Assembly: GCA_040880545.1 (NCBI GenBank)
Contig: JBBDIE010000175.1
Coordinates: 6,569-70,568, forward strand
Reading direction: 5' to 3'
Origin: Bacteroidales bacterium
GTDB lineage: Bacteria > Bacteroidota > Bacteroidia > Bacteroidales > GCA-2748055
Length of the DNA stretch: 64,000 bases
The notes under the pieces: generated by a model
Database searches by the model: none
Told to the model about the DNA's origin: nothing
What the model saw: the letters and a program-made list of their open reading frames with translations, nothing else
Shown here: positions 1 to 64,000 of the stretch, in pieces
Numbering within the stretch: position 1 is the first letter of the stretch
Layout: every line of letters begins with the position of its first letter
Position numbers and translations under genes: made by a program

Positions 1-724
1 GGGTAATCACTATGGCAATGACAGGCCTGATAACAACCCAAACGATCGGGGGAACCAGACTCCACGTACAAATGAGAACAGGGGCAATCAATATGGCAAT
101 GACAGGCCGGACAATAATCCCAACGATCGCGGGAACCAAACTCCCCGTTCAAATGAAAACAAGGGTAACAGCAATGATGTGAAGAGGAGTACTTCAGGAT
201 CCCAGGATAATGGTTCAAATAAGGAGGTACAAACAACACGTCCTTCTTCAAGCCAGGGAAACACACAGTCGCAGGAAAACAGAAACTATACACCAGGTTA
301 CACACAGCCCAGGAGTAACTCCGGGTCAGAAAAGGTAACTACAACCAGGCCAGCTACAAGTAGCAGCAACGGATATACGAGACCTGCCACCACTAGCAGT
401 TCAAGGAAAAGCAGCAGTACCTATACCAGGCCAAGCAGCAGTAGCACCAATACAAGGCCCAGCAGCAGCAGTACCTATACAAGGCCCAGCAGCTCAAGTA
501 GCAGCAGTTCCTACAGCAGGCCAAGCAGCAGTAGCTCAAATCGCAGCAGCAGTTCTTATTCAAGGCCCAGTAGTTCAAGCCGGAGCAGCAGTTCATACAG
601 CAGCCCAAGCAGTGGCAGTTCAAGTCGCAGTAGTTCATCCTACAGCAGTGGTTCAAGGAGCAGTTCCAGCGGGTCCAGCAGTTCAAGCAGCAGCAGCTCG
701 AGCCGCAGTTCTTCACGAAGATAA
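1..724 (+). CDS. Ser/Arg/Asn-rich low-complexity protein, 5'-truncated by the window edge
   Basis: Frame 2 is open from base 2 to the TAA at 722-724, so the ORF-track GTG at 179 is internal. The N-terminal part is two 27-aa repeats (GN[HQ]YGNDRPDNNPNDRGNQTPR[TS]NEN[RK]). The last ~120 aa iterate S(n)-Y-[ST]-RP and are built largely from AGC codons. No recognisable domain. Confidence 0.5.
   Translation, partial: GNHYGNDRPDNNPNDRGNQTPRTNENRGNQYGNDRPDNNPNDRGNQTPRSNENKGNSNDVKRSTSGSQDNGSNKEVQTTRPSSSQGNTQSQENRNYTPGYTQPRSNSGSEKVTTTRPATSSSNGYTRPATTSSSRKSSSTYTRPSSSSTNTRPSSSSTYTRPSSSSSSSSYSRPSSSSSNRSSSSYSRPSSSSRSSSSYSSPSSGSSSRSSSSYSSGSRSSSSGSSSSSSSSSSRSSSRR
2..163 (+). repeat. Two tandem in-frame copies of an 81-nt unit inside the Ser-rich CDS
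   Basis: Bases 2-82 and 83-163 align base for base with a few substitutions (ggtaatcactatggcaatgacaggcctgataacaaccc... versus ggcaatcaatatggcaatgacaggccggacaataatcc...). Confidence 0.85.
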
Positions 725-746
725 TACGTACATATTATTTTTAATT

Positions 747-770
747 CCGGGGGAGTTATCCTCCCGGTTT
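747..770 (+). terminator. Weak hairpin plus TTT between the Ser-rich CDS and the OMP gene (possible attenuator or terminator)
   Basis: ccgggggag/ctcccgg stem with one bulged G, followed by ttt. The stem is short and the T-tract is short. Confidence 0.3.
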
Positions 771-790
771 CATAACGTAATTCGAAAAAA

Positions 791-2269
791 ATGAAAACAA
801 GTTATTATATATCTGTAATAGTCCTGTTTCTGGCTGTTTCAGTTTCAGCACAGGATCAGATACAGGCATTCCGTTTCTCTCAGGTCTATCCTGTAGGAAC
901 CGCACGCTATACATCCATGGGTGGTGCATTTGGAGCGATCGGCGGCGATTTTACCGCTGCTTCCCAAAATCCAGCCGGTTTAGGGATTTTCCGAAACTCA
1001 GAGTTTACCATTACTCCTTCTTACATTCTGAATAATTCCAGATCCAAATACCTCGGTGAATCAAACAGGGACTTCGCCACTAATATGAGTATCGGTAATT
1101 TAGGACTTGTGACTTCGTACAATACTGGCAGGAATGAAGGATTGGCAGGCGCAACTTTCGCTTTTGGATATAATGCACTCAATAACTTTCATAGTACAGC
1201 ACTTATGCATGGTATTAATGAAAACACCTCTCTATTGGATAATTTTGCATGGTATGCCAATAATAACAATGAGCTGGATATCTTTTATGAGGACCTGGCA
1301 AATGAAATTGGCCTGATGCCTCTGGATACTGTACAGAACGAGTACTGGCATTATCTGCAGCCTTATGATGATATCGGATATGATGGATATGGACAGGAAC
1401 AGATAAGGGTGCTTGAGCGTCGTGGAAACATTGGAGAGTATGCATTCTCAGCCGCGATGAATATCAGCCACAAACTTTATTTAGGTGGTACTGTGGGCAT
1501 CCATTCAGTAAGGTTTTATGAGGATATTTACCAAAAAGAGACAGATATAAATGACCTGGAACCTGAATTTGAATCGTTCCGTTTTGGAGAGTATAATTCA
1601 ACCAGGGGCTATGGTTATGTCTTTAAGATTGGGTTGATATTTAAACCAATTCATATTTTAAGAATCGGGGCATCATTCCATGCACCGGTTATTTACCAGC
1701 TGACAGACGATAAATTTACAGAATTAAATAGTTATTGGGACTCCAATTCAGGGTTAACCAATGATTATGCTTCCTCCGGGCTGTTTTCAAAAGAATACAC
1801 ACTACGTACACCTTACAGGGCTTCCCTGAGTACTACAGTATTATTGGGAAAATTAGGATTGATAGCTGCAGAATATGAATATGTGGATTACTCCTCATCG
1901 GATCTTGATAGTCCGGGATATAAATTTGTTAATGAGAATAGTTCCATTGCAAGGGATTTTGGAGTGGCACATAATCTGAAGGCAGGAGCAGAAATTAGAC
2001 TAAACCCGGTATATCTCAGAGCAGGGGCTCAGTATTATATGAATCCTTATACCGAAGCAGCCAATGGTTCCGACATTCTTGTTTACAGTGGTGGAATTGG
2101 GGTGAAAGTCAATCAAACATTTATAGATGTTGCCTACTCGTTGAGAACCAGTTCTGAAACCTACGGACTGTACCAACATTTTTCATCAGATGTTGAAAAT
2201 GAATTTGAAATATCCGACATAGCATACACCAGAACCAACGTAATGGTCACACTTGGCTATAAGTTTTAA
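791..2269 (+). CDS. Outer-membrane beta-barrel protein, FadL/OmpP1/PorV-like
   Basis: Signal peptide ending VSAQ. N-terminal motif ARYTSMGGAFGAIGGDFTAASQNPAGLG is typical of FadL/PorV-type barrels. Alternating beta-strand pattern. C-terminal ...VTLGYKF with a terminal aromatic residue. Confidence 0.7.
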   Translation: MKTSYYISVIVLFLAVSVSAQDQIQAFRFSQVYPVGTARYTSMGGAFGAIGGDFTAASQNPAGLGIFRNSEFTITPSYILNNSRSKYLGESNRDFATNMSIGNLGLVTSYNTGRNEGLAGATFAFGYNALNNFHSTALMHGINENTSLLDNFAWYANNNNELDIFYEDLANEIGLMPLDTVQNEYWHYLQPYDDIGYDGYGQEQIRVLERRGNIGEYAFSAAMNISHKLYLGGTVGIHSVRFYEDIYQKETDINDLEPEFESFRFGEYNSTRGYGYVFKIGLIFKPIHILRIGASFHAPVIYQLTDDKFTELNSYWDSNSGLTNDYASSGLFSKEYTLRTPYRASLSTTVLLGKLGLIAAEYEYVDYSSSDLDSPGYKFVNENSSIARDFGVAHNLKAGAEIRLNPVYLRAGAQYYMNPYTEAANGSDILVYSGGIGVKVNQTFIDVAYSLRTSSETYGLYQHFSSDVENEFEISDIAYTRTNVMVTLGYKF

Positions 2270-2291
2270 TATTGATCTGTTATAAAATCAG

Positions 2292-2326
2292 CCCGGCAGA
2301 ATGAATAACTGCCGGGTTTGTTATTT
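2292..2326. terminator. Bidirectional intrinsic terminator between the convergent OMP and wbqC genes
   Basis: 8-bp GC-rich stem cccggcag (2292-2299) / ctgccggg (2309-2316), followed by tttgttattt. Confidence 0.6.
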
Positions 2327-2950
2327 CACCAAGATGCTGTCTGACAGGACCTTCCCGGCATTGCTTCCTTCGTTAAACAGCAGATCCAGGATGCTCAGTT
2401 CAGAAACGAATCCATGTCTGTCTGAAAAGACCTGGTGATAGGGGATCGGATGATAGGCATACCGGTGATGCCTGAAAGCTTTTTTTGGGTGAATAACCTC
2501 GCTGATATCTGTGCCAGGCTCGGGAGAATGATATGTTTCAGTACGATCCAGGTTCATCTGCCTGCCAAACAGACTCAGACTGGCCCGCAGGAGTTCAAAA
2601 TTAAAATCTGCAAGAAATTTATAATGCTTCAGGTAAAATGGAATGAAGGAATCGTTAATAAATTCAAAGAATGGGGCAGAGGAATAGGCTGAACTTATGC
2701 TCCTCCAATGGTTATGCTGCCATTTGGTGTCGTAGTCGATCCTGACATCCTTCATCAATAACCTGGTTCCATGAACCTTTACAATGGGTATCACAAGATT
2801 GATGACACCGTTGGCTCCGAGAATCCTGCACCGGTTCCGGTAGGTCTGCTTTGAATAATGGTCAAATTGCTCTATTACAGTCTTGTTACCGTGTTGCAAC
2901 AGTAAAGAAAAGTAAGAGACCGGTGCATTGTAATAGCAGGGAAGGACCAT
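2321..2950 (-). CDS. WbqC family protein
   Basis: 209 aa. Contains YFSLL...QFDHYSKQTYRNRCRILGANG...HWRSISSAYSSAPFFEF...ILDLLFNEG, which is characteristic of WbqC-like proteins. The usual Bacteroidota position after lepB. Confidence 0.8.
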   Translation of the reverse strand: MVLPCYYNAPVSYFSLLLQHGNKTVIEQFDHYSKQTYRNRCRILGANGVINLVIPIVKVHGTRLLMKDVRIDYDTKWQHNHWRSISSAYSSAPFFEFINDSFIPFYLKHYKFLADFNFELLRASLSLFGRQMNLDRTETYHSPEPGTDISEVIHPKKAFRHHRYAYHPIPYHQVFSDRHGFVSELSILDLLFNEGSNAGKVLSDSILVK

Positions 2951-2962
2951 GCTGAAAAGTGC

Positions 2963-4372
2963 TTATCTGTTGCTTCTTACAATTTTAAAGAATCTGTTCC
3001 AGCGGACACCCCCATACTCTTTATCGACACTTAACCAGATTACACGAGGTTTTCCTATGATGTGGTCCTCAGGTACAAACCCCCAAAAACGGGAATCGGC
3101 CGAATTGTGTCTGTTATCACCCATCATGAAGTAGTAATCCATTTCAAAGGTATAGCTGTCTGCAGGTACTCCATTAATCATGATGGTACTGTCAGAAATC
3201 TCCAGTTCATTGCTTTCGTACGCCTCAATGATACGTCGGTAAAGAGGGAGGTTCTCCAGGGTTAAATGCACCTGCTCTCCCTTGGCAGGGATTTTTAACG
3301 GTCCGTAAAATTCTGCATTCCATGGGTAATCCATACTATGAGGGAAGGCACTACGGTCATATTCCCCCGCTTCATACATCTGTAATGGCCTAACATGGCT
3401 GATACCAGGGAATTGTGAAATGGCTTTTGCACCTTCAACTGACAAAGGAAACATATAATTTGGATTATTCCTGACATCGGCTGATTGCCTGGGGATACCA
3501 AATTTTTCCACTGATTTGGGATTTAGTGGTGATCCGTCGGTGGTAACGCGGTATAATTGTTGAATACCCTGATATGCAGGCTGAGGTTCACCGTTTACGA
3601 CAATCATGTTCTCCCTTACAACCAATTCATCACCGGGTATTGCCACACAACGTTTTATATAATTATCTCGTCGGTCAACCGGTCTGGTTTCAATGTCGTA
3701 GAGTTTATGAATCTGTTTCCTGGCATAATTTTCATAAATCTCATACTTTAACTGCCTGTTATTTTTTGTCTTGTCTCTTTCCATGAGATCATAGGCCTCA
3801 TCCCTTACCAGATCATAATAATCAAAATTTCCTTTGGCATATAACCTGTGATCCGACGGTTCAAGTGCCACGGTATCGGAGGCCGGGAAATTGAAAACCA
3901 CCATGTCATCCCTTTTAACATCACTGAAACCTTTGAGCCTCTTGTAAGGTCTCCTGATCCATTCGAGGTACGTCTTCTTGTTCAATATAGTGTTGGGAAG
4001 GAAAGGAACAGCGAGAGGCGTATTTGGAGTCCTGGGGCCGTAGGCGGTCTTACTCACATACAGGTGATCACCCACAAGCAGGGTGCCCTCCATGGAAGGA
4101 GTAGGGATCTTATAGTTTTGAAAAAGAAAAAGGTTGATCAGTGAAACGGCAACCACAGCAAATATCAAAGCGTCGAGCCATTCAATGATCACATGATTCT
4201 TCCTGCCCCGTTTTTTCCAGAACGACCAGTTGACTTTTTTACTTACATAAATATCGAATACAATGGGCAATCCGAACAGGAACCAGTAATTACCAAGCCA
4301 AACCACGAACAGAATATATAATCCTGAAGCTATCCCAAATCGTGTATATTTATCCTTAAAATAATTCTTCAT
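2963..4372 (-). CDS. lepB: Signal peptidase I (S26), copy 1
   Basis: N-terminal TM segments. [10 protein letters not shown] (catalytic Ser box), [11 protein letters not shown], and [25 protein letters not shown] (S26 boxes D/E). Confidence 0.9.
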
Positions 4373-4381
4373 TATCGCTGT

Positions 4382-5701
4382 TTAATTAATGCGTTTAAAG
4401 ATACGGTCTTTTCTTAAACCCCCAACAAAAGAATCATTGGGATCTGATGACAGCCATATTGTAACTGCCTTACCCAGCAGATGGTCCTCAGGTATAAAAC
4501 CCCAGTGTCTCGAATCAGCAGTATTATGCCTGTTATCACCCAGTACAAAATAGTAATTCATTTTGAATGTATAGGTCTCTGACACTTTCCCGTTAACATA
4601 ATATTTTCCGTCGTTAAATATAACGTGGTTCATTTCATAGACTTCAATGGCTCGGGAATAAACCGGGTAGGTATATGGATCAAGTTTTACCGTCATCTCC
4701 CTGGCAGGAATTACCAGAGGCCCAAACAGGTCATTGGTCCATTTGTACCTCTGATCATGAGGGAATATCTCTGGGTTGTTGAAAGACAGGACCGGTTCCA
4801 CAAACCTTTGAATGCTTCTTACTTCCGGAAAATTATTTAGCAGCATCGACTGTTCAATGGTAAGATAGATAACGTGAAGGGAGTTGGCCGGATTGTAGGT
4901 GATCTCATTATTAAGGATATTTAATGAATCCAGCAGAATTTCAGGCAGTGCTTCGCCCTTAGTTTTGACATAAAATTTAAGTTTCTGTTGTGGCAGGAAT
5001 TCGACCAATTGCCGGTTTACTGTCAGGCGCCCGTCCATGATTTCGATGGTATCTCCGGGAAGGCCGACGCATCTTTTGATGTAGTTTTCGCGACGGTCCA
5101 CCGGATGTGAGATAACGTTAAAATGTTCATGGATATACTGCTTTCCGTATTGCCTTACCAGTGAATAATAATTCTGACCAGGGTACTCAACTATCATGGA
5201 ATCTCCTTCAGGAAATGAGAAGACGATCACATCTCCACGCTTAACCCTTGAAATACCGTTTAATCGTTTGTATGGCTTTAATAATTTTTCCGAATATGTC
5301 TTCTTCCCATTGGGCAGATAATCGGGTAAAAAAGGCCAGCTCAGGGGTGTATTGGGAAGTTTTGGTCCGTAAGCCAGCTTACTGACAAAGATATAATCTC
5401 CCGCTTTCAGACTTCCCTCCATGGAGGAAGTAGGAATTTTATAAGCTTCTACGAACAGCACCTTTATTGCAGTGGTTATAAATATGGCTATGGCAATGTA
5501 ACCTGTCCATTCCAGAGTTTTAGCGATTTTATTTGGAACAGGATAGTGTTTGTTCAATTTGGGAATAACCCTGCTGATGAAGTAATCAAAAATGATCAAA
5601 TTAAAAAGCAGGAACCAGTATGCAGTGGTCCAGATAACCAGCATAGACCAAAGCAGCATCCAGATCAGGAACCAGGTAATTCGTCTTCGGGGTATGTTCA
5701 T
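4382..5701 (-). CDS. lepB: Signal peptidase I (S26), copy 2 (tandem paralogue)
   Basis: IPTSSMEGSL, YIKRCVGLPGD, GDNRHNTADSRHWGFIPEDHLLGKA. Same architecture as the downstream copy. Confidence 0.9.
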   Translation of the reverse strand: MNIPRRRITWFLIWMLLWSMLVIWTTAYWFLLFNLIIFDYFISRVIPKLNKHYPVPNKIAKTLEWTGYIAIAIFITTAIKVLFVEAYKIPTSSMEGSLKAGDYIFVSKLAYGPKLPNTPLSWPFLPDYLPNGKKTYSEKLLKPYKRLNGISRVKRGDVIVFSFPEGDSMIVEYPGQNYYSLVRQYGKQYIHEHFNVISHPVDRRENYIKRCVGLPGDTIEIMDGRLTVNRQLVEFLPQQKLKFYVKTKGEALPEILLDSLNILNNEITYNPANSLHVIYLTIEQSMLLNNFPEVRSIQRFVEPVLSFNNPEIFPHDQRYKWTNDLFGPLVIPAREMTVKLDPYTYPVYSRAIEVYEMNHVIFNDGKYYVNGKVSETYTFKMNYYFVLGDNRHNTADSRHWGFIPEDHLLGKAVTIWLSSDPNDSFVGGLRKDRIFKRIN

Positions 5702-5704
5702 CGG

Positions 5705-6418
5705 TTACAAATTGAGCATTTCCTGCATACTGTGTATTCCTGACTTTCCTTGCATATATTCAGCAGCCAGAACTGCACCAGTTGCAAAACCTACCCTTGA
5801 TTTGGCATTGTGAGATATACTAATTGTATCTATTTCAGATTCGTAAGTAACACAGTGGTAACCACTCACTTCACCTTCTCGTTTGGAATTAATGTAAATA
5901 TTTTTCGGCTCACCCTCTTTGCGTGTCCAGGAATTTTTGGAAGAGATTTTTTCTGTAATCTGATTTGCCAGGGAAATAGCAGTACCACTCGGAGCATCCA
6001 GTTTATGGACATGGTGGATCTCTTCTATGGAGACATCATATTCCTGAAAGTTTTGCATGATCTCAGCCAGGCGTGTATTCATGGCAAATAACACATTAAC
6101 GCCAATACTGAAATTTGATGCATAGAACAGACCGCCGTTTGTTTCATTGCAGAGCTTTATTGCCTGATCCAGCTTATCCAGCCAACCTGTAGTTCCGGAT
6201 ACAACGGGAACATTTTCCCTGATGCAGACAGAGATATTCTGAAATGCTGAATCGGGCGTTGAAAATTCGATGGCCACATCAATGTCGCGGAGATTTTCCT
6301 GGTTCAGATCTCCGGCGTTGGTCACATCAATGATCAGACCTATGGTATGTCCCCGTAATTCTGATATCCGGGCAATTTCACGTCCCATTTTACCGTATCC
6401 GATGATGGCTATATTCAT
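5705..6418 (-). CDS. dapB: 4-hydroxy-tetrahydrodipicolinate reductase
   Basis: MNIAIIGYGKMGREI Rossmann start, EFSTP, VSGTTGW, HHVHKLDAPSGTA. I use the internal ATG (cat at 6416-6418), because the 30-aa extension in the ORF track has no homologous meaning. Confidence 0.9.
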   Translation of the reverse strand: MNIAIIGYGKMGREIARISELRGHTIGLIIDVTNAGDLNQENLRDIDVAIEFSTPDSAFQNISVCIRENVPVVSGTTGWLDKLDQAIKLCNETNGGLFYASNFSIGVNVLFAMNTRLAEIMQNFQEYDVSIEEIHHVHKLDAPSGTAISLANQITEKISSKNSWTRKEGEPKNIYINSKREGEVSGYHCVTYESEIDTISISHNAKSRVGFATGAVLAAEYMQGKSGIHSMQEMLNL

Positions 6419-6518
6419 GATTGTTTGTTTGATAATGCAAAAATAATATAAAAGATATATAATACTGTGTGATTGTATGGCCGAAGTGCAGGCACTCTCC
6501 ATAAGCACTGCTGTTCAA

Positions 6519-6550
6519 CAAAAAAAGGGTGTCTGTTGAGACACCCTTTC
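6519..6550 (-). terminator. Intrinsic terminator after rplT
   Basis: On the minus strand: gaaagggtgtc-tcaaca-gacaccctttttttg. A 9-bp stem followed by a T-run, about 20 nt after the rplT stop. Confidence 0.7.
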
Positions 6551-6568
6551 ATATATTTCCGGAAAAAT

Positions 6569-6913
6569 TTATTTTACTTTTTTCACGATAGACTCAAACG
6601 TTTTGGGATCGTTCATGGCCAGATCGGCCAGCACCTTTCGGTTGAGGTCGATCCCATTACTCTTGAGTTTATGCATGAATTCAGAGTAGGACATACCATA
6701 TTCGCGTACAGCTGCATTAATCCTTTGTATCCATAGTGCGCGAAATTCTGCTTTTTTCTTTCTACGGTCACGATAGGCATATTGCAACCCTTTATCGTGG
6801 GCATTTTTTGCTACTGTCCAGACATTTTTTCTTCTGCCCCAGTAACCCCGTGTTCTTTTCAGAACCTTTTTTCTTTTTTGTCTTGACGCTACCGCGTTAA
6901 CTGATCTTGGCAT
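6569..6913 (-). CDS. rplT: 50S ribosomal protein L20
   Basis: [30 protein letters not shown]...[20 protein letters not shown]. Full-length L20 signature. Confidence 0.97.
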
Positions 6914-7004
6914 TTTTCATTGTTTTTTGGATGACAGCGCTCGAATTATTCGAGACTTTCAGGCTTGGCATCCTGGTTAATCACTAATTACCTTTATGTA
7001 ATTT

Positions 7005-7202
7005 TTACTTCATTGAGAGCAATTGCTTTATATTCTTCTGATCCGCGTGGTGTACCTCACCAAAATAGGTCAGGTTTCTTTTACGCTTCTTAGATTTCTT
7101 GGTCAAAATATGACTTTTGAAAGCATGCTTTCTCTTGATTTTTCCTGTTCCGGTAAGCGAAAAACGTTTTTTTGCTCCCGGATTGGTTTTCATCTTCGGC
7201 AT
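7005..7202 (-). CDS. rpmI: 50S ribosomal protein L35
   Basis: [39 protein letters not shown]. 65 aa. Confidence 0.97.
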
Positions 7203-7230
7203 TTCAAAAAATATTAACTGTTTAACTAAA

Positions 7231-7794
7231 CTATTTTTTACTCTTAACTTTTGGAGAAAGGAACATCGTCATTCGTTTCCCTTCCAACTTTGGAAGCTGT
7301 TCAACTTTAGCCACATCTTCCAGATCCTGTGCAAGCCGGAGAAGCAAAATCTCTCCTTTCTCTTTAAATAAAATGGTCCTTCCCTTAAAGAACACAAATG
7401 CTTTTACTTTCGCTCCCTCCTCGATGAACTTCACTGCATGTTTCATCTTAAACTCATAATCGTGCTCATCAGTATTGGGGCCGAATCGAATCTCCTTCAC
7501 CACAATTTTTGTGGTTTTGGCTTTCATCTCCTTCTGTTTCTTTTTCTGTTGATAAAGAAACTTCTGATAATCAACAACCCTGCAAACTGGGGGGTCGGCA
7601 TTCGGCGAAATTTCCACCAGGTCCAAATCCAGTCCGTCGGCAATTTTAAGTGCTTCCGAGAGGGTATATACTCCGGGTGTTTCTAAATTCTCTCCAACGA
7701 CTCGAACTGTTGCTGCTCGAATTCGTTCGTTTACTTTGTGTTGAGGTTCCGGTTTACGGTCTCTTCTGTAATTTCTGCCACCAGGTCTGGCCAT
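7231..7794 (-). CDS. infC: Translation initiation factor IF-3
   Basis: [17 protein letters not shown]...[22 protein letters not shown]...[17 protein letters not shown] at 7792-7794. Confidence 0.95.
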
Positions 7795-7819
7795 AAAAAT
7801 ATTTTAATTTTTGAGATTT

Positions 7820-9772
7820 CTAAATGGTATCAATTGATTCCAATTGATTTTCCACTTCTTGTGAAATAAATTTTGCAAATTCTTCAAGGTTCATAGCTCC
7901 TTTGTCTCCTTCTCCCTGTCTTCTGACGGAGATTGTATTACTTGCTGCCTCCTTTTCTCCAACGATGAGCAAGTAGGGGATGCGCTTTAACTCACTATCC
8001 CTGATCTTTTTACCTATTTTTTCACTCCTCTCGTCAATCAGGGTGCGAATATCGTAATTATTTAGGAATTTTGAAACTTTTTCTGCATAATCATGGTACT
8101 TTTCACTGATGGGGAGGATCACAGCCTGGTCAGGTGTCAGCCATAAAGGAAATTTTCCGCCTGTATGCTCTATAAGCACTGCAACAAACCTTTCCATACT
8201 TCCAAAGGGTGCACGGTGGATCATGATGGGCCGGTGTTTCAGGTTATCAGCGCCTGTATATTCAAGTTCGAACCTCTCGGGCAGGTTATAATCGACCTGG
8301 ATCGTTCCAAGTTGCCATTTTCTGCCAATGGCATCCCTTACCATGAAGTCCAGTTTCGGTCCGTAGAAAGCTGCTTCGCCATATTCGATTATGGTTTCCA
8401 GCTTCTTTTCCTCCGCAGCCGCAATGATCGCCTTTTCTGCCTTTTCCCAGTTTTCATCACTACCGATATACTTTTCATGATCAGTCTTGTCCCTGAGTGA
8501 TATCTGGGTTATATAGTCATTAAAATCAAGGGCTTTGAATATGTGGTGAATAATATCGATCACTTTTATAAATTCCTCTTTCAGTTGGTCCGGACGACAG
8601 AATATGTGTGCATCGTCCTGGGTAAAGCCACGAACCCGTGTAAGGCCATGAAGCTCTCCACTCTGCTCGTACCTGTAAACAGTGCCGAATTCAGCCATGC
8701 GTACCGGTAAATCACGATAGGAACGGGGTTTTGAACTATATATTTCGCAATGATGGGGACAGTTCATCGGTTTCAGCAGAAATTCCTCGCCTTCCTGCGG
8801 CGTGGATATGGGCTGAAAACTGTCTTTACCATATTTTTCGTAATGGCCCGAAGTAATATACAAATCTTTTAGCCCGATATGTGGTGTGATCACCTGTTCG
8901 TATCCATACTTACGCTGGACCCTTTTCAGGAAATTCTCCAGCCGTTCACGGAGCTGTGCCCCCTTGGGCAGCCATAGCGGCAGCCCCTGACCCACACGCT
9001 GGGAAAATGTAAAAAGCTCCAGTTCCTTTCCAACTTTCCTGTGATCCCGCTCTTTGGCTTTTTCCAGCTTATCCAGAAATTCTTCCAGCATGGCCTGCTT
9101 GGGGAATGTAATGCCATAAATTCGCGTCAGTTGTTTGCGTTTTTCATCCCCCCTCCAATAGGCTCCGGCCAGGCTGAGCAGTTTGATGGCTTTGATGGGT
9201 GACGTATCAGGAAGGTGCGGCCCTCTGCAAAGATCCGTAAATTTCCCCTGTTTATACAGCGTTATGGTACCATCTTCCAGGTCTGAAATCAGCTCTGTCT
9301 TATATTCATCCCCCTTCTGACCAAACAGTTTCAGGGCATCCTCCTTACTGATCTCTTCTCTTATAAATGAGCTCTTCTGAGAGGAGAGCTCCTTCATCTT
9401 CTGCTCTATTCGTGGAAGATCGGCATCAGTTATAGCAACATCATCCCCTGTGTCAACATCGTAATAAAAACCATTTTCGATGGCCGGGCCAATACCGAAT
9501 TTTGTTCCCGGGTAAAGTACTTCAATGGCTTCAGCCATCAGGTGGGCCGATGAGTGCCAAAACGCGTGTGAAGCTTCATCATCACCCCATTTGTGTAACC
9601 TAATCTCGGCATCCCGGGTGATAGGACGTGTCAGATCCCAGATTTCCTCATTCACTGATACAGCCAGTACCTCCCTGGCAAGACTGTTGCTGAGAGATTT
9701 TGCGATTCCCAACCCTGTTATTCCTTCTTCGAACTTCCGTACCGAATTGTCCGGAAACTTAATATTGATCAT
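7820..9772 (-). CDS. thrS: Threonine--tRNA ligase
   Basis: 650 aa. TGS-domain start [14 protein letters not shown], editing-domain HSSAHLMA, class II motifs ([39 protein letters not shown]), and a C-terminal anticodon-binding domain. Confidence 0.97.
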
Positions 9773-9813
9773 ATTTCCTTTTTAAATAGTGTCTTTCCAT
9801 AATGTCCGATATA

Positions 9814-9999
9814 CTCATGAATAGTTTATTTTCAGTGGTATTCATGAGCTCGTAATGTTATTCCCTTCGGTCATGAGTTCCTGTTGGTCGGTTCACTCGG
9901 TTCTGCGCTATGCTCGTCGGGAAATTGCTCTTTAACGAAAGTAAACTGCGCATTTCCCGACTTCGCAACCGAAAAACTGAAAGTTTTGAGCTCATGACC
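9814..9999 (-). promoter_or_regulatory. Candidate structured 5' leader or cis-regulatory RNA of the thrS-infC-rpmI-rplT operon
   Basis: Nested helices: 9869-9877/9991-9999 (9 bp), 9898-9907/9964-9971, 9916-9925/9952-9961 (10 bp), 9930-9933/9938-9941. A separate 10-bp hairpin at 9814-9823/9839-9848. Alternative pairing 9843-9851/9988-9996. The strand is assigned by context only. Confidence 0.35.
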
Positions 10000-10153
10000 G
10001 CAGGGATTAACCCCTGATCCCGAACATATGATCCGGCCACTCAACATTATTGACAGACTCTAAATTGAGTCCGCAAATTTAGTAAAAAAAGGGGAGACTA
10101 TACCGAATACGATGTGCTGATTTCGTTTGATTTGGCCTGTTCATGAATTTGGT

Positions 10154-11986
10154 TCAACTGCCCACCAGTTTTCCTGCCAGATCTCCTCTCCCTATTCTTA
10201 CCAGTTCTTCCCTGATCTTCCTTTTGTATTCTGTTTTGTACCAGAAGAAGAAGATCAGTTGGTTTGTCTTCTCTGTTTCGGATCTTGCTGTGACAACCTT
10301 TTGCAGACTATAAGGATCATATCCCGAATAAAACATGGTAGTGGCCAGCGTCATGGGAGTAGGGGTAAAGTCCTGTACCTGTTCAAGTCTGAAACCCTGG
10401 CTTTTGGTTAGCACTGCCAATTCTGCCATAGCTTCTGATCTGCAGCCTGGATGACCAGATATAAAATAGGGGATGAGCTGTTGTTTTAAACCCTCCTGTG
10501 CATTGATCCTCGTAAATTCCTTATATAGCATCTCAAATAGCATGTAACCGGGTTTTCTTATGATATTCAGTACACCCGGGTCAGTGTGTTCAGGGGCCAC
10601 TTTCAACCTCCCTGAAACATGATTTTTTACCAGATTCCTGAAATATTCCCTGAAATGGTTATTCTCCTCATTCTGAGCCAGGAAATCGTACCTTATGCCA
10701 CTTCCGATGGTTATTTTTCTGACACCTTTAATCTTTGATGCATCACGATAAAGCTTAATCATGGGACTGTGGTCGGTTTTCAGGTTGTTACAGATGGAGG
10801 GATGGAGACACGATGGGCGGCGGCATACCCTGCAAATTTTCTCATTTACCCCGTGCATCAGGTACATGTTGGCCGACGGACCTCCAAGATCTGTAATCTG
10901 TCCTTTGAAATCCTCCATCAGGGTAATAATTTTAACCTCATTCAGAATAGATGATCTGCTTCGGCTCTGTACGAATTTTCCCTGGTGTGCTGAAATAGTG
11001 CAAAAACTGCATCCACCGAAACAGCCGCGATGTGTATTTACTGAGTGCCTGATCATTTCAAAAGAAGGAACCGCTGCTTTGTTGTGATACTTGGAATGGG
11101 GAAGCCTGGTGTATGGCAGATCATAGATTCGATCCAGCTCCTTTTCGGTCAATAAATCCCACGGCGGATTCACAACAATTACCTGGCTATCACATTTCTG
11201 TGTCAATAAACCGGGATCGGACAAGTTGGATGCAACCTCAATCCTGGCAAAGTTTTCGGCAAATCGCTTTTTACTTTTCAGGCAATTTTCATGACTATAA
11301 AGTTCCACATGCTTTCTGTTCCCCAGGATTTCTGATAAATGGTCCGCGGGCCCCGTAATCACAGTCTGGGCAAGATTGGTTATTTGTTGTATCGGCACTC
11401 CCTGGTCCAGTAATCGGGCAAGCTGCAGGATCGATTTTTCACCCATTCCATAAATGATCATGTCTGCACCCGAATCCAGGATAATACTCTTTTGCAACGT
11501 ATCTTTCCAGTAATCGTAATGTGTAAACCGGCGAAGGGATGCTTCTACACCACCCAGGATCACTGGTGAATCAGGGTACAGTTTCTTTAAAATCCTGGTA
11601 TAGACGATGGATGGGTAATCGGGTCTCTTTCCACTGATATTTCCTGGGGTATATGCGTCCGTGGATCGCTTACGTTTTCGGGCCGTGTAATGATTTACCA
11701 TGGAATCCATCGCCCCTGCAGAAACTCCGAAAAACAGACGGGGCTTACCCAGCTTCCTGAAATCCCGCAGATCATCCTGCCAGTTGGGTTGAGGCACAAT
11801 GGCAACCTTGTATCCGGCTGCCTCCAGTACACGGCCGATAACAGCAATACCGAAAGATGGGTGATCAATATAGGCATCACCACTGAACAGGATCACATCA
11901 GGCTGGTCCCAGTTCCTGGCTTTTACCTCTTTTGCCGTGGTTGGCAACCAGGGAAAAACCGGATGTTTTGTTGCTGTTTGGTTCAA
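10154..11986 (-). CDS. ygiQ: YgiQ family radical SAM protein (UPF0313)
   Basis: FLP-type N-terminus (WLPTTAKEVKARNWDQPDVILFSGDAYIDHPSFG), CFGGCSFC cluster motif, 610 aa. Confidence 0.9.
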   Translation of the reverse strand: MNQTATKHPVFPWLPTTAKEVKARNWDQPDVILFSGDAYIDHPSFGIAVIGRVLEAAGYKVAIVPQPNWQDDLRDFRKLGKPRLFFGVSAGAMDSMVNHYTARKRKRSTDAYTPGNISGKRPDYPSIVYTRILKKLYPDSPVILGGVEASLRRFTHYDYWKDTLQKSIILDSGADMIIYGMGEKSILQLARLLDQGVPIQQITNLAQTVITGPADHLSEILGNRKHVELYSHENCLKSKKRFAENFARIEVASNLSDPGLLTQKCDSQVIVVNPPWDLLTEKELDRIYDLPYTRLPHSKYHNKAAVPSFEMIRHSVNTHRGCFGGCSFCTISAHQGKFVQSRSRSSILNEVKIITLMEDFKGQITDLGGPSANMYLMHGVNEKICRVCRRPSCLHPSICNNLKTDHSPMIKLYRDASKIKGVRKITIGSGIRYDFLAQNEENNHFREYFRNLVKNHVSGRLKVAPEHTDPGVLNIIRKPGYMLFEMLYKEFTRINAQEGLKQQLIPYFISGHPGCRSEAMAELAVLTKSQGFRLEQVQDFTPTPMTLATTMFYSGYDPYSLQKVVTARSETEKTNQLIFFFWYKTEYKRKIREELVRIGRGDLAGKLVGS

Positions 11987-12072
11987 TTAGAGTGTCAATA
12001 TCAGTAAGTTATTCCGGCACTTTTTCGGATCAGTGCCTTTAGCTCCATCCACGTATATCTGTTTTGTAATTT

Positions 12073-14250
12073 TTAAAGGTTCTCCAATATAAAATCGGTC
12101 ATTCTTGTATAAAGATGAAAGGTTGAATTTCCGCCATATATACCATGGCTTTTATTGGGATAAAAAAACATATCAAATTGTTTGTCGGCCTCCACAAGTG
12201 CTGATACAAAATCAACACTGTTCTGGAGATGCACATTGTCATCAGCTGTTCCATGGATCAGTAACAATTTACCTTTCAACTGACCGGCAAAATTAATGGG
12301 CGAATTATCATCATAACCATGGGGGTTTTCCCGGGGTGTGCGCATGAATCTTTCTGTGTATATGGTATCGTAATAGCGCCAGTTTGTTACAGGGGCGCCG
12401 GCAATTCCCATTTTAAACAAGCCGTTACCCTTGGTCAGACATAAACTGGTCATGAATCCTCCGTAACTCCATCCAAATATACCAATGCGTTTGCTGTCAA
12501 TATAATCCAGATCTCCCAGATAGGTTGCAGCCTCCACCTGGTCTATTGTCTCCAGATTACCCATTTGCAAATAGGTTGATTTTCTGAATTCTTCACCCCG
12601 TCCGTTGGTGCCCCTGTTATCAACACAGGCTACGATATATCCTTCCTGGACCAGCAACTGGAACCACGGGGACCGGCGGTTCCAACTGTCCACAACATTT
12701 TGTGATTCAGGTCCGCCATACACATAGATGAATAGTGGGTACTGCCGGGCAGGATCGAAATTGGCAGGTTTGATCATATAGCCATTCAGGTTCTGTCCGC
12801 TCACTGTTGGTACCTGCATGAATTCTATGGGTGAGAACCCGAACTCTTCGGTATTTCTTTTAAGTTCTGCATTGTCTTCCAGTATGCGTACCTGTTTCCC
12901 TTTCCTGTTATACAATGCATACACCGGGGGTGTATTGGCATTTGATCGGGAAAGGATGTAATAATCGAATGAGGAGCTGAACGTTGCACTATAACTTCCT
13001 GGTTCTCCGGAGATTTTCTTTTTCCCGGTTCCATCCATTTTAATGGAATAGAGATGAATTGTGGTAGAAGATTCTTCATAGGAGGTATAATAAACAATCC
13101 CTCGTTTTTTATCCACCCCCTGCAGGGAGGATATATCATATGCACCGCTTGTCACCGGGTGGGTCTCCCCGGTTATAAAATTATGCAGGTAAAAATGAAA
13201 ATAGCCATCCCTTTCACTGATCAGCAAAAATGATTTGTTATCTGGCAGATAAGTAACCATATTATCGGTTGCTTCCGAAATATATTTCTCATTATGTTCT
13301 TCATAAACAGCCTTAGTTTCGCCGTTTACTGCATTCCAATGCAATACTTTTACATGGTTCTGCAATCGATTCAGCCAGATAAGACTCAGCACTTCCGTAT
13401 CATTTGTCCATTTGATCCTGGGAATATAAAACTCTTCGTCATCCGGCAAACTGATGGTTGTTGTCCGGGAATTTTCAATTTCCAATACCCTGATGGAGAC
13501 ATCGCTGTTTGTTTCACCTGCCTTGGGGTACTTGAAGGTATAGGCTTCAGGATACAGGTCACCAAACATGGTCATGAAATATTCTTTAACCCTGGTCTCG
13601 TCAAACCTGTAATAGGCAATCTTTTTTCCGTCGGGCGACCATTTGAAACCATCGGCAAACCCAAATTCCTCTTCATATACCCAATCGGGGGCTCCGTTAA
13701 TTATTTCATTCTTCTTTCCATCAAATGTAACTTGCGTTTCATTTTTGGTTGCCAGTTCAGTAAGGTAGATATTATTCTCCCTGACAAAGGCCACGTGCCG
13801 GTTGTCGGGAGAAAAGGCCGCCAGTTGTTGTTTGCCTCCTGAGGACAAAACGGTCAATTCACCGTTCAGCATATTATAGATAAAGTATTCAGCCAAAAAT
13901 GACCGTCTGTAAATTCGCTCCACATTTGTGGTAAGTAGAATGAACTTCTCATCGGCACTGAATGTGTAGCTGCTGAATGAGTTTATATAGTCGTGATCAC
14001 TTGCATCAAAGAGGACAGCAGTTTGTTCACCATCGGCATAAGCATGTTTGTCAATGGTTTTGCCCCGGTTATTCACGGTATAATGTTTTCCGTCATTCAT
14101 TGAATTAATGCCCTGTACCGATCTGGAGCCAAAGATGTTTTCCCTGTATATATTGTCGAGCGTAATTTTTTTTGTCTGACTTTTAATCACCTGGGACGAA
14201 CTTGCTAACAGGCAGATAATAAGCAATATAGAAAAGTTGAGGTTCTTCAT
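12073..14250 (-). CDS. Dipeptidyl-peptidase IV (S9B family serine peptidase)
   Basis: Signal peptide, DPPIV N-terminal beta-propeller region, catalytic GWSYGGFMT, and later GTADDNVH and SHGI (Ser-Asp-His). Confidence 0.9.
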   Translation of the reverse strand: MKNLNFSILLIICLLASSSQVIKSQTKKITLDNIYRENIFGSRSVQGINSMNDGKHYTVNNRGKTIDKHAYADGEQTAVLFDASDHDYINSFSSYTFSADEKFILLTTNVERIYRRSFLAEYFIYNMLNGELTVLSSGGKQQLAAFSPDNRHVAFVRENNIYLTELATKNETQVTFDGKKNEIINGAPDWVYEEEFGFADGFKWSPDGKKIAYYRFDETRVKEYFMTMFGDLYPEAYTFKYPKAGETNSDVSIRVLEIENSRTTTISLPDDEEFYIPRIKWTNDTEVLSLIWLNRLQNHVKVLHWNAVNGETKAVYEEHNEKYISEATDNMVTYLPDNKSFLLISERDGYFHFYLHNFITGETHPVTSGAYDISSLQGVDKKRGIVYYTSYEESSTTIHLYSIKMDGTGKKKISGEPGSYSATFSSSFDYYILSRSNANTPPVYALYNRKGKQVRILEDNAELKRNTEEFGFSPIEFMQVPTVSGQNLNGYMIKPANFDPARQYPLFIYVYGGPESQNVVDSWNRRSPWFQLLVQEGYIVACVDNRGTNGRGEEFRKSTYLQMGNLETIDQVEAATYLGDLDYIDSKRIGIFGWSYGGFMTSLCLTKGNGLFKMGIAGAPVTNWRYYDTIYTERFMRTPRENPHGYDDNSPINFAGQLKGKLLLIHGTADDNVHLQNSVDFVSALVEADKQFDMFFYPNKSHGIYGGNSTFHLYTRMTDFILENL

Positions 14251-14414
14251 GGTAAAGCATTTTTTTGATTATTGTAAAGGAATGAAATTCCTGTTAAAAA
14301 TCCTACATCACATTTTTGGCATATAATTTGGTTATATTCAGGTAAAGAATAATAATTTTGACCGAATGGCAGGGACCCTCATATTATTGCCTGCAGCATT
14401 TTAACTTTAAATCT

Positions 14415-15437
14415 ATGATCATGAAACGAATTATTACAATATCAGCAGTTCTGGCCCTCATACTTACAGGATGTAACAAAGATCCGGTATCCAATTTTGC
14501 ATATAGCCCCGCAAGTCCCAATACCGGCCAGAATATTTTATTCGAGAATCTTTCTTCAGACGCTGAATCATATGAATGGAACTTTGGAGATGGAAATGTA
14601 ACATCTGTACCCAATCCGGTTCATACATATATGGAAGGAGGCAGTTATACAATACTGCTTAAGGCATTCGGAAAAAGGGGAGGAATGGACATCAGTACAG
14701 AGACTATCAATGTGATATCAGTGGAACCTGTGGCTTCGTTCGGGATTTACACGGATCTTCCTGGAGATGACGGACCGTTTGCATTTGAAACCGATATTGT
14801 ATTTGTTGGTGAGCAGGTGGAGTTTTACAATACAACGGTGGATGGTTCAAGCTACCTGTGGGACTTTGGCGACGGATATACCTCTGAATTAGAGTCGCCG
14901 GTATACAGCTATGATGACCCGGGAACCTATGTGGTTAAGCTCCGTGCTTACGGAACAGGTAGTGAACAGAATTCCTATTCAAAAACAGTTGTGGTAGCAG
15001 AAGGCATCAACAGTGCACTGCGGATCACCGTCCTTGAATACTACGATGAGTATCCTGTGGCAGATGCTTCTGTACTGCTATATGAAACTGTATCCGACTG
15101 GGAAACTGAGACAAATCCCTCTGAAGAGGTCTTTACCACACCATTAGGTAAGTGTGTGTTTGATGGACTGAACTATCAGCGTTACTATGTGGATGTATGG
15201 GAGGCAGATCATGATAATTATTTACTTGCAGAAGAGGATGTTGGCTTTATTGAAACACAGATACTGGAGCCCGGTTATATCCATGATTTTATTGCTTACG
15301 TAGATTATTACGATCCGGCTAAAAAAGTTGCCATAACCAGGATTGCAAAGAAAGCGCTCGCAAAGGAACAGGTATCAGTGAAGAAGGCTTCTGAGTTAAG
15401 AACCGGGAAATTGAACAAATTCAGTAAGGAGCGATAA
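14415..15437 (+). CDS. Lipoprotein with two PKD domains and a C-terminal Ig/carboxypeptidase-regulatory-like domain
   Basis: MIMKRIITISAVLALILTGC lipobox. Two PKD signatures (YEWNFGDGN...HTY..GSYTILLKA and YLWDFGDGY...YSYDDPGTYVVKLRA). ATG at 14415 preferred over the upstream TTG at 14358. Confidence 0.8.
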   Translation: MIMKRIITISAVLALILTGCNKDPVSNFAYSPASPNTGQNILFENLSSDAESYEWNFGDGNVTSVPNPVHTYMEGGSYTILLKAFGKRGGMDISTETINVISVEPVASFGIYTDLPGDDGPFAFETDIVFVGEQVEFYNTTVDGSSYLWDFGDGYTSELESPVYSYDDPGTYVVKLRAYGTGSEQNSYSKTVVVAEGINSALRITVLEYYDEYPVADASVLLYETVSDWETETNPSEEVFTTPLGKCVFDGLNYQRYYVDVWEADHDNYLLAEEDVGFIETQILEPGYIHDFIAYVDYYDPAKKVAITRIAKKALAKEQVSVKKASELRTGKLNKFSKER

Positions 15438-15485
15438 AAAAATCTATTGGCTCAATATCATTGAACAAAAAATTAATATATTTGC

Positions 15486-15515
15486 AACCCCGAAATATTT
15501 CGGGGTTGTTCTTTT
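15486..15515 (+). terminator. Intrinsic terminator after the PKD lipoprotein gene
   Basis: aaccccgaaa-ta-tttcggggtt perfect hairpin (15486-15507) followed by gttctttt. Confidence 0.65.
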
Positions 15516-15522
15516 GATGTTT

Positions 15523-15606
15523 GCCCAGATGGCGGAATTGGTAGACGCGCTAGTTTCAGGGACTAGTATACGCAAGTATGTGCAGGTTCGAGTCCTGTTC
15601 TGGGCA
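15523..15606 (+). tRNA. tRNA-Leu (anticodon CAG)
   Basis: Folded by hand. Acceptor gcccaga/tctgggc, D arm gcg/cgc with AATTGGTAGA loop, anticodon stem ctagt/actag with loop TT-CAG-GG. Long variable arm (atac-gcaa-gtat), T arm gcagg-TTCGAGT-cctgt, discriminator A. No encoded CCA. Confidence 0.93.
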
Positions 15607-15631
15607 CAAATTTGATACAATAATAAAAATG

Positions 15632-15671
15632 AAAGCAACGAAATTCAATATTTTCGTTGCTTTTCTTTTTT
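15632..15671. terminator. Bidirectional terminator between tRNA-Leu and the convergent fucP
   Basis: 12-bp stem aaagcaacgaaa (15632-15643) / tttcgttgcttt (15652-15663). T-run on the plus strand and a T-rich tail on the minus strand. Confidence 0.65.
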
Positions 15672-15713
15672 GTTAAATTATTAATAGGGGTAAGTATTGG
15701 TTTCAGACATATT

Positions 15714-17015
15714 TTATCCTGATTTAGGATGAATTTTTAATGTCCTGTAACCGTAGACAGCTATCACGATAAAGCTGATTAATGGCAGGATAAAGGAGAA
15801 GTTGACGGCCGGCATAGATCCTACAGTCCCTAAATCAATGATAGCGCCCTGTAAAGGGGGCATCAATGCACCACCAACAATGGCCATAACGAGTCCGGCC
15901 GCTCCAATGGTAGCATCTTCACCCAGTCCTTCGAGCGCAATTCCATAAATTGTAGGAAACATAAGTGACATGAATGCCGAAGTTGCTACGAGCAGATATA
16001 AACCGATCATCCCCTGGATAAGAATCACCCCTGCTATGGTAATCATGCCTCCTATGGCAAATATGGTAAGTAGTAACCGCGCGTTCATATATCTCATCAG
16101 CATTGTACTGATAAACCGGCTAAAGAGGAAAATCACCATGGCCACAATGTTATAGTTTTGGGCCGTTGCTTTTGGAATTCCCAGGTTATCAGCATAATGA
16201 ATGATAAATGTCCAGCACATAATTTGTGCCCCGACATAAAAAACCTGTGCAATCACACCTTCACGATACCCCATGTTTTTTATGAGTCTTTTAAAAATAT
16301 CAGATGTTCTTATGGAGTGATCGGCTTCAGCCCTTTTGGGCATTTTTGAAAAGGCAATGATAACGAGCATTATAATAACTACAAGTCCTAAAATGACATA
16401 CGGATCACGTATAATAGCAAGATCGTGTGTTCGAATGACTGCCTTTTCAGCATCTCCCAGGGTGTTGAAAATTAAATTACCTGCTGTATCCCTTTTATCG
16501 GAATCAAGGGCTGAAAGGATGAAGTTGGAAGCCACAAACATTCCCAAGAGTGACCCTACGGGGTTAAATGATTGTGCCAGGTTTAGTCTACGTGTGGCTG
16601 TTTTAGGTGATCCCATGGACAAGATGTAAGGATTTGCAGTTGTTTCCAAAAAAGCCAGTCCAAAAGTAAGGATATAAAGTGAAACCAGGAAAAAGCCGAA
16701 AAATTCGAACTTTGCAGCCGGGAAGAACAACAAAGCTCCGATGGCGTACAGTAACAATCCCACTAGAATTCCTTTTTTATAACTGAATTTTTTGACAAAC
16801 AGTGCTGCCGGAATGGCCATTGTGGCATACCCGCCATAAAATGCAAACTGCACCATCGCAGCCTTAACATTCTTTATTTCCATCACAGTTTGAAATGCTG
16901 CAACCATTGGGTTGGTGATATCATTGGCAAAACCCCATAATGCAAATAAACAGGTAATAAGTATAAAGGGTAATAACATCTCTTTTGAAACCACAACTTT
17001 ATCAGGATCTTTCAT
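15714..17015 (-). CDS. fucP: L-fucose:H+ symporter permease (MFS)
   Basis: 433 aa, 12 predicted TM segments. The FucP-type N-terminus LPFILITCLFALWGFANDITNPMVAAFQ. Confidence 0.88.
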   Translation of the reverse strand: MKDPDKVVVSKEMLLPFILITCLFALWGFANDITNPMVAAFQTVMEIKNVKAAMVQFAFYGGYATMAIPAALFVKKFSYKKGILVGLLLYAIGALLFFPAAKFEFFGFFLVSLYILTFGLAFLETTANPYILSMGSPKTATRRLNLAQSFNPVGSLLGMFVASNFILSALDSDKRDTAGNLIFNTLGDAEKAVIRTHDLAIIRDPYVILGLVVIIMLVIIAFSKMPKRAEADHSIRTSDIFKRLIKNMGYREGVIAQVFYVGAQIMCWTFIIHYADNLGIPKATAQNYNIVAMVIFLFSRFISTMLMRYMNARLLLTIFAIGGMITIAGVILIQGMIGLYLLVATSAFMSLMFPTIYGIALEGLGEDATIGAAGLVMAIVGGALMPPLQGAIIDLGTVGSMPAVNFSFILPLISFIVIAVYGYRTLKIHPKSG

Positions 17016-17108
17016 GTTTACTATATTGATTATTTTTTAATGTAATGATAAAAATGCAATATTAATTTTGAATTTGTACCTTGCTATTACCTGCCGTGTG
17101 ATATAATA

Positions 17109-18188
17109 CTATAGATATTGATCCTTATTTGTCTTTTTTAAATATTCCACGATTTTTTTTACATCTTCAGCTCTTTCACGATGGCAAACCAGAGTTGTGT
17201 TCCCGTCCTGCACTACTACCACATCATCGAGGCCTACCAGTGCAACCAGACCATTTTCAGCATGAACATATGAATTCGAAGTATCCAGAAAAACTGCCTC
17301 CGAAGATGAATAATTTCCACTTTCATTTTTTTCGCTTACCTTGTATACCGACTCCCAACTTCCCAAATCATTCCAATCAAAATTTCCCTCTACCATATAG
17401 ATATTTTGGGCGTTTTCCATAATTCCGTAATCAATCGAGATGCTCTCAACTTTACGATAAATGCTATCCAGTGTATGTTCGTAACCAGGCTTACCCATTT
17501 CTGTCTGAATTTCTCGCAGACAGTAGTACAGGTCCGGGGCAAATTCCTTTACTGCATCCAGAATCACAGATACTTTAAAGACAAACATACCACTGTTCCA
17601 GTAAAAACCTCCCATTTCAAGGTAGGAGACTGCAGTTTCATAATCGGGTTTCTCAACAAATTGTTCTACGGTAAACTGCCTGATTTTTCTATTACCCGTA
17701 ATTTCATTGTTAATCTTTACAAATCCGTAGCCGGTTGCCGGGTAAGTCGGGGTAATTCCTATGGTAACGATCCCGTTTTGATTTTCAGCTAAATTTACCG
17801 CCTCTAATATTGTTTCACTGAATATCTCATTATTCTTTATAAGATGATCAGATGGAGATACGATCATGATCCCGTCCGGATTTTCCTTTTGAGTAAACAT
17901 GGCAGCCAGACCAATGCATGGCAGTGTGTTTTTTCCCACGGGTTCGTATATCAGGTTTTTTTGGGGAATCTCAGGAGTCTGTTCTTCCAGAATTTGTTTT
18001 TGGTTCAGACTGGAAACGATGTAAATGTTCTCTGTTTCCAAAAAATTTTGAAACCGACGAACTGTGGATTGTAATAAAGATTCGTTGCCAAAGAGGTTTA
18101 AAAACTGCTTGGGTTTGGCTTGTTTACTTCGTGGCCAGAAACGAGTGCCTGAGCCACCAGCCATTATAAGACTATAGATATTTTTCAT
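17109..18188 (-). CDS. manC: Mannose-1-phosphate guanylyltransferase (GDP-hexose pyrophosphorylase, RmlA/GlmU fold)
   Basis: MAGGSGTRFWPRSKQAKPKQFLNL, EPVGKNTLPCI, SPSDH, FVEKPD. 359 aa, no PMI domain. Confidence 0.85.
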   Translation of the reverse strand: MKNIYSLIMAGGSGTRFWPRSKQAKPKQFLNLFGNESLLQSTVRRFQNFLETENIYIVSSLNQKQILEEQTPEIPQKNLIYEPVGKNTLPCIGLAAMFTQKENPDGIMIVSPSDHLIKNNEIFSETILEAVNLAENQNGIVTIGITPTYPATGYGFVKINNEITGNRKIRQFTVEQFVEKPDYETAVSYLEMGGFYWNSGMFVFKVSVILDAVKEFAPDLYYCLREIQTEMGKPGYEHTLDSIYRKVESISIDYGIMENAQNIYMVEGNFDWNDLGSWESVYKVSEKNESGNYSSSEAVFLDTSNSYVHAENGLVALVGLDDVVVVQDGNTTLVCHRERAEDVKKIVEYLKKTNKDQYL

Positions 18189-18260
18189 ATTTATGGGTTG
18201 AATCTGTTTCCCCGGGAATTAAATGATTGTGGAAAATTATAATGAAGAAAATCGGTTGGA

Positions 18261-19826
18261 CTATTTTAATTCAATTTTAAAGACAGTAGCCATCTCATCT
18301 ATAGATTCGTCAGTTGTAACAAGTTGTAATCCAGCATCTATAAGTTTATATTCAACTTTATTATGGCTCCCAAGCAATGTTACATTTTTTATGGCACGGT
18401 GGCTTGCCCATTCATCCTTGGAAAATGCAGTTAAAAGTATCTCGGAATTGGCCTTAGGGCTACCCAGAAGAATGGAATAAATTACATTCTCTTTCGTAGT
18501 ATACCGTATGTCTTTTGCTGAATATTTTATCTTCAGAAATTCCTCCCGATTGCTAAAATGACCCTCTGGTTCCTTGGTTGGTCCTTCGCCATAGGTATAC
18601 CATGGACGGGTTTCATATATAGATTCACCGTATTTATCCAGCCATTCCCCCATGGTTAGTAAAACATTTTGCTGCTCCTCGGGTATGGTACCGTCGGATT
18701 TTGGAGAAATATTAAGTAATAGTACTCCGTTTTTACTAACAATGTCGATTAAAACATGCAAGACATCCTCAGCCGGTTTAATTTGCAGATTTTCTGTATA
18801 ACACCAGCTTCCGGAACTGACAGTTTCGTCGGTCATCCATGCCTTTTCTTCAAGTCGATTTTTACGTGATTTCTCCAGGTCATCAACACTTACATCAAGC
18901 GGTAAATCATCTTGTTTCCTGACAATTACAACCTCTTTTCCCAACTTTTCTGCTTCATTCAGGTAATAGGCACAAAATTTAAGTTGGTACTCTTCTGGAA
19001 TCTGATCCAGCCAGGAATCAAACCAAATAATGTCAGGCTGATATTTATCAATCACCTCCTTCAATTTTCCGAACCATATATCTTCCAGCCATTCATTCTC
19101 AGGGATATTCCCATAAAGGTAATTCAGTTCTTCGTCATTGAGCGACGGTGGCATCCCTTCAAACAACGGATAATGACTATTCTGAAATGCTTTGCGCATG
19201 GGCCTGTCTATATCTGAGTGGAGCTTTTCGATTTCCTCTTGCTCTATTCCTTGATAGCGTTGCAGTTGTTTAGCATGGTGAAATGTTGTGATGAATTTTA
19301 ATCCCTGATCTCTGAACGCTTTTTCCATCTCGCCGGTAATATCACGCTGTGGGCCTTTTTTTCCTGCATTCCACGGCGTAACATCGCTGTCCCACATTGC
19401 AAAGCCATCGTGGTGTTCGGCAACCGGACCGGCAAAGCGGGCACCTGCTTTTTTAAATAGGGAGCTCCATTCTTCTGCATCAAATTCTTCTGCTGTGAAC
19501 ATCGGGACAAAATCATGATATCCAAATTCAGATGGGTGTCCATATTTTTCAAGGTGATGGACGTATTCATCAGTTCCTTCGAAATGCATCCAGCGGGGAT
19601 ACCATTCAGTGCCGAAAGCCGGGACCGAGTATACCCCCCAATGAAAATAGATTCCCAGTTTAGCATCCTTAAACCAACCGGGCTCTTCATTATGTTTTGC
19701 AAGTGATTCCCATGATTCCTCGTATTCGACTTGATTTTCTTGTTCATTAGAAGCTTTATTGCCTGAAATTCCACAACCAGTGAATGCGATCATTAATAGC
19801 AGGAGGCCCAAGGTTTTTATTTTCAT
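18261..19826 (-). CDS. Alpha-L-fucosidase, GH29 (lipoprotein)
   Basis: MKIKTLGLLLLMIAFTGC lipobox (ATG = cat at 19824-19826). WFKDAKLGIYFHWGVYSVPAFGTEWYPRWM, GPVAEHHDGFAMWDS, PDIIWFDSW (nucleophile Asp region). Confidence 0.9.
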   Translation of the reverse strand: MKIKTLGLLLLMIAFTGCGISGNKASNEQENQVEYEESWESLAKHNEEPGWFKDAKLGIYFHWGVYSVPAFGTEWYPRWMHFEGTDEYVHHLEKYGHPSEFGYHDFVPMFTAEEFDAEEWSSLFKKAGARFAGPVAEHHDGFAMWDSDVTPWNAGKKGPQRDITGEMEKAFRDQGLKFITTFHHAKQLQRYQGIEQEEIEKLHSDIDRPMRKAFQNSHYPLFEGMPPSLNDEELNYLYGNIPENEWLEDIWFGKLKEVIDKYQPDIIWFDSWLDQIPEEYQLKFCAYYLNEAEKLGKEVVIVRKQDDLPLDVSVDDLEKSRKNRLEEKAWMTDETVSSGSWCYTENLQIKPAEDVLHVLIDIVSKNGVLLLNISPKSDGTIPEEQQNVLLTMGEWLDKYGESIYETRPWYTYGEGPTKEPEGHFSNREEFLKIKYSAKDIRYTTKENVIYSILLGSPKANSEILLTAFSKDEWASHRAIKNVTLLGSHNKVEYKLIDAGLQLVTTDESIDEMATVFKIELK

Positions 19827-20088
19827 CAGTTTGATATTAGTTACTGAGTGCTTGCAAGAAAATGTCAATAGCTGCGTTATGCTCGACTTCAAAACAGTCA
19901 TCGCAATCCCCTGTTAAAGAACTGGGCAGCCATTGCTCTTGACGTTTTCTTATCAAATACTACATCGTTTTATGAGTTTTCTTTCTAACACTACTTGTAA
20001 GTTTCAGTTAAATAATAAACTCTGTATTAAAACACTTATAAATCAATGCCATATTATTCTTTGTACAATGATGCCACCTTTGGCAATC

Positions 20089-20442
20089 TCATTTGTCTTC
20101 AAGTTTATAAATTCGTTCCATTAATTGCCACTTGTTTCCCGCTGTTGTGCCAGGTGATGTTTTCTGAAATCGTGCAACATAATCTTCCCACTCACTCTGC
20201 CTGGGTTTTAAGGCTAGCTCAGCCATTGCTTTATCATGATCAAAATCATTAACTGTTTCCATGATCATAAATAACCTGTTTCCGTGAATATATATCTCCA
20301 TGTCTGTTATACCCACTTCACGCATTCCCTGGGTTATATCGGGCCATGCCGCTCTAGGAGCATGGACCTTTATATATTCTCTTATAGTAGGGGGATCATC
20401 TTCTAAATCAAGTGTTTTGCAATATCTTTTGAATGTCGTCAT
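20089..20442 (-). CDS. L-rhamnose mutarotase (RhaM) family protein, probable L-6-deoxyhexose/L-hexose mutarotase
   Basis: 117 aa ferredoxin-like dimeric alpha/beta-barrel pattern. EYIKVHA..WPDI...MREVGITDMEIY..GNRLFMIME resembles RhaM. Confidence 0.75.
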   Translation of the reverse strand: MTTFKRYCKTLDLEDDPPTIREYIKVHAPRAAWPDITQGMREVGITDMEIYIHGNRLFMIMETVNDFDHDKAMAELALKPRQSEWEDYVARFQKTSPGTTAGNKWQLMERIYKLEDK

Positions 20443-20476
20443 ATCTTTTTAAAAAGTAGAAGTTAGTTTGGAACGA

Positions 20477-21613
20477 TTAATACCTGACTTTCACTTTAAT
20501 GGTACCTTCAATTTTGTCTGATGAAGGAAATACTATATAACCCCCACCACTACCAGAGGTAATCGCACCAGAATATTTTGTAAAATAATTTGTTTTCACT
20601 TCTTCCATTACCCAGTCAGGAACTGTATATGGCAACATTTCACTCCATGCCAGGAATGACTCTTTCATTGATTCACCTAGTTTTTGAACATCTTTTTTTA
20701 ATATGGCTTCGTAACATTTTTTCCCAGATTCCCCCAATTTTTTGATCAATGCCGGTTCCAGGTTTTTTTTCAGTAAAGGATTATATCCTTTGGGACGTGG
20801 TTGCAACGGAACAAAATTCAAAACTTCAGAAAGCCACTCACACGTATCCGGGTCGGCAGTGTTTTCAATATTTCCGGGCCAGAAATCACCAACATAATCC
20901 AGTCTTGAAATTCCCGGCACCATGAGTCCTATATGATCCTGTGAACCTGAGATATATTCAGATCCCGGAGGATTTTCAGCGCCAAAAAGCAATTGGGCAT
21001 TTCGTATCGGATCTCCTTCCGGAACATCCCCTCCCCACAATTCATAGGCAACTTTTCGGGAACTGGACGCCATGCCAGATCGGCCGTTAAAGTCAATGTT
21101 TGGCCATATCTGAGCTACAACGACAGATCCAGGATGTATTTGAGAAATCCAGGGTTGATCCAGCCAGCCACCTGCCAGACATACCCGATAGGGGAATTGA
21201 AGTTCTTGCTTGGATGCAGAACTGGAACGTGGAGGTAAACCTTCTTCAGGCATTCGTTCTAAAACAACCAGTTCCACACCGTTTTCTTTGCAGACCCTCT
21301 TTTTATCCGGCGTATATCCATCGGTATTTACTACGAAGATATCAGGTTTCAGCGATTTCATATCGGGTTCAAAATCCATTACCCCTTTTCCTGATGCAAG
21401 ATGGGCTTCCTCCACGAATTTGATGGAATCGATCATATACTTGCGCTCTACCTGTGAAAAATAGGGAGATTTGCCCTTCAGCATTTTCACATTTTCGTCC
21501 TGTCCAAGAAAAACATGGAGTTTACCATAGCTCGCCGCTGTCTTTAGAAAGGCTATGTGTCCTGCATGTATTAAGTCGAAACAGCCGCTAACCATTACAG
21601 TTTTGTTTCTCAT
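20477..21613 (-). CDS. Fusion protein: HxGH cytidylyl/adenylyl-type nucleotidyltransferase (N-terminal) plus GHMP-family sugar kinase-like domain (C-terminal)
   Basis: N-terminal VSGCFDLIHAGHIAFL (HxGH, as in TagD/RfaE domain II) and PPRSSSASK (RTxGISTT-like). C-terminal LAGGWLDQPW, GRSGMASSS (GHMP motif II-like), GSQDHIG (GxQDQ-like in fucokinase/HddA kinases) and SGSGGGYIVF (motif III-like). Confidence 0.65.
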   Translation of the reverse strand: MRNKTVMVSGCFDLIHAGHIAFLKTAASYGKLHVFLGQDENVKMLKGKSPYFSQVERKYMIDSIKFVEEAHLASGKGVMDFEPDMKSLKPDIFVVNTDGYTPDKKRVCKENGVELVVLERMPEEGLPPRSSSASKQELQFPYRVCLAGGWLDQPWISQIHPGSVVVAQIWPNIDFNGRSGMASSSRKVAYELWGGDVPEGDPIRNAQLLFGAENPPGSEYISGSQDHIGLMVPGISRLDYVGDFWPGNIENTADPDTCEWLSEVLNFVPLQPRPKGYNPLLKKNLEPALIKKLGESGKKCYEAILKKDVQKLGESMKESFLAWSEMLPYTVPDWVMEEVKTNYFTKYSGAITSGSGGGYIVFPSSDKIEGTIKVKVRY

Positions 21614-21705
21614 GTACTACTCATTTTTGGTCAATGATTTTTAACATACAATTTGATTAAAAACCTGGCCTTGAAACCTTGGGTCAATTTGATGAATCAA
21701 GTGGG

Positions 21706-22695
21706 TCAACTAACTAAGCTTTTTTCTTCTTTTGATATCATTTGTTCCTTGATCCAATCGTATGTTTTTTTCATCCCGTCTTTTAAAGGATATATTGGCG
21801 CCCAATTTAAATATTTCTTAATCAGGGTATTTTCGCTGTTTCTGCCACGTACACCTTTCGGCGCATCCAAATCATAAGTTCGCTTAAGTTTGAATCCTGC
21901 GATATCTTCAACGATATCCACCAGTTCATTAATGGAAACCATTTCATCACTTCCCAGGTTGATTGGTTCTTCGATGTCGCTTTCCATTATTTTCAAGATA
22001 CCTTCAACACATTCATCGATATACATGAACGAACGGGTCTGTTCCCCGTCTCCCCATATTATGATTTCATCTTTTCCATACAATTCCCCTTCAATAATTT
22101 TACGGCACATTGCTGCAGGAGCCTTTTCACGACCGCCATCGTACGTTCCATGAGGACCGTAAACATTATGGAAACGGGCAACCCTGGTTGCTAATCCATA
22201 ATCTTCCATATAGTGACGGCACATTCGTTCGGAAAATAATTTTTCCCAACCATATCCGTCCTCTGCCATAGCAGGATATGCATCTGGTTCTTTTAATCCC
22301 GGATTGTTGGGGTCGGTTTGTTTCTCTGCGTTGTATACACAGGCTGATGAAGCATAAAAAAATCGCGTCACCCCCAGATCTTTAGCAGCCATTAACATGT
22401 GTGTATTTATAAGTACACTCAACATACACTCCGCTTTATGCGTTTCAATAAAGCCCATACCACCCATATCAGCCGCCAGATTATAAACTTCATTGTAACC
22501 ATTTACGGCTGTATAACAATTTTCTTTGACATTCAGGTCAAGCACAAGATTATCACAGCCGGAGTGAACCTGGTACCATTCAGTAAGCGGTTTTTTGTCC
22601 ACAGCACGAACGTGATGCCCCATATCGCTTAGTTTTCGAGCCAGATGCCCGGCTATAAAGCCACCCGCACCTGTTACAACAATTCTTTTTTGCAT
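21706..22695 (-). CDS. gme: GDP-mannose 3,5-epimerase homologue (extended SDR)
   Basis: Collinear similarity to plant GME as I recall it: VTGAGGFIAGH, NLAADMGGMGFI, RFFYASSACVY, YGWEKL, RFHNVYGP.GT..GGREKAPAA.CRK, WGDG.QTRSF.YIDECVEG, GSDEMVSINE, GVRGRNS.N.LIK..L.WAP. Confidence 0.85.
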   Translation of the reverse strand: MQKRIVVTGAGGFIAGHLARKLSDMGHHVRAVDKKPLTEWYQVHSGCDNLVLDLNVKENCYTAVNGYNEVYNLAADMGGMGFIETHKAECMLSVLINTHMLMAAKDLGVTRFFYASSACVYNAEKQTDPNNPGLKEPDAYPAMAEDGYGWEKLFSERMCRHYMEDYGLATRVARFHNVYGPHGTYDGGREKAPAAMCRKIIEGELYGKDEIIIWGDGEQTRSFMYIDECVEGILKIMESDIEEPINLGSDEMVSINELVDIVEDIAGFKLKRTYDLDAPKGVRGRNSENTLIKKYLNWAPIYPLKDGMKKTYDWIKEQMISKEEKSLVS

Positions 22696-22780
22696 GTTTT
22701 TTTCTTTATGTTTTTGACTTCCAGCACAAAGATGATTATTCTTAATGATTCATGCAACCATCTGAAATTATGAACTTTAT

Positions 22781-22835
22781 CGCAAAGGTTACCGCAAAGC
22801 TTTGCGGTAAATTAAAGATGTTACATAACATAAAA
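22781..22835. promoter_or_regulatory. Conserved bipartite palindromic element, copy 1 (candidate LacI-family operator plus second inverted repeat)
   Basis: Perfect 22-bp palindrome ttaccgcaaagctttgcggtaa (22789-22810), preceded by half-site cgcaaagg. 10 nt after GCGG comes atgtta-ca-taacat (22818-22831). About 95 bp upstream of the gme start. Confidence 0.5.
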
Positions 22836-22871
22836 GTCAATATTTATCGCATTATTCATAACCTACGTAAA

Positions 22872-25124
22872 CTACTCTTCAACGGTAAATCGCCAGATTT
22901 TTCCTTTGATTTTTTTTGTTCCCTGGATTACGTCCACCCGCCAAAAGTACGTTTCACAAAAATTCAGTTGATCCATTTCCAGAATATTGGAATCAAGGAC
23001 TCCCTGGTATTCATTACTTACGGGACTCGCTTCATTAACCGCTTTGTAACTATTTCCAAAGTACACTTCATGGCTGTCAGCTTTATATCCTTCTAACCAC
23101 ATTAAATCAGCATCTATATCAATTGAAATGGCTACGTTTGGTGGTATCGGATTAGAAGCTTGTTGTGATTGTCGTCCAGGAATCCAGTAATGTCCATTAT
23201 TAGTTTCGTATGGACCGATATCTGGTAAAACATTCCCTGTTTTTCCTGTAATTCCATCTATATAATAGCCTGCATCGTTTAATCTACTCTCTGTGGATAA
23301 TCGGAAATCCAGATTATCAGGATCACGGAGCTGCGACCTTACGTCACCGGTCCAGTTATTGGAATGTTTGCCGGGTAATCCATTTGAAGGGGATCTCAAA
23401 TTACTGGATATTTGGCCTGCCAGGTTATTCCTGGTAATACTGTTATCATTTTCTCCCGGATGATCAATTCCCGGCCCCCATCCCTGGTAATTAAAACCTT
23501 TCAGTGGATCTTTCGGGACCGGGTTTCCAACTGCAGAACGTATGGCTATATCATTCCTTAAATTGTCAAAGGAAAGATTGTGATACACTAACTGAGAATC
23601 TCCCTTTACATACATGGACCTGGTATCCCATACTACATTGTGGTGAATTGTACCTCCATGGGGAAAATCCCTGGCGCCTGCCAGGTATCCGATAAAAGAT
23701 CCGTCGAAACGTACCCCGTATTTCGGATCATCATCAAAACGACTAGCCTGGGCTGATTCATGTAACCAATTATATCTGATTACGGTTCCCGGTTGCGCCG
23801 ATCCACTGACCTGAATAAGCGCTCCATCTGATTGCAGGTACCCAATATCGAAAATATTATTATATTCTATCAGGTTTGCGGGACCGGATCTGTATCCAAC
23901 AGAGGCCCCTCCGGTATGGATCGTATTCCTACGAAATATAGTTTCGACCCCTTCTCCTCCATCTACAGTTACAGCATCTCCAACACAGCTGTAATTGATC
24001 TCATGGAAATAGCAATTTTCTATCAGGTTTCTTTCCCCCCTGATTTTCAGTCCTGTTCCATCGGTGTATGCAAACGTACAGTTCCGGAGTGTATTCTCTA
24101 TACCATCAATGGTTGTAACTTCTGGTTCCTCAGTAACCCCAAGCATTCTTTTGGAATAGCTCGGGTATTTAAAATCACAATCCTCTATGGAAACATGATT
24201 TGCGCTTTCGATATGAAATGTTGACCCAAAAAAGTGTAATCCTGATATTTTGAGATATTCGCTGTTTTCAAAATGCAGAGCATAAGTCAGTGTTTTGCCT
24301 CTGATATCCAGGTTTTCCGGCGATTCGTTATCAGATGGCCATATGTATAACTCCTTTGAGTCAGCCTGATACACCCATTCTGTGGCAGTATCCAACATGT
24401 TAAGGGAACCCTCAAAAAAGTACCATCCTGTCTCTTTTCTCATTTCCCAATAGACATCCTGTGCCAATCGATCCCAAAGATTTTTCTCATATGTAAATGT
24501 ATTGGATCCTTTCTTGTGACTGGTTACTCTTGTCGCAAAGGTATTCCATGCACCAATATTTAACATAACCAAAGCGTTGGTGAAGTCAACATCCGCTTGA
24601 GCCAGATCTCTGAAATCATGGTCATTGACCATTTTCCCATATTGCGATTGATCAGATTGATGGGCCCATGTTTTTTCCTGATCAAACATTGCCCCGTCCT
24701 TCCACTGTGCATTTGGCCAGCGGGCCGATATCATTGATTCGTTACCAACAAACAACTGCCAGATTTCATCGTTAAGACGAGTCTTAACGATATGTCCCTT
24801 ATGGGAATTCCAAACGCTTTTAATTTCCTTAGTACCATCAAGAATGACATGCTCATTATTAAAAGGGAGTATCGTAATTTGTTTATTTTCCAGACCTTTA
24901 AGATTCGAAATATGTACAGCTTCATGATATCTTCCTCCTCGCAGGTAACAAGTATCTCCTGCTTTTAATTGCTTCACAGCATGTTGGATCGTTTTAAATG
25001 GTTGCTCCAAACTTCCGGAGCCAGAATCGTCACCATTGGGGGCTACGTAATATTCCTTGCTATACAAATCGCTGGTGCCAACCAATATGATGCAGAGTAA
25101 AATAATTGAATACGACCTGGTCAT
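22872..25124 (-). CDS. Secreted right-handed parallel beta-helix protein (pectate-lyase-fold glycan-degrading enzyme candidate) with a C-terminal ~90-aa beta-sandwich-like domain
   Basis: Signal peptide. DUF1565-like start YYVAPNGDDSGSGSLEQPFKTIQHAVKQLKAGDTCYLRGGRY. Repeated beta-helix coils (NCTF..., NCYFH..., RNTIH...). C-terminal ...SHEVYFGNSYKAVNEA...TYFWRVDV...WRFTV. ATG at 25124 chosen. Confidence 0.7.
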   Translation of the reverse strand: MTRSYSIILLCIILVGTSDLYSKEYYVAPNGDDSGSGSLEQPFKTIQHAVKQLKAGDTCYLRGGRYHEAVHISNLKGLENKQITILPFNNEHVILDGTKEIKSVWNSHKGHIVKTRLNDEIWQLFVGNESMISARWPNAQWKDGAMFDQEKTWAHQSDQSQYGKMVNDHDFRDLAQADVDFTNALVMLNIGAWNTFATRVTSHKKGSNTFTYEKNLWDRLAQDVYWEMRKETGWYFFEGSLNMLDTATEWVYQADSKELYIWPSDNESPENLDIRGKTLTYALHFENSEYLKISGLHFFGSTFHIESANHVSIEDCDFKYPSYSKRMLGVTEEPEVTTIDGIENTLRNCTFAYTDGTGLKIRGERNLIENCYFHEINYSCVGDAVTVDGGEGVETIFRRNTIHTGGASVGYRSGPANLIEYNNIFDIGYLQSDGALIQVSGSAQPGTVIRYNWLHESAQASRFDDDPKYGVRFDGSFIGYLAGARDFPHGGTIHHNVVWDTRSMYVKGDSQLVYHNLSFDNLRNDIAIRSAVGNPVPKDPLKGFNYQGWGPGIDHPGENDNSITRNNLAGQISSNLRSPSNGLPGKHSNNWTGDVRSQLRDPDNLDFRLSTESRLNDAGYYIDGITGKTGNVLPDIGPYETNNGHYWIPGRQSQQASNPIPPNVAISIDIDADLMWLEGYKADSHEVYFGNSYKAVNEASPVSNEYQGVLDSNILEMDQLNFCETYFWRVDVIQGTKKIKGKIWRFTVEE

Positions 25125-25382
25125 AATTATATTTTTATTTGGTTTTATGCTAAAATTCAGACAACAGAACTCTAATTGAACTTTTTGGTTCATTTGCATT
25201 CCAAGGCTTTCCTGAATATTACATTGCGATAATTTAATCGCTGTGTAACTTAGAATTTTACTATTTTAAAATAAGAACTACCAAACACATTGATTGGAAT
25301 TTTCCGAGGGCTCAGCAGTTCTGATGTTAACTTGATTCGTTATATATTAATTGTCAATTTTTCTGAGAATAGATGGATATTG

Positions 25383-26909
25383 TTATTTCAGAATTAACTT
25401 TTGCGTTTCAGAATAACCTTCCCCCTTCATTCTCATGAGGTACATTCCATTTTCTAGATGTGTCAAATCTATTGTCTCTTTAAAGTAGTCGTTTGCCTGA
25501 AATTCTCTTGAGAGTATCTGGGCACCGGTGATACTAAATACTTCTAATCGTAATGTACCGATTTCATTTCCTGCGTATTCAATTGTTAAAATGCCCTGAC
25601 TGGGATTTGGATAAACTTGGGGTATAATTGAATGTGACAGCGGTATACTTGAAGTTCCTGTAAGTTGCCAACGTTGATCACCTAATTGAAGACCATCAGT
25701 GGCTGCTGTGGCAGATCTTAAATTCCTATCATATCCAAAATCAATATCGTTCAGGTCTTCCAATGCGTATTGATTTGGCGGAGACAGGGCTGCAATATCA
25801 AAATTGTTCTCAACCAGATACTGCCAGTATTCAAGATTAAGTGCCGGCGGACTGGTAAAATTAATTGCTTCACTAAAAAAATTAGTAGTATCAACCTGGG
25901 AATTTTCAATAAAAGCAAGGAAATTGGGAGGGGTCTCAGGATTGGCAGCAAGTACATCAGGGTCGGCGAAAATATTGGTACGTATATTGTACATTTCGTC
26001 AGATCTGAATTCTAACAATACATCTGAAATATCAGATTGTGTATGCCAATTATTGTTACTCAGATCGAAAGACCTCAGATTGTCATCCACCCCAATTGAA
26101 TCAACTGTAAAGAGCACATCGTGACTACCCGCCACTGCCAGGTATGCAAAATTATAGAATATATTATTTGTTACAATAGCCTTAACAGTCATTCCCAAAT
26201 CAAAATAGACATCATTTAAATAATTGGATTGATAATATGTATTGTGACTGAAGTTAAGCACATTTGTAACACTTGCCATTCTTAGGAAAAGCGGTCCGTC
26301 ACAATTATAAAAAGTAGTATTTTCAATGGATAAAGTATCCTGCGGCCTGGCAAGTGTATTGATGATGGAAGGAAAGCCCGGGTCCTCAAATACCAGACCA
26401 TTAATAAAAACTGAATTTGTCACATAAACTTTACTGCCATTACTTGTACGAATAAAGTCCTTTCCAACAAATTCGAAAACACAATCATCGACATTTAATC
26501 TCAGATCATTGTCTGCGAGCCGGATAGCTTGTACCAAAACGGTTGAATCCAGCGCTTTTTGATTAAACTTCAGTCCTTCCACTACTAGGTGTCCCGTTAC
26601 TTCGAAGTGTCTTTTGTAACTGTCATCTATGCCTACAATTACAGGCCGTGCACCATCTCCTTGCTCTGCCCTGATATGGAGCGTATTATCCAGGGAAGAA
26701 ATCTTATTGTTCAATACATAAGTACCTCCTCTTCGTAACTCAAAGATGGTGTTACCAGGATTATCTTCACTGTCAATAGCTATGTTAAGCGCACCTGCCT
26801 CACCTTCCAGATCCGGTTCTACAACTATTACCGTTTTTTGCCCAAAGGCTGGCAGGCACATTAAAAACAGTCCCATTGTTAAAAGCATGTAAATTTTTTT
26901 CATAATCAT
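25383..26909 (-). CDS. T9SS-sorted secreted protein with a beta-helix-like body
   Basis: Signal peptide MKKIYMLLTMGLFLMCLPAFGQ. C-terminal VYPNPSQGILTIEY...LEVFSITGAQIL...IDLTHLENGMYLMRMKGEGYSETQKLILK matches the type A Por/T9SS sorting domain pattern. Confidence 0.75.
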   Translation of the reverse strand: MIMKKIYMLLTMGLFLMCLPAFGQKTVIVVEPDLEGEAGALNIAIDSEDNPGNTIFELRRGGTYVLNNKISSLDNTLHIRAEQGDGARPVIVGIDDSYKRHFEVTGHLVVEGLKFNQKALDSTVLVQAIRLADNDLRLNVDDCVFEFVGKDFIRTSNGSKVYVTNSVFINGLVFEDPGFPSIINTLARPQDTLSIENTTFYNCDGPLFLRMASVTNVLNFSHNTYYQSNYLNDVYFDLGMTVKAIVTNNIFYNFAYLAVAGSHDVLFTVDSIGVDDNLRSFDLSNNNWHTQSDISDVLLEFRSDEMYNIRTNIFADPDVLAANPETPPNFLAFIENSQVDTTNFFSEAINFTSPPALNLEYWQYLVENNFDIAALSPPNQYALEDLNDIDFGYDRNLRSATAATDGLQLGDQRWQLTGTSSIPLSHSIIPQVYPNPSQGILTIEYAGNEIGTLRLEVFSITGAQILSREFQANDYFKETIDLTHLENGMYLMRMKGEGYSETQKLILK

Positions 26910-27115
26910 TTAGTTAAGTTTATAATCAAAGTCAAAAATGTCTGCATTGAATTTTTTACTTTTTAGTGGTTCAGTGTATATGTAGAATTCGCCTCCAATT
27001 TTTGAATAAATCCAGACTTAATATATTCGCGTGGATATATAGTTTTTGGAGCTGATTCATTATCAAATTTCGTTTATCTTTTCATTACTTACAACCTCAT
27101 TTTCAGTACTTTTCT

Positions 27116-27171
27116 CCGCAAAGCTTTGTGCAAAGCTTTGCGGAATTGAAAAGATGTTGAATAACATAAAA
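27116..27171. promoter_or_regulatory. Conserved bipartite palindromic element, copy 2
   Basis: ccgCAAAGCTTTGtgCAAAGCTTTGcgg (27116-27143). 10 nt later comes atgtt-gaat-aacat (27154-27167). About 205 bp upstream of the T9SS protein start. Confidence 0.5.
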
Positions 27172-27351
27172 ATGTAAAATGATTGATTTGATTTTTTATT
27201 GAATATTTTTATAGCATGACTGTATTCTGAGGGTAATGAAACAGGATTTATTTTAATAGAAGTAATGTAAAAAACCACCTGTTCCATAAAGTATTACAAA
27301 TACACTACCTTAACTACTTACCATAAAACAGGTCAGGGACCATCGACTACA

Positions 27352-28935
27352 TTATTTCCGGTTACCTTGGTGGTCCAGAAATATTTTGATGAAATTATTA
27401 TTTAATTCATCACTATCACCGTAATGATTCCGCAACTTTTCCAGTTTGATGTGAAGTGTTTCCCGTATGTCGGCATACACAGGATCTGAGTAAATGTTAT
27501 TCATTTCCATTGGATCAGTTTTCAGATCATACATCTCCCATTCGTCGATGTCATAATAGAAATGAATTAGCTTATATCGCTCAGTGGCGATGCCGTAGTG
27601 TCTCTTGACCATATGGTGGGATGGGTATTCATAATATGTATAATAAACGGCATCGCGCCACAAATCTGATTCGCCACTCACCAGTTTTCTGAAGGATTCC
27701 CCTTGCATATCTTCCGGGATTTCAATACCTGCATAATCCAAAAAGGTAGGGGCAAAGTCGAGATTTTGGACCAGCTTATCTATTTTGGTCCCTGGTTCAA
27801 TTTCTTTCGGGTAACGCATCAGCAACGGTGTTCGGAACGACTCTTCGTACATGAATCTTTTATCAAACCATCCATGTTCCCCCAGGTAAAATCCCTGATC
27901 AGAGGTGTAAACCACAATGGTATTTTCATCTAATCCAGCTTCCTTCAGGTAGTCAAGTACTTCTCCAATACCGTCGTCCACCGATTTTATGGTTCGAAGG
28001 TAATCTTTGATGTAGCGGTTATACTTCCAAAGTGAAAGTTCCCTGCCTTCAGGCATATTGGAGAGTAATTTTTGGTTTTTAGGCTCGTATGCTGCCATCC
28101 ACAGGGCACGCTGTTCTTCGTTCATGCGATTCAGATGTCTGATCAGGCTTGTTGTATCACCATCGGGATTGACCAGCAGTTTGAAATCCAGTCCCCATCG
28201 GGCGTGACCATCAATTAACATCTCCTGCTCCTTTGCAGCGGTCCCCCGATTTTTATAATCGTCAAAGAAATTGGCCGGAGGATCAAAGATCACATCGTCG
28301 TATAGTGTCAGGTATTTAGGTGCAGGTTGCCAGTTTCGATGTGGTGCCTTGTGGTGATAAAGCAGACAAAATGGTTTGTCATGATCGCGTTTATTTTTCA
28401 GCCAGTCAATTGTTTTCTCTGTAATTATTTCGGTACAATACCCCTCAATTCGAATCTCTTTACCATCAATTAGAAAATCAGGGTTATAATATTCCCCCTG
28501 ACCGGGAAGAACCATAGAATAATCAAATCCCTGGGGAATACCATCCATGTGAATTTTCCCAATCATTGCTGTTTGATAGCCATTAGCCTGCAATATTTTC
28601 GGGAAATTATCCTGGTCCCAGTTAAAAGGCTGTTTGTTATCCACTTTTCCGTTAACAAAGCTGTGTTTGCCTGTTAACAATACTGCACGGCTCGGTGCAC
28701 AAATTGAGTTTGTAACTGAAGCCCGTGTAAAAATGGCCCCTTCTTTTGCCAGCCTGTCAATATTTGGTGTTTCATTTAAACCATGACCATATGCACTAAT
28801 CGCCTGGTAGGCATGATCATCACTCATAATAAACAAAATATTGGGAGGTTCAGTTTTATTCTGTTGCTGAGTACAACTGAGAATTCCCATTCCTGTTGTT
28901 ATTAGGACAATGGATTTTAGAATGTACTGGTTCAT
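27352..28935 (-). CDS. Sulfatase, S1 family (Cys-type, formylglycine-dependent)
   Basis: Signal/lipobox (...GILSC). NILFIMSDDH metal-binding start. SICAPSRAVLLTGK (C-x-P-x-R). Confidence 0.9.
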   Translation of the reverse strand: MNQYILKSIVLITTGMGILSCTQQQNKTEPPNILFIMSDDHAYQAISAYGHGLNETPNIDRLAKEGAIFTRASVTNSICAPSRAVLLTGKHSFVNGKVDNKQPFNWDQDNFPKILQANGYQTAMIGKIHMDGIPQGFDYSMVLPGQGEYYNPDFLIDGKEIRIEGYCTEIITEKTIDWLKNKRDHDKPFCLLYHHKAPHRNWQPAPKYLTLYDDVIFDPPANFFDDYKNRGTAAKEQEMLIDGHARWGLDFKLLVNPDGDTTSLIRHLNRMNEEQRALWMAAYEPKNQKLLSNMPEGRELSLWKYNRYIKDYLRTIKSVDDGIGEVLDYLKEAGLDENTIVVYTSDQGFYLGEHGWFDKRFMYEESFRTPLLMRYPKEIEPGTKIDKLVQNLDFAPTFLDYAGIEIPEDMQGESFRKLVSGESDLWRDAVYYTYYEYPSHHMVKRHYGIATERYKLIHFYYDIDEWEMYDLKTDPMEMNNIYSDPVYADIRETLHIKLEKLRNHYGDSDELNNNFIKIFLDHQGNRK

Positions 28936-29056
28936 TATCTGGTTTTTTTAGGTTTGCTCATTCAAATAGTAGTGGAAATTATTCTTCTGGCACCAATTTC
29001 ATTCAAATTCAGGACTATATGATAAAGAATTACATATTCACTTTCACCGTAATGGT

Positions 29057-30427
29057 TTAATGGTTTTCTATTCTTTTACCGGTCCATCGTGTGAATTTAT
29101 CAGGTGTAGGTTGTTGGGGGATTTCATCATTAAATTTAACGATCCAATTATCCAGTATTGTGCGCATCTCATTTAGCTGGTTGGAATAATCTGAATTTTC
29201 GGCTAGATTATTAAACTGATAAGGATCGTTTTTCAAATCATATAACTCTTCCGCAGTGCGGGGTTCAATGAAACAATCCAGTTGGAATTCATTCAACTCA
29301 CCAGCATGGTACAGTTTTATCATTTCCTGGTAGGTAATACTGTTGACTGCATCAGCAGGTGGTGAAGCGTTTAGCTCCGGATAGGCGTTGCGTATGTAGA
29401 GATAATCGTGGGTTCTTATTGCACGTTCATGCGCCTGGTAGTCATGCCAGTTATGCTCCGAAGCTATGTATTCCCTTCCATTGGTTGTATAATCTTCCAA
29501 AACCGGCACAAACGATAACCCCTGGTATGATTCAGAAATACCAGCATCAGCAAGTTCGCATAGGGTTGGTGCAATATCAATGGAGCTAATCAGTACATCT
29601 GTTGTCCCTTTCCTGAGTTTCGCGGGCCAACGGACTATAAAAGGTGTCTTAATGCCGCTGTCATATAATCGTGTTTTGGCACGGGGAAATGGCATTCCGT
29701 TGTCACTCATATATATCACCATTGTTTCTTCATCAACACCTTGCCGTTTAAGTTCATTCATTACTTGTCCAAGGTAATCGTCGAGCCGTGATATTTCATC
29801 ATAATACATGGCCAGATCTTTCCTGGTTGAGTCATTATCAGGCAAAAATGGAGGAACGATTACATCTTCCGGGAGATGGGGTTCCGGAATAATATTTTCA
29901 ATGTATGGGCGATGGGGGTCCGAGGCGGCCAGCCATAGAAAGAAAGGTTTATCATTGGGCCTGTTTTGCAATGCTTCCACCCAATATTCACATCCACTTG
30001 GCTTTCCTCCGTAAATGGTATCGAATTCCGGCCGCTTAGGACCAATGTGATATTTCCCCGCCACCGCAGTGTAATATCCAACTTTCTGTAATTCTCCTGC
30101 GAACAACAACTGATCTGCAGGTAGCGGCATATGAAGTTCAGGTGCGCTGGTACTGTGCGGATAACGACCTGTTAAAATACTACAGCGACTGGGGCTACAG
30201 GAACTGGTAGTCAGAAAGGCATTGTTGAAAACTACTCCTTCTTCAGCCAGCTTGTTGATATTTGGTGTTTTTATGGTATTGTTACCATAGGCCCCGTTAT
30301 CGCTCCATGCCGCATCATCTGCAATAATAATAACAAAATTGGGCTGTTTCCGTTCTTCCGGTTTTGGATCACCACAGGAAATCAGGGGCAATAATGCTAT
30401 TGTGCCAATAAATGACAAAGCTTTCAT
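29057..30427 (-). CDS. Sulfatase, S1 family (Cys-type)
   Basis: MKALSFIGTIALLPLISC lipobox (ATG at 30427; the longer alternative starts at 30463). NFVIIIADDA. SSCSPSRCSILTGR. Confidence 0.9.
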   Translation of the reverse strand: MKALSFIGTIALLPLISCGDPKPEERKQPNFVIIIADDAAWSDNGAYGNNTIKTPNINKLAEEGVVFNNAFLTTSSCSPSRCSILTGRYPHSTSAPELHMPLPADQLLFAGELQKVGYYTAVAGKYHIGPKRPEFDTIYGGKPSGCEYWVEALQNRPNDKPFFLWLAASDPHRPYIENIIPEPHLPEDVIVPPFLPDNDSTRKDLAMYYDEISRLDDYLGQVMNELKRQGVDEETMVIYMSDNGMPFPRAKTRLYDSGIKTPFIVRWPAKLRKGTTDVLISSIDIAPTLCELADAGISESYQGLSFVPVLEDYTTNGREYIASEHNWHDYQAHERAIRTHDYLYIRNAYPELNASPPADAVNSITYQEMIKLYHAGELNEFQLDCFIEPRTAEELYDLKNDPYQFNNLAENSDYSNQLNEMRTILDNWIVKFNDEIPQQPTPDKFTRWTGKRIENH

Positions 30428-30534
30428 CTTTAGTTGATTACTGTAAGCAGGATGATAGTTCATAATTCTTTTATTTAGTCGTTTAAATATCCTTATTGTT
30501 CTGTTTTTGGTTTAAATATGTAGTTTCAGTGTAC

Positions 30535-31836
30535 TCAAAACACAAAATCTAAACTTATTCCTGCAGTATCCAACTGGCTCTTGATGGTTTTTGTCTGCCC
30601 CATGGCAGTAACTGTGATATCATAATCACCTAAAAATCCACGTAGATTATACTTTCCATTTGCATCAGTTTCTCCGGCAAGATCGGTCCACCATTGGTTA
30701 AAAACAAGGTCCAACCATGCCTCACCTGCCGGTTTAATGGTCCAGTCTGAATTCCAAAGCGTTGTATTGTTGGCACCTCCTCCCCAGATTTGCCACATGA
30801 CAATACCAGAAACAGCGGGGTGACTATAAGCAATGGTCATCACATCGTGCAAATATTCAGCTTGAAGCTGCTGATCAGCAACATTTATATCAAATTCGGT
30901 TAGCTGAAGGTTAGGCACCAGTTCCGCAAATCTGTCCAGCCTTTCATAAATTTTATCCATACTGATAAGATCGCTCTCTTGTTTAAAATGACTCATGAAA
31001 CCAATACCATCCGGTGTACCACCATATTCAAGAAGCTTTCTGATTTGTGCTATATACTTGTCCTGGCGCGATCCATCACCCGGTAAAATACTGCCTTCGT
31101 TTACCCAAAATTCCACACCGGGAGGAGCATGTTCACGGGCATGTTTGATAACGTCTGCGAAAAATGATGGACCAAAAAGGTGGTCGTAGCCCAGATGGTC
31201 AGATATATCAGTTACAATGTGATTGATAGCATCCCATTCTGAAATACGATTTCCCGCCCAGGTTACCATCTCCTCAATATACTGGAAGGCGATCTCTTTT
31301 AGCTCATTTGTGTCCGCAGGCATTACATCTGGCTGTCCACGTCTGTCCTCATCTTCAATCTGAATGCGAGCCCACATTAAATAGTGGCCACGAACTTCAA
31401 TTCCCCGTTCTTTCAACCAGTCGAGCTGAATATCTCCCACCTCGTTGTTATGGGCTCCAACAACTAGTTTGTTGAAATATTTCTCCACAAGTTCCCGGCA
31501 AAGACGGGCATCTTCAGGATTAGGTTTATCTTCCCATCTTGACTGACCCATCAATGCACCAAAACCAAAAGCATGTTTAGACATCTTTACCGCAACTTCA
31601 GCATCAGGCACAGGTTCTCCTGAAATATCTGAAACAGTAATTTTTATGTCTGATTTGCGATGTATCTCAATTCTCTCTTTTGCAGATTTTAACCATTCCG
31701 GATCATTGTCAACCATATTGGTGGTGTCGTTTTTGATAGTGTCGTTGGCAACGATGGGCTCTTTGAGAGTAGGAGGAGTGGTCTTTTCACAGGACACCAT
31801 CGCTAAAGAGACCATTGCCATGATAATATAATTCAT
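30535..31836 (-). CDS. GH10-like (beta/alpha)8 glycoside hydrolase-fold lipoprotein, atypical active site, paralogue A
   Basis: Lipobox (AMVSC). GH10 landmarks in order: HAFGFG, VRGHYLMW, WDAINH (in place of WDVVNE), WVNEG, GIGFMSHF, LQLTEFDI (nucleophile motif), IVMWQIW. C-terminal Ig-like tail. Confidence 0.7.
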   Translation of the reverse strand: MNYIIMAMVSLAMVSCEKTTPPTLKEPIVANDTIKNDTTNMVDNDPEWLKSAKERIEIHRKSDIKITVSDISGEPVPDAEVAVKMSKHAFGFGALMGQSRWEDKPNPEDARLCRELVEKYFNKLVVGAHNNEVGDIQLDWLKERGIEVRGHYLMWARIQIEDEDRRGQPDVMPADTNELKEIAFQYIEEMVTWAGNRISEWDAINHIVTDISDHLGYDHLFGPSFFADVIKHAREHAPPGVEFWVNEGSILPGDGSRQDKYIAQIRKLLEYGGTPDGIGFMSHFKQESDLISMDKIYERLDRFAELVPNLQLTEFDINVADQQLQAEYLHDVMTIAYSHPAVSGIVMWQIWGGGANNTTLWNSDWTIKPAGEAWLDLVFNQWWTDLAGETDANGKYNLRGFLGDYDITVTAMGQTKTIKSQLDTAGISLDFVF

Positions 31837-31900
31837 ATCCTTAAATTAAATGTTCTGTATTCCTGTTTTGAAAATTATTAATTAAGAGGTTCTTTTTACA

Positions 31901-33199
31901 TTAAAACACAATATTTAAACTGGTCCCTTCGGGAAGAAGGTTACAATTCATCGTTTTAATTTCATTTTCCACTTGTATATGGATTTCATAATCACCTAAA
32001 AACCCACGTGCTTCAAATTGTCCTTCATTATTTGTTATTCCAGTCTCTTCTGTCCACCATTTATTATGAACCAGGTCTATCCAGGCTTCGCCTGCCGGTT
32101 TAATTGTCCAGTCTGAATTCCAGAGGACTCTATTATGTCCTTCAGATCCCCATATTTGCCAGACAGTAATTGAAGTTACAGCAGGATGGCTGAAAGCAAT
32201 ATTCATAACATCATGCAAGTATGATGCATGTAATTTTTCATCTTCAACATCTATATCTAATTCTGTTAATTGCAGATTAGGGACCAGTTCGGCAAATTTA
32301 TCCAACCGCTGATAAACTACCTCCATGCTAATCAGGTCATCCTCACCCTTGAAGTGGGACATGAACCCAATGCCGTCCGGCTTGGCGTTATATTTGACGA
32401 GGTTTTCAATTACTTCGTAATATAATTGTAACCTTTTTCCTTCACCCGGTAGAACCCCACCTTCATTTATCCACATCTCAACTTCAGGAGGGGCAAGCTC
32501 TCTGGCGAATTTAATTATATCAGCAAAAAATTCCTCCCCAAACAGGTGATCATATCCTACATGGTCGGAAACATTTGTAACGATATGATTGATTAAATTC
32601 CATTCAGTGATCCGATTATCGGCCCAGGTAATCATATCTTCGATACGTTGAAATGCCATTTTTCGCAGCTCTTCCTCATCATCAGGCCATTCATCAGGTT
32701 GGCCATACCGATTGCCAGGCTGAATACGTGCCCACATAAGATAATGACCCCGAACCTTTATGTTTCGCTCATTTAACCAATTTAATCCGAATTCGCTTAC
32801 GGGGTCATTCTCTCTTATAGCGGCTACTTTGTTAAAATAGGTTTCTACGATTTCTAAATGTTTCTGGGCATCCGTTGGATTTGGCTGGCCTTCAAATCTA
32901 CTGGTTCCTAACAATGATCCAAATTCAAAAGCATGCCGAATCATTTTTACCTCAACTTCTGCACCTTCAATTGGCTTTCCATTGTTATCCACAACATGAA
33001 TGGAAAGATCTGCTTTACGATGCAGTTCAATTCTCTCTTTTGCTGACTTCAGCCAGGCTGGATCGTCATTTATAGTACTGATTGTATCATTGTTTACTGA
33101 ATCATTACTGACTAGAGGTTGTTTCTCAACAGGAAGGGGTTCCTTTTCACAGGAGGCCATCGTAATAACTGTCAATGCAATTAAAATATAATTAATCAT
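31901..33199 (-). CDS. GH10-like (beta/alpha)8 glycoside hydrolase-fold lipoprotein, atypical active site, paralogue B
   Basis: Same architecture as paralogue A and clearly homologous along its whole length. HAFEFG, VRGHYLMW, WNLINH, WINEG, GIGFMSHF, LQLTELDI, ITVWQIW. Confidence 0.7.
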   Translation of the reverse strand: MINYILIALTVITMASCEKEPLPVEKQPLVSNDSVNNDTISTINDDPAWLKSAKERIELHRKADLSIHVVDNNGKPIEGAEVEVKMIRHAFEFGSLLGTSRFEGQPNPTDAQKHLEIVETYFNKVAAIRENDPVSEFGLNWLNERNIKVRGHYLMWARIQPGNRYGQPDEWPDDEEELRKMAFQRIEDMITWADNRITEWNLINHIVTNVSDHVGYDHLFGEEFFADIIKFARELAPPEVEMWINEGGVLPGEGKRLQLYYEVIENLVKYNAKPDGIGFMSHFKGEDDLISMEVVYQRLDKFAELVPNLQLTELDIDVEDEKLHASYLHDVMNIAFSHPAVTSITVWQIWGSEGHNRVLWNSDWTIKPAGEAWIDLVHNKWWTEETGITNNEGQFEARGFLGDYEIHIQVENEIKTMNCNLLPEGTSLNIVF

Positions 33200-33377
33200 T
33201 TTCTATTTATTGATTATTAATCAAGTCTGTCATACTTATCAAGCACTACATAGTTTTAAGAGTTTTCATTCTGACACTATAATTCGTTGTCTGTTTTCGA
33301 AGCCCTTTTAAATTTCTGCCTCGCCCAGATATACCATCTTGCTATATCAAAAAGGGCATGTTGGCAATCGATTTATA

Positions 33378-34724
33378 TTATTTGGTTTGCTGCTTATACT
33401 TTCCCATTTCAAGTTCCCATTCATCCAACAGGTTACGTAATTTCTCCACACTTTTGGTCCCTTGTTTGACCAAATTCCGGGTTTCACTTTCATCCGTCTT
33501 TAAATTAAATAGGTATTCTTCATCCTTAATCCTAAGATATTTCCAATCACCTTCTCTGACGGCCCACTGGTTATTATACCTCCAATAAAGTACTCTATCC
33601 TTGATCTCCTTATTCTTAAACAGGACCTGGGAGAAATCAGTTCCATCAAATACCAGATCGGTTTCAATACCGGCAATTGACAAAAATGTGGGCATGATAT
33701 CCATGCTAACAACATGAGAATTTGAAACGGTTCCCTCCTTGATTCTGGAAGGATACCATACAATTGCAGGAACACGGATACCTCCTTCCCACAGGCTGGT
33801 TTTATAACCATGTAAATTTCCACTACTTCCAACTTCCAACGGACCATTATCGGAACAAAACAAAACCATGGTATTGTTATCCAATCCAAGATCTTTCAAT
33901 TTTTGAAATACCCTGCCAATATTCTCATCCATTACTTCTATCATTTCCTTGTAAGCTACATCTTTATCAGGCCTTGAGCCATGAGCCACAAACTCTTTCC
34001 CGGGCAACCGTTCAGCTTCATCATTCCTGCCTTGAAACGGAAAGTGAGGAGCTTCATGTGGCAAATAGAGGAAAAATGGTTTGTCCCTGTTTTGTTCCAT
34101 AAAATCAAGTGCGTGATTAGTGATTAAATCTGTCACATATCCCTCTTCGTAAATTGAGTCTGTATTGTGCCACCAATCATGCAAGCCAATGCCATCACGA
34201 TGAGAAATATAATCCACATTACCACTTACATATCCATAAAATTCATCAAACCCATGGTTAACAGGATTATACTTTAATTCATACCCAAGGTGCCACTTTC
34301 CGAATATTCCTGTGGTATAACCATGCTCTTGAAATACTTCGCTGATAGTACGTTCATCGCTTGAGATTCCACCTGCATATCGTCTGGCCATCTGTGCGTA
34401 AATTACCCCTTCCAAACCTGCTCTTTGTGCATAATTACCTGTCATCAGACTTGCTCTTGTTGGGGTACAAACAGCGCCATTGGAATAATAGTTGGTAAAT
34501 CGTATACCTTCAGTCGCCATCTGGTCCAGAACTGGTGTTTTAATTTTTTCATTGCCATAGCAACCAATATCACCATATCCCAGATCATCAGCCATTATCA
34601 GGATGAAATTGGGAGGATACTTTTCAGGTTTCTTTTCGGCTGTTAGACACTGCTGCCCTGTAATTGCCATTGTCAATACTCCTCCCAGGAGTAAAGATTT
34701 TTTCGTGAATGATTTCATATGCAA
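33378..34724 (-). CDS. Sulfatase, S1 family (Cys-type, arylsulfatase A/GALNS-like)
   Basis: Signal peptide. NFILIMADDLGYGD. AVCTPTRASLMTGN. Confidence 0.9.
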   Translation of the reverse strand: MHMKSFTKKSLLLGGVLTMAITGQQCLTAEKKPEKYPPNFILIMADDLGYGDIGCYGNEKIKTPVLDQMATEGIRFTNYYSNGAVCTPTRASLMTGNYAQRAGLEGVIYAQMARRYAGGISSDERTISEVFQEHGYTTGIFGKWHLGYELKYNPVNHGFDEFYGYVSGNVDYISHRDGIGLHDWWHNTDSIYEEGYVTDLITNHALDFMEQNRDKPFFLYLPHEAPHFPFQGRNDEAERLPGKEFVAHGSRPDKDVAYKEMIEVMDENIGRVFQKLKDLGLDNNTMVLFCSDNGPLEVGSSGNLHGYKTSLWEGGIRVPAIVWYPSRIKEGTVSNSHVVSMDIMPTFLSIAGIETDLVFDGTDFSQVLFKNKEIKDRVLYWRYNNQWAVREGDWKYLRIKDEEYLFNLKTDESETRNLVKQGTKSVEKLRNLLDEWELEMGKYKQQTK

Positions 34725-34809
34725 AAATTATTAATCAATAGATTTTTCCTTGATTCCAGCTTAGACAAAACAATATTACTATAACATAGCTATCATGGTA
34801 AAATTAGCA

Positions 34810-35625
34810 TCAATTAACTGTTTCATCCAAGGGAATACCCAGTTCCTTGTAAAGGCGTCTCCGTCCCGCTTTATCATTTTCGTGAATTTTATGTGCGTAT
34901 TCTGCCACCTGGATCGCAACTCTTCGCGGAACAACGACGACTCCGTCTCCGTCGGCAACAATTACATCTCCCGGACATACCAATACTCCGCCAATTTCAA
35001 CCGGGCGATTTACAGATTCCACTTCATTACGTCCGGGTCGAATGCCACGACCCTTTTTTTTCAGGTATAACGGGATCTTCTGCAAAGCTATTTCATCAGT
35101 GTCCCTTGCTCCGGCATCAGTCACAACGCCCACTGCACCCAACTTCACCCAGGCCATAATGTTCTTTGAGCCAATGGTTCCAATATCTTTGTCTTCCACA
35201 TCATCCATAACCAACACAGTACCAGGAGTAATAACATTCTCCATTGACCTTTTTGAAGTTGGGGGAAGAAAAGAGGATCTCCAGTCAACATATTCTTCCT
35301 CTGGTTCGTTTCGATCCGGGCGTTGTGTTGGTACAAGCCGCACAGTTGCAGCGATACCTGTCATAATGTGGCTCATATCATCAATATTTACCCAGGCAGG
35401 ATGAATTTCAGGATTAACAAGACCTGTGTTAGGCAGGCCCACCTGGTCCAATCCGTCAGAAACATCTGTCAGACGTAAACCATGGTATAGTTTAATCAGT
35501 TCAGCATTCTCACTGGCAGAATAGGTTTGTGATTCAATTAAGTTGACTCCATCTTTGGTTTGACTATACATGGAGATGTAACACACTATGAATAAAGACA
35601 CAAAACAGATTATTTTCATTTTCAT
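34810..35625 (-). CDS. RraA/HMG-aldolase family protein carrying an N-terminal signal peptide
   Basis: MKMKIICFVSLFIVCYISMYSQT Sec-type leader. RraA-fold motifs: DVSDGLDQVG, GTVLVMDD, GSKNIMAWVKLGAVGVVTDAGARD, PGDVIVADGDGVVVVP. Confidence 0.7.
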   Translation of the reverse strand: MKMKIICFVSLFIVCYISMYSQTKDGVNLIESQTYSASENAELIKLYHGLRLTDVSDGLDQVGLPNTGLVNPEIHPAWVNIDDMSHIMTGIAATVRLVPTQRPDRNEPEEEYVDWRSSFLPPTSKRSMENVITPGTVLVMDDVEDKDIGTIGSKNIMAWVKLGAVGVVTDAGARDTDEIALQKIPLYLKKKGRGIRPGRNEVESVNRPVEIGGVLVCPGDVIVADGDGVVVVPRRVAIQVAEYAHKIHENDKAGRRRLYKELGIPLDETVN

Positions 35626-35700
35626 TATATTCAGTTATCAGGAAATTAATTTTTTAGCGATTGGCACATGCATGATTATTCAGATTAATTGTAATCTGAA

Positions 35701-37275
35701 TCAATCTGGTATTTTATTGGAAAATGTTAATTTAAGCACATAAGCCATCTCGTCAGATTGTTTTTCACACATGGTTATATGCATACCTGAATTATTCTGT
35801 TTGTATTTTAATGATATACTTTGATCTTTATCAGCAAGCAATAACGCTACGTTCTGTAGTGATTGAATATTAAACTCATTGGATGACAGTGAATTAATAG
35901 TTAATGTTTTATTATCACCCGGCCATCCGAGGATGATTGCATAGAGCACTTTATTGTCTTTACTCCTGGTGAAACGTATATCCCTGGCCGTACCTTGCGA
36001 GGGTGCCTCGAATCCCACAACTTTATTTTCATTTGTATGACGGTGACCCAGCCCCATCTTCGTTGGCCCTTCTCCATATTTGACCCAGGTACGGGTATTG
36101 TAAACTGCTTCCCCGTATTTTCCGAGCCAGTCACCTAAAGAGAGAAGTATCTCTTTTTGCTCCTGCGGTATGCTGCCGTCAGCTTTTGGAGAAATATTGA
36201 GCAGAAGATTACCATTTTTACTTACACGGTCGAGAAAGCCATGAAGTACTTCTGTGGGAGAATAATAGCGAATACCTTCCGTGTAACACCAACTTGACCG
36301 GCTGATTGCATCATCGGTTAACCAGTAATAATCCACCAGATCTGCTGGACCACCACGTTCATAGTCCAGCACAGCAACATCGTTATTTAGTGCATCTTTG
36401 TAAGTAGCTACAACTTCCTTGTTCCATTGCTCGGCCTTGTTATAATAATATGCAAGAAATTCAAGTAATACAGGTTCTCGGATGGCTGTAAGATTAAAAT
36501 CCTGCCAAATTATATCCGGTTGATAATTATCTATAATTTCCTTGTGTTTATCAAGCCAGAGTTTTTCATTTGCTTTTTCAGTAAGCTGTGCATAAAGAAT
36601 TTGCAATTCAGGATCATTCGTTTCAGGAGCATGGTCATAGAATTGCCTGGGAGTCTCAACTCGTCTTGTCTGCGTAAATCCGTGAAATGCATGATGCATG
36701 GAAAGTATGATCTTCATATCTTTTTCACGGATTGCCTGGGTCAGCAGTCCGACCAGGTCAAGTCCGGGCCCCTGGTTTTTGGCGTTCCATGGATTAACTT
36801 CGCTGTCCCACATTGAAAAGCCGTCATGATGTTCAGCAACAGGACCTGCAAACCTGGCACCGGATTTTGCAAAAAGATCCGCCCATTCATCAGGATCAAA
36901 ATTACCTCCCTCTGATTTTAATTTAGGGTGAAACTGAACGAAATTACCTTTTTTGTCCTCTGCGCCCGTAATGAAATAATGATAGGGCCATTCCTCAGGA
37001 TGACCGTAGGTTTCAATGTGATGTATATTTTCATCTGAGCCATCGATATACATTCTCCTGGGATACCATTCATTGCCAAAGGCTGGAACAGAATATACTC
37101 CCCAGTGGAAATAGATTCCAAATTTAGCATCACGAAACCATTCAGGTATGTTATAATGCGTACTTATCGATTCCCGGTTAGCTTCATATCGAACCTCTGT
37201 TTGTGCCGAAATAGCGGTTGTTGCCACAATAAATGATCCAATCATCAAATAAAAAATTATTATTTTGTTTTTCAT
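35701..37275 (-). CDS. Alpha-L-fucosidase, GH29
   Basis: Signal peptide. WFRDAKFGIYFHWGVYSVPAFGNEWYPRRMY, GPVAEHHDGFSMWDS, PDIIWQDF. Confidence 0.9.
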   Translation of the reverse strand: MKNKIIIFYLMIGSFIVATTAISAQTEVRYEANRESISTHYNIPEWFRDAKFGIYFHWGVYSVPAFGNEWYPRRMYIDGSDENIHHIETYGHPEEWPYHYFITGAEDKKGNFVQFHPKLKSEGGNFDPDEWADLFAKSGARFAGPVAEHHDGFSMWDSEVNPWNAKNQGPGLDLVGLLTQAIREKDMKIILSMHHAFHGFTQTRRVETPRQFYDHAPETNDPELQILYAQLTEKANEKLWLDKHKEIIDNYQPDIIWQDFNLTAIREPVLLEFLAYYYNKAEQWNKEVVATYKDALNNDVAVLDYERGGPADLVDYYWLTDDAISRSSWCYTEGIRYYSPTEVLHGFLDRVSKNGNLLLNISPKADGSIPQEQKEILLSLGDWLGKYGEAVYNTRTWVKYGEGPTKMGLGHRHTNENKVVGFEAPSQGTARDIRFTRSKDNKVLYAIILGWPGDNKTLTINSLSSNEFNIQSLQNVALLLADKDQSISLKYKQNNSGMHITMCEKQSDEMAYVLKLTFSNKIPD

Positions 37276-37369
37276 GATTTTAGCGTTGCTAAATATTTAA
37301 TATTTCAGAGGCGATGTATATTGATGACGCATTACTGATTTTTATATGTTCTCTTTATAAATCATTGAC

Positions 37370-39190
37370 TTAAAGTTTTTCTATATATGTATAATAAGAG
37401 GGATAAATTCTGTTTTTATCATCCGTCAAAAAGACTTCCATGTCATATTTTCCTTCTGGAATGGTTATCTCAAAAACTACCTCAGTATCATTGTTTTTGA
37501 TGGATTTAGTTTCTTTTATGTCTGCTAGGTAAATTGAAGCATTAATAAAATTTACATATTTACTGGCGGGCATGGGATTATTCACTTCCACTGTATTTAC
37601 CCTGGCTTGTACATCCTCATTAATAGATAATCCGCTTGATCTTGGATAGCGACACAGACTTATTTTGTAGCGCCCACCCTTAGAGAATTCAACTTTTAGT
37701 ATTCCATTGCCCTGATCGGCTTCCAAAGCGCCATACTGGTGCCAGGCTCGTCCAAGGAAACCGGTATGCATATCGTGTGCACTGATCCTAACCGGATTTT
37801 CATAACTCGTACCAACTTCGATATATGCATGTTTCTCGCCGACTCCTTCATTCATGATAGATTCCCACCATTTATTATATGCTTGAGATAATCTGTTAAC
37901 AATCTCGGGATGCAGGTAAGCAATATTATTTGATTGTTTTCTGTCTTGTTCTATATTATATAATTCTTCACCGTTAATTAACCTCCAGGTTTCATCCATT
38001 ACGGAATAGTTTCTGAATTTCACCAGATTTTGTACCCGCTGGTTGTCCACAACCAATATCCGTTCTTCCCATTTATCATATCCTTCTATGAATAATGGAG
38101 CAAGACTTCTGCCATCGATAGGTTTCTTTTCTTCAAATTTCAATTCACATAATTCCACCAGTGTAGGAAGAATATCAATATGGGCAGTCAATTTATCGAT
38201 ATCTTTTCCTCCCAGAACATTTCCTGCGGGCCATCGTATGAAAAACGGGACCCGATGGCCTCCATCGTATATACTTGCTTTCTTGCCGCGTAATCCTCCA
38301 TCATGACCAAACATTTTACCATCTTTATTCTCAACACCAAAGGCTGTTCCATTATCGGTCATAAATATTAAAATGGTATTTTCTCTGATATCCAGCTGTT
38401 CCAGTTTATTTTCCAATCGTTGAAAATTATCATCGATGTTGGTAATCATGCCATAGAACCGTTTTTGGTTTTCCAGTATTGTCTCATCATTTTTATAAAG
38501 ATTGTAATATTCCAGGGGCACATGTAAAGGAGCGTGTGGTGCATTGGTGGATATGTAACAAAAGAATGGTTGGTCTTTATTTTTTTCAATGAATTTTAAT
38601 GCTTCATTAAAAAAGACATCTGTACAATAACCTTCAAATTTCCGAGGTGTGCCATTGTGCCAATAAGTATCATCAAAATAGTCATTCCCCCAATAATCCG
38701 GCCCTTGTGTAATCCCTCCTCCACCATGCCGGACTACTTCCTGAAATCCACGGTCCTCTGGTCTGAACGGATAATTATCACCCAGGTGCCATTTCCCAAA
38801 CATACCTGTTATGTAATCGTTTTCAGAAAAAATCTCGGCAATGATTTTCTCATCTCTGAATAGCTGGGACCTACCGGCAATAGTATGATGTGTGTTTGTT
38901 CGATTGGTATATCTGCCTGTCATCAAAGCTCCACGAGTGGGGGCACATGTAGGACTGACATGATAATTGGTAAATCTTACTGAATTCTCATAAAACATGT
39001 CCAGATTTGGTGTTTGAATAATATGATTTCCATGTACCCCCAAATCGCCATATCCCTGATCATCAGTGATAACGAATATTACATTTGGTTGTGGAGTCAC
39101 TACCTCTTTTGATCCTTGATTGCCGCAACTGACCAAGGGGATTAATGCGATTAAAGTGAAATTGATTAATATTGTATATCTCATTATCAT
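37370..39190 (-). CDS. Sulfatase, S1 family (Cys-type) with an extra C-terminal beta-sandwich-like domain
   Basis: Lipobox (IPLVSC). NVIFVITDDQGYGD. PTCAPTRGALMTGR. 606 aa. Confidence 0.9.
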   Translation of the reverse strand: MIMRYTILINFTLIALIPLVSCGNQGSKEVVTPQPNVIFVITDDQGYGDLGVHGNHIIQTPNLDMFYENSVRFTNYHVSPTCAPTRGALMTGRYTNRTNTHHTIAGRSQLFRDEKIIAEIFSENDYITGMFGKWHLGDNYPFRPEDRGFQEVVRHGGGGITQGPDYWGNDYFDDTYWHNGTPRKFEGYCTDVFFNEALKFIEKNKDQPFFCYISTNAPHAPLHVPLEYYNLYKNDETILENQKRFYGMITNIDDNFQRLENKLEQLDIRENTILIFMTDNGTAFGVENKDGKMFGHDGGLRGKKASIYDGGHRVPFFIRWPAGNVLGGKDIDKLTAHIDILPTLVELCELKFEEKKPIDGRSLAPLFIEGYDKWEERILVVDNQRVQNLVKFRNYSVMDETWRLINGEELYNIEQDRKQSNNIAYLHPEIVNRLSQAYNKWWESIMNEGVGEKHAYIEVGTSYENPVRISAHDMHTGFLGRAWHQYGALEADQGNGILKVEFSKGGRYKISLCRYPRSSGLSINEDVQARVNTVEVNNPMPASKYVNFINASIYLADIKETKSIKNNDTEVVFEITIPEGKYDMEVFLTDDKNRIYPSYYTYIEKL

Positions 39191-39261
39191 CTTGTTAAGT
39201 GTTAATTTTTATCAAAACAGATTTTCCCTTTTCATTAAATCAAGTTACTTCTTTGCGAATT

Positions 39262-40818
39262 TTAATATTTCACATATTCAGCTTCAAAATTATTAAGCTT
39301 ACCCCTCATCTCCACTACAACATCTTCATAATCCGGATGATTTATAAGATTATTGAATTCCAGGCTGTCTTCATCTATTTTAAATAACTCTTCAATTACC
39401 GGATGACATTCCTGGTACCGGATATATTTATACTTTTTAGTTCGCACGAATTTTGATCTGATTGATTGATATTCTTCCGGATTATTTACTTCTGATATCA
39501 CCGGATCAAGATTATTGTAGTTATTTTCGCCGTATACTGCATCATGTATTTCATCTGTTTTGTCATACACAATAGGCAAAAAACTTTTCCCCGGTAAATT
39601 GCCAGGTTTTTCAATACCGGCAAGGTCGAGAATTGTGGGAGCAATATCTATTACTGATATCAGTCCATTTTCTATACGCCCGTTGCTGTTTTTCATATAC
39701 CTTGGGTCATAGACAATCATAGGTGTTTTGGCTGATTCATCATATAGTAGGGCTTTTCCCATTAATTGCCTGGAACCACAGAAATAACCATTATCTGATG
39801 TGAAAATTATGATGGTATTGTCGGCTATTCCCAGTTCGTTAAGTTTTTGTCTTATCTGTCCTATAACAACATCCACTCCTGTGACAAGTGCGTAATAATT
39901 TTTAATAAAGGCCTGGTAAGTACTATAATCATGGATATGCCTTTCAGGAGGGTTTTTTGTGCCAAAATACCAATGGGCATTTCTGCTTTTTTTCTGCACG
40001 ACATCCGGTAAATTATTGAAATACAGAGGGGCATCATTGCTCATTCGTGGTATATCATTTTTGTACAGATTCTTTAAATGTTCCTCCGGATCGAATGGTG
40101 CATGTGGGGCCTTAAAACTTACAGAGAGACAGAACGGTTTGTCTTCTTTGCTGGCTTTTTGAATAAAATCGTTGGACTGGTAGCCCATGAATTCATTTAA
40201 ATGGGTAGCATTCCATCTGTTTTCATATCCATTAAACGAACCGTCATCGTCGGCCCGGTAATTACCTTGTGCTGTAAAACCGTACCAAATGTCAAAGTGG
40301 TGCTTAGGCATGAATTCCTCCTTATACCATTCCCTGTAATTTTCATTTTTTTCTGACCCCTGAGATACTGCGAAACCAAATTTCCCGATAAATCCGTTAA
40401 AATACCCTGCTTCCTTAAGTAATACCGGGTAAGAAGTTGAAAATTCCTCATCAGTAATTACAAGGTTCGTGGGCCGATCGAAGCCCGAACCATGCATTCC
40501 CAGATACTTCCCGGTCATAATGGATGTGCGGCTAGGCAAACATATTGGTGAAACATGATAGGCGTTATTAAATGAAACAGACTGGCTCGCTAACCGATCA
40601 ATGTGAGGTGTGATAACATGCTCATTTCCCATGAATCCGAGTGCGTCCCACCGTAAATCATCTGTTAATAAAAATATAATGTTGGGTTTGTCATTGTCTG
40701 ACTGTGAAATGTCATTTGAGTTCTTTGCCGGATGATTACCAGTACAAGCTCCTAATAATACGAGTGATGATAAAGATATTATAGACTTTTTCATGTTGTT
40801 GAATTTTTTTTTGGACAA
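39262..40818 (-). CDS. Sulfatase, S1 family (Cys-type)
   Basis: Lipobox (LLGAC). NIIFLLTDDLRWD. PICLPSRTSIMTGK. Confidence 0.9.
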   Translation of the reverse strand: MSKKKFNNMKKSIISLSSLVLLGACTGNHPAKNSNDISQSDNDKPNIIFLLTDDLRWDALGFMGNEHVITPHIDRLASQSVSFNNAYHVSPICLPSRTSIMTGKYLGMHGSGFDRPTNLVITDEEFSTSYPVLLKEAGYFNGFIGKFGFAVSQGSEKNENYREWYKEEFMPKHHFDIWYGFTAQGNYRADDDGSFNGYENRWNATHLNEFMGYQSNDFIQKASKEDKPFCLSVSFKAPHAPFDPEEHLKNLYKNDIPRMSNDAPLYFNNLPDVVQKKSRNAHWYFGTKNPPERHIHDYSTYQAFIKNYYALVTGVDVVIGQIRQKLNELGIADNTIIIFTSDNGYFCGSRQLMGKALLYDESAKTPMIVYDPRYMKNSNGRIENGLISVIDIAPTILDLAGIEKPGNLPGKSFLPIVYDKTDEIHDAVYGENNYNNLDPVISEVNNPEEYQSIRSKFVRTKKYKYIRYQECHPVIEELFKIDEDSLEFNNLINHPDYEDVVVEMRGKLNNFEAEYVKY

Positions 40819-40857
40819 TTCTTAAATTTAATTTTGATCATAATTTATTTCTGTACA

Positions 40858-42483
40858 TTATTCTGACCAGTTAGCTTTAATTATTTTTTGTATTTGCGGA
40901 TAATTATCGTCTCCCTCATTTAATTTTTCACGAAGTGACTGTAACTCAACTTTAAGTGAATCAATAACCTTTTTACAGGCAGGGTCATCATAGCGATTAT
41001 TGGTCTCAAACGGATCATTTTTTAGATCGTAAAATTCCCAGGCTGCAGGTGTTTGAAAATTAGACATAGAGGCTGGATTATTTGCCCATTCCTGAGCTTC
41101 TCCCGACCTGTTTTTGTAATCTACTCCGTAAAAAAATATCAACTTGTAGTCCTTTGTCCTTATTCCAAAATGAGCCGGGTTGTTGTGGTTATGAGCCATA
41201 TGCATCCAGTAGCGATAATAGGTGGCTTGTTGCCATTTATCTGGTTCCGAGCCTGTTTCCAATATTTCTTTAAAACTGTTTCCCTGCATATAAGCAGGAA
41301 CCTTTCCACCGGCAAGTTCAATCATAGTCGGAGCAAAATCAGTATTATTGACAATGGCATCTGTTCTTGTACCCACTTTTATCATTTTTGGATAATGAAT
41401 AAGTAAGGGCATTTTCATGGATTCTTCATACATCCATCTCTTATCTATATAATCATGCTCGCCCAGCATAAAACCCTGGTCCCCGGTATATATGATTACC
41501 GTGTTTTCCATCAGGTCATTCTCTCGTATATAATCTAAGATTCGTTTTAGATTATCGTCTACTCCCTTTACGCAACGTAAATATCTTTTTAGATATTCCT
41601 GATATGCAAGGTGCTTATATTCCGGATCCGGAATTGCAGGATCTATCCCCATGTGCATTCCCATATTGCGGATAACATTTCTGTGTCCGACGGAGGAGCC
41701 GATCGTATCAAGTAGCGAATTATTTATACCCCGGGTGGCAACAGAGCCGTTTTTGGCATTATACCATAAACTGGCTGGTTCAGGAATTTCTGTATTTTCA
41801 AGATAATCTTTATACCGGGGAGCAAATTCAAAGAAATCATGTGGTGCTTTGAAGTGACATTTCAAAAAGAAAGGCTTCGACTTGTCTCTCCCATTTTTTA
41901 ACCAATTGAGTGCAATATCAGTGATCACATCTGTGGAGTGCCCTTTGTACCGGCTTGCATTAACCTCTCTTACTATATCCTTCCCAAACCTGATTTCCAT
42001 CTTTTCGGCTCCGTCCCTGCTGTACAAAACAGGATCAAAATAATCGCCCTGCCCAGGAAGTACATTATAATAATCGAATGCTTCGGGTGCCTGTTTCAAA
42101 TGCCACTTTCCAATCATTGCCGTATGATATCCCAGCTTTTTCATTTCATGGGCAAGATATTGTTTCTCAGGGGGCAGATTCCCGTCAAGATCAAGAACGC
42201 CATTTGTCTGGCTGTACTGTCCGGTCATAATTGAAGTCCGGCTTGGAGTACAAATTGCATTTGTGCAGAAGGCATGATCGAAAATAATGCCCCTCCTGGC
42301 GAGAGAATCCAATACAGGGGTTGGATTTAAACAGGCTAAACGACTTCCATAAATTCCAAATGCTTGTGTAGTATGATCATCCGACATTATATAGATAATG
42401 TTTGGCCTCACAATCTCCTTTTGACAAGATGTAAACAAGCCAGATATTAAAACTAGTCCGATGCTTTTAAAAACTTGTTTCAT
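40858..42483 (-). CDS. Sulfatase, S1 family (Cys-type)
   Basis: Lipobox (LFTSC). NIIYIMSDDH. AICTPSRTSIMTGQ. Overall similar to the 27352-28935 protein. Confidence 0.9.
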   Translation of the reverse strand: MKQVFKSIGLVLISGLFTSCQKEIVRPNIIYIMSDDHTTQAFGIYGSRLACLNPTPVLDSLARRGIIFDHAFCTNAICTPSRTSIMTGQYSQTNGVLDLDGNLPPEKQYLAHEMKKLGYHTAMIGKWHLKQAPEAFDYYNVLPGQGDYFDPVLYSRDGAEKMEIRFGKDIVREVNASRYKGHSTDVITDIALNWLKNGRDKSKPFFLKCHFKAPHDFFEFAPRYKDYLENTEIPEPASLWYNAKNGSVATRGINNSLLDTIGSSVGHRNVIRNMGMHMGIDPAIPDPEYKHLAYQEYLKRYLRCVKGVDDNLKRILDYIRENDLMENTVIIYTGDQGFMLGEHDYIDKRWMYEESMKMPLLIHYPKMIKVGTRTDAIVNNTDFAPTMIELAGGKVPAYMQGNSFKEILETGSEPDKWQQATYYRYWMHMAHNHNNPAHFGIRTKDYKLIFFYGVDYKNRSGEAQEWANNPASMSNFQTPAAWEFYDLKNDPFETNNRYDDPACKKVIDSLKVELQSLREKLNEGDDNYPQIQKIIKANWSE

Positions 42484-42659
42484 ACTAATCCTTTAAATAT
42501 TTCAGATCCGGCCGATATACCATTACAGCCAAAGTATTAATGGAGTAATGAAGGTCCGGTATATCTAAGGTTCAATTGAGAACCTCATTAATGGGGTGAA
42601 TTTATTCATCACTACTCGCTTTGATTCCACTGGAATATGCCTGTTTAAGAATAATGAAT

Positions 42660-43748
42660 TCATTCCTGAAAAATGATTATCCTATCCATCCGTTCCTGCC
42701 AATCACGGAGCCATTCTTCACGCCAGCTACTAGTAATTTTAGCACCCCACCACTCTGCATTCCAATGTCTTGGGGATTTAAATTCATAGAGCATGAATTC
42801 AGGATCCATTATATCCACATACCAGTTTTTATAAGTTGTTCCTTTCCTTTTTATAAACTTCCCCCCCCAACCTGATAGGGTTGGATCGTCGGGGTTACCT
42901 TTTAGAAGATATAATACCGTTGGTGTGTCGCCCATTTTTATTTCCCCTCCTTTTAACAGGGAAATCCAATCGCCCATAGCTCCATGACCCTTTACATGGG
43001 TTTGCATAAATGTGAAATTATCAAGATCACCCTGTTGATTTCCTCCCAATCTGACTCCTTGAAAACTATACATATTCTGGACAATCCATAAGTCTTTATG
43101 ATGAGTTTCGATATATTTTATTGAGTGCGGATCACGGAGTTCATTCGCACCTGCCAGGTAAATAACCCTGATATTTTCTTTGATCTCAGGTTTTGCACTT
43201 AACGCAAAAGCAAGATCTGTAGGTGTTCCCCAAATAAGCACATACAATGGCCTGTTCTCAGGGTCCCTTCGCATAGCACATTCAATAAGCCATTTAGCAC
43301 CTTCGGTCAGCTTTTCATCTGTATAACTCAGACCATGTATAATTTCTTCTGATGGTGCCGCTTTTGAACCCTGTTTAGCGATTGCCCTATAGTAAGCCGG
43401 TGATGGATATTTATCTGAATGTTTTACCAGTTTAGGATAATCAGCCTCATACAGGTCAACTACCTGCAAGATATTTTTTACAGTTCCAAATTTAGGGGGA
43501 GTTGCAATAATACCTTCCGTATCGAAAAGATCACCATACACAAAATAGTGTACCAGAGATTGATAATCATCGTCATCCCCACCTCCGATATCAGTTGTTA
43601 TAAATACCCTGTACCTGTCCCCGTTAAGAGCACCTGACAAAAGCTCATTGTTCGGTTTAATGATTGTTTCTTCCTGTGCAAATATTTCAACACTTCGGAC
43701 CAAAATGACAACCAGTAAAAAACAGAATATAAAAGTGCGGCTTTTCAT
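42660..43748 (-). CDS. DUF1593 (Sde_0182 nucleoside-hydrolase-like domain) protein, secreted
   Basis: Signal peptide. RVFITTDIGGGDDDDYQSLVHYFVYGDLFDTEGIIATPP matches the DUF1593 N-terminal signature as I recall it. Confidence 0.6.
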   Translation of the reverse strand: MKSRTFIFCFLLVVILVRSVEIFAQEETIIKPNNELLSGALNGDRYRVFITTDIGGGDDDDYQSLVHYFVYGDLFDTEGIIATPPKFGTVKNILQVVDLYEADYPKLVKHSDKYPSPAYYRAIAKQGSKAAPSEEIIHGLSYTDEKLTEGAKWLIECAMRRDPENRPLYVLIWGTPTDLAFALSAKPEIKENIRVIYLAGANELRDPHSIKYIETHHKDLWIVQNMYSFQGVRLGGNQQGDLDNFTFMQTHVKGHGAMGDWISLLKGGEIKMGDTPTVLYLLKGNPDDPTLSGWGGKFIKRKGTTYKNWYVDIMDPEFMLYEFKSPRHWNAEWWGAKITSSWREEWLRDWQERMDRIIIFQE

Positions 43749-43773
43749 AATCGTAGATTTTCAAACCATAGTT

Positions 43774-45348
43774 TTAATGATACATCCACTCAATCTGGGG
43801 CCAGTTTTCCATTCCTTCATTAGATAAGGGTCTGCCCGGGGTACTTCTACCAAATTCTATGTAACTGACAAGTAAAGCTTTCAGGTTTTCTGCTATCGCC
43901 GGATTCTCAGCAAACACATTATTATCTTCTCCCGGATCATCTTTCATGTTATATAATTGGAATGCTGATATGTCCTTAAAATTTTTATCACCATAACCTC
44001 CTGAACCCGGCCACACTATTAATTTCCATTTTCCCTGCCGTATTGCGAACCTTCCATTAGATGAATGCTGGACCATTGCTTCGCGAAGCTGGCCATTAGA
44101 TTTTTCACCAGTTAGAACTGGTAAATAACTATAACTGTCTCCCGCAGCACTATCAGGTAATTCATAATTCAGGATATCTGCCAATGTAGCCATTAAGTCG
44201 GTGGTGCTGATGAGCTCACTGGCTGTAACACCGGATTTAATTTTTGCAGGCCAGCTAACTATGAAAGGAACCCTGTGACCCCCCTCAAAAATATCCGCTT
44301 TTTTCCCTCTGAATATATAACTTGGGTGGTGCCCAACTTTTTCAAGTTCATCAAAATTTGCCTTGGGAGAACAACCATTATCTGAATTAAAAATGACGAT
44401 TGTATTTTCTTTAATTCCATTTTCTTCAATGGCGGCTATAATTTGCCCGACAACATGATCGACCTGTGAAACAAAATCGCCGTAAAAATTCGTATTGCTT
44501 TTTCCTAAAAATTCAGAAGTTGGAAGAATTGGGGTATGGGGTGCAGGCATAGCAAAATATAAAAAAAATGGAGATTTTGAATTTGCCCATTCATTAATAT
44601 ATTGAATAGATTTTCGGGTTAAATGGGGCAATACATCTGCATGGCTAAAGTCTGAACCGGTTAAACCTTTTCTCCAGTAACCTTTTTCATCCACAGAGAC
44701 TGTTGTATCAGTCGGCACAGTGGTTGCCTTACCATTTTCAACGTAAACATAGGGAGGCATATCAAGTGAGCCTGAAATAGCGTATGAATAACTGAAACCT
44801 CTGTCAAGCGGACCATTTTTTACCGGTTTGCTAAAATTAACTTCAGGATCTATACCGGGTCCCAATGGAGTGGATTGCCAACCCTCAGGTCCTGTTACTA
44901 CCCAATCCCATCCAAGGTGCCACTTTCCAACAAAACCAGTGTGATAATTATTTTCCTGCATCAATTTACCAACTGTCAGTCTTTCTGGTTCAATCATTGC
45001 TTTTGAATAGCCTGATAAAACACCTTTTTTTAATGTTGATCTCCAGCTGTACCTGCCGGTTACAATTCCATACCGTGTTGGGGTACAAACAGACGAACTA
45101 GTGTGAGCATCTGTAAACCGGATACCTTCCGAAGCAAGTTTATCAATATAAGGTGTACTGATTTTCGAATTTTCATTATAGCATGTAACATCACCATAGC
45201 CCATATCATCGGCCAGTATGTAGATTACATTTGGCTTGTCAGACTGAACTTTCTCATCTGTATTATTGCATCCAGATCCGGCAGTTAACGCAATTGTAGA
45301 TGCTATGAGTATGTAATACCTGTTCATATCACGATTTTTAATTCTCAA
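43774..45348 (-). CDS. Sulfatase, S1 family (Cys-type)
   Basis: Lipobox (TAGSGC). NVIYILADDMGYGD. SVCTPTRYGIVTGR. Confidence 0.9.
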   Translation of the reverse strand: MRIKNRDMNRYYILIASTIALTAGSGCNNTDEKVQSDKPNVIYILADDMGYGDVTCYNENSKISTPYIDKLASEGIRFTDAHTSSSVCTPTRYGIVTGRYSWRSTLKKGVLSGYSKAMIEPERLTVGKLMQENNYHTGFVGKWHLGWDWVVTGPEGWQSTPLGPGIDPEVNFSKPVKNGPLDRGFSYSYAISGSLDMPPYVYVENGKATTVPTDTTVSVDEKGYWRKGLTGSDFSHADVLPHLTRKSIQYINEWANSKSPFFLYFAMPAPHTPILPTSEFLGKSNTNFYGDFVSQVDHVVGQIIAAIEENGIKENTIVIFNSDNGCSPKANFDELEKVGHHPSYIFRGKKADIFEGGHRVPFIVSWPAKIKSGVTASELISTTDLMATLADILNYELPDSAAGDSYSYLPVLTGEKSNGQLREAMVQHSSNGRFAIRQGKWKLIVWPGSGGYGDKNFKDISAFQLYNMKDDPGEDNNVFAENPAIAENLKALLVSYIEFGRSTPGRPLSNEGMENWPQIEWMYH

Positions 45349-45353
45349 CTGAA

Positions 45354-46700
45354 TCAGAGTTTCTGATATTTTTGATTATACTTTCTCAAATCTTCTTCTG
45401 TATATCTGCCCTTAACACGCTCAGGGATGTCAGTATGTTGATTGATATTTTTAATTGCATTTGATTCAACGAGCCTGTTAACTCCCGCTTTATTCTTAAT
45501 CAATTCAAATTCATCATACAGATCGCCTGCAACGGTAAATGATTTGTAACTTAAAGTATTTCCACTAAAGGAAATTCGTTGGTATAACTGGGTATTGGAT
45601 GCAACCCGATCACTCCAGAAATTGGTTCCAAGTCCGTACATTTTTGGACCGGCAACAGTTACGATATACATAGGTTTGTTATCAGAACTTGCATCAACAT
45701 GCTCAAGGTTCTGACCACGGCAATATGTATGGTCATGACCCTGGAGGACTAAATCCACACCGTGCTTTTCTAAAACAGGTTTTACTGCATTTTGATATTC
45801 TGCATTATCTCTGCCTATTGAACAACCATAGACGGGGAAATGGGTAAATACAACAGTCCAGCGATATGGATTTTCAGTAAGAGTTTTGTCCAACCATTCC
45901 AGGACCAGTTCCCTGGTCACTTCATTATACATGATTGCAGGGGAATCAAAGGTAATAAATCTGACACCCTGGTAATCTACATAATAACCATGATTGGGTA
46001 TTTTTGTGACAGGACCGTTTTCCGGTAAAGTAAAAATTTGATTCCAATGATTAGAAAAAGACCTGGAAAGATCTTCTTCTTTCCTGTACTCATGGTTGCC
46101 AGGAGTAATCAAACTTGGTTTCATCCCGAACATCCATCCTCCGGCATAAAAAAACTGTTCCCAAAGATCTGTTTTACTGGCATTAACCAGGTCGCCAACA
46201 AACAACATAAAATCAGCATCGGGGTAATGGGTAAACCCCTGACGTAAAACCCTGGAGCCAAGAGATTTTATATTGTTCTGAATATCACCAAAATAGAGAA
46301 AAGAAAATGGTTCTGGTTTGTTCGATGAAGTTTCGAATTGGAACCATTCACTCCAGTTTCTTCCATTTCCAACACGGTAAACATATTTAGTTTCAGGTTT
46401 AAGTCCATTAAAAACTACCTTATGGCCCATATAATCAGTACTTCCCGTCTCCCATAATGAAAAAGTTCCAGTCTGGCTGATTGAGTTCTCCTCAAGATAT
46501 GGCGTCGCATCAACGACTGCAATTTCACCTATACTTATTGAATCATCCAATAGGGTACGCCAGGATACTGCTGCTGAAGTGGCCGGATCTCCTGGAATAG
46601 TCATCATTATACAATCCGGAAAATCTGTATTCTGTGCTATAAGATTCTGAAGAGTAGTTGCTATAATTAATATTGATATAATTTTTCTTATATTTTTCAT
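45354..46700 (-). CDS. Purple-acid-phosphatase-like metallophosphoesterase, secreted
   Basis: Signal peptide. Fn3-like N-domain (AAVSWRT...KYVYRVG). Calcineurin-like blocks: YFGDIQ, FVGDLVN, TPGNHEY, VVFTHFPVYG, LVLQGHDHTYCRG. Confidence 0.8.
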   Translation of the reverse strand: MKNIRKIISILIIATTLQNLIAQNTDFPDCIMMTIPGDPATSAAVSWRTLLDDSISIGEIAVVDATPYLEENSISQTGTFSLWETGSTDYMGHKVVFNGLKPETKYVYRVGNGRNWSEWFQFETSSNKPEPFSFLYFGDIQNNIKSLGSRVLRQGFTHYPDADFMLFVGDLVNASKTDLWEQFFYAGGWMFGMKPSLITPGNHEYRKEEDLSRSFSNHWNQIFTLPENGPVTKIPNHGYYVDYQGVRFITFDSPAIMYNEVTRELVLEWLDKTLTENPYRWTVVFTHFPVYGCSIGRDNAEYQNAVKPVLEKHGVDLVLQGHDHTYCRGQNLEHVDASSDNKPMYIVTVAGPKMYGLGTNFWSDRVASNTQLYQRISFSGNTLSYKSFTVAGDLYDEFELIKNKAGVNRLVESNAIKNINQHTDIPERVKGRYTEEDLRKYNQKYQKL

Positions 46701-46875
46701 GTCCAGTGTTTTCTCAAATAATTATTATTCAGGTGTTATTCAGGCTATACAGGATCGGTATATTATTGCCATATTCTAAATTTTAATCTATTCAATACAA
46801 GCATTTTATATATATTTAGTACGTTAGTCTCCAGGATGTGAGAAATTGTTCAGATATCTGATACCTTAATTTAGA

Positions 46876-48300
46876 TCAGGGCGAAGAGGTTAGAGTCGAT
46901 TTCCATTGCTGGAGTCTTTTTACCATCTTTTTTGTGCGTTTAGGATGATCCTTGGCAAGGTTATTTTGTTGTCCACGATCGTTTACGATATTATACAATG
47001 CAACCTGCCAGGGATCTTGTGACATTAAAAGGACCCAATCATCATCAAGCATGGCAAGTTGGGGCCAATTGGCTTCTTTATTATGTGGTCCCCGCCACTC
47101 CCAGAACAAGGGTTTTGACCTTTTAAATTTTTGACCTTTAAATGCTTGCAAAATACTGATGCCATCAGGTTTATATCCTGACGGCAATGGAATCCCTGCA
47201 GCAGCAGCTAATGTTGGAAGTATATCCACACCGGAAATAACGGATGAGGTATCAATCAAACCTTCAGGAGTAATACCCGGCCAGCGTACGATAAAAGGGG
47301 TATTTACCCCCCCAAGATATAGACTTCGTTTACGACCGCGAAGTCCACCGGTATCTCCTACACTGTAATATCTAACATGACTGCTTTCAGTATGCGGATC
47401 TTCCGGACCATTATCGCTTGCAAATATAACCAGGGTATTCTCCTCCAGCCCCAGTTCTGTCAGGATTTCGAGCACATTGCCGATAAGTCTGTCGGCACGC
47501 GTGATCGCTGAATAATATGTGCGCTGCGGCTCTGGAGTATCAGGGTATACAAGCTTATCGTCGTTTGTTGCCGATACAATTGTATGCGACTCATGGATAC
47601 AGAGATTTACGAAAAATGGTTTTTCTCTTGGTTCTGAAATAAAATTAATGGCATGTTCCACTGCTGCTGCAGTACGATAACTTGCTTCTATGGTACGATC
47701 ACCCTCTTTGCCTGCGAATGAACTATTTTCCCATACAGTAGTACCGGGACCCGTCCATACTGCTGCTTCATCATACCCATATGCTTCTGGACGGGGTGTT
47801 TCGGGCGTGACATTTGATCCGTGCAACGAAAGGTGCCACTTCCCAAAATGGCCCGTGGCATATCCCGCCTCTTTTAATAATCTGGGTAAAAGAGTTACAT
47901 GTGGGTCTAGCCAATTGGCAATCCCGGCAGCAACATTCTTTTCCTGGGTACTGATTGCGCTGTGGATAGAATGTCTCGCCGGATAATTCCCCGTAACAAT
48001 TGTGGTCCGGCTTGGTGAACATACAGGGTTGCCAACTGTAAACTTATGAAAGTCGATTCCACTTCTGGCAAGCTTGTCAAGATTTGGGGTTTTAATCTCA
48101 GGATGACCGTGATATGCCAGATCGCCCCAGCCCCAGTCATCAGCATATATAATCAATATGTTTGGTTTAGCCGTGCTATTATCACCAGCATAAACATGGT
48201 TGGTAACATTTGGCAGGCAGGGTAATATAATGCCAATAAAAGCTGATTTTATCAGTCTGTAATTTTTCACCTGTTTATAAATTTTATTCTTTGATGACAA
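46876..48300 (-). CDS. Sulfatase, S1 family (Cys-type)
   Basis: NILIIYADDWGWGD. PVCSPSRTTIVTGN. N-terminal hydrophobic leader. Confidence 0.9.
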   Translation of the reverse strand: MSSKNKIYKQVKNYRLIKSAFIGIILPCLPNVTNHVYAGDNSTAKPNILIIYADDWGWGDLAYHGHPEIKTPNLDKLARSGIDFHKFTVGNPVCSPSRTTIVTGNYPARHSIHSAISTQEKNVAAGIANWLDPHVTLLPRLLKEAGYATGHFGKWHLSLHGSNVTPETPRPEAYGYDEAAVWTGPGTTVWENSSFAGKEGDRTIEASYRTAAAVEHAINFISEPREKPFFVNLCIHESHTIVSATNDDKLVYPDTPEPQRTYYSAITRADRLIGNVLEILTELGLEENTLVIFASDNGPEDPHTESSHVRYYSVGDTGGLRGRKRSLYLGGVNTPFIVRWPGITPEGLIDTSSVISGVDILPTLAAAAGIPLPSGYKPDGISILQAFKGQKFKRSKPLFWEWRGPHNKEANWPQLAMLDDDWVLLMSQDPWQVALYNIVNDRGQQNNLAKDHPKRTKKMVKRLQQWKSTLTSSP

Positions 48301-48370
48301 AACATGGAACCATCATTATTATAGATCAATTTGTAAATAAAAATTATATTCCAATGTAATTCTCATTCAA

Positions 48371-49915
48371 TTATTTACTTAGAGTAAACTTCAACGCAAC
48401 TGCCACATCATTTAATACTTCCGGCAGTACAACGTGAGTTCCGTCTTCTTCTACGGACCATTCAACTTTTTTGGTCGAACCAAGTAATTGCACATTCTTT
48501 ATTCTATCAACTATTTCATCGTTGCTATGGATGCTTTTAATATGCAAGTGCATATCTTCGGGCCAGCTAAGGGCCATTACGTACAGATTATTATCTTTAA
48601 CCGTGAATCTGATGTCTCTCGCATCGATATTATCTGTAAAGTTCCATTTTGGATGGGGCTTAGGTGTTCTGAGTTTCTCTTCCAGGCCCTCTGCATGTAT
48701 CTTCCATGGACGTGTTTCAAAGATGGCTTCACCATTTACTTCAAGCCATTTACCAACTCCCCTGAGTGCTTCTTTTTGTGCTTCAGGAATTGTTCCGTCA
48801 GCTTTTGGTGAGAGATTCAGTAATAAGCCACCACCTCTGCTTACACGATCAATCAAACCGCGAACAATTTCAGGAGCCTTTTTGTAAATCTGATCTGTAT
48901 TATAACCCCATCCCTGATGAGCTATTTTCATATCATCTATCCAGGGTCTTGTCTCGTTGGCATTACGATCTCTTCCCTCTTCAAATGAAAGTATACCTAA
49001 TTCATATGGAAAATTAAATTCCATACTACCAGGAAACTTGTTCAAAACCACCACAGGTTTTTGCCATTCTACCTGTTTATTATAATAGTAAGCCAATATT
49101 TCCTGAACAGGATTATCAGCTGTTTCATCCCTGAATGCACCACCGTCGAACCAAATAATATCAGGTTCATAGTTATCAAGCACTTCTGTTACTTTATTTT
49201 TCCATTCTACCAGGAAATCCTCCCTTGTTCTGCCAACCTCGTCATTCCAGTAGAGATCTCCATATTCAGGATTGAAAATATCCCAGTCTTTATCTAAATA
49301 TTTCTCACGTTCAACTGAATCAACAGGTTGCCAATAATTTCCAATCCAAGGGAGGTACCAGTTAAATGTACGAATATGATGAAATGTGGCAATAACAGGC
49401 ATTTCATTTTTTTTAAGTTCTGCAGCGAACTCTCCAAAAAGGTCACGTTTGGGCCCCATGTCCATGGAATTCCATTTTGTAAATTCAGAATCCCAAATAC
49501 AGAATCCATCATGATGAACAGTAGCTAATCCTGCATATTTTGCACCCGATTGCTTTATAATTTCTACCCATTCCGCAGGATCATATTTTTCGGCCTTAAA
49601 CATGGGGATGAACTCTTTATATGAAAATTCTGATGGATCACCCCAGTTTTCAAGATGATGTTCATATACGTGGTCTCCAATTTTATGCATACGTTTTCCA
49701 TAATGCTCTGTGAAGTATGCTGGTACCGCGTATACTCCCCAGTGGGCATATATACCAAATTTTGCATCAAGCAGCCATTCCGGAATATCATTGTTGATCA
49801 GGGATTCCCAGGTAGGTTCAAATGTTTGGGTGAATACTTCATTTTTCTTTTTTGATGAATTACATGATCCCATTAAAAACATGAGAATAATTAAAAACGT
49901 CATCTTGAATTTCAT
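48371..49915 (-). CDS. Alpha-L-fucosidase, GH29 (lipoprotein)
   Basis: MKFKMTFLIILMFLMGSC (ATG at 49915; the longer alternative starts at 49939). WLLDAKFGIYAHWGVYAVPAY, ATVHHDGFCIWDS, PDIIWFDGG. Confidence 0.9.
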   Translation of the reverse strand: MKFKMTFLIILMFLMGSCNSSKKKNEVFTQTFEPTWESLINNDIPEWLLDAKFGIYAHWGVYAVPAYFTEHYGKRMHKIGDHVYEHHLENWGDPSEFSYKEFIPMFKAEKYDPAEWVEIIKQSGAKYAGLATVHHDGFCIWDSEFTKWNSMDMGPKRDLFGEFAAELKKNEMPVIATFHHIRTFNWYLPWIGNYWQPVDSVEREKYLDKDWDIFNPEYGDLYWNDEVGRTREDFLVEWKNKVTEVLDNYEPDIIWFDGGAFRDETADNPVQEILAYYYNKQVEWQKPVVVLNKFPGSMEFNFPYELGILSFEEGRDRNANETRPWIDDMKIAHQGWGYNTDQIYKKAPEIVRGLIDRVSRGGGLLLNLSPKADGTIPEAQKEALRGVGKWLEVNGEAIFETRPWKIHAEGLEEKLRTPKPHPKWNFTDNIDARDIRFTVKDNNLYVMALSWPEDMHLHIKSIHSNDEIVDRIKNVQLLGSTKKVEWSVEEDGTHVVLPEVLNDVAVALKFTLSK

Positions 49916-49981
49916 AATTTGTATTTTTAGATTTAGCATTTTTGTATTTTCATATCTCTATTTCAAGCACTTCTATTCTGA

Positions 49982-52168
49982 TTAAAAGTGTTGTGGAAAA
50001 TCATCAGTTAGTCCGACTTTACTCATTATATTTATTTGCTCTATGCCCAAGGCCAGGGCAGGGGAGTCTCCTTTCAATTTGAAGCGCTGCTCTTCCTGGT
50101 TTTCGAATAACGGATCAACATAGACTGAGTTATTATCAAATCCGTGAATTTGTAAATCCATTAAAATTTTGTTTTCTCTGAAATCAGGATTGGACAAACT
50201 AAAATAAAGATTGCTGTCAACCCTGTTGTCGGTCATCATCTGATATACTTCAGGTGGCTTCGCATCCTTTATAAAAGAATAAAAATTATCCTTTTCACCA
50301 GTACTGACAAACACATTTTTAACTATATCTGAATTTCCAAAGTTGCCCAGTGCCTGAATCATTCCTTTCCCGGTCCCTGATGATACATCTATAAGGAAAT
50401 TATTCCGTACCACATTATCCCCCTTGGGAGCGATACCGGCATTAGGAGATCTGAATACTATATTATGGTTAATAAGCGTTCCGTTTTGGGCATTATCGAT
50501 TCGAATACTGGAATTGACCTCCGGATTCTGAATATCATGAACATAGTTGAAACGAATTATATTTCCCAGTCCTGCACCCGACACATTAATGGCAGCACCA
50601 TCACCCATCTTTTCCAGTGCGTTGTGAATATGATTAAATTCAACAATATTATTACGGGAATGCAGGTAGGGAGCTAGTTCATCCAATGTAGAAGCCGTAC
50701 CTGTTTCATCAAACCTGATACTCCTGCTGCATTCCCGGGTTTTCTCTCTGTCAGGACTAAAAAATGGCGGACGAACACCTGTGATGCAAACTGCTTTTCG
50801 AGGTACATTGTGGATATAATTATGGGCTATCAGGTTTTCTCCACTCTGCCATGCAGTGATCATTTGTGAATGCCACCAGATTGTTCCACAATCATGAATG
50901 TGGTTATTTACAACTTTGTTATATTTGTTCACATCTTTAGTACCGGGTCCGTATCCCAGCATCATAACTGCCGAAGCTCCCAAGTCATGAAAATAGCTGT
51001 TTTTGATTTCAATATGCTGGGCGTGATAATCCAGTCGAATTGCATTTCCGCCGGCATTATAAAAATGGCATGCTTCAACACTGCAGTATTCCGCCCCCTT
51101 GAATCTGAGCATTGCATTGTCCTTATTTTCAACCTCCCAGTCATGCTGTATCCCCGATTCATTTGCATCCCATGAAGTACGGTCTGCTTGGGTAAATGAA
51201 AGTCCACTAAAATGAATACCGGTAACAGGAACATCTTCTGATTCATTGATTCTTGAATCTCCTTCAACTTTTATTAATGTACTGAGTTTAGGAGCCATAA
51301 TATTTTGTCCCGGATCTATATTTTCGGGCCACAGGTATACTTTTTGCTGCTGAGTATTTATTAGCCAACATCCCGGATCATCCATTCCCTCAAATACATT
51401 TTCCACCCAAACAATCCCTTCCGGGAACCGTACTCTTTTCATTCTTGTGAGTGGATAGGAAGATGGGATTTTTGTTCTGGCAATACTGTTTCTTTCATCC
51501 ACCGATTCCAGGGGAAGTATATTCATGGTCCAGGCAACAGAGGGTTGTATAACAATTTCAACATCTTCCAGGTTGTACCAGTTTTTTAATTTTCCCGGGG
51601 GGAAATGAAGATTATATAGGTCTTCCGGCTTTTTTGCTCTGTTCCCCTCGTACTCACGCGTTGGGAAAAATCCTTCAGTCACCGCCCTGGGAATCCTTAA
51701 ATCACCATCATATAAAGTATAGAATGATTGAATTCCTTCTGGTAGATCGGCGCTCCAGATTTTTCCTGTTGCTTTATCTGGTAATCCGGGAAGATCGGTA
51801 TCAACTCTTTCCCATCCTGTTACACGGACTCCCGAGCTGATCACAGGCTGTTCCCCAGGATAATTCCGGTAAGTAATACGGAACCCTTCAGGGGCAGAAT
51901 CTTCAAGCCCCAGTACAAATGTATGGGACAGATAATAGGTTCCCTCTCTCAGGAAAACAGTAATGTCCGAATGCAATCCGTTTCTTTTCAACTCCCGGAT
52001 TTGATTCCTGGCCTTCTCAATGCTTGCCAGAGGCTGTGACAATGTTCCCGGATTGTTGTCTGCACCGGAAGGGGATATGTATATTTCTACCGGTGCATTC
52101 CGGCATCCGCTAAGGAATGGCAGCAGCACGATATAGAGAACAAAGAAAATTGTTTTATTCCTATTCAT
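49982..52168 (-). CDS. Right-handed parallel beta-helix lipoprotein (glycan-degrading enzyme candidate)
   Basis: Lipobox (PFLSGC). IYISPSGADNNPGTLSQPLASIEKARNQI start. Many beta-helix coils (CHFYNAGGNAIRL, NSYFHDLGASAV, NNHIHDCG, HNYIHNVPRKAV, FNHIHN, FNYVHDI). Confidence 0.7.
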   Translation of the reverse strand: MNRNKTIFFVLYIVLLPFLSGCRNAPVEIYISPSGADNNPGTLSQPLASIEKARNQIRELKRNGLHSDITVFLREGTYYLSHTFVLGLEDSAPEGFRITYRNYPGEQPVISSGVRVTGWERVDTDLPGLPDKATGKIWSADLPEGIQSFYTLYDGDLRIPRAVTEGFFPTREYEGNRAKKPEDLYNLHFPPGKLKNWYNLEDVEIVIQPSVAWTMNILPLESVDERNSIARTKIPSSYPLTRMKRVRFPEGIVWVENVFEGMDDPGCWLINTQQQKVYLWPENIDPGQNIMAPKLSTLIKVEGDSRINESEDVPVTGIHFSGLSFTQADRTSWDANESGIQHDWEVENKDNAMLRFKGAEYCSVEACHFYNAGGNAIRLDYHAQHIEIKNSYFHDLGASAVMMLGYGPGTKDVNKYNKVVNNHIHDCGTIWWHSQMITAWQSGENLIAHNYIHNVPRKAVCITGVRPPFFSPDREKTRECSRSIRFDETGTASTLDELAPYLHSRNNIVEFNHIHNALEKMGDGAAINVSGAGLGNIIRFNYVHDIQNPEVNSSIRIDNAQNGTLINHNIVFRSPNAGIAPKGDNVVRNNFLIDVSSGTGKGMIQALGNFGNSDIVKNVFVSTGEKDNFYSFIKDAKPPEVYQMMTDNRVDSNLYFSLSNPDFRENKILMDLQIHGFDNNSVYVDPLFENQEEQRFKLKGDSPALALGIEQINIMSKVGLTDDFPQHF

Positions 52169-52242
52169 TTAAATGCGAAATAAAAGGGCTTTACACATTA
52201 ATAAAATTAATGAACTGAAGCCCGTAATCTAATTTTTATCTA

Positions 52243-54141
52243 CTAAAGATTATCAGTTTCCGGGGAGCCTGCCCATCCTGGATTTTGAACCAGGTTTGGA
52301 TTAATTCTTCTTTCTTCATCAGGAATTGGTAATAAGTACCATGAAGATTCGAAAGCCCTCTGCTGTTCTTCGAATTCGTAGGAAATTGTGGTGGGGCCCT
52401 CTGGTACGTCCCTGCTTAATACCGGTTTCAGAAATACAGCGGTTTGTTGCGATTCAACAGGTACTTTCCAACGTCGTATATCATAGAATATATGATCTTC
52501 AAAGTTCATCTCGACAATACGCTCCTGCCGAATTTCTTTCCGCATCTCTTCCTGAGAAAGGCCTGTTGGCATTAAGGGCATACTGTAGGTATTTCCCATA
52601 AATTCGGGATATGGCATACACTTGGTACGTTCACGAATCATATTAATTGCTTCAATGGCTGTCAGACCAATGCCAAGGGCGTCAACGTCAGGACCATAGG
52701 CTTCATTCATCGCTTCCGCATACATGAGCAGTACATCGGCATACCGTAAAAATATGAAATTATGATGTGCAGTTCCACCACTGTTGCCTTCTAATGGATT
52801 AATATCAAGATTAAGCTGCTTTATAGAATATAGATAAGTGTTATATTGCGACAACTGGGGGGCAGCATCTGCTGATGTTGTATTTTCACCCAACACCCAT
52901 GTTTGTTGAATCCTTCCCTGTCTAAGATCAGCACCGTTATAGCCTACATCCCTGTAAAAGCGCGGATCAAGGTTAACATAGGGATTTTGTAAGTCAAAGC
53001 CACCCACTGGATCATCTTGGTCATAGGCTTCTCCTCCATTTATAATCTTATAATATTTCATGATATTATAAGTCATCTGATTCTTGCCTCCTTTATTGCC
53101 ATTCCATGCCATGTTTGGAGGTAAATTTATATATTCCATTCTCCAGTGTTGTTCTCCGATCCGGTTAAAAATCACCTCTTCGTTTGTAAAAGTTATAAAT
53201 AGCTGGGAAATATCCTCAACGAGTGAATATTGATTAAGTTGAATAACGTCTGCAGCAGCTTCTGCAGCTTTTACCCACTTATCCGGATCATATTGCCCTC
53301 TGAATGGTGAATCGTTCGGTTTCTCAGGATTATTGGCCAGTGGGCTGGCAGAAAATAGTAAGGCTTGGGTTTTTAAGGCCAATGCTGTACCTTTTGTAGC
53401 TCGTCCCGTTTGGCTGCTACTCCATTCTAATGGCAAAAGTGCCGCGGCTTCATTACATAAATTAACGATAAACTCTACACATTCATCATATGTGTTTCGT
53501 TCCCCATTAACTTCTGGGTCGGTTGTTTTCAGTGCCTTGTCTACAATAGTAAAACCACCATAATTCTTAAGTAGATCCATGGAGTAAAATGCAACCAGAA
53601 ATGTTGCTTCGCCTAATTTCTGATCCTTCTGTGTTTGCCCAAACCCATACTCATCGTCTAAAGGAACATTTTTGATATTCTCGATAAATAACCAACAAGC
53701 ACGTATGGCGGCATAATCAAAGCGATAAAAATCGCCCATTCCGTTGGCATATTCTCTGTTATTGGTAGTATAATTATAAGATTCGGACCATTCACCCCGG
53801 TTGAATACAGCGGTAAATTGTTGTCCCGGGTCCATGGCTGTTGCTCCAAATGCAGAATAAGTATCTGCCAGTGCGCCTTGCTTCAACTTGCCGTTTGAGT
53901 TTACACTGGAAGGATCCATATAGAAAGGGAGCCGATCGTATAAATTACTAAGTACCTGATCAGCAAAACGGATATCGGAATAAGTTTTTTGTAAATCCAG
54001 ATCTCCGGTCTCCGGTTTTTCCAGTAAATCTGAAAAATCTTCACACGATATACACATTACCATGCTAAATCCCAGTAACATAAGTATTCTTAAATTTATC
54101 CTTTTCATAACAACTAGATTTAATAGTTTCTTGAAATTCAT
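52243..54141 (-). CDS. susD: SusD/RagB family nutrient-binding outer-membrane lipoprotein (pair 1)
   Basis: Lipobox MVMCISC (alternative ATG at 54108). SusD-like TPR body. C-terminal RRWK..., ...LLPIP..E...NPNLVQNPGW. Immediately downstream of a SusC gene. Confidence 0.9.
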   Translation of the reverse strand: MNFKKLLNLVVMKRINLRILMLLGFSMVMCISCEDFSDLLEKPETGDLDLQKTYSDIRFADQVLSNLYDRLPFYMDPSSVNSNGKLKQGALADTYSAFGATAMDPGQQFTAVFNRGEWSESYNYTTNNREYANGMGDFYRFDYAAIRACWLFIENIKNVPLDDEYGFGQTQKDQKLGEATFLVAFYSMDLLKNYGGFTIVDKALKTTDPEVNGERNTYDECVEFIVNLCNEAAALLPLEWSSSQTGRATKGTALALKTQALLFSASPLANNPEKPNDSPFRGQYDPDKWVKAAEAAADVIQLNQYSLVEDISQLFITFTNEEVIFNRIGEQHWRMEYINLPPNMAWNGNKGGKNQMTYNIMKYYKIINGGEAYDQDDPVGGFDLQNPYVNLDPRFYRDVGYNGADLRQGRIQQTWVLGENTTSADAAPQLSQYNTYLYSIKQLNLDINPLEGNSGGTAHHNFIFLRYADVLLMYAEAMNEAYGPDVDALGIGLTAIEAINMIRERTKCMPYPEFMGNTYSMPLMPTGLSQEEMRKEIRQERIVEMNFEDHIFYDIRRWKVPVESQQTAVFLKPVLSRDVPEGPTTISYEFEEQQRAFESSWYLLPIPDEERRINPNLVQNPGWAGSPETDNL

Positions 54142-54151
54142 AGCTCAACAA

Positions 54152-57100
54152 TTAAAATCCAATGTTTAACCCTACACCATAAAAGCTGGTTTGTGGATAA
54201 ACAGATTCGTTACTGTACGTTCTTGGCATCTCAGGGTCAATCCATTTCCACTTGGATTTTGTAAAAGTGAGCACATTGCTTGCCATTAAAGTCACTTTCG
54301 CACTTTTAATATTCATTGGATTTAGTAAAGATTCAGGCAGTTGATAGGACAATTCTATATTTTTTAACCTGAGATAATCTGCCCTGAAAGTAGAGAATGT
54401 TGAATTTTTATTGGTCTCAGTACTTGCGCCGACTACTAATCTCGGATAAGTTGCGTTTTCTCTTGTATCAATTAATTCACCGGTATATGGGTCTTCATAA
54501 TATGCCCATCTTCCCAGATGCATCTCCTGTACTTTTGAATTATTATAGAATTCTTTTGACATTAGACTATCGAATGACCGGCTGAACCCACCGGCTCCCT
54601 GCCAGAACATAGTTAAGCCTAATCCTTTGTAAATAAACGTATAATTTAATCCGTAGATATATTCCGGCCGGTCAGTCATACCGATTGCACCCACATCAAA
54701 ATTGTCGATTACTCCGTCGTCATTTCGGTCAACAAACTTGAGATCGCCCGGATAAACGGGAGTTGTTGGAACTGGTACAGAAGGAGTAGCATCAGCCGGA
54801 AGTACGTATTTATTTGCACCTTCAACTAATTCATCCCACTGATACCCTAATTCTTCGAAAGTATAATATTCTCCATTCCAGGTATAACCGAATAATTGTC
54901 CAATTGATTTTCCTGTACGATTTTTATATTCCAGATCGTACTTAATTTCGTCGATATCAATGATTGTGTTAACAGCTCGTGAAAAATTACCATTTGCAAT
55001 AACAGAAAAGTCTCCAAAGTTTTTCCTAAGGGAGGCGGTTATTTCAAATCCCTCATTATTTACTTTTCCAAAGTTTTCTGGAGGTAGTTGATTTTGCTGG
55101 AGTCCGGTAACCTGTGTGAGTGTATTCCTGGTGGCCAGAATATTGGAACGTTTTTCAAAGAAGTAATCAAATCCCAAACTAATGAGGCCATTAAATATCT
55201 GCATATCGACACCGTAATTTTGCTTTTTGGCAATCTCCCAGCTTACATTCTCATTAGCCAGGGAAGATTCCACCAAAGTTGGATATGTATTGTACGCATC
55301 ACCAAAACTATAGTCCCGGCCCGGTTCAAAAATGGACAGATATAAGTACTGATAGTTCCCGATTTTGTCGTTTCCTGCTGTACCATAGGAACCTCTGATT
55401 TTGAAGAAGTTAATTACGGAAATATTTGACTTAAAGAAATTTTCTTCTGAAACTATCCAACCTGCGGAGAAAGCAGGGAACAGAGCATATCTTTCCTGTC
55501 TTTCGAATTGGGTAGAACCATTATATCCTAAATTTGCTTCGGCCAGGTATCTGTGTTTAAAAGCGTAGGTTACCCTTCCGGCAAAACCAAGATGTGCTGT
55601 CCATGGATTGGCATTACGCGATTTTTTATCCTGGTTGTACAAAGCAAGCCCAGTTACTTTATGGGCACCAAATGTACGATCATATGTAAGCGCAGCTTCA
55701 ACGTATGGATTATTCCGGGTACCGTAGTTAAGTGTCCTGTACCGGGGTAGTTCTGCTTGTTGCATTTGGGTATAGGTATCTGTTGCAGGATTGTATTTAT
55801 AGGTCCCCGGTTCTGCAAGGATTCTGAATTCATAATCCATCGCCGTATTAATACCAGATTTAACTCTGAATGCCAGCCCTTCTGTGATAAAATCCAATTT
55901 CTGTTTGAAATTCAACATGGCATAAAGGCTCTGATCCTTTTCAGTCTGGCTGGAGCCCCTCCGTAGGTTTCCGTACGCACTGTTTTCATCCATGTCCGAT
56001 GCACCAATAGATCCGTTTGGATTAATCAATGCTGTCAGGTTTGGTGGTTCCATGATTACAGTTCGCCACATTCCATAACCATCGGAAGCACCCTGGGGGA
56101 TATTACGCGTATCCTGAATTCTTCCATTTAGATTTACACCAAGTTCAGTGGTTTTTGTTAACTGAAAATCGAAATTCATCCTTAAATTAAATCGATTATA
56201 GCCTGCATTGGTACTGTAATCTGTTTCGTCCCATTGCCTGTATGCACCTTCCTGTGATAAAAACTCACCACCAACAAAATACTTTACTTGCTCGGTTCCC
56301 CCACGTAGGCTAATATTATACCGTTGTTCTGGGGCGTAGGGTGCAACCACCTCTTCAAACCAATCAATATCAGGGTGGGTGTAGGGTGAATCCCCTGTTC
56401 TGTAATGTTCAAGATCCTCCTCTGTGTAAAAAGGATTGTTCCCCACATTTATTAAGGCCTCATTATATAAACGGGCATGATCGTAAGATCCCAGGAAATT
56501 CGGGAAATTGATTATTTTATGCAAACGATACTGTCCGTTAACGTCAATTTCAGGTTTTCCTGAGTATCCTCGTTTGGTGGTAATCAATATGACACCATTT
56601 GCCCCTCGCACACCATAAACAGCCGTTGCTGAAGCATCCTTCAGGACAGAAAATGATTCAATATCATTCGGATTAATTCTACTAAGACTACCTTCCATTC
56701 CATCAATCAGGATCAGCGGAGAGCTGTCATTTATGGTACTTACCCCCCGAATGGACATAATCGGATCATCAGCACCTGGCCTTCCTTCTCCCATTTTAAT
56801 AATCAGACCTGAGACTCTACCTGCAAGTGAATTCGAAAGGTTTGAGGTGGCAATATCGGTAAGATCTTCACTATCAACACTCGATATGGCACCCACTACG
56901 CTAATCTTCTGTTGTGTTCCATAACCGACAACTACTACCTCTTCCAGATCTTCGGCCGTACTTTCCATTGTAATTTCCAGATTAGTCTGGTTACCAATAA
57001 TTTGATGTTGCGTAGCATAACCTATAAAAGAAATGACCAGAACACTTTCCGGACCATCAATATTAATTGAAAAATTCCCGTTACTATCGGTTATTGTGCC

Positions 57101-57250
57101 TCTTGTTGTTCCTTCAAGAACTACTGTGGCTCCTGGAACTATTTCACCGTTTTCATCCTGTACAAATCCAGTGATCTGTCTTTGTTGTGCATTTAAAGTC
57201 AGTATTGTTGCACAAATCAGTAATGTAAATAATATTGTTTTTTTCATCAT
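54152..57250 (-). CDS. susC: SusC/RagA family TonB-dependent transporter (pair 1)
   Basis: 1032 aa. Carboxypeptidase-regulatory-like start ITGFVQDENGEIVPGATVVLEG, plug (VVVGYGTQQK, IRGVSTIN), C-terminal ...GVGLNIGF. No STN domain seen. Confidence 0.93.
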   Translation of the reverse strand: MMKKTILFTLLICATILTLNAQQRQITGFVQDENGEIVPGATVVLEGTTRGTITDSNGNFSINIDGPESVLVISFIGYATQHQIIGNQTNLEITMESTAEDLEEVVVVGYGTQQKISVVGAISSVDSEDLTDIATSNLSNSLAGRVSGLIIKMGEGRPGADDPIMSIRGVSTINDSSPLILIDGMEGSLSRINPNDIESFSVLKDASATAVYGVRGANGVILITTKRGYSGKPEIDVNGQYRLHKIINFPNFLGSYDHARLYNEALINVGNNPFYTEEDLEHYRTGDSPYTHPDIDWFEEVVAPYAPEQRYNISLRGGTEQVKYFVGGEFLSQEGAYRQWDETDYSTNAGYNRFNLRMNFDFQLTKTTELGVNLNGRIQDTRNIPQGASDGYGMWRTVIMEPPNLTALINPNGSIGASDMDENSAYGNLRRGSSQTEKDQSLYAMLNFKQKLDFITEGLAFRVKSGINTAMDYEFRILAEPGTYKYNPATDTYTQMQQAELPRYRTLNYGTRNNPYVEAALTYDRTFGAHKVTGLALYNQDKKSRNANPWTAHLGFAGRVTYAFKHRYLAEANLGYNGSTQFERQERYALFPAFSAGWIVSEENFFKSNISVINFFKIRGSYGTAGNDKIGNYQYLYLSIFEPGRDYSFGDAYNTYPTLVESSLANENVSWEIAKKQNYGVDMQIFNGLISLGFDYFFEKRSNILATRNTLTQVTGLQQNQLPPENFGKVNNEGFEITASLRKNFGDFSVIANGNFSRAVNTIIDIDEIKYDLEYKNRTGKSIGQLFGYTWNGEYYTFEELGYQWDELVEGANKYVLPADATPSVPVPTTPVYPGDLKFVDRNDDGVIDNFDVGAIGMTDRPEYIYGLNYTFIYKGLGLTMFWQGAGGFSRSFDSLMSKEFYNNSKVQEMHLGRWAYYEDPYTGELIDTRENATYPRLVVGASTETNKNSTFSTFRADYLRLKNIELSYQLPESLLNPMNIKSAKVTLMASNVLTFTKSKWKWIDPEMPRTYSNESVYPQTSFYGVGLNIGF

Positions 57251-57298
57251 TGGAAATTTTTTACAAAAACCATACTTATTCCTGAATCAATTAAAGTT

Positions 57299-58963
57299 TT
57301 ACCACCCAGCGTTTTGCTGTAAACTACTGTTTCTGTTTATTTCACTCTGGGGTAGCGGGTAGAGGTTCATTTCCGGCCTGAATACCCTGCTTTGGGCAAC
57401 TTTAGGTTCATATGTAAATGTTGAATCATTGATAGCTGTAATTTTCAATCCATTTACAGGTTGTCCTAGTACAGTACCTGCTAATTTCCATCGACGTAAA
57501 TCCAGATGCCGGTGTTCTTCAAAAGCAAGTTCTATACGCCGCTCTTCCTGGATTATTGCTCGCATCTCTTCTTGAGTCAATCCGGTAGGGAGTGGTGGTA
57601 ATTGTACCCTGTTACGGACCTCATTTACTGCACTTAATGCACTCATTCCAAATGACTCCTCTGTTTCCGGGCCATAAGCCTCATTCATTGCTTCAGCAAA
57701 GTTCAGCAATATTTCAGCATATCTGATATGAGGGAAACAGTGATAAGTAGCACCCGAAGACCCGCCAAACCATTGTGCATCCTCAGACATAAATTTTTTC
57801 AGGTAAAAACCGGTTTTGGTGGAATTTACATTTCCTAAATCCTTACCTCCCTGAAAGGTTTCTATGGTACTACCCATCCAGGAGGCTCCATTATAAAGGA
57901 CTGATGCATAAAAACGTGGTTCACGGTCCTGGAATGGATTTTCAGCATGTACCGGGTTGTCCCAATCAAACAAGGAGCCATCACTCATCTTATATGCATC
58001 GACGAGATCAAGACTGGGACATGAACCACCCATGCCATCTGTAAAACCAGTTGGCCCGTTAAGTCTTTCCACATCATTATTGCGTGAGGTCATTTTACTG
58101 AAAATAATCTCATCGTTACCCGACAGCGTAGTGAAGAATCCTTCATAATCGTTGAATAGCTGATAGGTATTCAAATTAATTACATCATAAGCAGCCTGTG
58201 CCGCGTCCTGCCACTTTCCGGCGTCATAGGCCCCATGTTCTACTGTACTTTCAGAATTCAATGGATCATTAAATAGCGGACTGGCCGCATAGAGTAAAGT
58301 ACGTGACTTTAAGGCCAGTGCTGCTCCTTTGGTGGCCCTGCCAAAATTAGTGGCATTGCTTTGCCAGATATCTGGTAAAATGGCTGCAGCATTATCGCAT
58401 TCGTCAACAATAAATTGAATACAATCTTCATAACTGTCCCTTTCCATCCCGGCACCTTCACCAATTTCGAGAACTTCAGTAATTATGGGAACTCCTCCAT
58501 ATCTTTTGACCAGTTCAAAGTAGAAAAACGCACGTAAAAAGTAAGTTTGTCCCAACAGAAGCTCAATAGTCCGGTCGCTTACAAAAAGGCCTTCGGGTAC
58601 CTGCGGGTGTAAATCATTCAGGAAAATATTTGTTTTCCTAATTGCAGCATAGGAACTGCTCCATGCATCATCCCGTGGTGAAGATGCTGACCAGGCACCG
58701 GTTGCCATAAATTCGGCTTCAGTATAATTTCCGCTTGCCACCGCTTCGTCTGTGGTTGATGCAATCATAGAATTTCCATCTAGTCGGTTATAACCATCTG
58801 GTAAAGCAGCATACATATCATTTACAAGACCAATGACATATATTGAATCGGACATTACATCATCTATATCATAATAATCCACCGGCATATCATGTATTGA
58901 GGTTTCACATGAATTACCAAATATGAAGGTGGCAATGATTAAACTATAAATTATCTTTTTCAT
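57299..58963 (-). CDS. susD: SusD/RagB family nutrient-binding outer-membrane lipoprotein (pair 2)
   Basis: Lipobox FIFGNSC. SusD-like body. RRIELAFEEHRHLDLRRWK, ...YPLPQSEINRNSSLQQNAGW. Confidence 0.9.
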   Translation of the reverse strand: MKKIIYSLIIATFIFGNSCETSIHDMPVDYYDIDDVMSDSIYVIGLVNDMYAALPDGYNRLDGNSMIASTTDEAVASGNYTEAEFMATGAWSASSPRDDAWSSSYAAIRKTNIFLNDLHPQVPEGLFVSDRTIELLLGQTYFLRAFFYFELVKRYGGVPIITEVLEIGEGAGMERDSYEDCIQFIVDECDNAAAILPDIWQSNATNFGRATKGAALALKSRTLLYAASPLFNDPLNSESTVEHGAYDAGKWQDAAQAAYDVINLNTYQLFNDYEGFFTTLSGNDEIIFSKMTSRNNDVERLNGPTGFTDGMGGSCPSLDLVDAYKMSDGSLFDWDNPVHAENPFQDREPRFYASVLYNGASWMGSTIETFQGGKDLGNVNSTKTGFYLKKFMSEDAQWFGGSSGATYHCFPHIRYAEILLNFAEAMNEAYGPETEESFGMSALSAVNEVRNRVQLPPLPTGLTQEEMRAIIQEERRIELAFEEHRHLDLRRWKLAGTVLGQPVNGLKITAINDSTFTYEPKVAQSRVFRPEMNLYPLPQSEINRNSSLQQNAGW

Positions 58964-58981
58964 TTTTTTTCAGTTTGGTAG

Positions 58982-61900
58982 TTAGAAACTCAAATTAATT
59001 CCGCCGGTGTATAACCGTGGAATAGGATAGCTGGTTCCATTGGTATTCCCAGCAGGGTCGAACATTGTAACTTTTGACACAGAAAACAGGTTACTACCGT
59101 TTACAAAAAGCCGCAAACTCTGCAATCCCAGCCTGTTTATAATTGATTGTGGCAGGGTAAAGCCAAGTTGGATCGACCTTAGTCGTAAGAAACTACCATC
59201 TTCCAACCAGAAATCACTGGTAACTTTGTTATTTTGAAAATTGGAATTTGATAAACTGGGATAAGTTGCATTTTGCTCATTTCCTGGTTGCCAGCGATCA
59301 AGGTGCCATTCATTCACTGAACCTTTTCCGTTATTTATGGCATACGCCAGATCGCCAGAGTAGCGAACCGTTCGGTTGGCTACGCCTGAAAATTGAAAAT
59401 TAAAATCAAAGGATTTGAATTCAAAACCTCCTGAAAAGCCATACCAGAGTTCAGGAAAATCTCCATGCCCTAAATAGGAAATATCTCTTTCATCAATAAT
59501 ATTATCGTTGTTCAGATCCTTATATTTTAGGGAGCCGGGAATAACAGAACCGATGGAAGATTGATCAGACAGTGCACTGAAATCATCGTTCTCTGTAAAA
59601 AAACGATCAAAACTGTAGCCGTATCTTGATCCAATTGGATTGCCGGTCCTATAGAGCCATTCATATTCACGTGCCTCTTCGTTTTGAGCTATAATTTCAT
59701 TACGTGCATACGTACCGTTGGCTGAGAGATAAAAACTCATATCAGAACCAATCTGCTGATTCCAGGAGAACATACCTTCTACTCCACTATTAACAACGAT
59801 CCCGTCAGGATATAAATATTCCATTCCAAGGATTCCGGGTGTACCTCCCACAAGAATATCATCCGTTCTTTCAAAGAAATAATCTGCAGAAAAAATTAAT
59901 CTGGCATCAAAAAATGATGCATCCAAACCAATATCATATTTCTTGGTTTTGGACCAGGTTATCATGTCATTGGCACCTGCAACTTCACCAAAGCGGGGAA
60001 CGGAAGTACCCAGATCTGGCCCTAACTGGTAGCTTCCACTCTGTTCGAATCTTCCTATATATGCAAAATAGGCAGAACTGGTAAAGGAATCAAAATCATT
60101 TCCATTAATGCCGGCGGAACTTCTTAATTTTAAATAACTAATGAAGTCCGTATTATCCATGAAGGCCTCATTTGAAATAACCCAGCCCAATGATAGTGCA
60201 GGAAAAAGTCCATATCGATTATCCGGTGGAAATTGCTCTGATCCCTGGAATGAAAATGCGAATGTTGCAAAATAGGTTGACCCCAGGCCATAATCCAATC
60301 GACCTTTAAATCCTTGGTACCAGTGCGGAATACGTGCCACGCTTCTCTCAACCATTCTCCTTTCTGCTAAGAGTTTACCGTCAAGTGTAGATTCACCAAA
60401 AGTTGTAGTGTAACTTAATCCAACTTCAGATTCAAAATAGCGGTTGACATTCTCGGTTGTGCTGCGATTAAGCATCTCAGTATCATCGCCAATTTTATTT
60501 AGTGTAGCTAAACCTTCCTGATATTCATAAACGGCAAATGATTTTGAACGGTCAATTATATTGTCTCCAAAGGTGTTATATCCAAAGGAACCTATAACTG
60601 ATAAGCCTTCTACAAAATCCAGATCATAAGTAAAATCAATAAATCCAGATAAATAATACCTTTCCCAGAAAGAATATCCAGCTCTGTTTAACTGACCATA
60701 GAAATTATTCCGGTAATCCGCAGTCCCACCCAGCGAATCTTCAACTGCGAAAGTGGGGTAGGCATTTGGCGGAGTAGCCAACATCTGATTAAGATAGGTC
60801 GATACTCCGTTGCTGCTATAACTGCCAGGCTGTGTACGTTTATCCTTTTTTGCTTTTATATCAACATTTACATTTAGTTTATTGGTTACCTGTATTCCGA
60901 TATTACCATGAAGATTGATGGCATTTAATTCCGTATTTGTATTGTATGCATTTTCAGCTTCGATTGTATTCATTAATCCATCATTGTAGAGATGTCCCAG
61001 TGAAAATATATAGTTTGCATTTTTTCCACCTCCGGAAATATTCAGGTTATTCCTGGTCTGCATAAATGAATCATCGAAATAATCGCTGATGTAGTTATTG
61101 TTTGGATGACTGAGGGGACTACTTCCATTTCTGAAAGTTTCAATATCTCCGGAAGAATATAAGGGTGGCTGTCCATCATTTATTAATGCTTCATTGTATA
61201 ATTCGGCATAGGTACCGGCACCCAATGTTTGCGGAAATTTAGCTGAATTAGAAATCGAAGTTTGTGAATTCAGGTTCACTTTTAAATCTCCTTCTCGTCC
61301 TCTTTTAGTATTGACCAGAATTACACCATTGCCTCCTCTTAATCCATACATGGCTGTTGATGCAGCATCTTTCAGAACAGTTATGCTTTCAATATCATAG
61401 GGATTCAAGAGGGTAATATCTGCTTCATGCCCGTCCACCAAAATTGTGGCGCCGCTTCTAAGCTCTCCAAATGTATTTCTGCCCCGGATACTTATGGTAA
61501 CATCTTCCTTACCTGGTTGTCCATCCGATTGCATGACTAGTAAACCAGGCAGACGACCCTCAAGAGTGGTCAGTCGATTTGTTCCGGGTAAATCCTCAAT
61601 TTCGCTGCCTGATATATAAGATACTGCCTCGCTGATTTCATTAGCTTCTTTGACCATATTTAGTAAGATCACTTCGTCAGTTGCCGCTGAAATTAACACA
61701 ACACTATCCTGTTTTAATGTTTCAGGGTTGATGGAAATTGAATTATAGCCAGATTTACTAATGGTAAGCAAATCACCGCATAATTCAGAATTGATTTCAA
61801 ATTTTCCGTTGGCATCGGTTACAGCATGCTTATCACAATATGTAATCTGCGCATTTTCAATGAGTTGGTGGTTTTCGTCGATAACAACGCCACCTATTTG

Positions 61901-61987
61901 ATTACCAATTGCATTAGCTTTACAAGTAACTGTCAAAATGACAAGCCAGATAAAATTAAGTGCGAATTTAGTCTTAAGTTTTTTCAT
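58982..61987 (-). CDS. susC: SusC/RagA family TonB-dependent transporter (pair 2)
   Basis: 1001 aa. IGGVVIDENHQLIENAQITY, plug region (SIRGRNTFG, VLKDAASTAMYGLRGGNGVILVNTKRG), C-terminal ...GGINLSF. Confidence 0.93.
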   Translation of the reverse strand: MKKLKTKFALNFIWLVILTVTCKANAIGNQIGGVVIDENHQLIENAQITYCDKHAVTDANGKFEINSELCGDLLTISKSGYNSISINPETLKQDSVVLISAATDEVILLNMVKEANEISEAVSYISGSEIEDLPGTNRLTTLEGRLPGLLVMQSDGQPGKEDVTISIRGRNTFGELRSGATILVDGHEADITLLNPYDIESITVLKDAASTAMYGLRGGNGVILVNTKRGREGDLKVNLNSQTSISNSAKFPQTLGAGTYAELYNEALINDGQPPLYSSGDIETFRNGSSPLSHPNNNYISDYFDDSFMQTRNNLNISGGGKNANYIFSLGHLYNDGLMNTIEAENAYNTNTELNAINLHGNIGIQVTNKLNVNVDIKAKKDKRTQPGSYSSNGVSTYLNQMLATPPNAYPTFAVEDSLGGTADYRNNFYGQLNRAGYSFWERYYLSGFIDFTYDLDFVEGLSVIGSFGYNTFGDNIIDRSKSFAVYEYQEGLATLNKIGDDTEMLNRSTTENVNRYFESEVGLSYTTTFGESTLDGKLLAERRMVERSVARIPHWYQGFKGRLDYGLGSTYFATFAFSFQGSEQFPPDNRYGLFPALSLGWVISNEAFMDNTDFISYLKLRSSAGINGNDFDSFTSSAYFAYIGRFEQSGSYQLGPDLGTSVPRFGEVAGANDMITWSKTKKYDIGLDASFFDARLIFSADYFFERTDDILVGGTPGILGMEYLYPDGIVVNSGVEGMFSWNQQIGSDMSFYLSANGTYARNEIIAQNEEAREYEWLYRTGNPIGSRYGYSFDRFFTENDDFSALSDQSSIGSVIPGSLKYKDLNNDNIIDERDISYLGHGDFPELWYGFSGGFEFKSFDFNFQFSGVANRTVRYSGDLAYAINNGKGSVNEWHLDRWQPGNEQNATYPSLSNSNFQNNKVTSDFWLEDGSFLRLRSIQLGFTLPQSIINRLGLQSLRLFVNGSNLFSVSKVTMFDPAGNTNGTSYPIPRLYTGGINLSF

Positions 61988-62061
61988 AGATTTAAGGTTT
62001 ACTAGATGACTTCCCTAATTGTAGTAGTTCAAATTATTGATGGTCAATAACTATTTCAGCG

Positions 62062-62090
62062 AAAACATTCAATATATAATTGAATGTTTT
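62062..62090. promoter_or_regulatory. 29-bp inverted repeat upstream of susC (pair 2)
   Basis: aaaacattcaat-atata-attgaatgtttt (12-bp arms), 75-100 bp upstream of the SusC ATG at 61987. Confidence 0.35.
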
Positions 62091-62523
62091 GGACCGAATA
62101 GCAAAATTTATTTTTTTTAAAATGATTTCATATTTATTACCATTTATTTCCTCCCCCTGGTGAATATGATTGATGCAATTTATCGCTAAATCTCATTAAT
62201 TCTTATAGAAATACAGTGAACCTGCTATCTAATGTATTTGACCTGATTTGGTAAACGGAATCGAAAAAAGTTGGGAATTAACTTATGATCAGAAAAATTT
62301 ATATACTCTTCTTGATAATTTCTATTTTGGGCTACCCCAATCAGAATTTATATAACAGATAGGTATAATTCATGTAAATTTTCAAGTTTTAGGATTTAAA
62401 AATTTCAAAGAACGATAAATTTTGTTGGTGAGAGCAGACGATTGTTTACATCTGTTAAATTAATTCTCATCCAAATATCGAGAAACTTTATTTAAATACA
62501 AATCGCTGATTTATTGTAATATA

Positions 62524-62580
62524 CCGCAAAGCTTTCCGCAAAGCTTTGCGTTAATAAAAACATGTTGAAAAACATAAAAA
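62524..62580. promoter_or_regulatory. Conserved bipartite palindromic element, copy 3 (in the susC / lacI-family divergent region)
   Basis: ccgCAAAGCTTTccgCAAAGCTTTGcg (62524-62550). 10 nt later comes atgtt-gaaa-aacat (62562-62575). About 215 bp upstream of the regulator ATG and about 540 bp upstream of susC. Confidence 0.5.
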
Positions 62581-62761
62581 AGAGGATAACTATAATTATA
62601 AGTTGATTTTTTCACTTTTTTTATTAAAATCTTCAAGCGATTCAAAATTTATATTTTATTTGGAAGATCTATTTATTTGTCCGTCAGATTTTCATAAGAT
62701 GACTCCACTTGCCAATACGGGAATTCTTTGTTATACCTGCAAGGTCATATCTAAAAATTAC

Positions 62762-62769
62762 TAAATTTG
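62762..62769 (+). promoter_or_regulatory. Possible Bacteroidota -7 promoter box (TAnnTTTG) for the LacI-family gene
   Basis: TAAATTTG lies 24 nt upstream of the ATG at 62793. No well-spaced -33 TTTG is present, so this is weak. Confidence 0.3.
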
Positions 62770-62792
62770 TTGAGAACTTATGGATTAGCTAT

Positions 62793-63818
62793 ATGGGGAA
62801 GAGACATGTTTCATTAAAGGATATGGCAAGTGAATTGGGAGTATCAATTTCTACGGTTTCCAGAGCACTAAAAAATCATCCGGACATTAGTCCTGAACTT
62901 TCAGCGAGGATTCAAAAACTTGCTATTGAAAGAAATTACTCTCCAAACCCCTTGGCAATGGGTCTGCTCAGGCAGCAAACCAAAATGATAGGTATTATAG
63001 TTCCCGATATTGTCACTCATTTTTTTGCATCAATTATTGCAGGGATAGAATCGGTAGCTGCTGAAAAGGGATATTACATTGTCATTGCTTCTTCTAACGA
63101 ATCATATCAAAAGGAGGTTGAATCAGTTAAAAACCTGCTAAAAACCCGGGTTGAAGGTTTAATAGTATGCCTGAGCCAAGAGACAAAAGAATTCGGTCAT
63201 TTTGAAAGCTTAATAAACAATGAAATGCCGTTGGTATTTTTTGACAGAATATGTGAATCATTAGAGACCCCCTCTGTTACAGTTGATGGAGTAGAAGCGG
63301 TTAGGAACATAATACGCCATTTTAAAGAAAATGGATGCAAACGCATAGCCTATATTTCAGGACCAAGTTACCTGAATATATCAAAAAACAGGAAAGAAGG
63401 ATACCTTAAGGGTTTGAAGGAAAGTGGACTTAAATTCTACCCTGAGATGCTTGTACAATGTGATTTAAGTGCGAAAGATGCTACTTTAGCTACCCGTAAA
63501 CTATTAAATTCACAGGCTAAGCCAGATGCCATTTTTGGGATAAATGATACTGTAGCATTCGCCGCCATGAAGGAAATAAAAAAACATGGATTGAAAATTC
63601 CCGATGATATTGCCTTGATAGGTTTCACTGACGAGTTTCATTCCACGGTTGTGGATCCTGCATTAACCTCGGTCACACACCCGACCATTCAGATGGGTGA
63701 GGAATCGGCCCGACTTTTCTTTAAATGGATTGAAATAGGTACTTCCTTTACCGAACGGGTTGTATTACCAACCGAGTTGGTTATTAGAGAGTCATCTGTA
63801 AAGTCAACACCTTCATAA
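62793..63818 (+). CDS. LacI/PurR family transcriptional regulator
   Basis: HTH: VSLKDMASELGVSISTVSRALKNHPDISPELSARIQKLAIERNYSPNPLAMGL. Periplasmic-binding-protein-like sugar-binding core (IGIIVPDI..., VEGLIV, IAYISGP, PDAIFGINDTVA, IPDDIALIGFTD). ATG at 62793 preferred over the TTG at 62709. Confidence 0.9.
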   Translation: MGKRHVSLKDMASELGVSISTVSRALKNHPDISPELSARIQKLAIERNYSPNPLAMGLLRQQTKMIGIIVPDIVTHFFASIIAGIESVAAEKGYYIVIASSNESYQKEVESVKNLLKTRVEGLIVCLSQETKEFGHFESLINNEMPLVFFDRICESLETPSVTVDGVEAVRNIIRHFKENGCKRIAYISGPSYLNISKNRKEGYLKGLKESGLKFYPEMLVQCDLSAKDATLATRKLLNSQAKPDAIFGINDTVAFAAMKEIKKHGLKIPDDIALIGFTDEFHSTVVDPALTSVTHPTIQMGEESARLFFKWIEIGTSFTERVVLPTELVIRESSVKSTPS

Positions 63819-64000
63819 TTGTTAATTCAGAAATAATAATTTTTGGGTGAAGGATCAATACAATATTATCCATGTATTTGACATCAACCCTGATATATTC
63901 AAATATAATTTTTTTTGATACTCATTTTCATTCAGAATCTGATAATATCACGTAATTTATTGGAATTCGGCCACTTAATTGCCGATTGCAAATGAACCAA

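Follow-up and report, generated by a model that had tools for sequence, protein, structure and literature searches.

The locus and its three module copies

The stretch of DNA analysed here (64,000 nucleotides from a Bacteroidales bacterium, contig JBBDIE010000175.1; hereafter the window) carries three gene units, all on the minus strand, and a LacI-family regulator gene divergent from the third of them (Table 1). Unit 1 comprises six genes starting with a GDP-mannose 3,5-epimerase (GME) homolog (E 1e-103 to plant GME), unit 2 encodes a secreted protein and a beta-helix protein, and unit 3 is a fucoidan-type polysaccharide utilization locus (PUL). The window sequence matched only sediment and soil metagenome runs, all of DNA type.

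A composite element of ~55 nt occurs three times in the window in one orientation. The order of its parts is a second box, the main box CCGCAAAGCTTTGCGG, 10 nt, ATGTT-N4-AACAT and finally AAAA. The 16-bp palindrome of the main box is perfect in copy 1, copies 2 and 3 keep 14/16 positions, and all three share an exact 12-bp core (GCAAAGCTTTGC) bordered by CC/GT at one end and GG/GT at the other. The second, weaker box abuts the main box on its 5' side. From GCGG/GCGT to ATGTT the A-rich spacer measures exactly 10 nt in 3/3 copies. The composite specifies 23 bases, for which ~2e-9 copies are expected by chance per 64 kb, and the sequences outside the module are unrelated among the three copies. 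The number, placement and common orientation of the copies, the degenerate first core of copy 1 (GCAAAGGTTACC) and the fixed spacer followed by ATGTT-N4-AACAT and AAAA had been reported in a first-pass annotation of this DNA and were confirmed; its separation of 13 nt (N3) between the cores had to be corrected, the boxes being repeated with a period of 12 nt start to start (CAAAGCTTTG-N2-CAAAGCTTTG).

Distances to the neighbouring genes were measured as 98 nt from the main box to the gme start (22695), 207 nt from the module to the start of the 508-aa gene (26909), 537 nt to the susC start (61987) and 213 nt from copy 3 to the LacI ATG (62793), close to the ~95, ~205, ~540 and ~215 bp given before. 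Copy 2 had been assigned to a beta-helix gene of the type IX secretion system (T9SS); the 508-aa protein encoded there does bear a T9SS sorting tail, with no detectable beta-helix, and the beta-helix belongs to the product of the next gene (775 aa).

Table 1. Features of the locus, in window coordinates; promoter elements and main operators are predictions
Feature	Position	Strand	Sequence and remarks
Target unit 1	15714..22695	-	GME homolog, 378-aa nucleotidyltransferase-like protein, RhaM-like mutarotase, GH29 fucosidase, ManC-like guanylyltransferase, FucP
Predicted gme-operon core promoter	22727..22757	-	-33-like TTGC (22757-22754), -7-like CATCTTTG (22734-22727); consensus boxes
Module, copy 1	22781..22835
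Copy 1, second LacI-type box	22782..22793	-	GCAAAGGTTACC; degenerate, promoter-proximal, 12 nt from main box
Copy 1, main LacI-type operator	22792..22807	-	CCGCAAAGCTTTGCGG; perfect 16-bp palindrome, GC centre; predicted; core GCAAAGCTTTGC at 22794-22805
Copy 1, Cur/Crp-type palindrome	22818..22835	-	ATGTTACATAACAT + AAAA; core identical to validated B. thetaiotaomicron fusA2 BT4338 site
Target unit 2	22872..26909	-	508-aa T9SS-sorted protein, 775-aa beta-helix protein
Predicted -7 box of unit 2	27064..27071	-	GAAATTTG; consensus box
Module, copy 2	27116..27171
Copy 2, second LacI-type box	27118..27129	-	GCAAAGCTTTGT
Copy 2, main LacI-type operator	27128..27143	-	GTGCAAAGCTTTGCGG; predicted; core GCAAAGCTTTGC at 27130-27141
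Copy 2, Cur/Crp-type palindrome	27154..27171	-	ATGTTGAATAACAT + AAAA
Target unit 3	27352..61987	-	Fucoidan-type PUL: two SusC/SusD pairs, at least 8 sulfatases, GH29 fucosidases, beta-helix and GH10-like proteins
Predicted PUL core promoter	62472..62502	-	-33 TTTG (62502-62499), -7 GATATTTG (62479-62472); consensus boxes
Module, copy 3	62524..62580
Copy 3, second LacI-type box	62526..62537	-	GCAAAGCTTTCC
Copy 3, main LacI-type operator	62536..62551	-	CCGCAAAGCTTTGCGT; predicted; core GCAAAGCTTTGC at 62538-62549
Copy 3, Cur/Crp-type palindrome	62562..62580	-	ATGTTGAAAAACAT + A-run; ATGTT-N4-AACAT-AAAA at 62562-62579
LacI-family regulator	62793..63818	+	341 aa; proposed binder of GCAAAGCTTTGC boxes; own -7 box TAAATTTG at 62762-62769

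Distribution of the module across genomes

A strict composite pattern was searched in a genome collection of 596 Gb (185,579 species genomes) and was found at 31 loci against ~0.02 expected, all of them in Prolixibacteraceae or closely related Bacteroidia metagenome-assembled genomes (MAGs), at 1-3 per assembly. Module-bearing genera include Mariniphaga, Tangfeifania, Draconibacterium, Maribellus and Prolixibacter. The same pattern had 0 matches among 2.9 million viral contigs, and the genome-wide scatter typical of REP-like repeats, raised as a concern in the first-pass annotation, was not seen.

Occurrences in other genomes were oriented like the window copies before gene positions were read. 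Oriented in this way, nearly all had a leftward-reading gene that begins 80-120 nt left of the main box, and the orientation of the module relative to the downstream gene was constant. Box and palindrome were separated by 12 nt in 42/45 instances. The main box core showed no variation in almost all 42 module instances listed, and the position of the second box was conserved as CCGCAAAG(G/C)TTT (21 two-box instances). By these comparative sequence data the element is a real, family-conserved promoter module and no dispersed repeat.

The LacI-family regulator and its candidate operator

To the right of the module, at 40-160 nt, lies the start of a ~338-aa protein in about 20/34 occurrences, and these neighbours are orthologs of the window regulator (56-80% identity). 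In a second test, loci were fetched via the LacI protein alone, with the motif unused, and box and palindrome were searched independently. All 9 Prolixibacteraceae loci with a box at most 450 nt upstream of the LacI gene also had the palindrome, exactly 24 nt from the box start; at some other loci fetched in this way the module lay further off or was not within the fetched DNA. Six Parabacteroides orthologs (~50% identity) had a single box, ACGCAAACGTTTGCGT or ACGCAAAGGTTTGCGT, located between the LacI gene and a divergent aldo-keto reductase / amidohydrolase-2 / MFS operon, and ATGTT-N4-AACAT was absent at these six loci even when three mismatches were allowed. The box is thus tied to the LacI protein, and the second palindrome is an element in its own right. 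The earlier proposal of a LacI-type operator set thus gained support, as the box tracks one LacI ortholog group that extends to Parabacteroides, where it takes the form ACGCAAACGTTTGCGT.

The helix-turn-helix segment SLKDLAxELGVS(I/V)STVSRAL is common to the Prolixibacteraceae and Parabacteroides orthologs, whereas the hinge helix differs (PLAMGLL vs PFALSLL). The operator centre is GC in Prolixibacteraceae and CG or GG at the orthologous Parabacteroides sites, and we infer that the hinge-helix difference may be linked to this change of central dinucleotide. The best NCBIfam score of the window regulator was to CytR, under the cut-off of that family, and the protein is no nearer to PurR than to CcpA, CytR or RbsR.

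In a published survey of LacI-family regulons, even-palindrome motifs had a central CG in 1173/1251 cases, another central pair in 49 and a degenerate centre in 29; 72% of the regulators were autoregulated, and overlapping sites ~13 bp apart recurred, at 110 operons (PMC4052901). By these counts the GC centre is a minority variant and the 12-nt double box a known arrangement. Among the traits expected of a LacI/GalR operator, an even palindrome of 16-22 bp, co-localisation of site and regulator gene across taxa and a coherent set of sugar genes were all found, and a CG centre was lacking in Prolixibacteraceae. The resemblance to the E. coli PurR box put forward in the first-pass annotation holds: the site shares with that box and other LacI/GalR operators the even 16-bp palindrome, the GCAAA/TTTGC half-sites and a place next to and upstream of a LacI-family gene, and the ACGCAAACGTTTGCGT of the Parabacteroides orthologs is exactly of PUR-box type. 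The swapped central dinucleotide is not, however, the sole difference, the outermost bases being CCG..CGG rather than ACG..CGT in addition to a centre of GC rather than CG. Unlike PurR, the regulator would govern fucose and fucoidan genes rather than purine synthesis, from a site upstream of the core promoter and not over it. Taken together, the evidence supports CCGCAAAGCTTTGCGG as the candidate operator of the adjacent LacI-family regulator. Neither GCAAACG nor CGTTTGC occurs as a string in the supplementary alignments of the 2013 Bacteroides regulon paper, so the operator was not described there, as far as those alignments go.

The second palindrome

In Bacteroides the palindrome wwwTATGTTnTAnAACATAwww was found to adjoin the sites of local regulators at the ara, xyl and fuc operons and was assigned to the Crp-family regulator BT4338; the accompanying regulon table lists fucRIAKUP under 'FucR, Crp' and uxuRBA under 'UxuR (LacI family), Crp' (Ravcheev et al., PMC3878776). 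BT4338 was shown by ChIP to bind the ara and fuc promoters, and a 22-bp deletion of CCTTATGTTACATAACATTGTT upstream of fusA2 abolishes BT4338 binding and activation (Townsend et al., PMC6989115). The protein was later named Cur; four Bacteroides species need it to grow on fucose, and it works without cAMP (PMC10294740).

In the window, ATGTT-N4-AACAT is exact in 3/3 copies with A-rich flanks, and the 14-nt core of the fusA2 site is identical to that of copy 1 (ATGTTACATAACAT). The central TA and the outer T/A positions of the Cur consensus are only partly kept, the centres being GTGG, GAAA and similar. The second palindrome is best read as a putative Cur-type site. A second factor had been suggested from the inverted repeat itself, and the match to the published Cur/BT4338 motif now provides a candidate for it.

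The BT4338 query gene was recovered from B. thetaiotaomicron via a published primer. A Cur ortholog was found neither among the window ORFs scanned nor by tblastn of BT4338 against the window and the fetched loci. A genome search for BT4338-related loci gave Bacteroides and Mediterranea only, among the matches listed, and the matches listed in protein searches for Cur in Prolixibacteraceae were dominated by close Bacteroides relatives. Environmental Bacteroidales MAGs commonly encode full-length Cur homologs (44-56% identity); the labels on the homologs were Bacteroidaceae, Prevotellaceae, Paludibacteraceae or just 'Bacteroidales bacterium', and none was tied to Prolixibacteraceae among the matches listed. 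In the fetched Prolixibacteraceae DNA each ATGTT-N4-AACAT adjoins a LacI-type box, with one intragenic exception; no Cur-like site away from a LacI box was seen in the window or in ~0.49 Mb of fetched loci, a small sample biased by having been fetched via the module or the LacI gene.

Predicted promoter geometry

All promoter positions were predicted from consensus boxes. The Bacteroidetes promoter, reportedly defined by Bayley et al. in 2000, is TTTG / TAnnTTTG, and the -33/-7 pair seen here fits it. In the two-box class of modules a -7-like box (nAnnTTTG) begins at offset 70-71, counted from the first main-box base, in 19/21 cases, including all three window copies, against a background frequency for boxes of this type of 0.8% per position; a TTG lies at offset 47-48, spaced 19-20 nt from the -7 box. 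Each window copy accordingly stands upstream of a predicted transcription-unit start, as had been claimed, and the predicted PUL promoter leaves a leader of ~480 nt before susC. In the single-box class, found at FucP-like promoters, the -7 box is at offset 48-50 in 13/14 cases.

Measured to the -7 box, the centre of the main box is ~65 bp away in the two-box class and ~43.5 bp in the single-box class, and that of the Cur-type site ~90 bp and ~68.5 bp, respectively; the two centres are 25 bp apart. The classes are thus offset by ~21.5 bp, or two helical turns. On the other side, the -7 boxes of the LacI gene itself stand at variable distances (24 to 136 nt), which, given the fixed distance on the opposite side, assigns the module to the catabolic promoter. 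The boxes precede the core promoter and separate the Cur-type site from RNA polymerase. Simple occlusion is not what this layout most readily suggests; a position upstream of -33/-7 suggests activation or anti-activation instead.

Interpreting the boxes as -7 elements (AAGCTTTG) or as a sigma-54-like sequence was given up in favour of the much better conserved -33/-7 pair 47 and 70 nt downstream. A sigma-70 promoter scan of the window was uninformative for Bacteroidetes promoters.

Target genes

To classify the genes that follow the module in other genomes, blastp against Pfam-checked representatives was used. The first gene was a FucP-like MFS permease (two types) in 12 cases, GME in 6, an aldo-keto reductase in 6, an esterase-like protein in 3 and GH97 in 1; second genes were the 378-aa nucleotidyltransferase (6), RhaM (3), amidohydrolase-2 (3), an aldo-keto reductase (3) and GME (2), and a lactonase was also present among the genes behind the module. 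This recurrence supports the proposal that the module genes form a regulon for uptake and catabolism of fucose/L-galactose. The first-pass annotation had linked the nucleotide-sugar genes and the PUL into one putative regulon from the window copies, and the GME, permease, aldo-keto reductase, nucleotidyltransferase, RhaM and lactonase genes found behind the module elsewhere agree with it; joining the nucleotide-sugar/fucose operon with the fucoidan PUL is reasonable on the sequence evidence. The PUL and the T9SS unit are additions of the window organism to this regulon. No relevant report of GME in catabolism or in PULs came up in a literature search.

Proposed mechanism and alternative explanations

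We consider it probable that the module is a composite of a LacI-type operator and a Cur-type activator site that controls the three promoters as one fucose/fucoidan regulon. The adjacent LacI-family protein would be the local regulator of L-fucose/L-galactose utilisation in Prolixibacteraceae, with the weaker box, 12 nt nearer the gene, as part of the same operator set, and ATGTT-N4-AACAT with its A/T flanks would be the site of a Crp-family global carbohydrate regulator of the Cur/BT4338 type. Under carbon limitation the Cur-like protein would activate the three promoters. When the fucose-derived inducer is absent, the LacI-type protein would occupy its sites between Cur and the core promoter and stop this activation; with inducer bound it would leave. 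The fucoidan PUL, the secreted-enzyme unit and the fucose/GDP-sugar operon would in this way be switched together, under both substrate-specific and global control. Several points count against the composite reading: a distance of ~100 bp from a Crp-type site to the start is long for direct activation, copy 3 is ~480 nt from susC and another promoter may lie between them, the LacI protein may activate rather than repress, and the operator centre is GC, not the CG of 1173/1251 motifs. A dedicated nucleoprotein complex, in which the LacI-type regulator contacts or masks the Cur-type activator, rather than obstructing RNA polymerase, as an independently evolved CytR/CRP-like anti-activation in Bacteroidota, is conceivable though on balance unlikely; it is suggested by the invariant 10-nt spacer and by the fixed phase of the module upstream of -33/-7, with classes two helical turns apart.

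How the LacI-family protein acts is the main point of choice. Interference with Cur-dependent activation, the repressor serving as an anti-activator, is preferred here by inference, and activation by the LacI protein is its chief rival. A fucose-dependent activator, working alone or with the Crp-type protein from an upstream, phase-fixed site, would have precedent, since Cra/FruR and CcpA activate from sites upstream of promoters. It would also fit the boxes preceding the predicted -33 in either promoter class, the offset of two helical turns (~21.5 bp) between these classes and the single Parabacteroides box, which by a reading of the sequence lies ~60 bp upstream of -7-like boxes on both sides. 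It is nevertheless rather improbable, as the second box of the two-box class reaches within ~24 nt of the -33 element and local LacI-family sugar regulators are overwhelmingly repressors, with the 72% rate of autoregulation matched by the arrangement seen here (PMC4052901). Binding of the palindrome by a protein other than Cur, be it another Crp/Fnr-family member, an unrelated dimeric regulator of Prolixibacteraceae or a second reading mode of the LacI complex, is quite unlikely. The published motif has the same 5+5 arms, 4-nt gap and A/T flanks, copy 1 equals the fusA2 core and fucose genes are under Cur control in Bacteroides; the Parabacteroides LacI protein, with the same helix-turn-helix, has no palindrome beside its box, which argues that the LacI protein does not need one. 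What speaks for such a binder is that the Cur homologs found were not tied to Prolixibacteraceae, that the palindromes in the fetched Prolixibacteraceae DNA all stand beside a LacI-type box bar the intragenic one, that the centre (GTGG, GAAA and similar) departs from the consensus nTAn and that one nucleoprotein complex would also agree with the invariant 10-nt spacer.

Two further explanations would remove the element from transcriptional control. As a terminator, attenuator or processing hairpin in one long minus-strand transcript it would account for the position of copies 1 and 2 between same-strand genes, 37-180 nt past a stop codon, and for the stable hairpins into which the boxes fold on either strand (z-scores down to -6.7). 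Folding is trivial for palindromes, and no U-tract follows the hairpins on either strand, so that the pairing of a GC-rich hairpin with a U-tract that marks intrinsic terminators was not found; a terminator scan was empty at the modules, and an Rfam scan of the window returned only a tRNA (15523-15606) at gathering score and nothing at the modules. There is no covariation either: sequence is conserved rather than pairing, with the main box nearly invariant and the second box varying to the non-self-complementary AAAGGTTT. The single-box class has no long hairpin, the distance to the downstream -33/-7 boxes is fixed, and the module also occurs in divergent intergenic regions beside the LacI gene, where read-through is not expected. 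With all this an RNA element was rejected as very improbable. A REP/MITE-like dispersed repeat without a gene-specific role is less probable still: three near-identical copies within 40 kb might suggest one, but there are no terminal repeats or target duplications and the outer flanks are unrelated, the orientation to the downstream gene and the distance to the promoter boxes are constant, and the genome collection showed 1-3 copies per assembly in one family and none in viral contigs.

Relation to known systems and significance

Local LacI-type operators, Cur-type sites and the occurrence of both at one promoter are already known in Bacteroides. The palindrome resembles the Bacteroides Cur/BT4338 sites in its arms, its A/T-rich flanks and its location upstream of fucose-utilisation genes beside a local-regulator site; it differs in belonging to another family, the Prolixibacteraceae, and in an invariant spacing to the local operator that is not known to have been described for Bacteroides. 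A counterpart in function is FucR of B. thetaiotaomicron on fucRIAKUP, where a local fucose-responsive regulator is likewise combined with Cur control. FucR is of the GntR rather than the LacI family, with a different operator, and the catabolic genes are an isomerase, kinase and aldolase with FucR as against an aldo-keto reductase, lactonase, GME and nucleotidyltransferases with the module. In combining a LacI-family with a Crp-family site in one promoter, for dual specific and global control, the module is also like the E. coli CytR-CRP promoters (deoP2, cdd, tsx) and the lac promoter (CAP and LacI). CytR sits between two CRP sites and requires protein-protein contact with CRP. The module shares with the CytR promoters a LacI-type site upstream of the core promoter and adjoining a Crp-type site, an analogy of layout only, since each module has a single Crp-type palindrome, distal to the LacI boxes, instead of tandem flanking sites. 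New here would be the LacI ortholog group with its putative GC-centred operator, the predicted Cur-type motif in Prolixibacteraceae, the invariant spacing and phase-fixed upstream position, and the proposed inclusion of a fucoidan PUL and a GME operon in the regulon.

As a kind of regulatory element the module is sound but fairly ordinary. A fucoidan PUL would normally be expected under an HTCS, SusR or ECF-sigma regulator, and here a cytoplasmic LacI-type regulator stands in front of a large, sulfatase-rich one. Within one ortholog group the central dinucleotide of the operator drifts (CG, GG, GC), and the hinge helix changes along with it. Inducible expression tools for Bacteroidota could be built from the operator, its inducer and the fixed-spacing layout. 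Prolixibacteraceae are a sediment and marine family about whose regulation, to our knowledge, almost nothing is established. The analysis offers a testable regulon for the use of fucoidan and L-fucose in this family, with the likely local regulator and its operator named, and it suggests that the Cur-type global carbohydrate control known from gut Bacteroides also reaches a distant environmental family, where both the motif and the tie to fucose are retained.

Operator and module variants

The operator precedes the LacI ortholog by ~90-270 nt in the Parabacteroides loci (L048-L053). Its centre varies within one ortholog group: L050 (P. gordonii), L051 and L052 have CG (ACGCAAACGTTTGCGT), P. 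goldsteinii, P. segnis and P. faecis have GG (ACGCAAAGGTTTGCGT), and the Prolixibacteraceae have GC. The hinge helix of these orthologs reads PFALSLL in Parabacteroides and PLAMGLL in Prolixibacteraceae.

Among 45 module instances, the fixed 12-nt spacing between box and palindrome is broken only in the second modules of three FucP-GME loci from other genomes (L013, L021 and L025), where GCAAAGGTTTGC boxes stand in tandem and the spacer is 10–11 nt. Tandem GAAA(A)ATTGA-like units (gaaaaattgagaaattgaaaaattgagaaattg...) were observed immediately past the Cur-type palindrome of another locus, L010, and were seen in no other locus.

Coordinates of the features discussed (L-numbered loci in their own positions)
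Feature	Position	Strand	Remark
Second module, L013	3570-3620
Second module, L021	2623-2670
Second module, L025	about 282	reverse
Tandem units, L010	about 5274-5400
tRNA gene	15523-15606	+	directly past fucP
Fucose operon	15714-22695	-	GME homolog, 378-aa protein, ManC-like, RhaM-like, GH29, FucP
PUL	27352-61987	-
SusC/SusD pair	58982-61987 with 57299-58963
Other SusC/SusD pair	54152-57250 with 52243-54141
AT-rich stretch	61988-62471	-	~480 nt
ORF in AT-rich stretch	62405-62470	-	21 aa

The PUL and its upstream region

Besides its two SusC/SusD pairs, the fucoidan-type PUL encodes at least eight sulfatases and three GH29 fucosidases. Its other products include two proteins resembling GH10, an RraA-like aldolase, a protein similar to purple acid phosphatases and a second beta-helix protein. 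The ORFs scanned with Pfam and NCBIfam, a set covering all but a few of those of ≥100 aa, yielded no HTCS, SusR or ECF/anti-sigma gene. The predicted promoter of module copy 3 is separated from the susC start codon by the AT-rich stretch, in which the 21-aa ORF is the only one on the susC strand; this stretch is either a long leader or the site of a second, unrecognised promoter.

The fucose operon

The minus-strand fucose cluster is bounded by the tRNA gene. Its GDP-mannose 3,5-epimerase (GME) homolog matches plant GME at E = 1e-103, and the sole domain of the 378-aa protein is N-terminal and cytidylyl/adenylyltransferase-like; these two genes are the regulator's most conserved target pair across other genomes. 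The remaining products are a ManC-like guanylyltransferase, a RhaM-like mutarotase, a GH29 fucosidase and FucP. A literature search returned no description of a GDP-sugar path of this type; the gene set looks like a catabolic or salvage path via GDP-sugars, perhaps from L-galactose or L-fucose to GDP-mannose.
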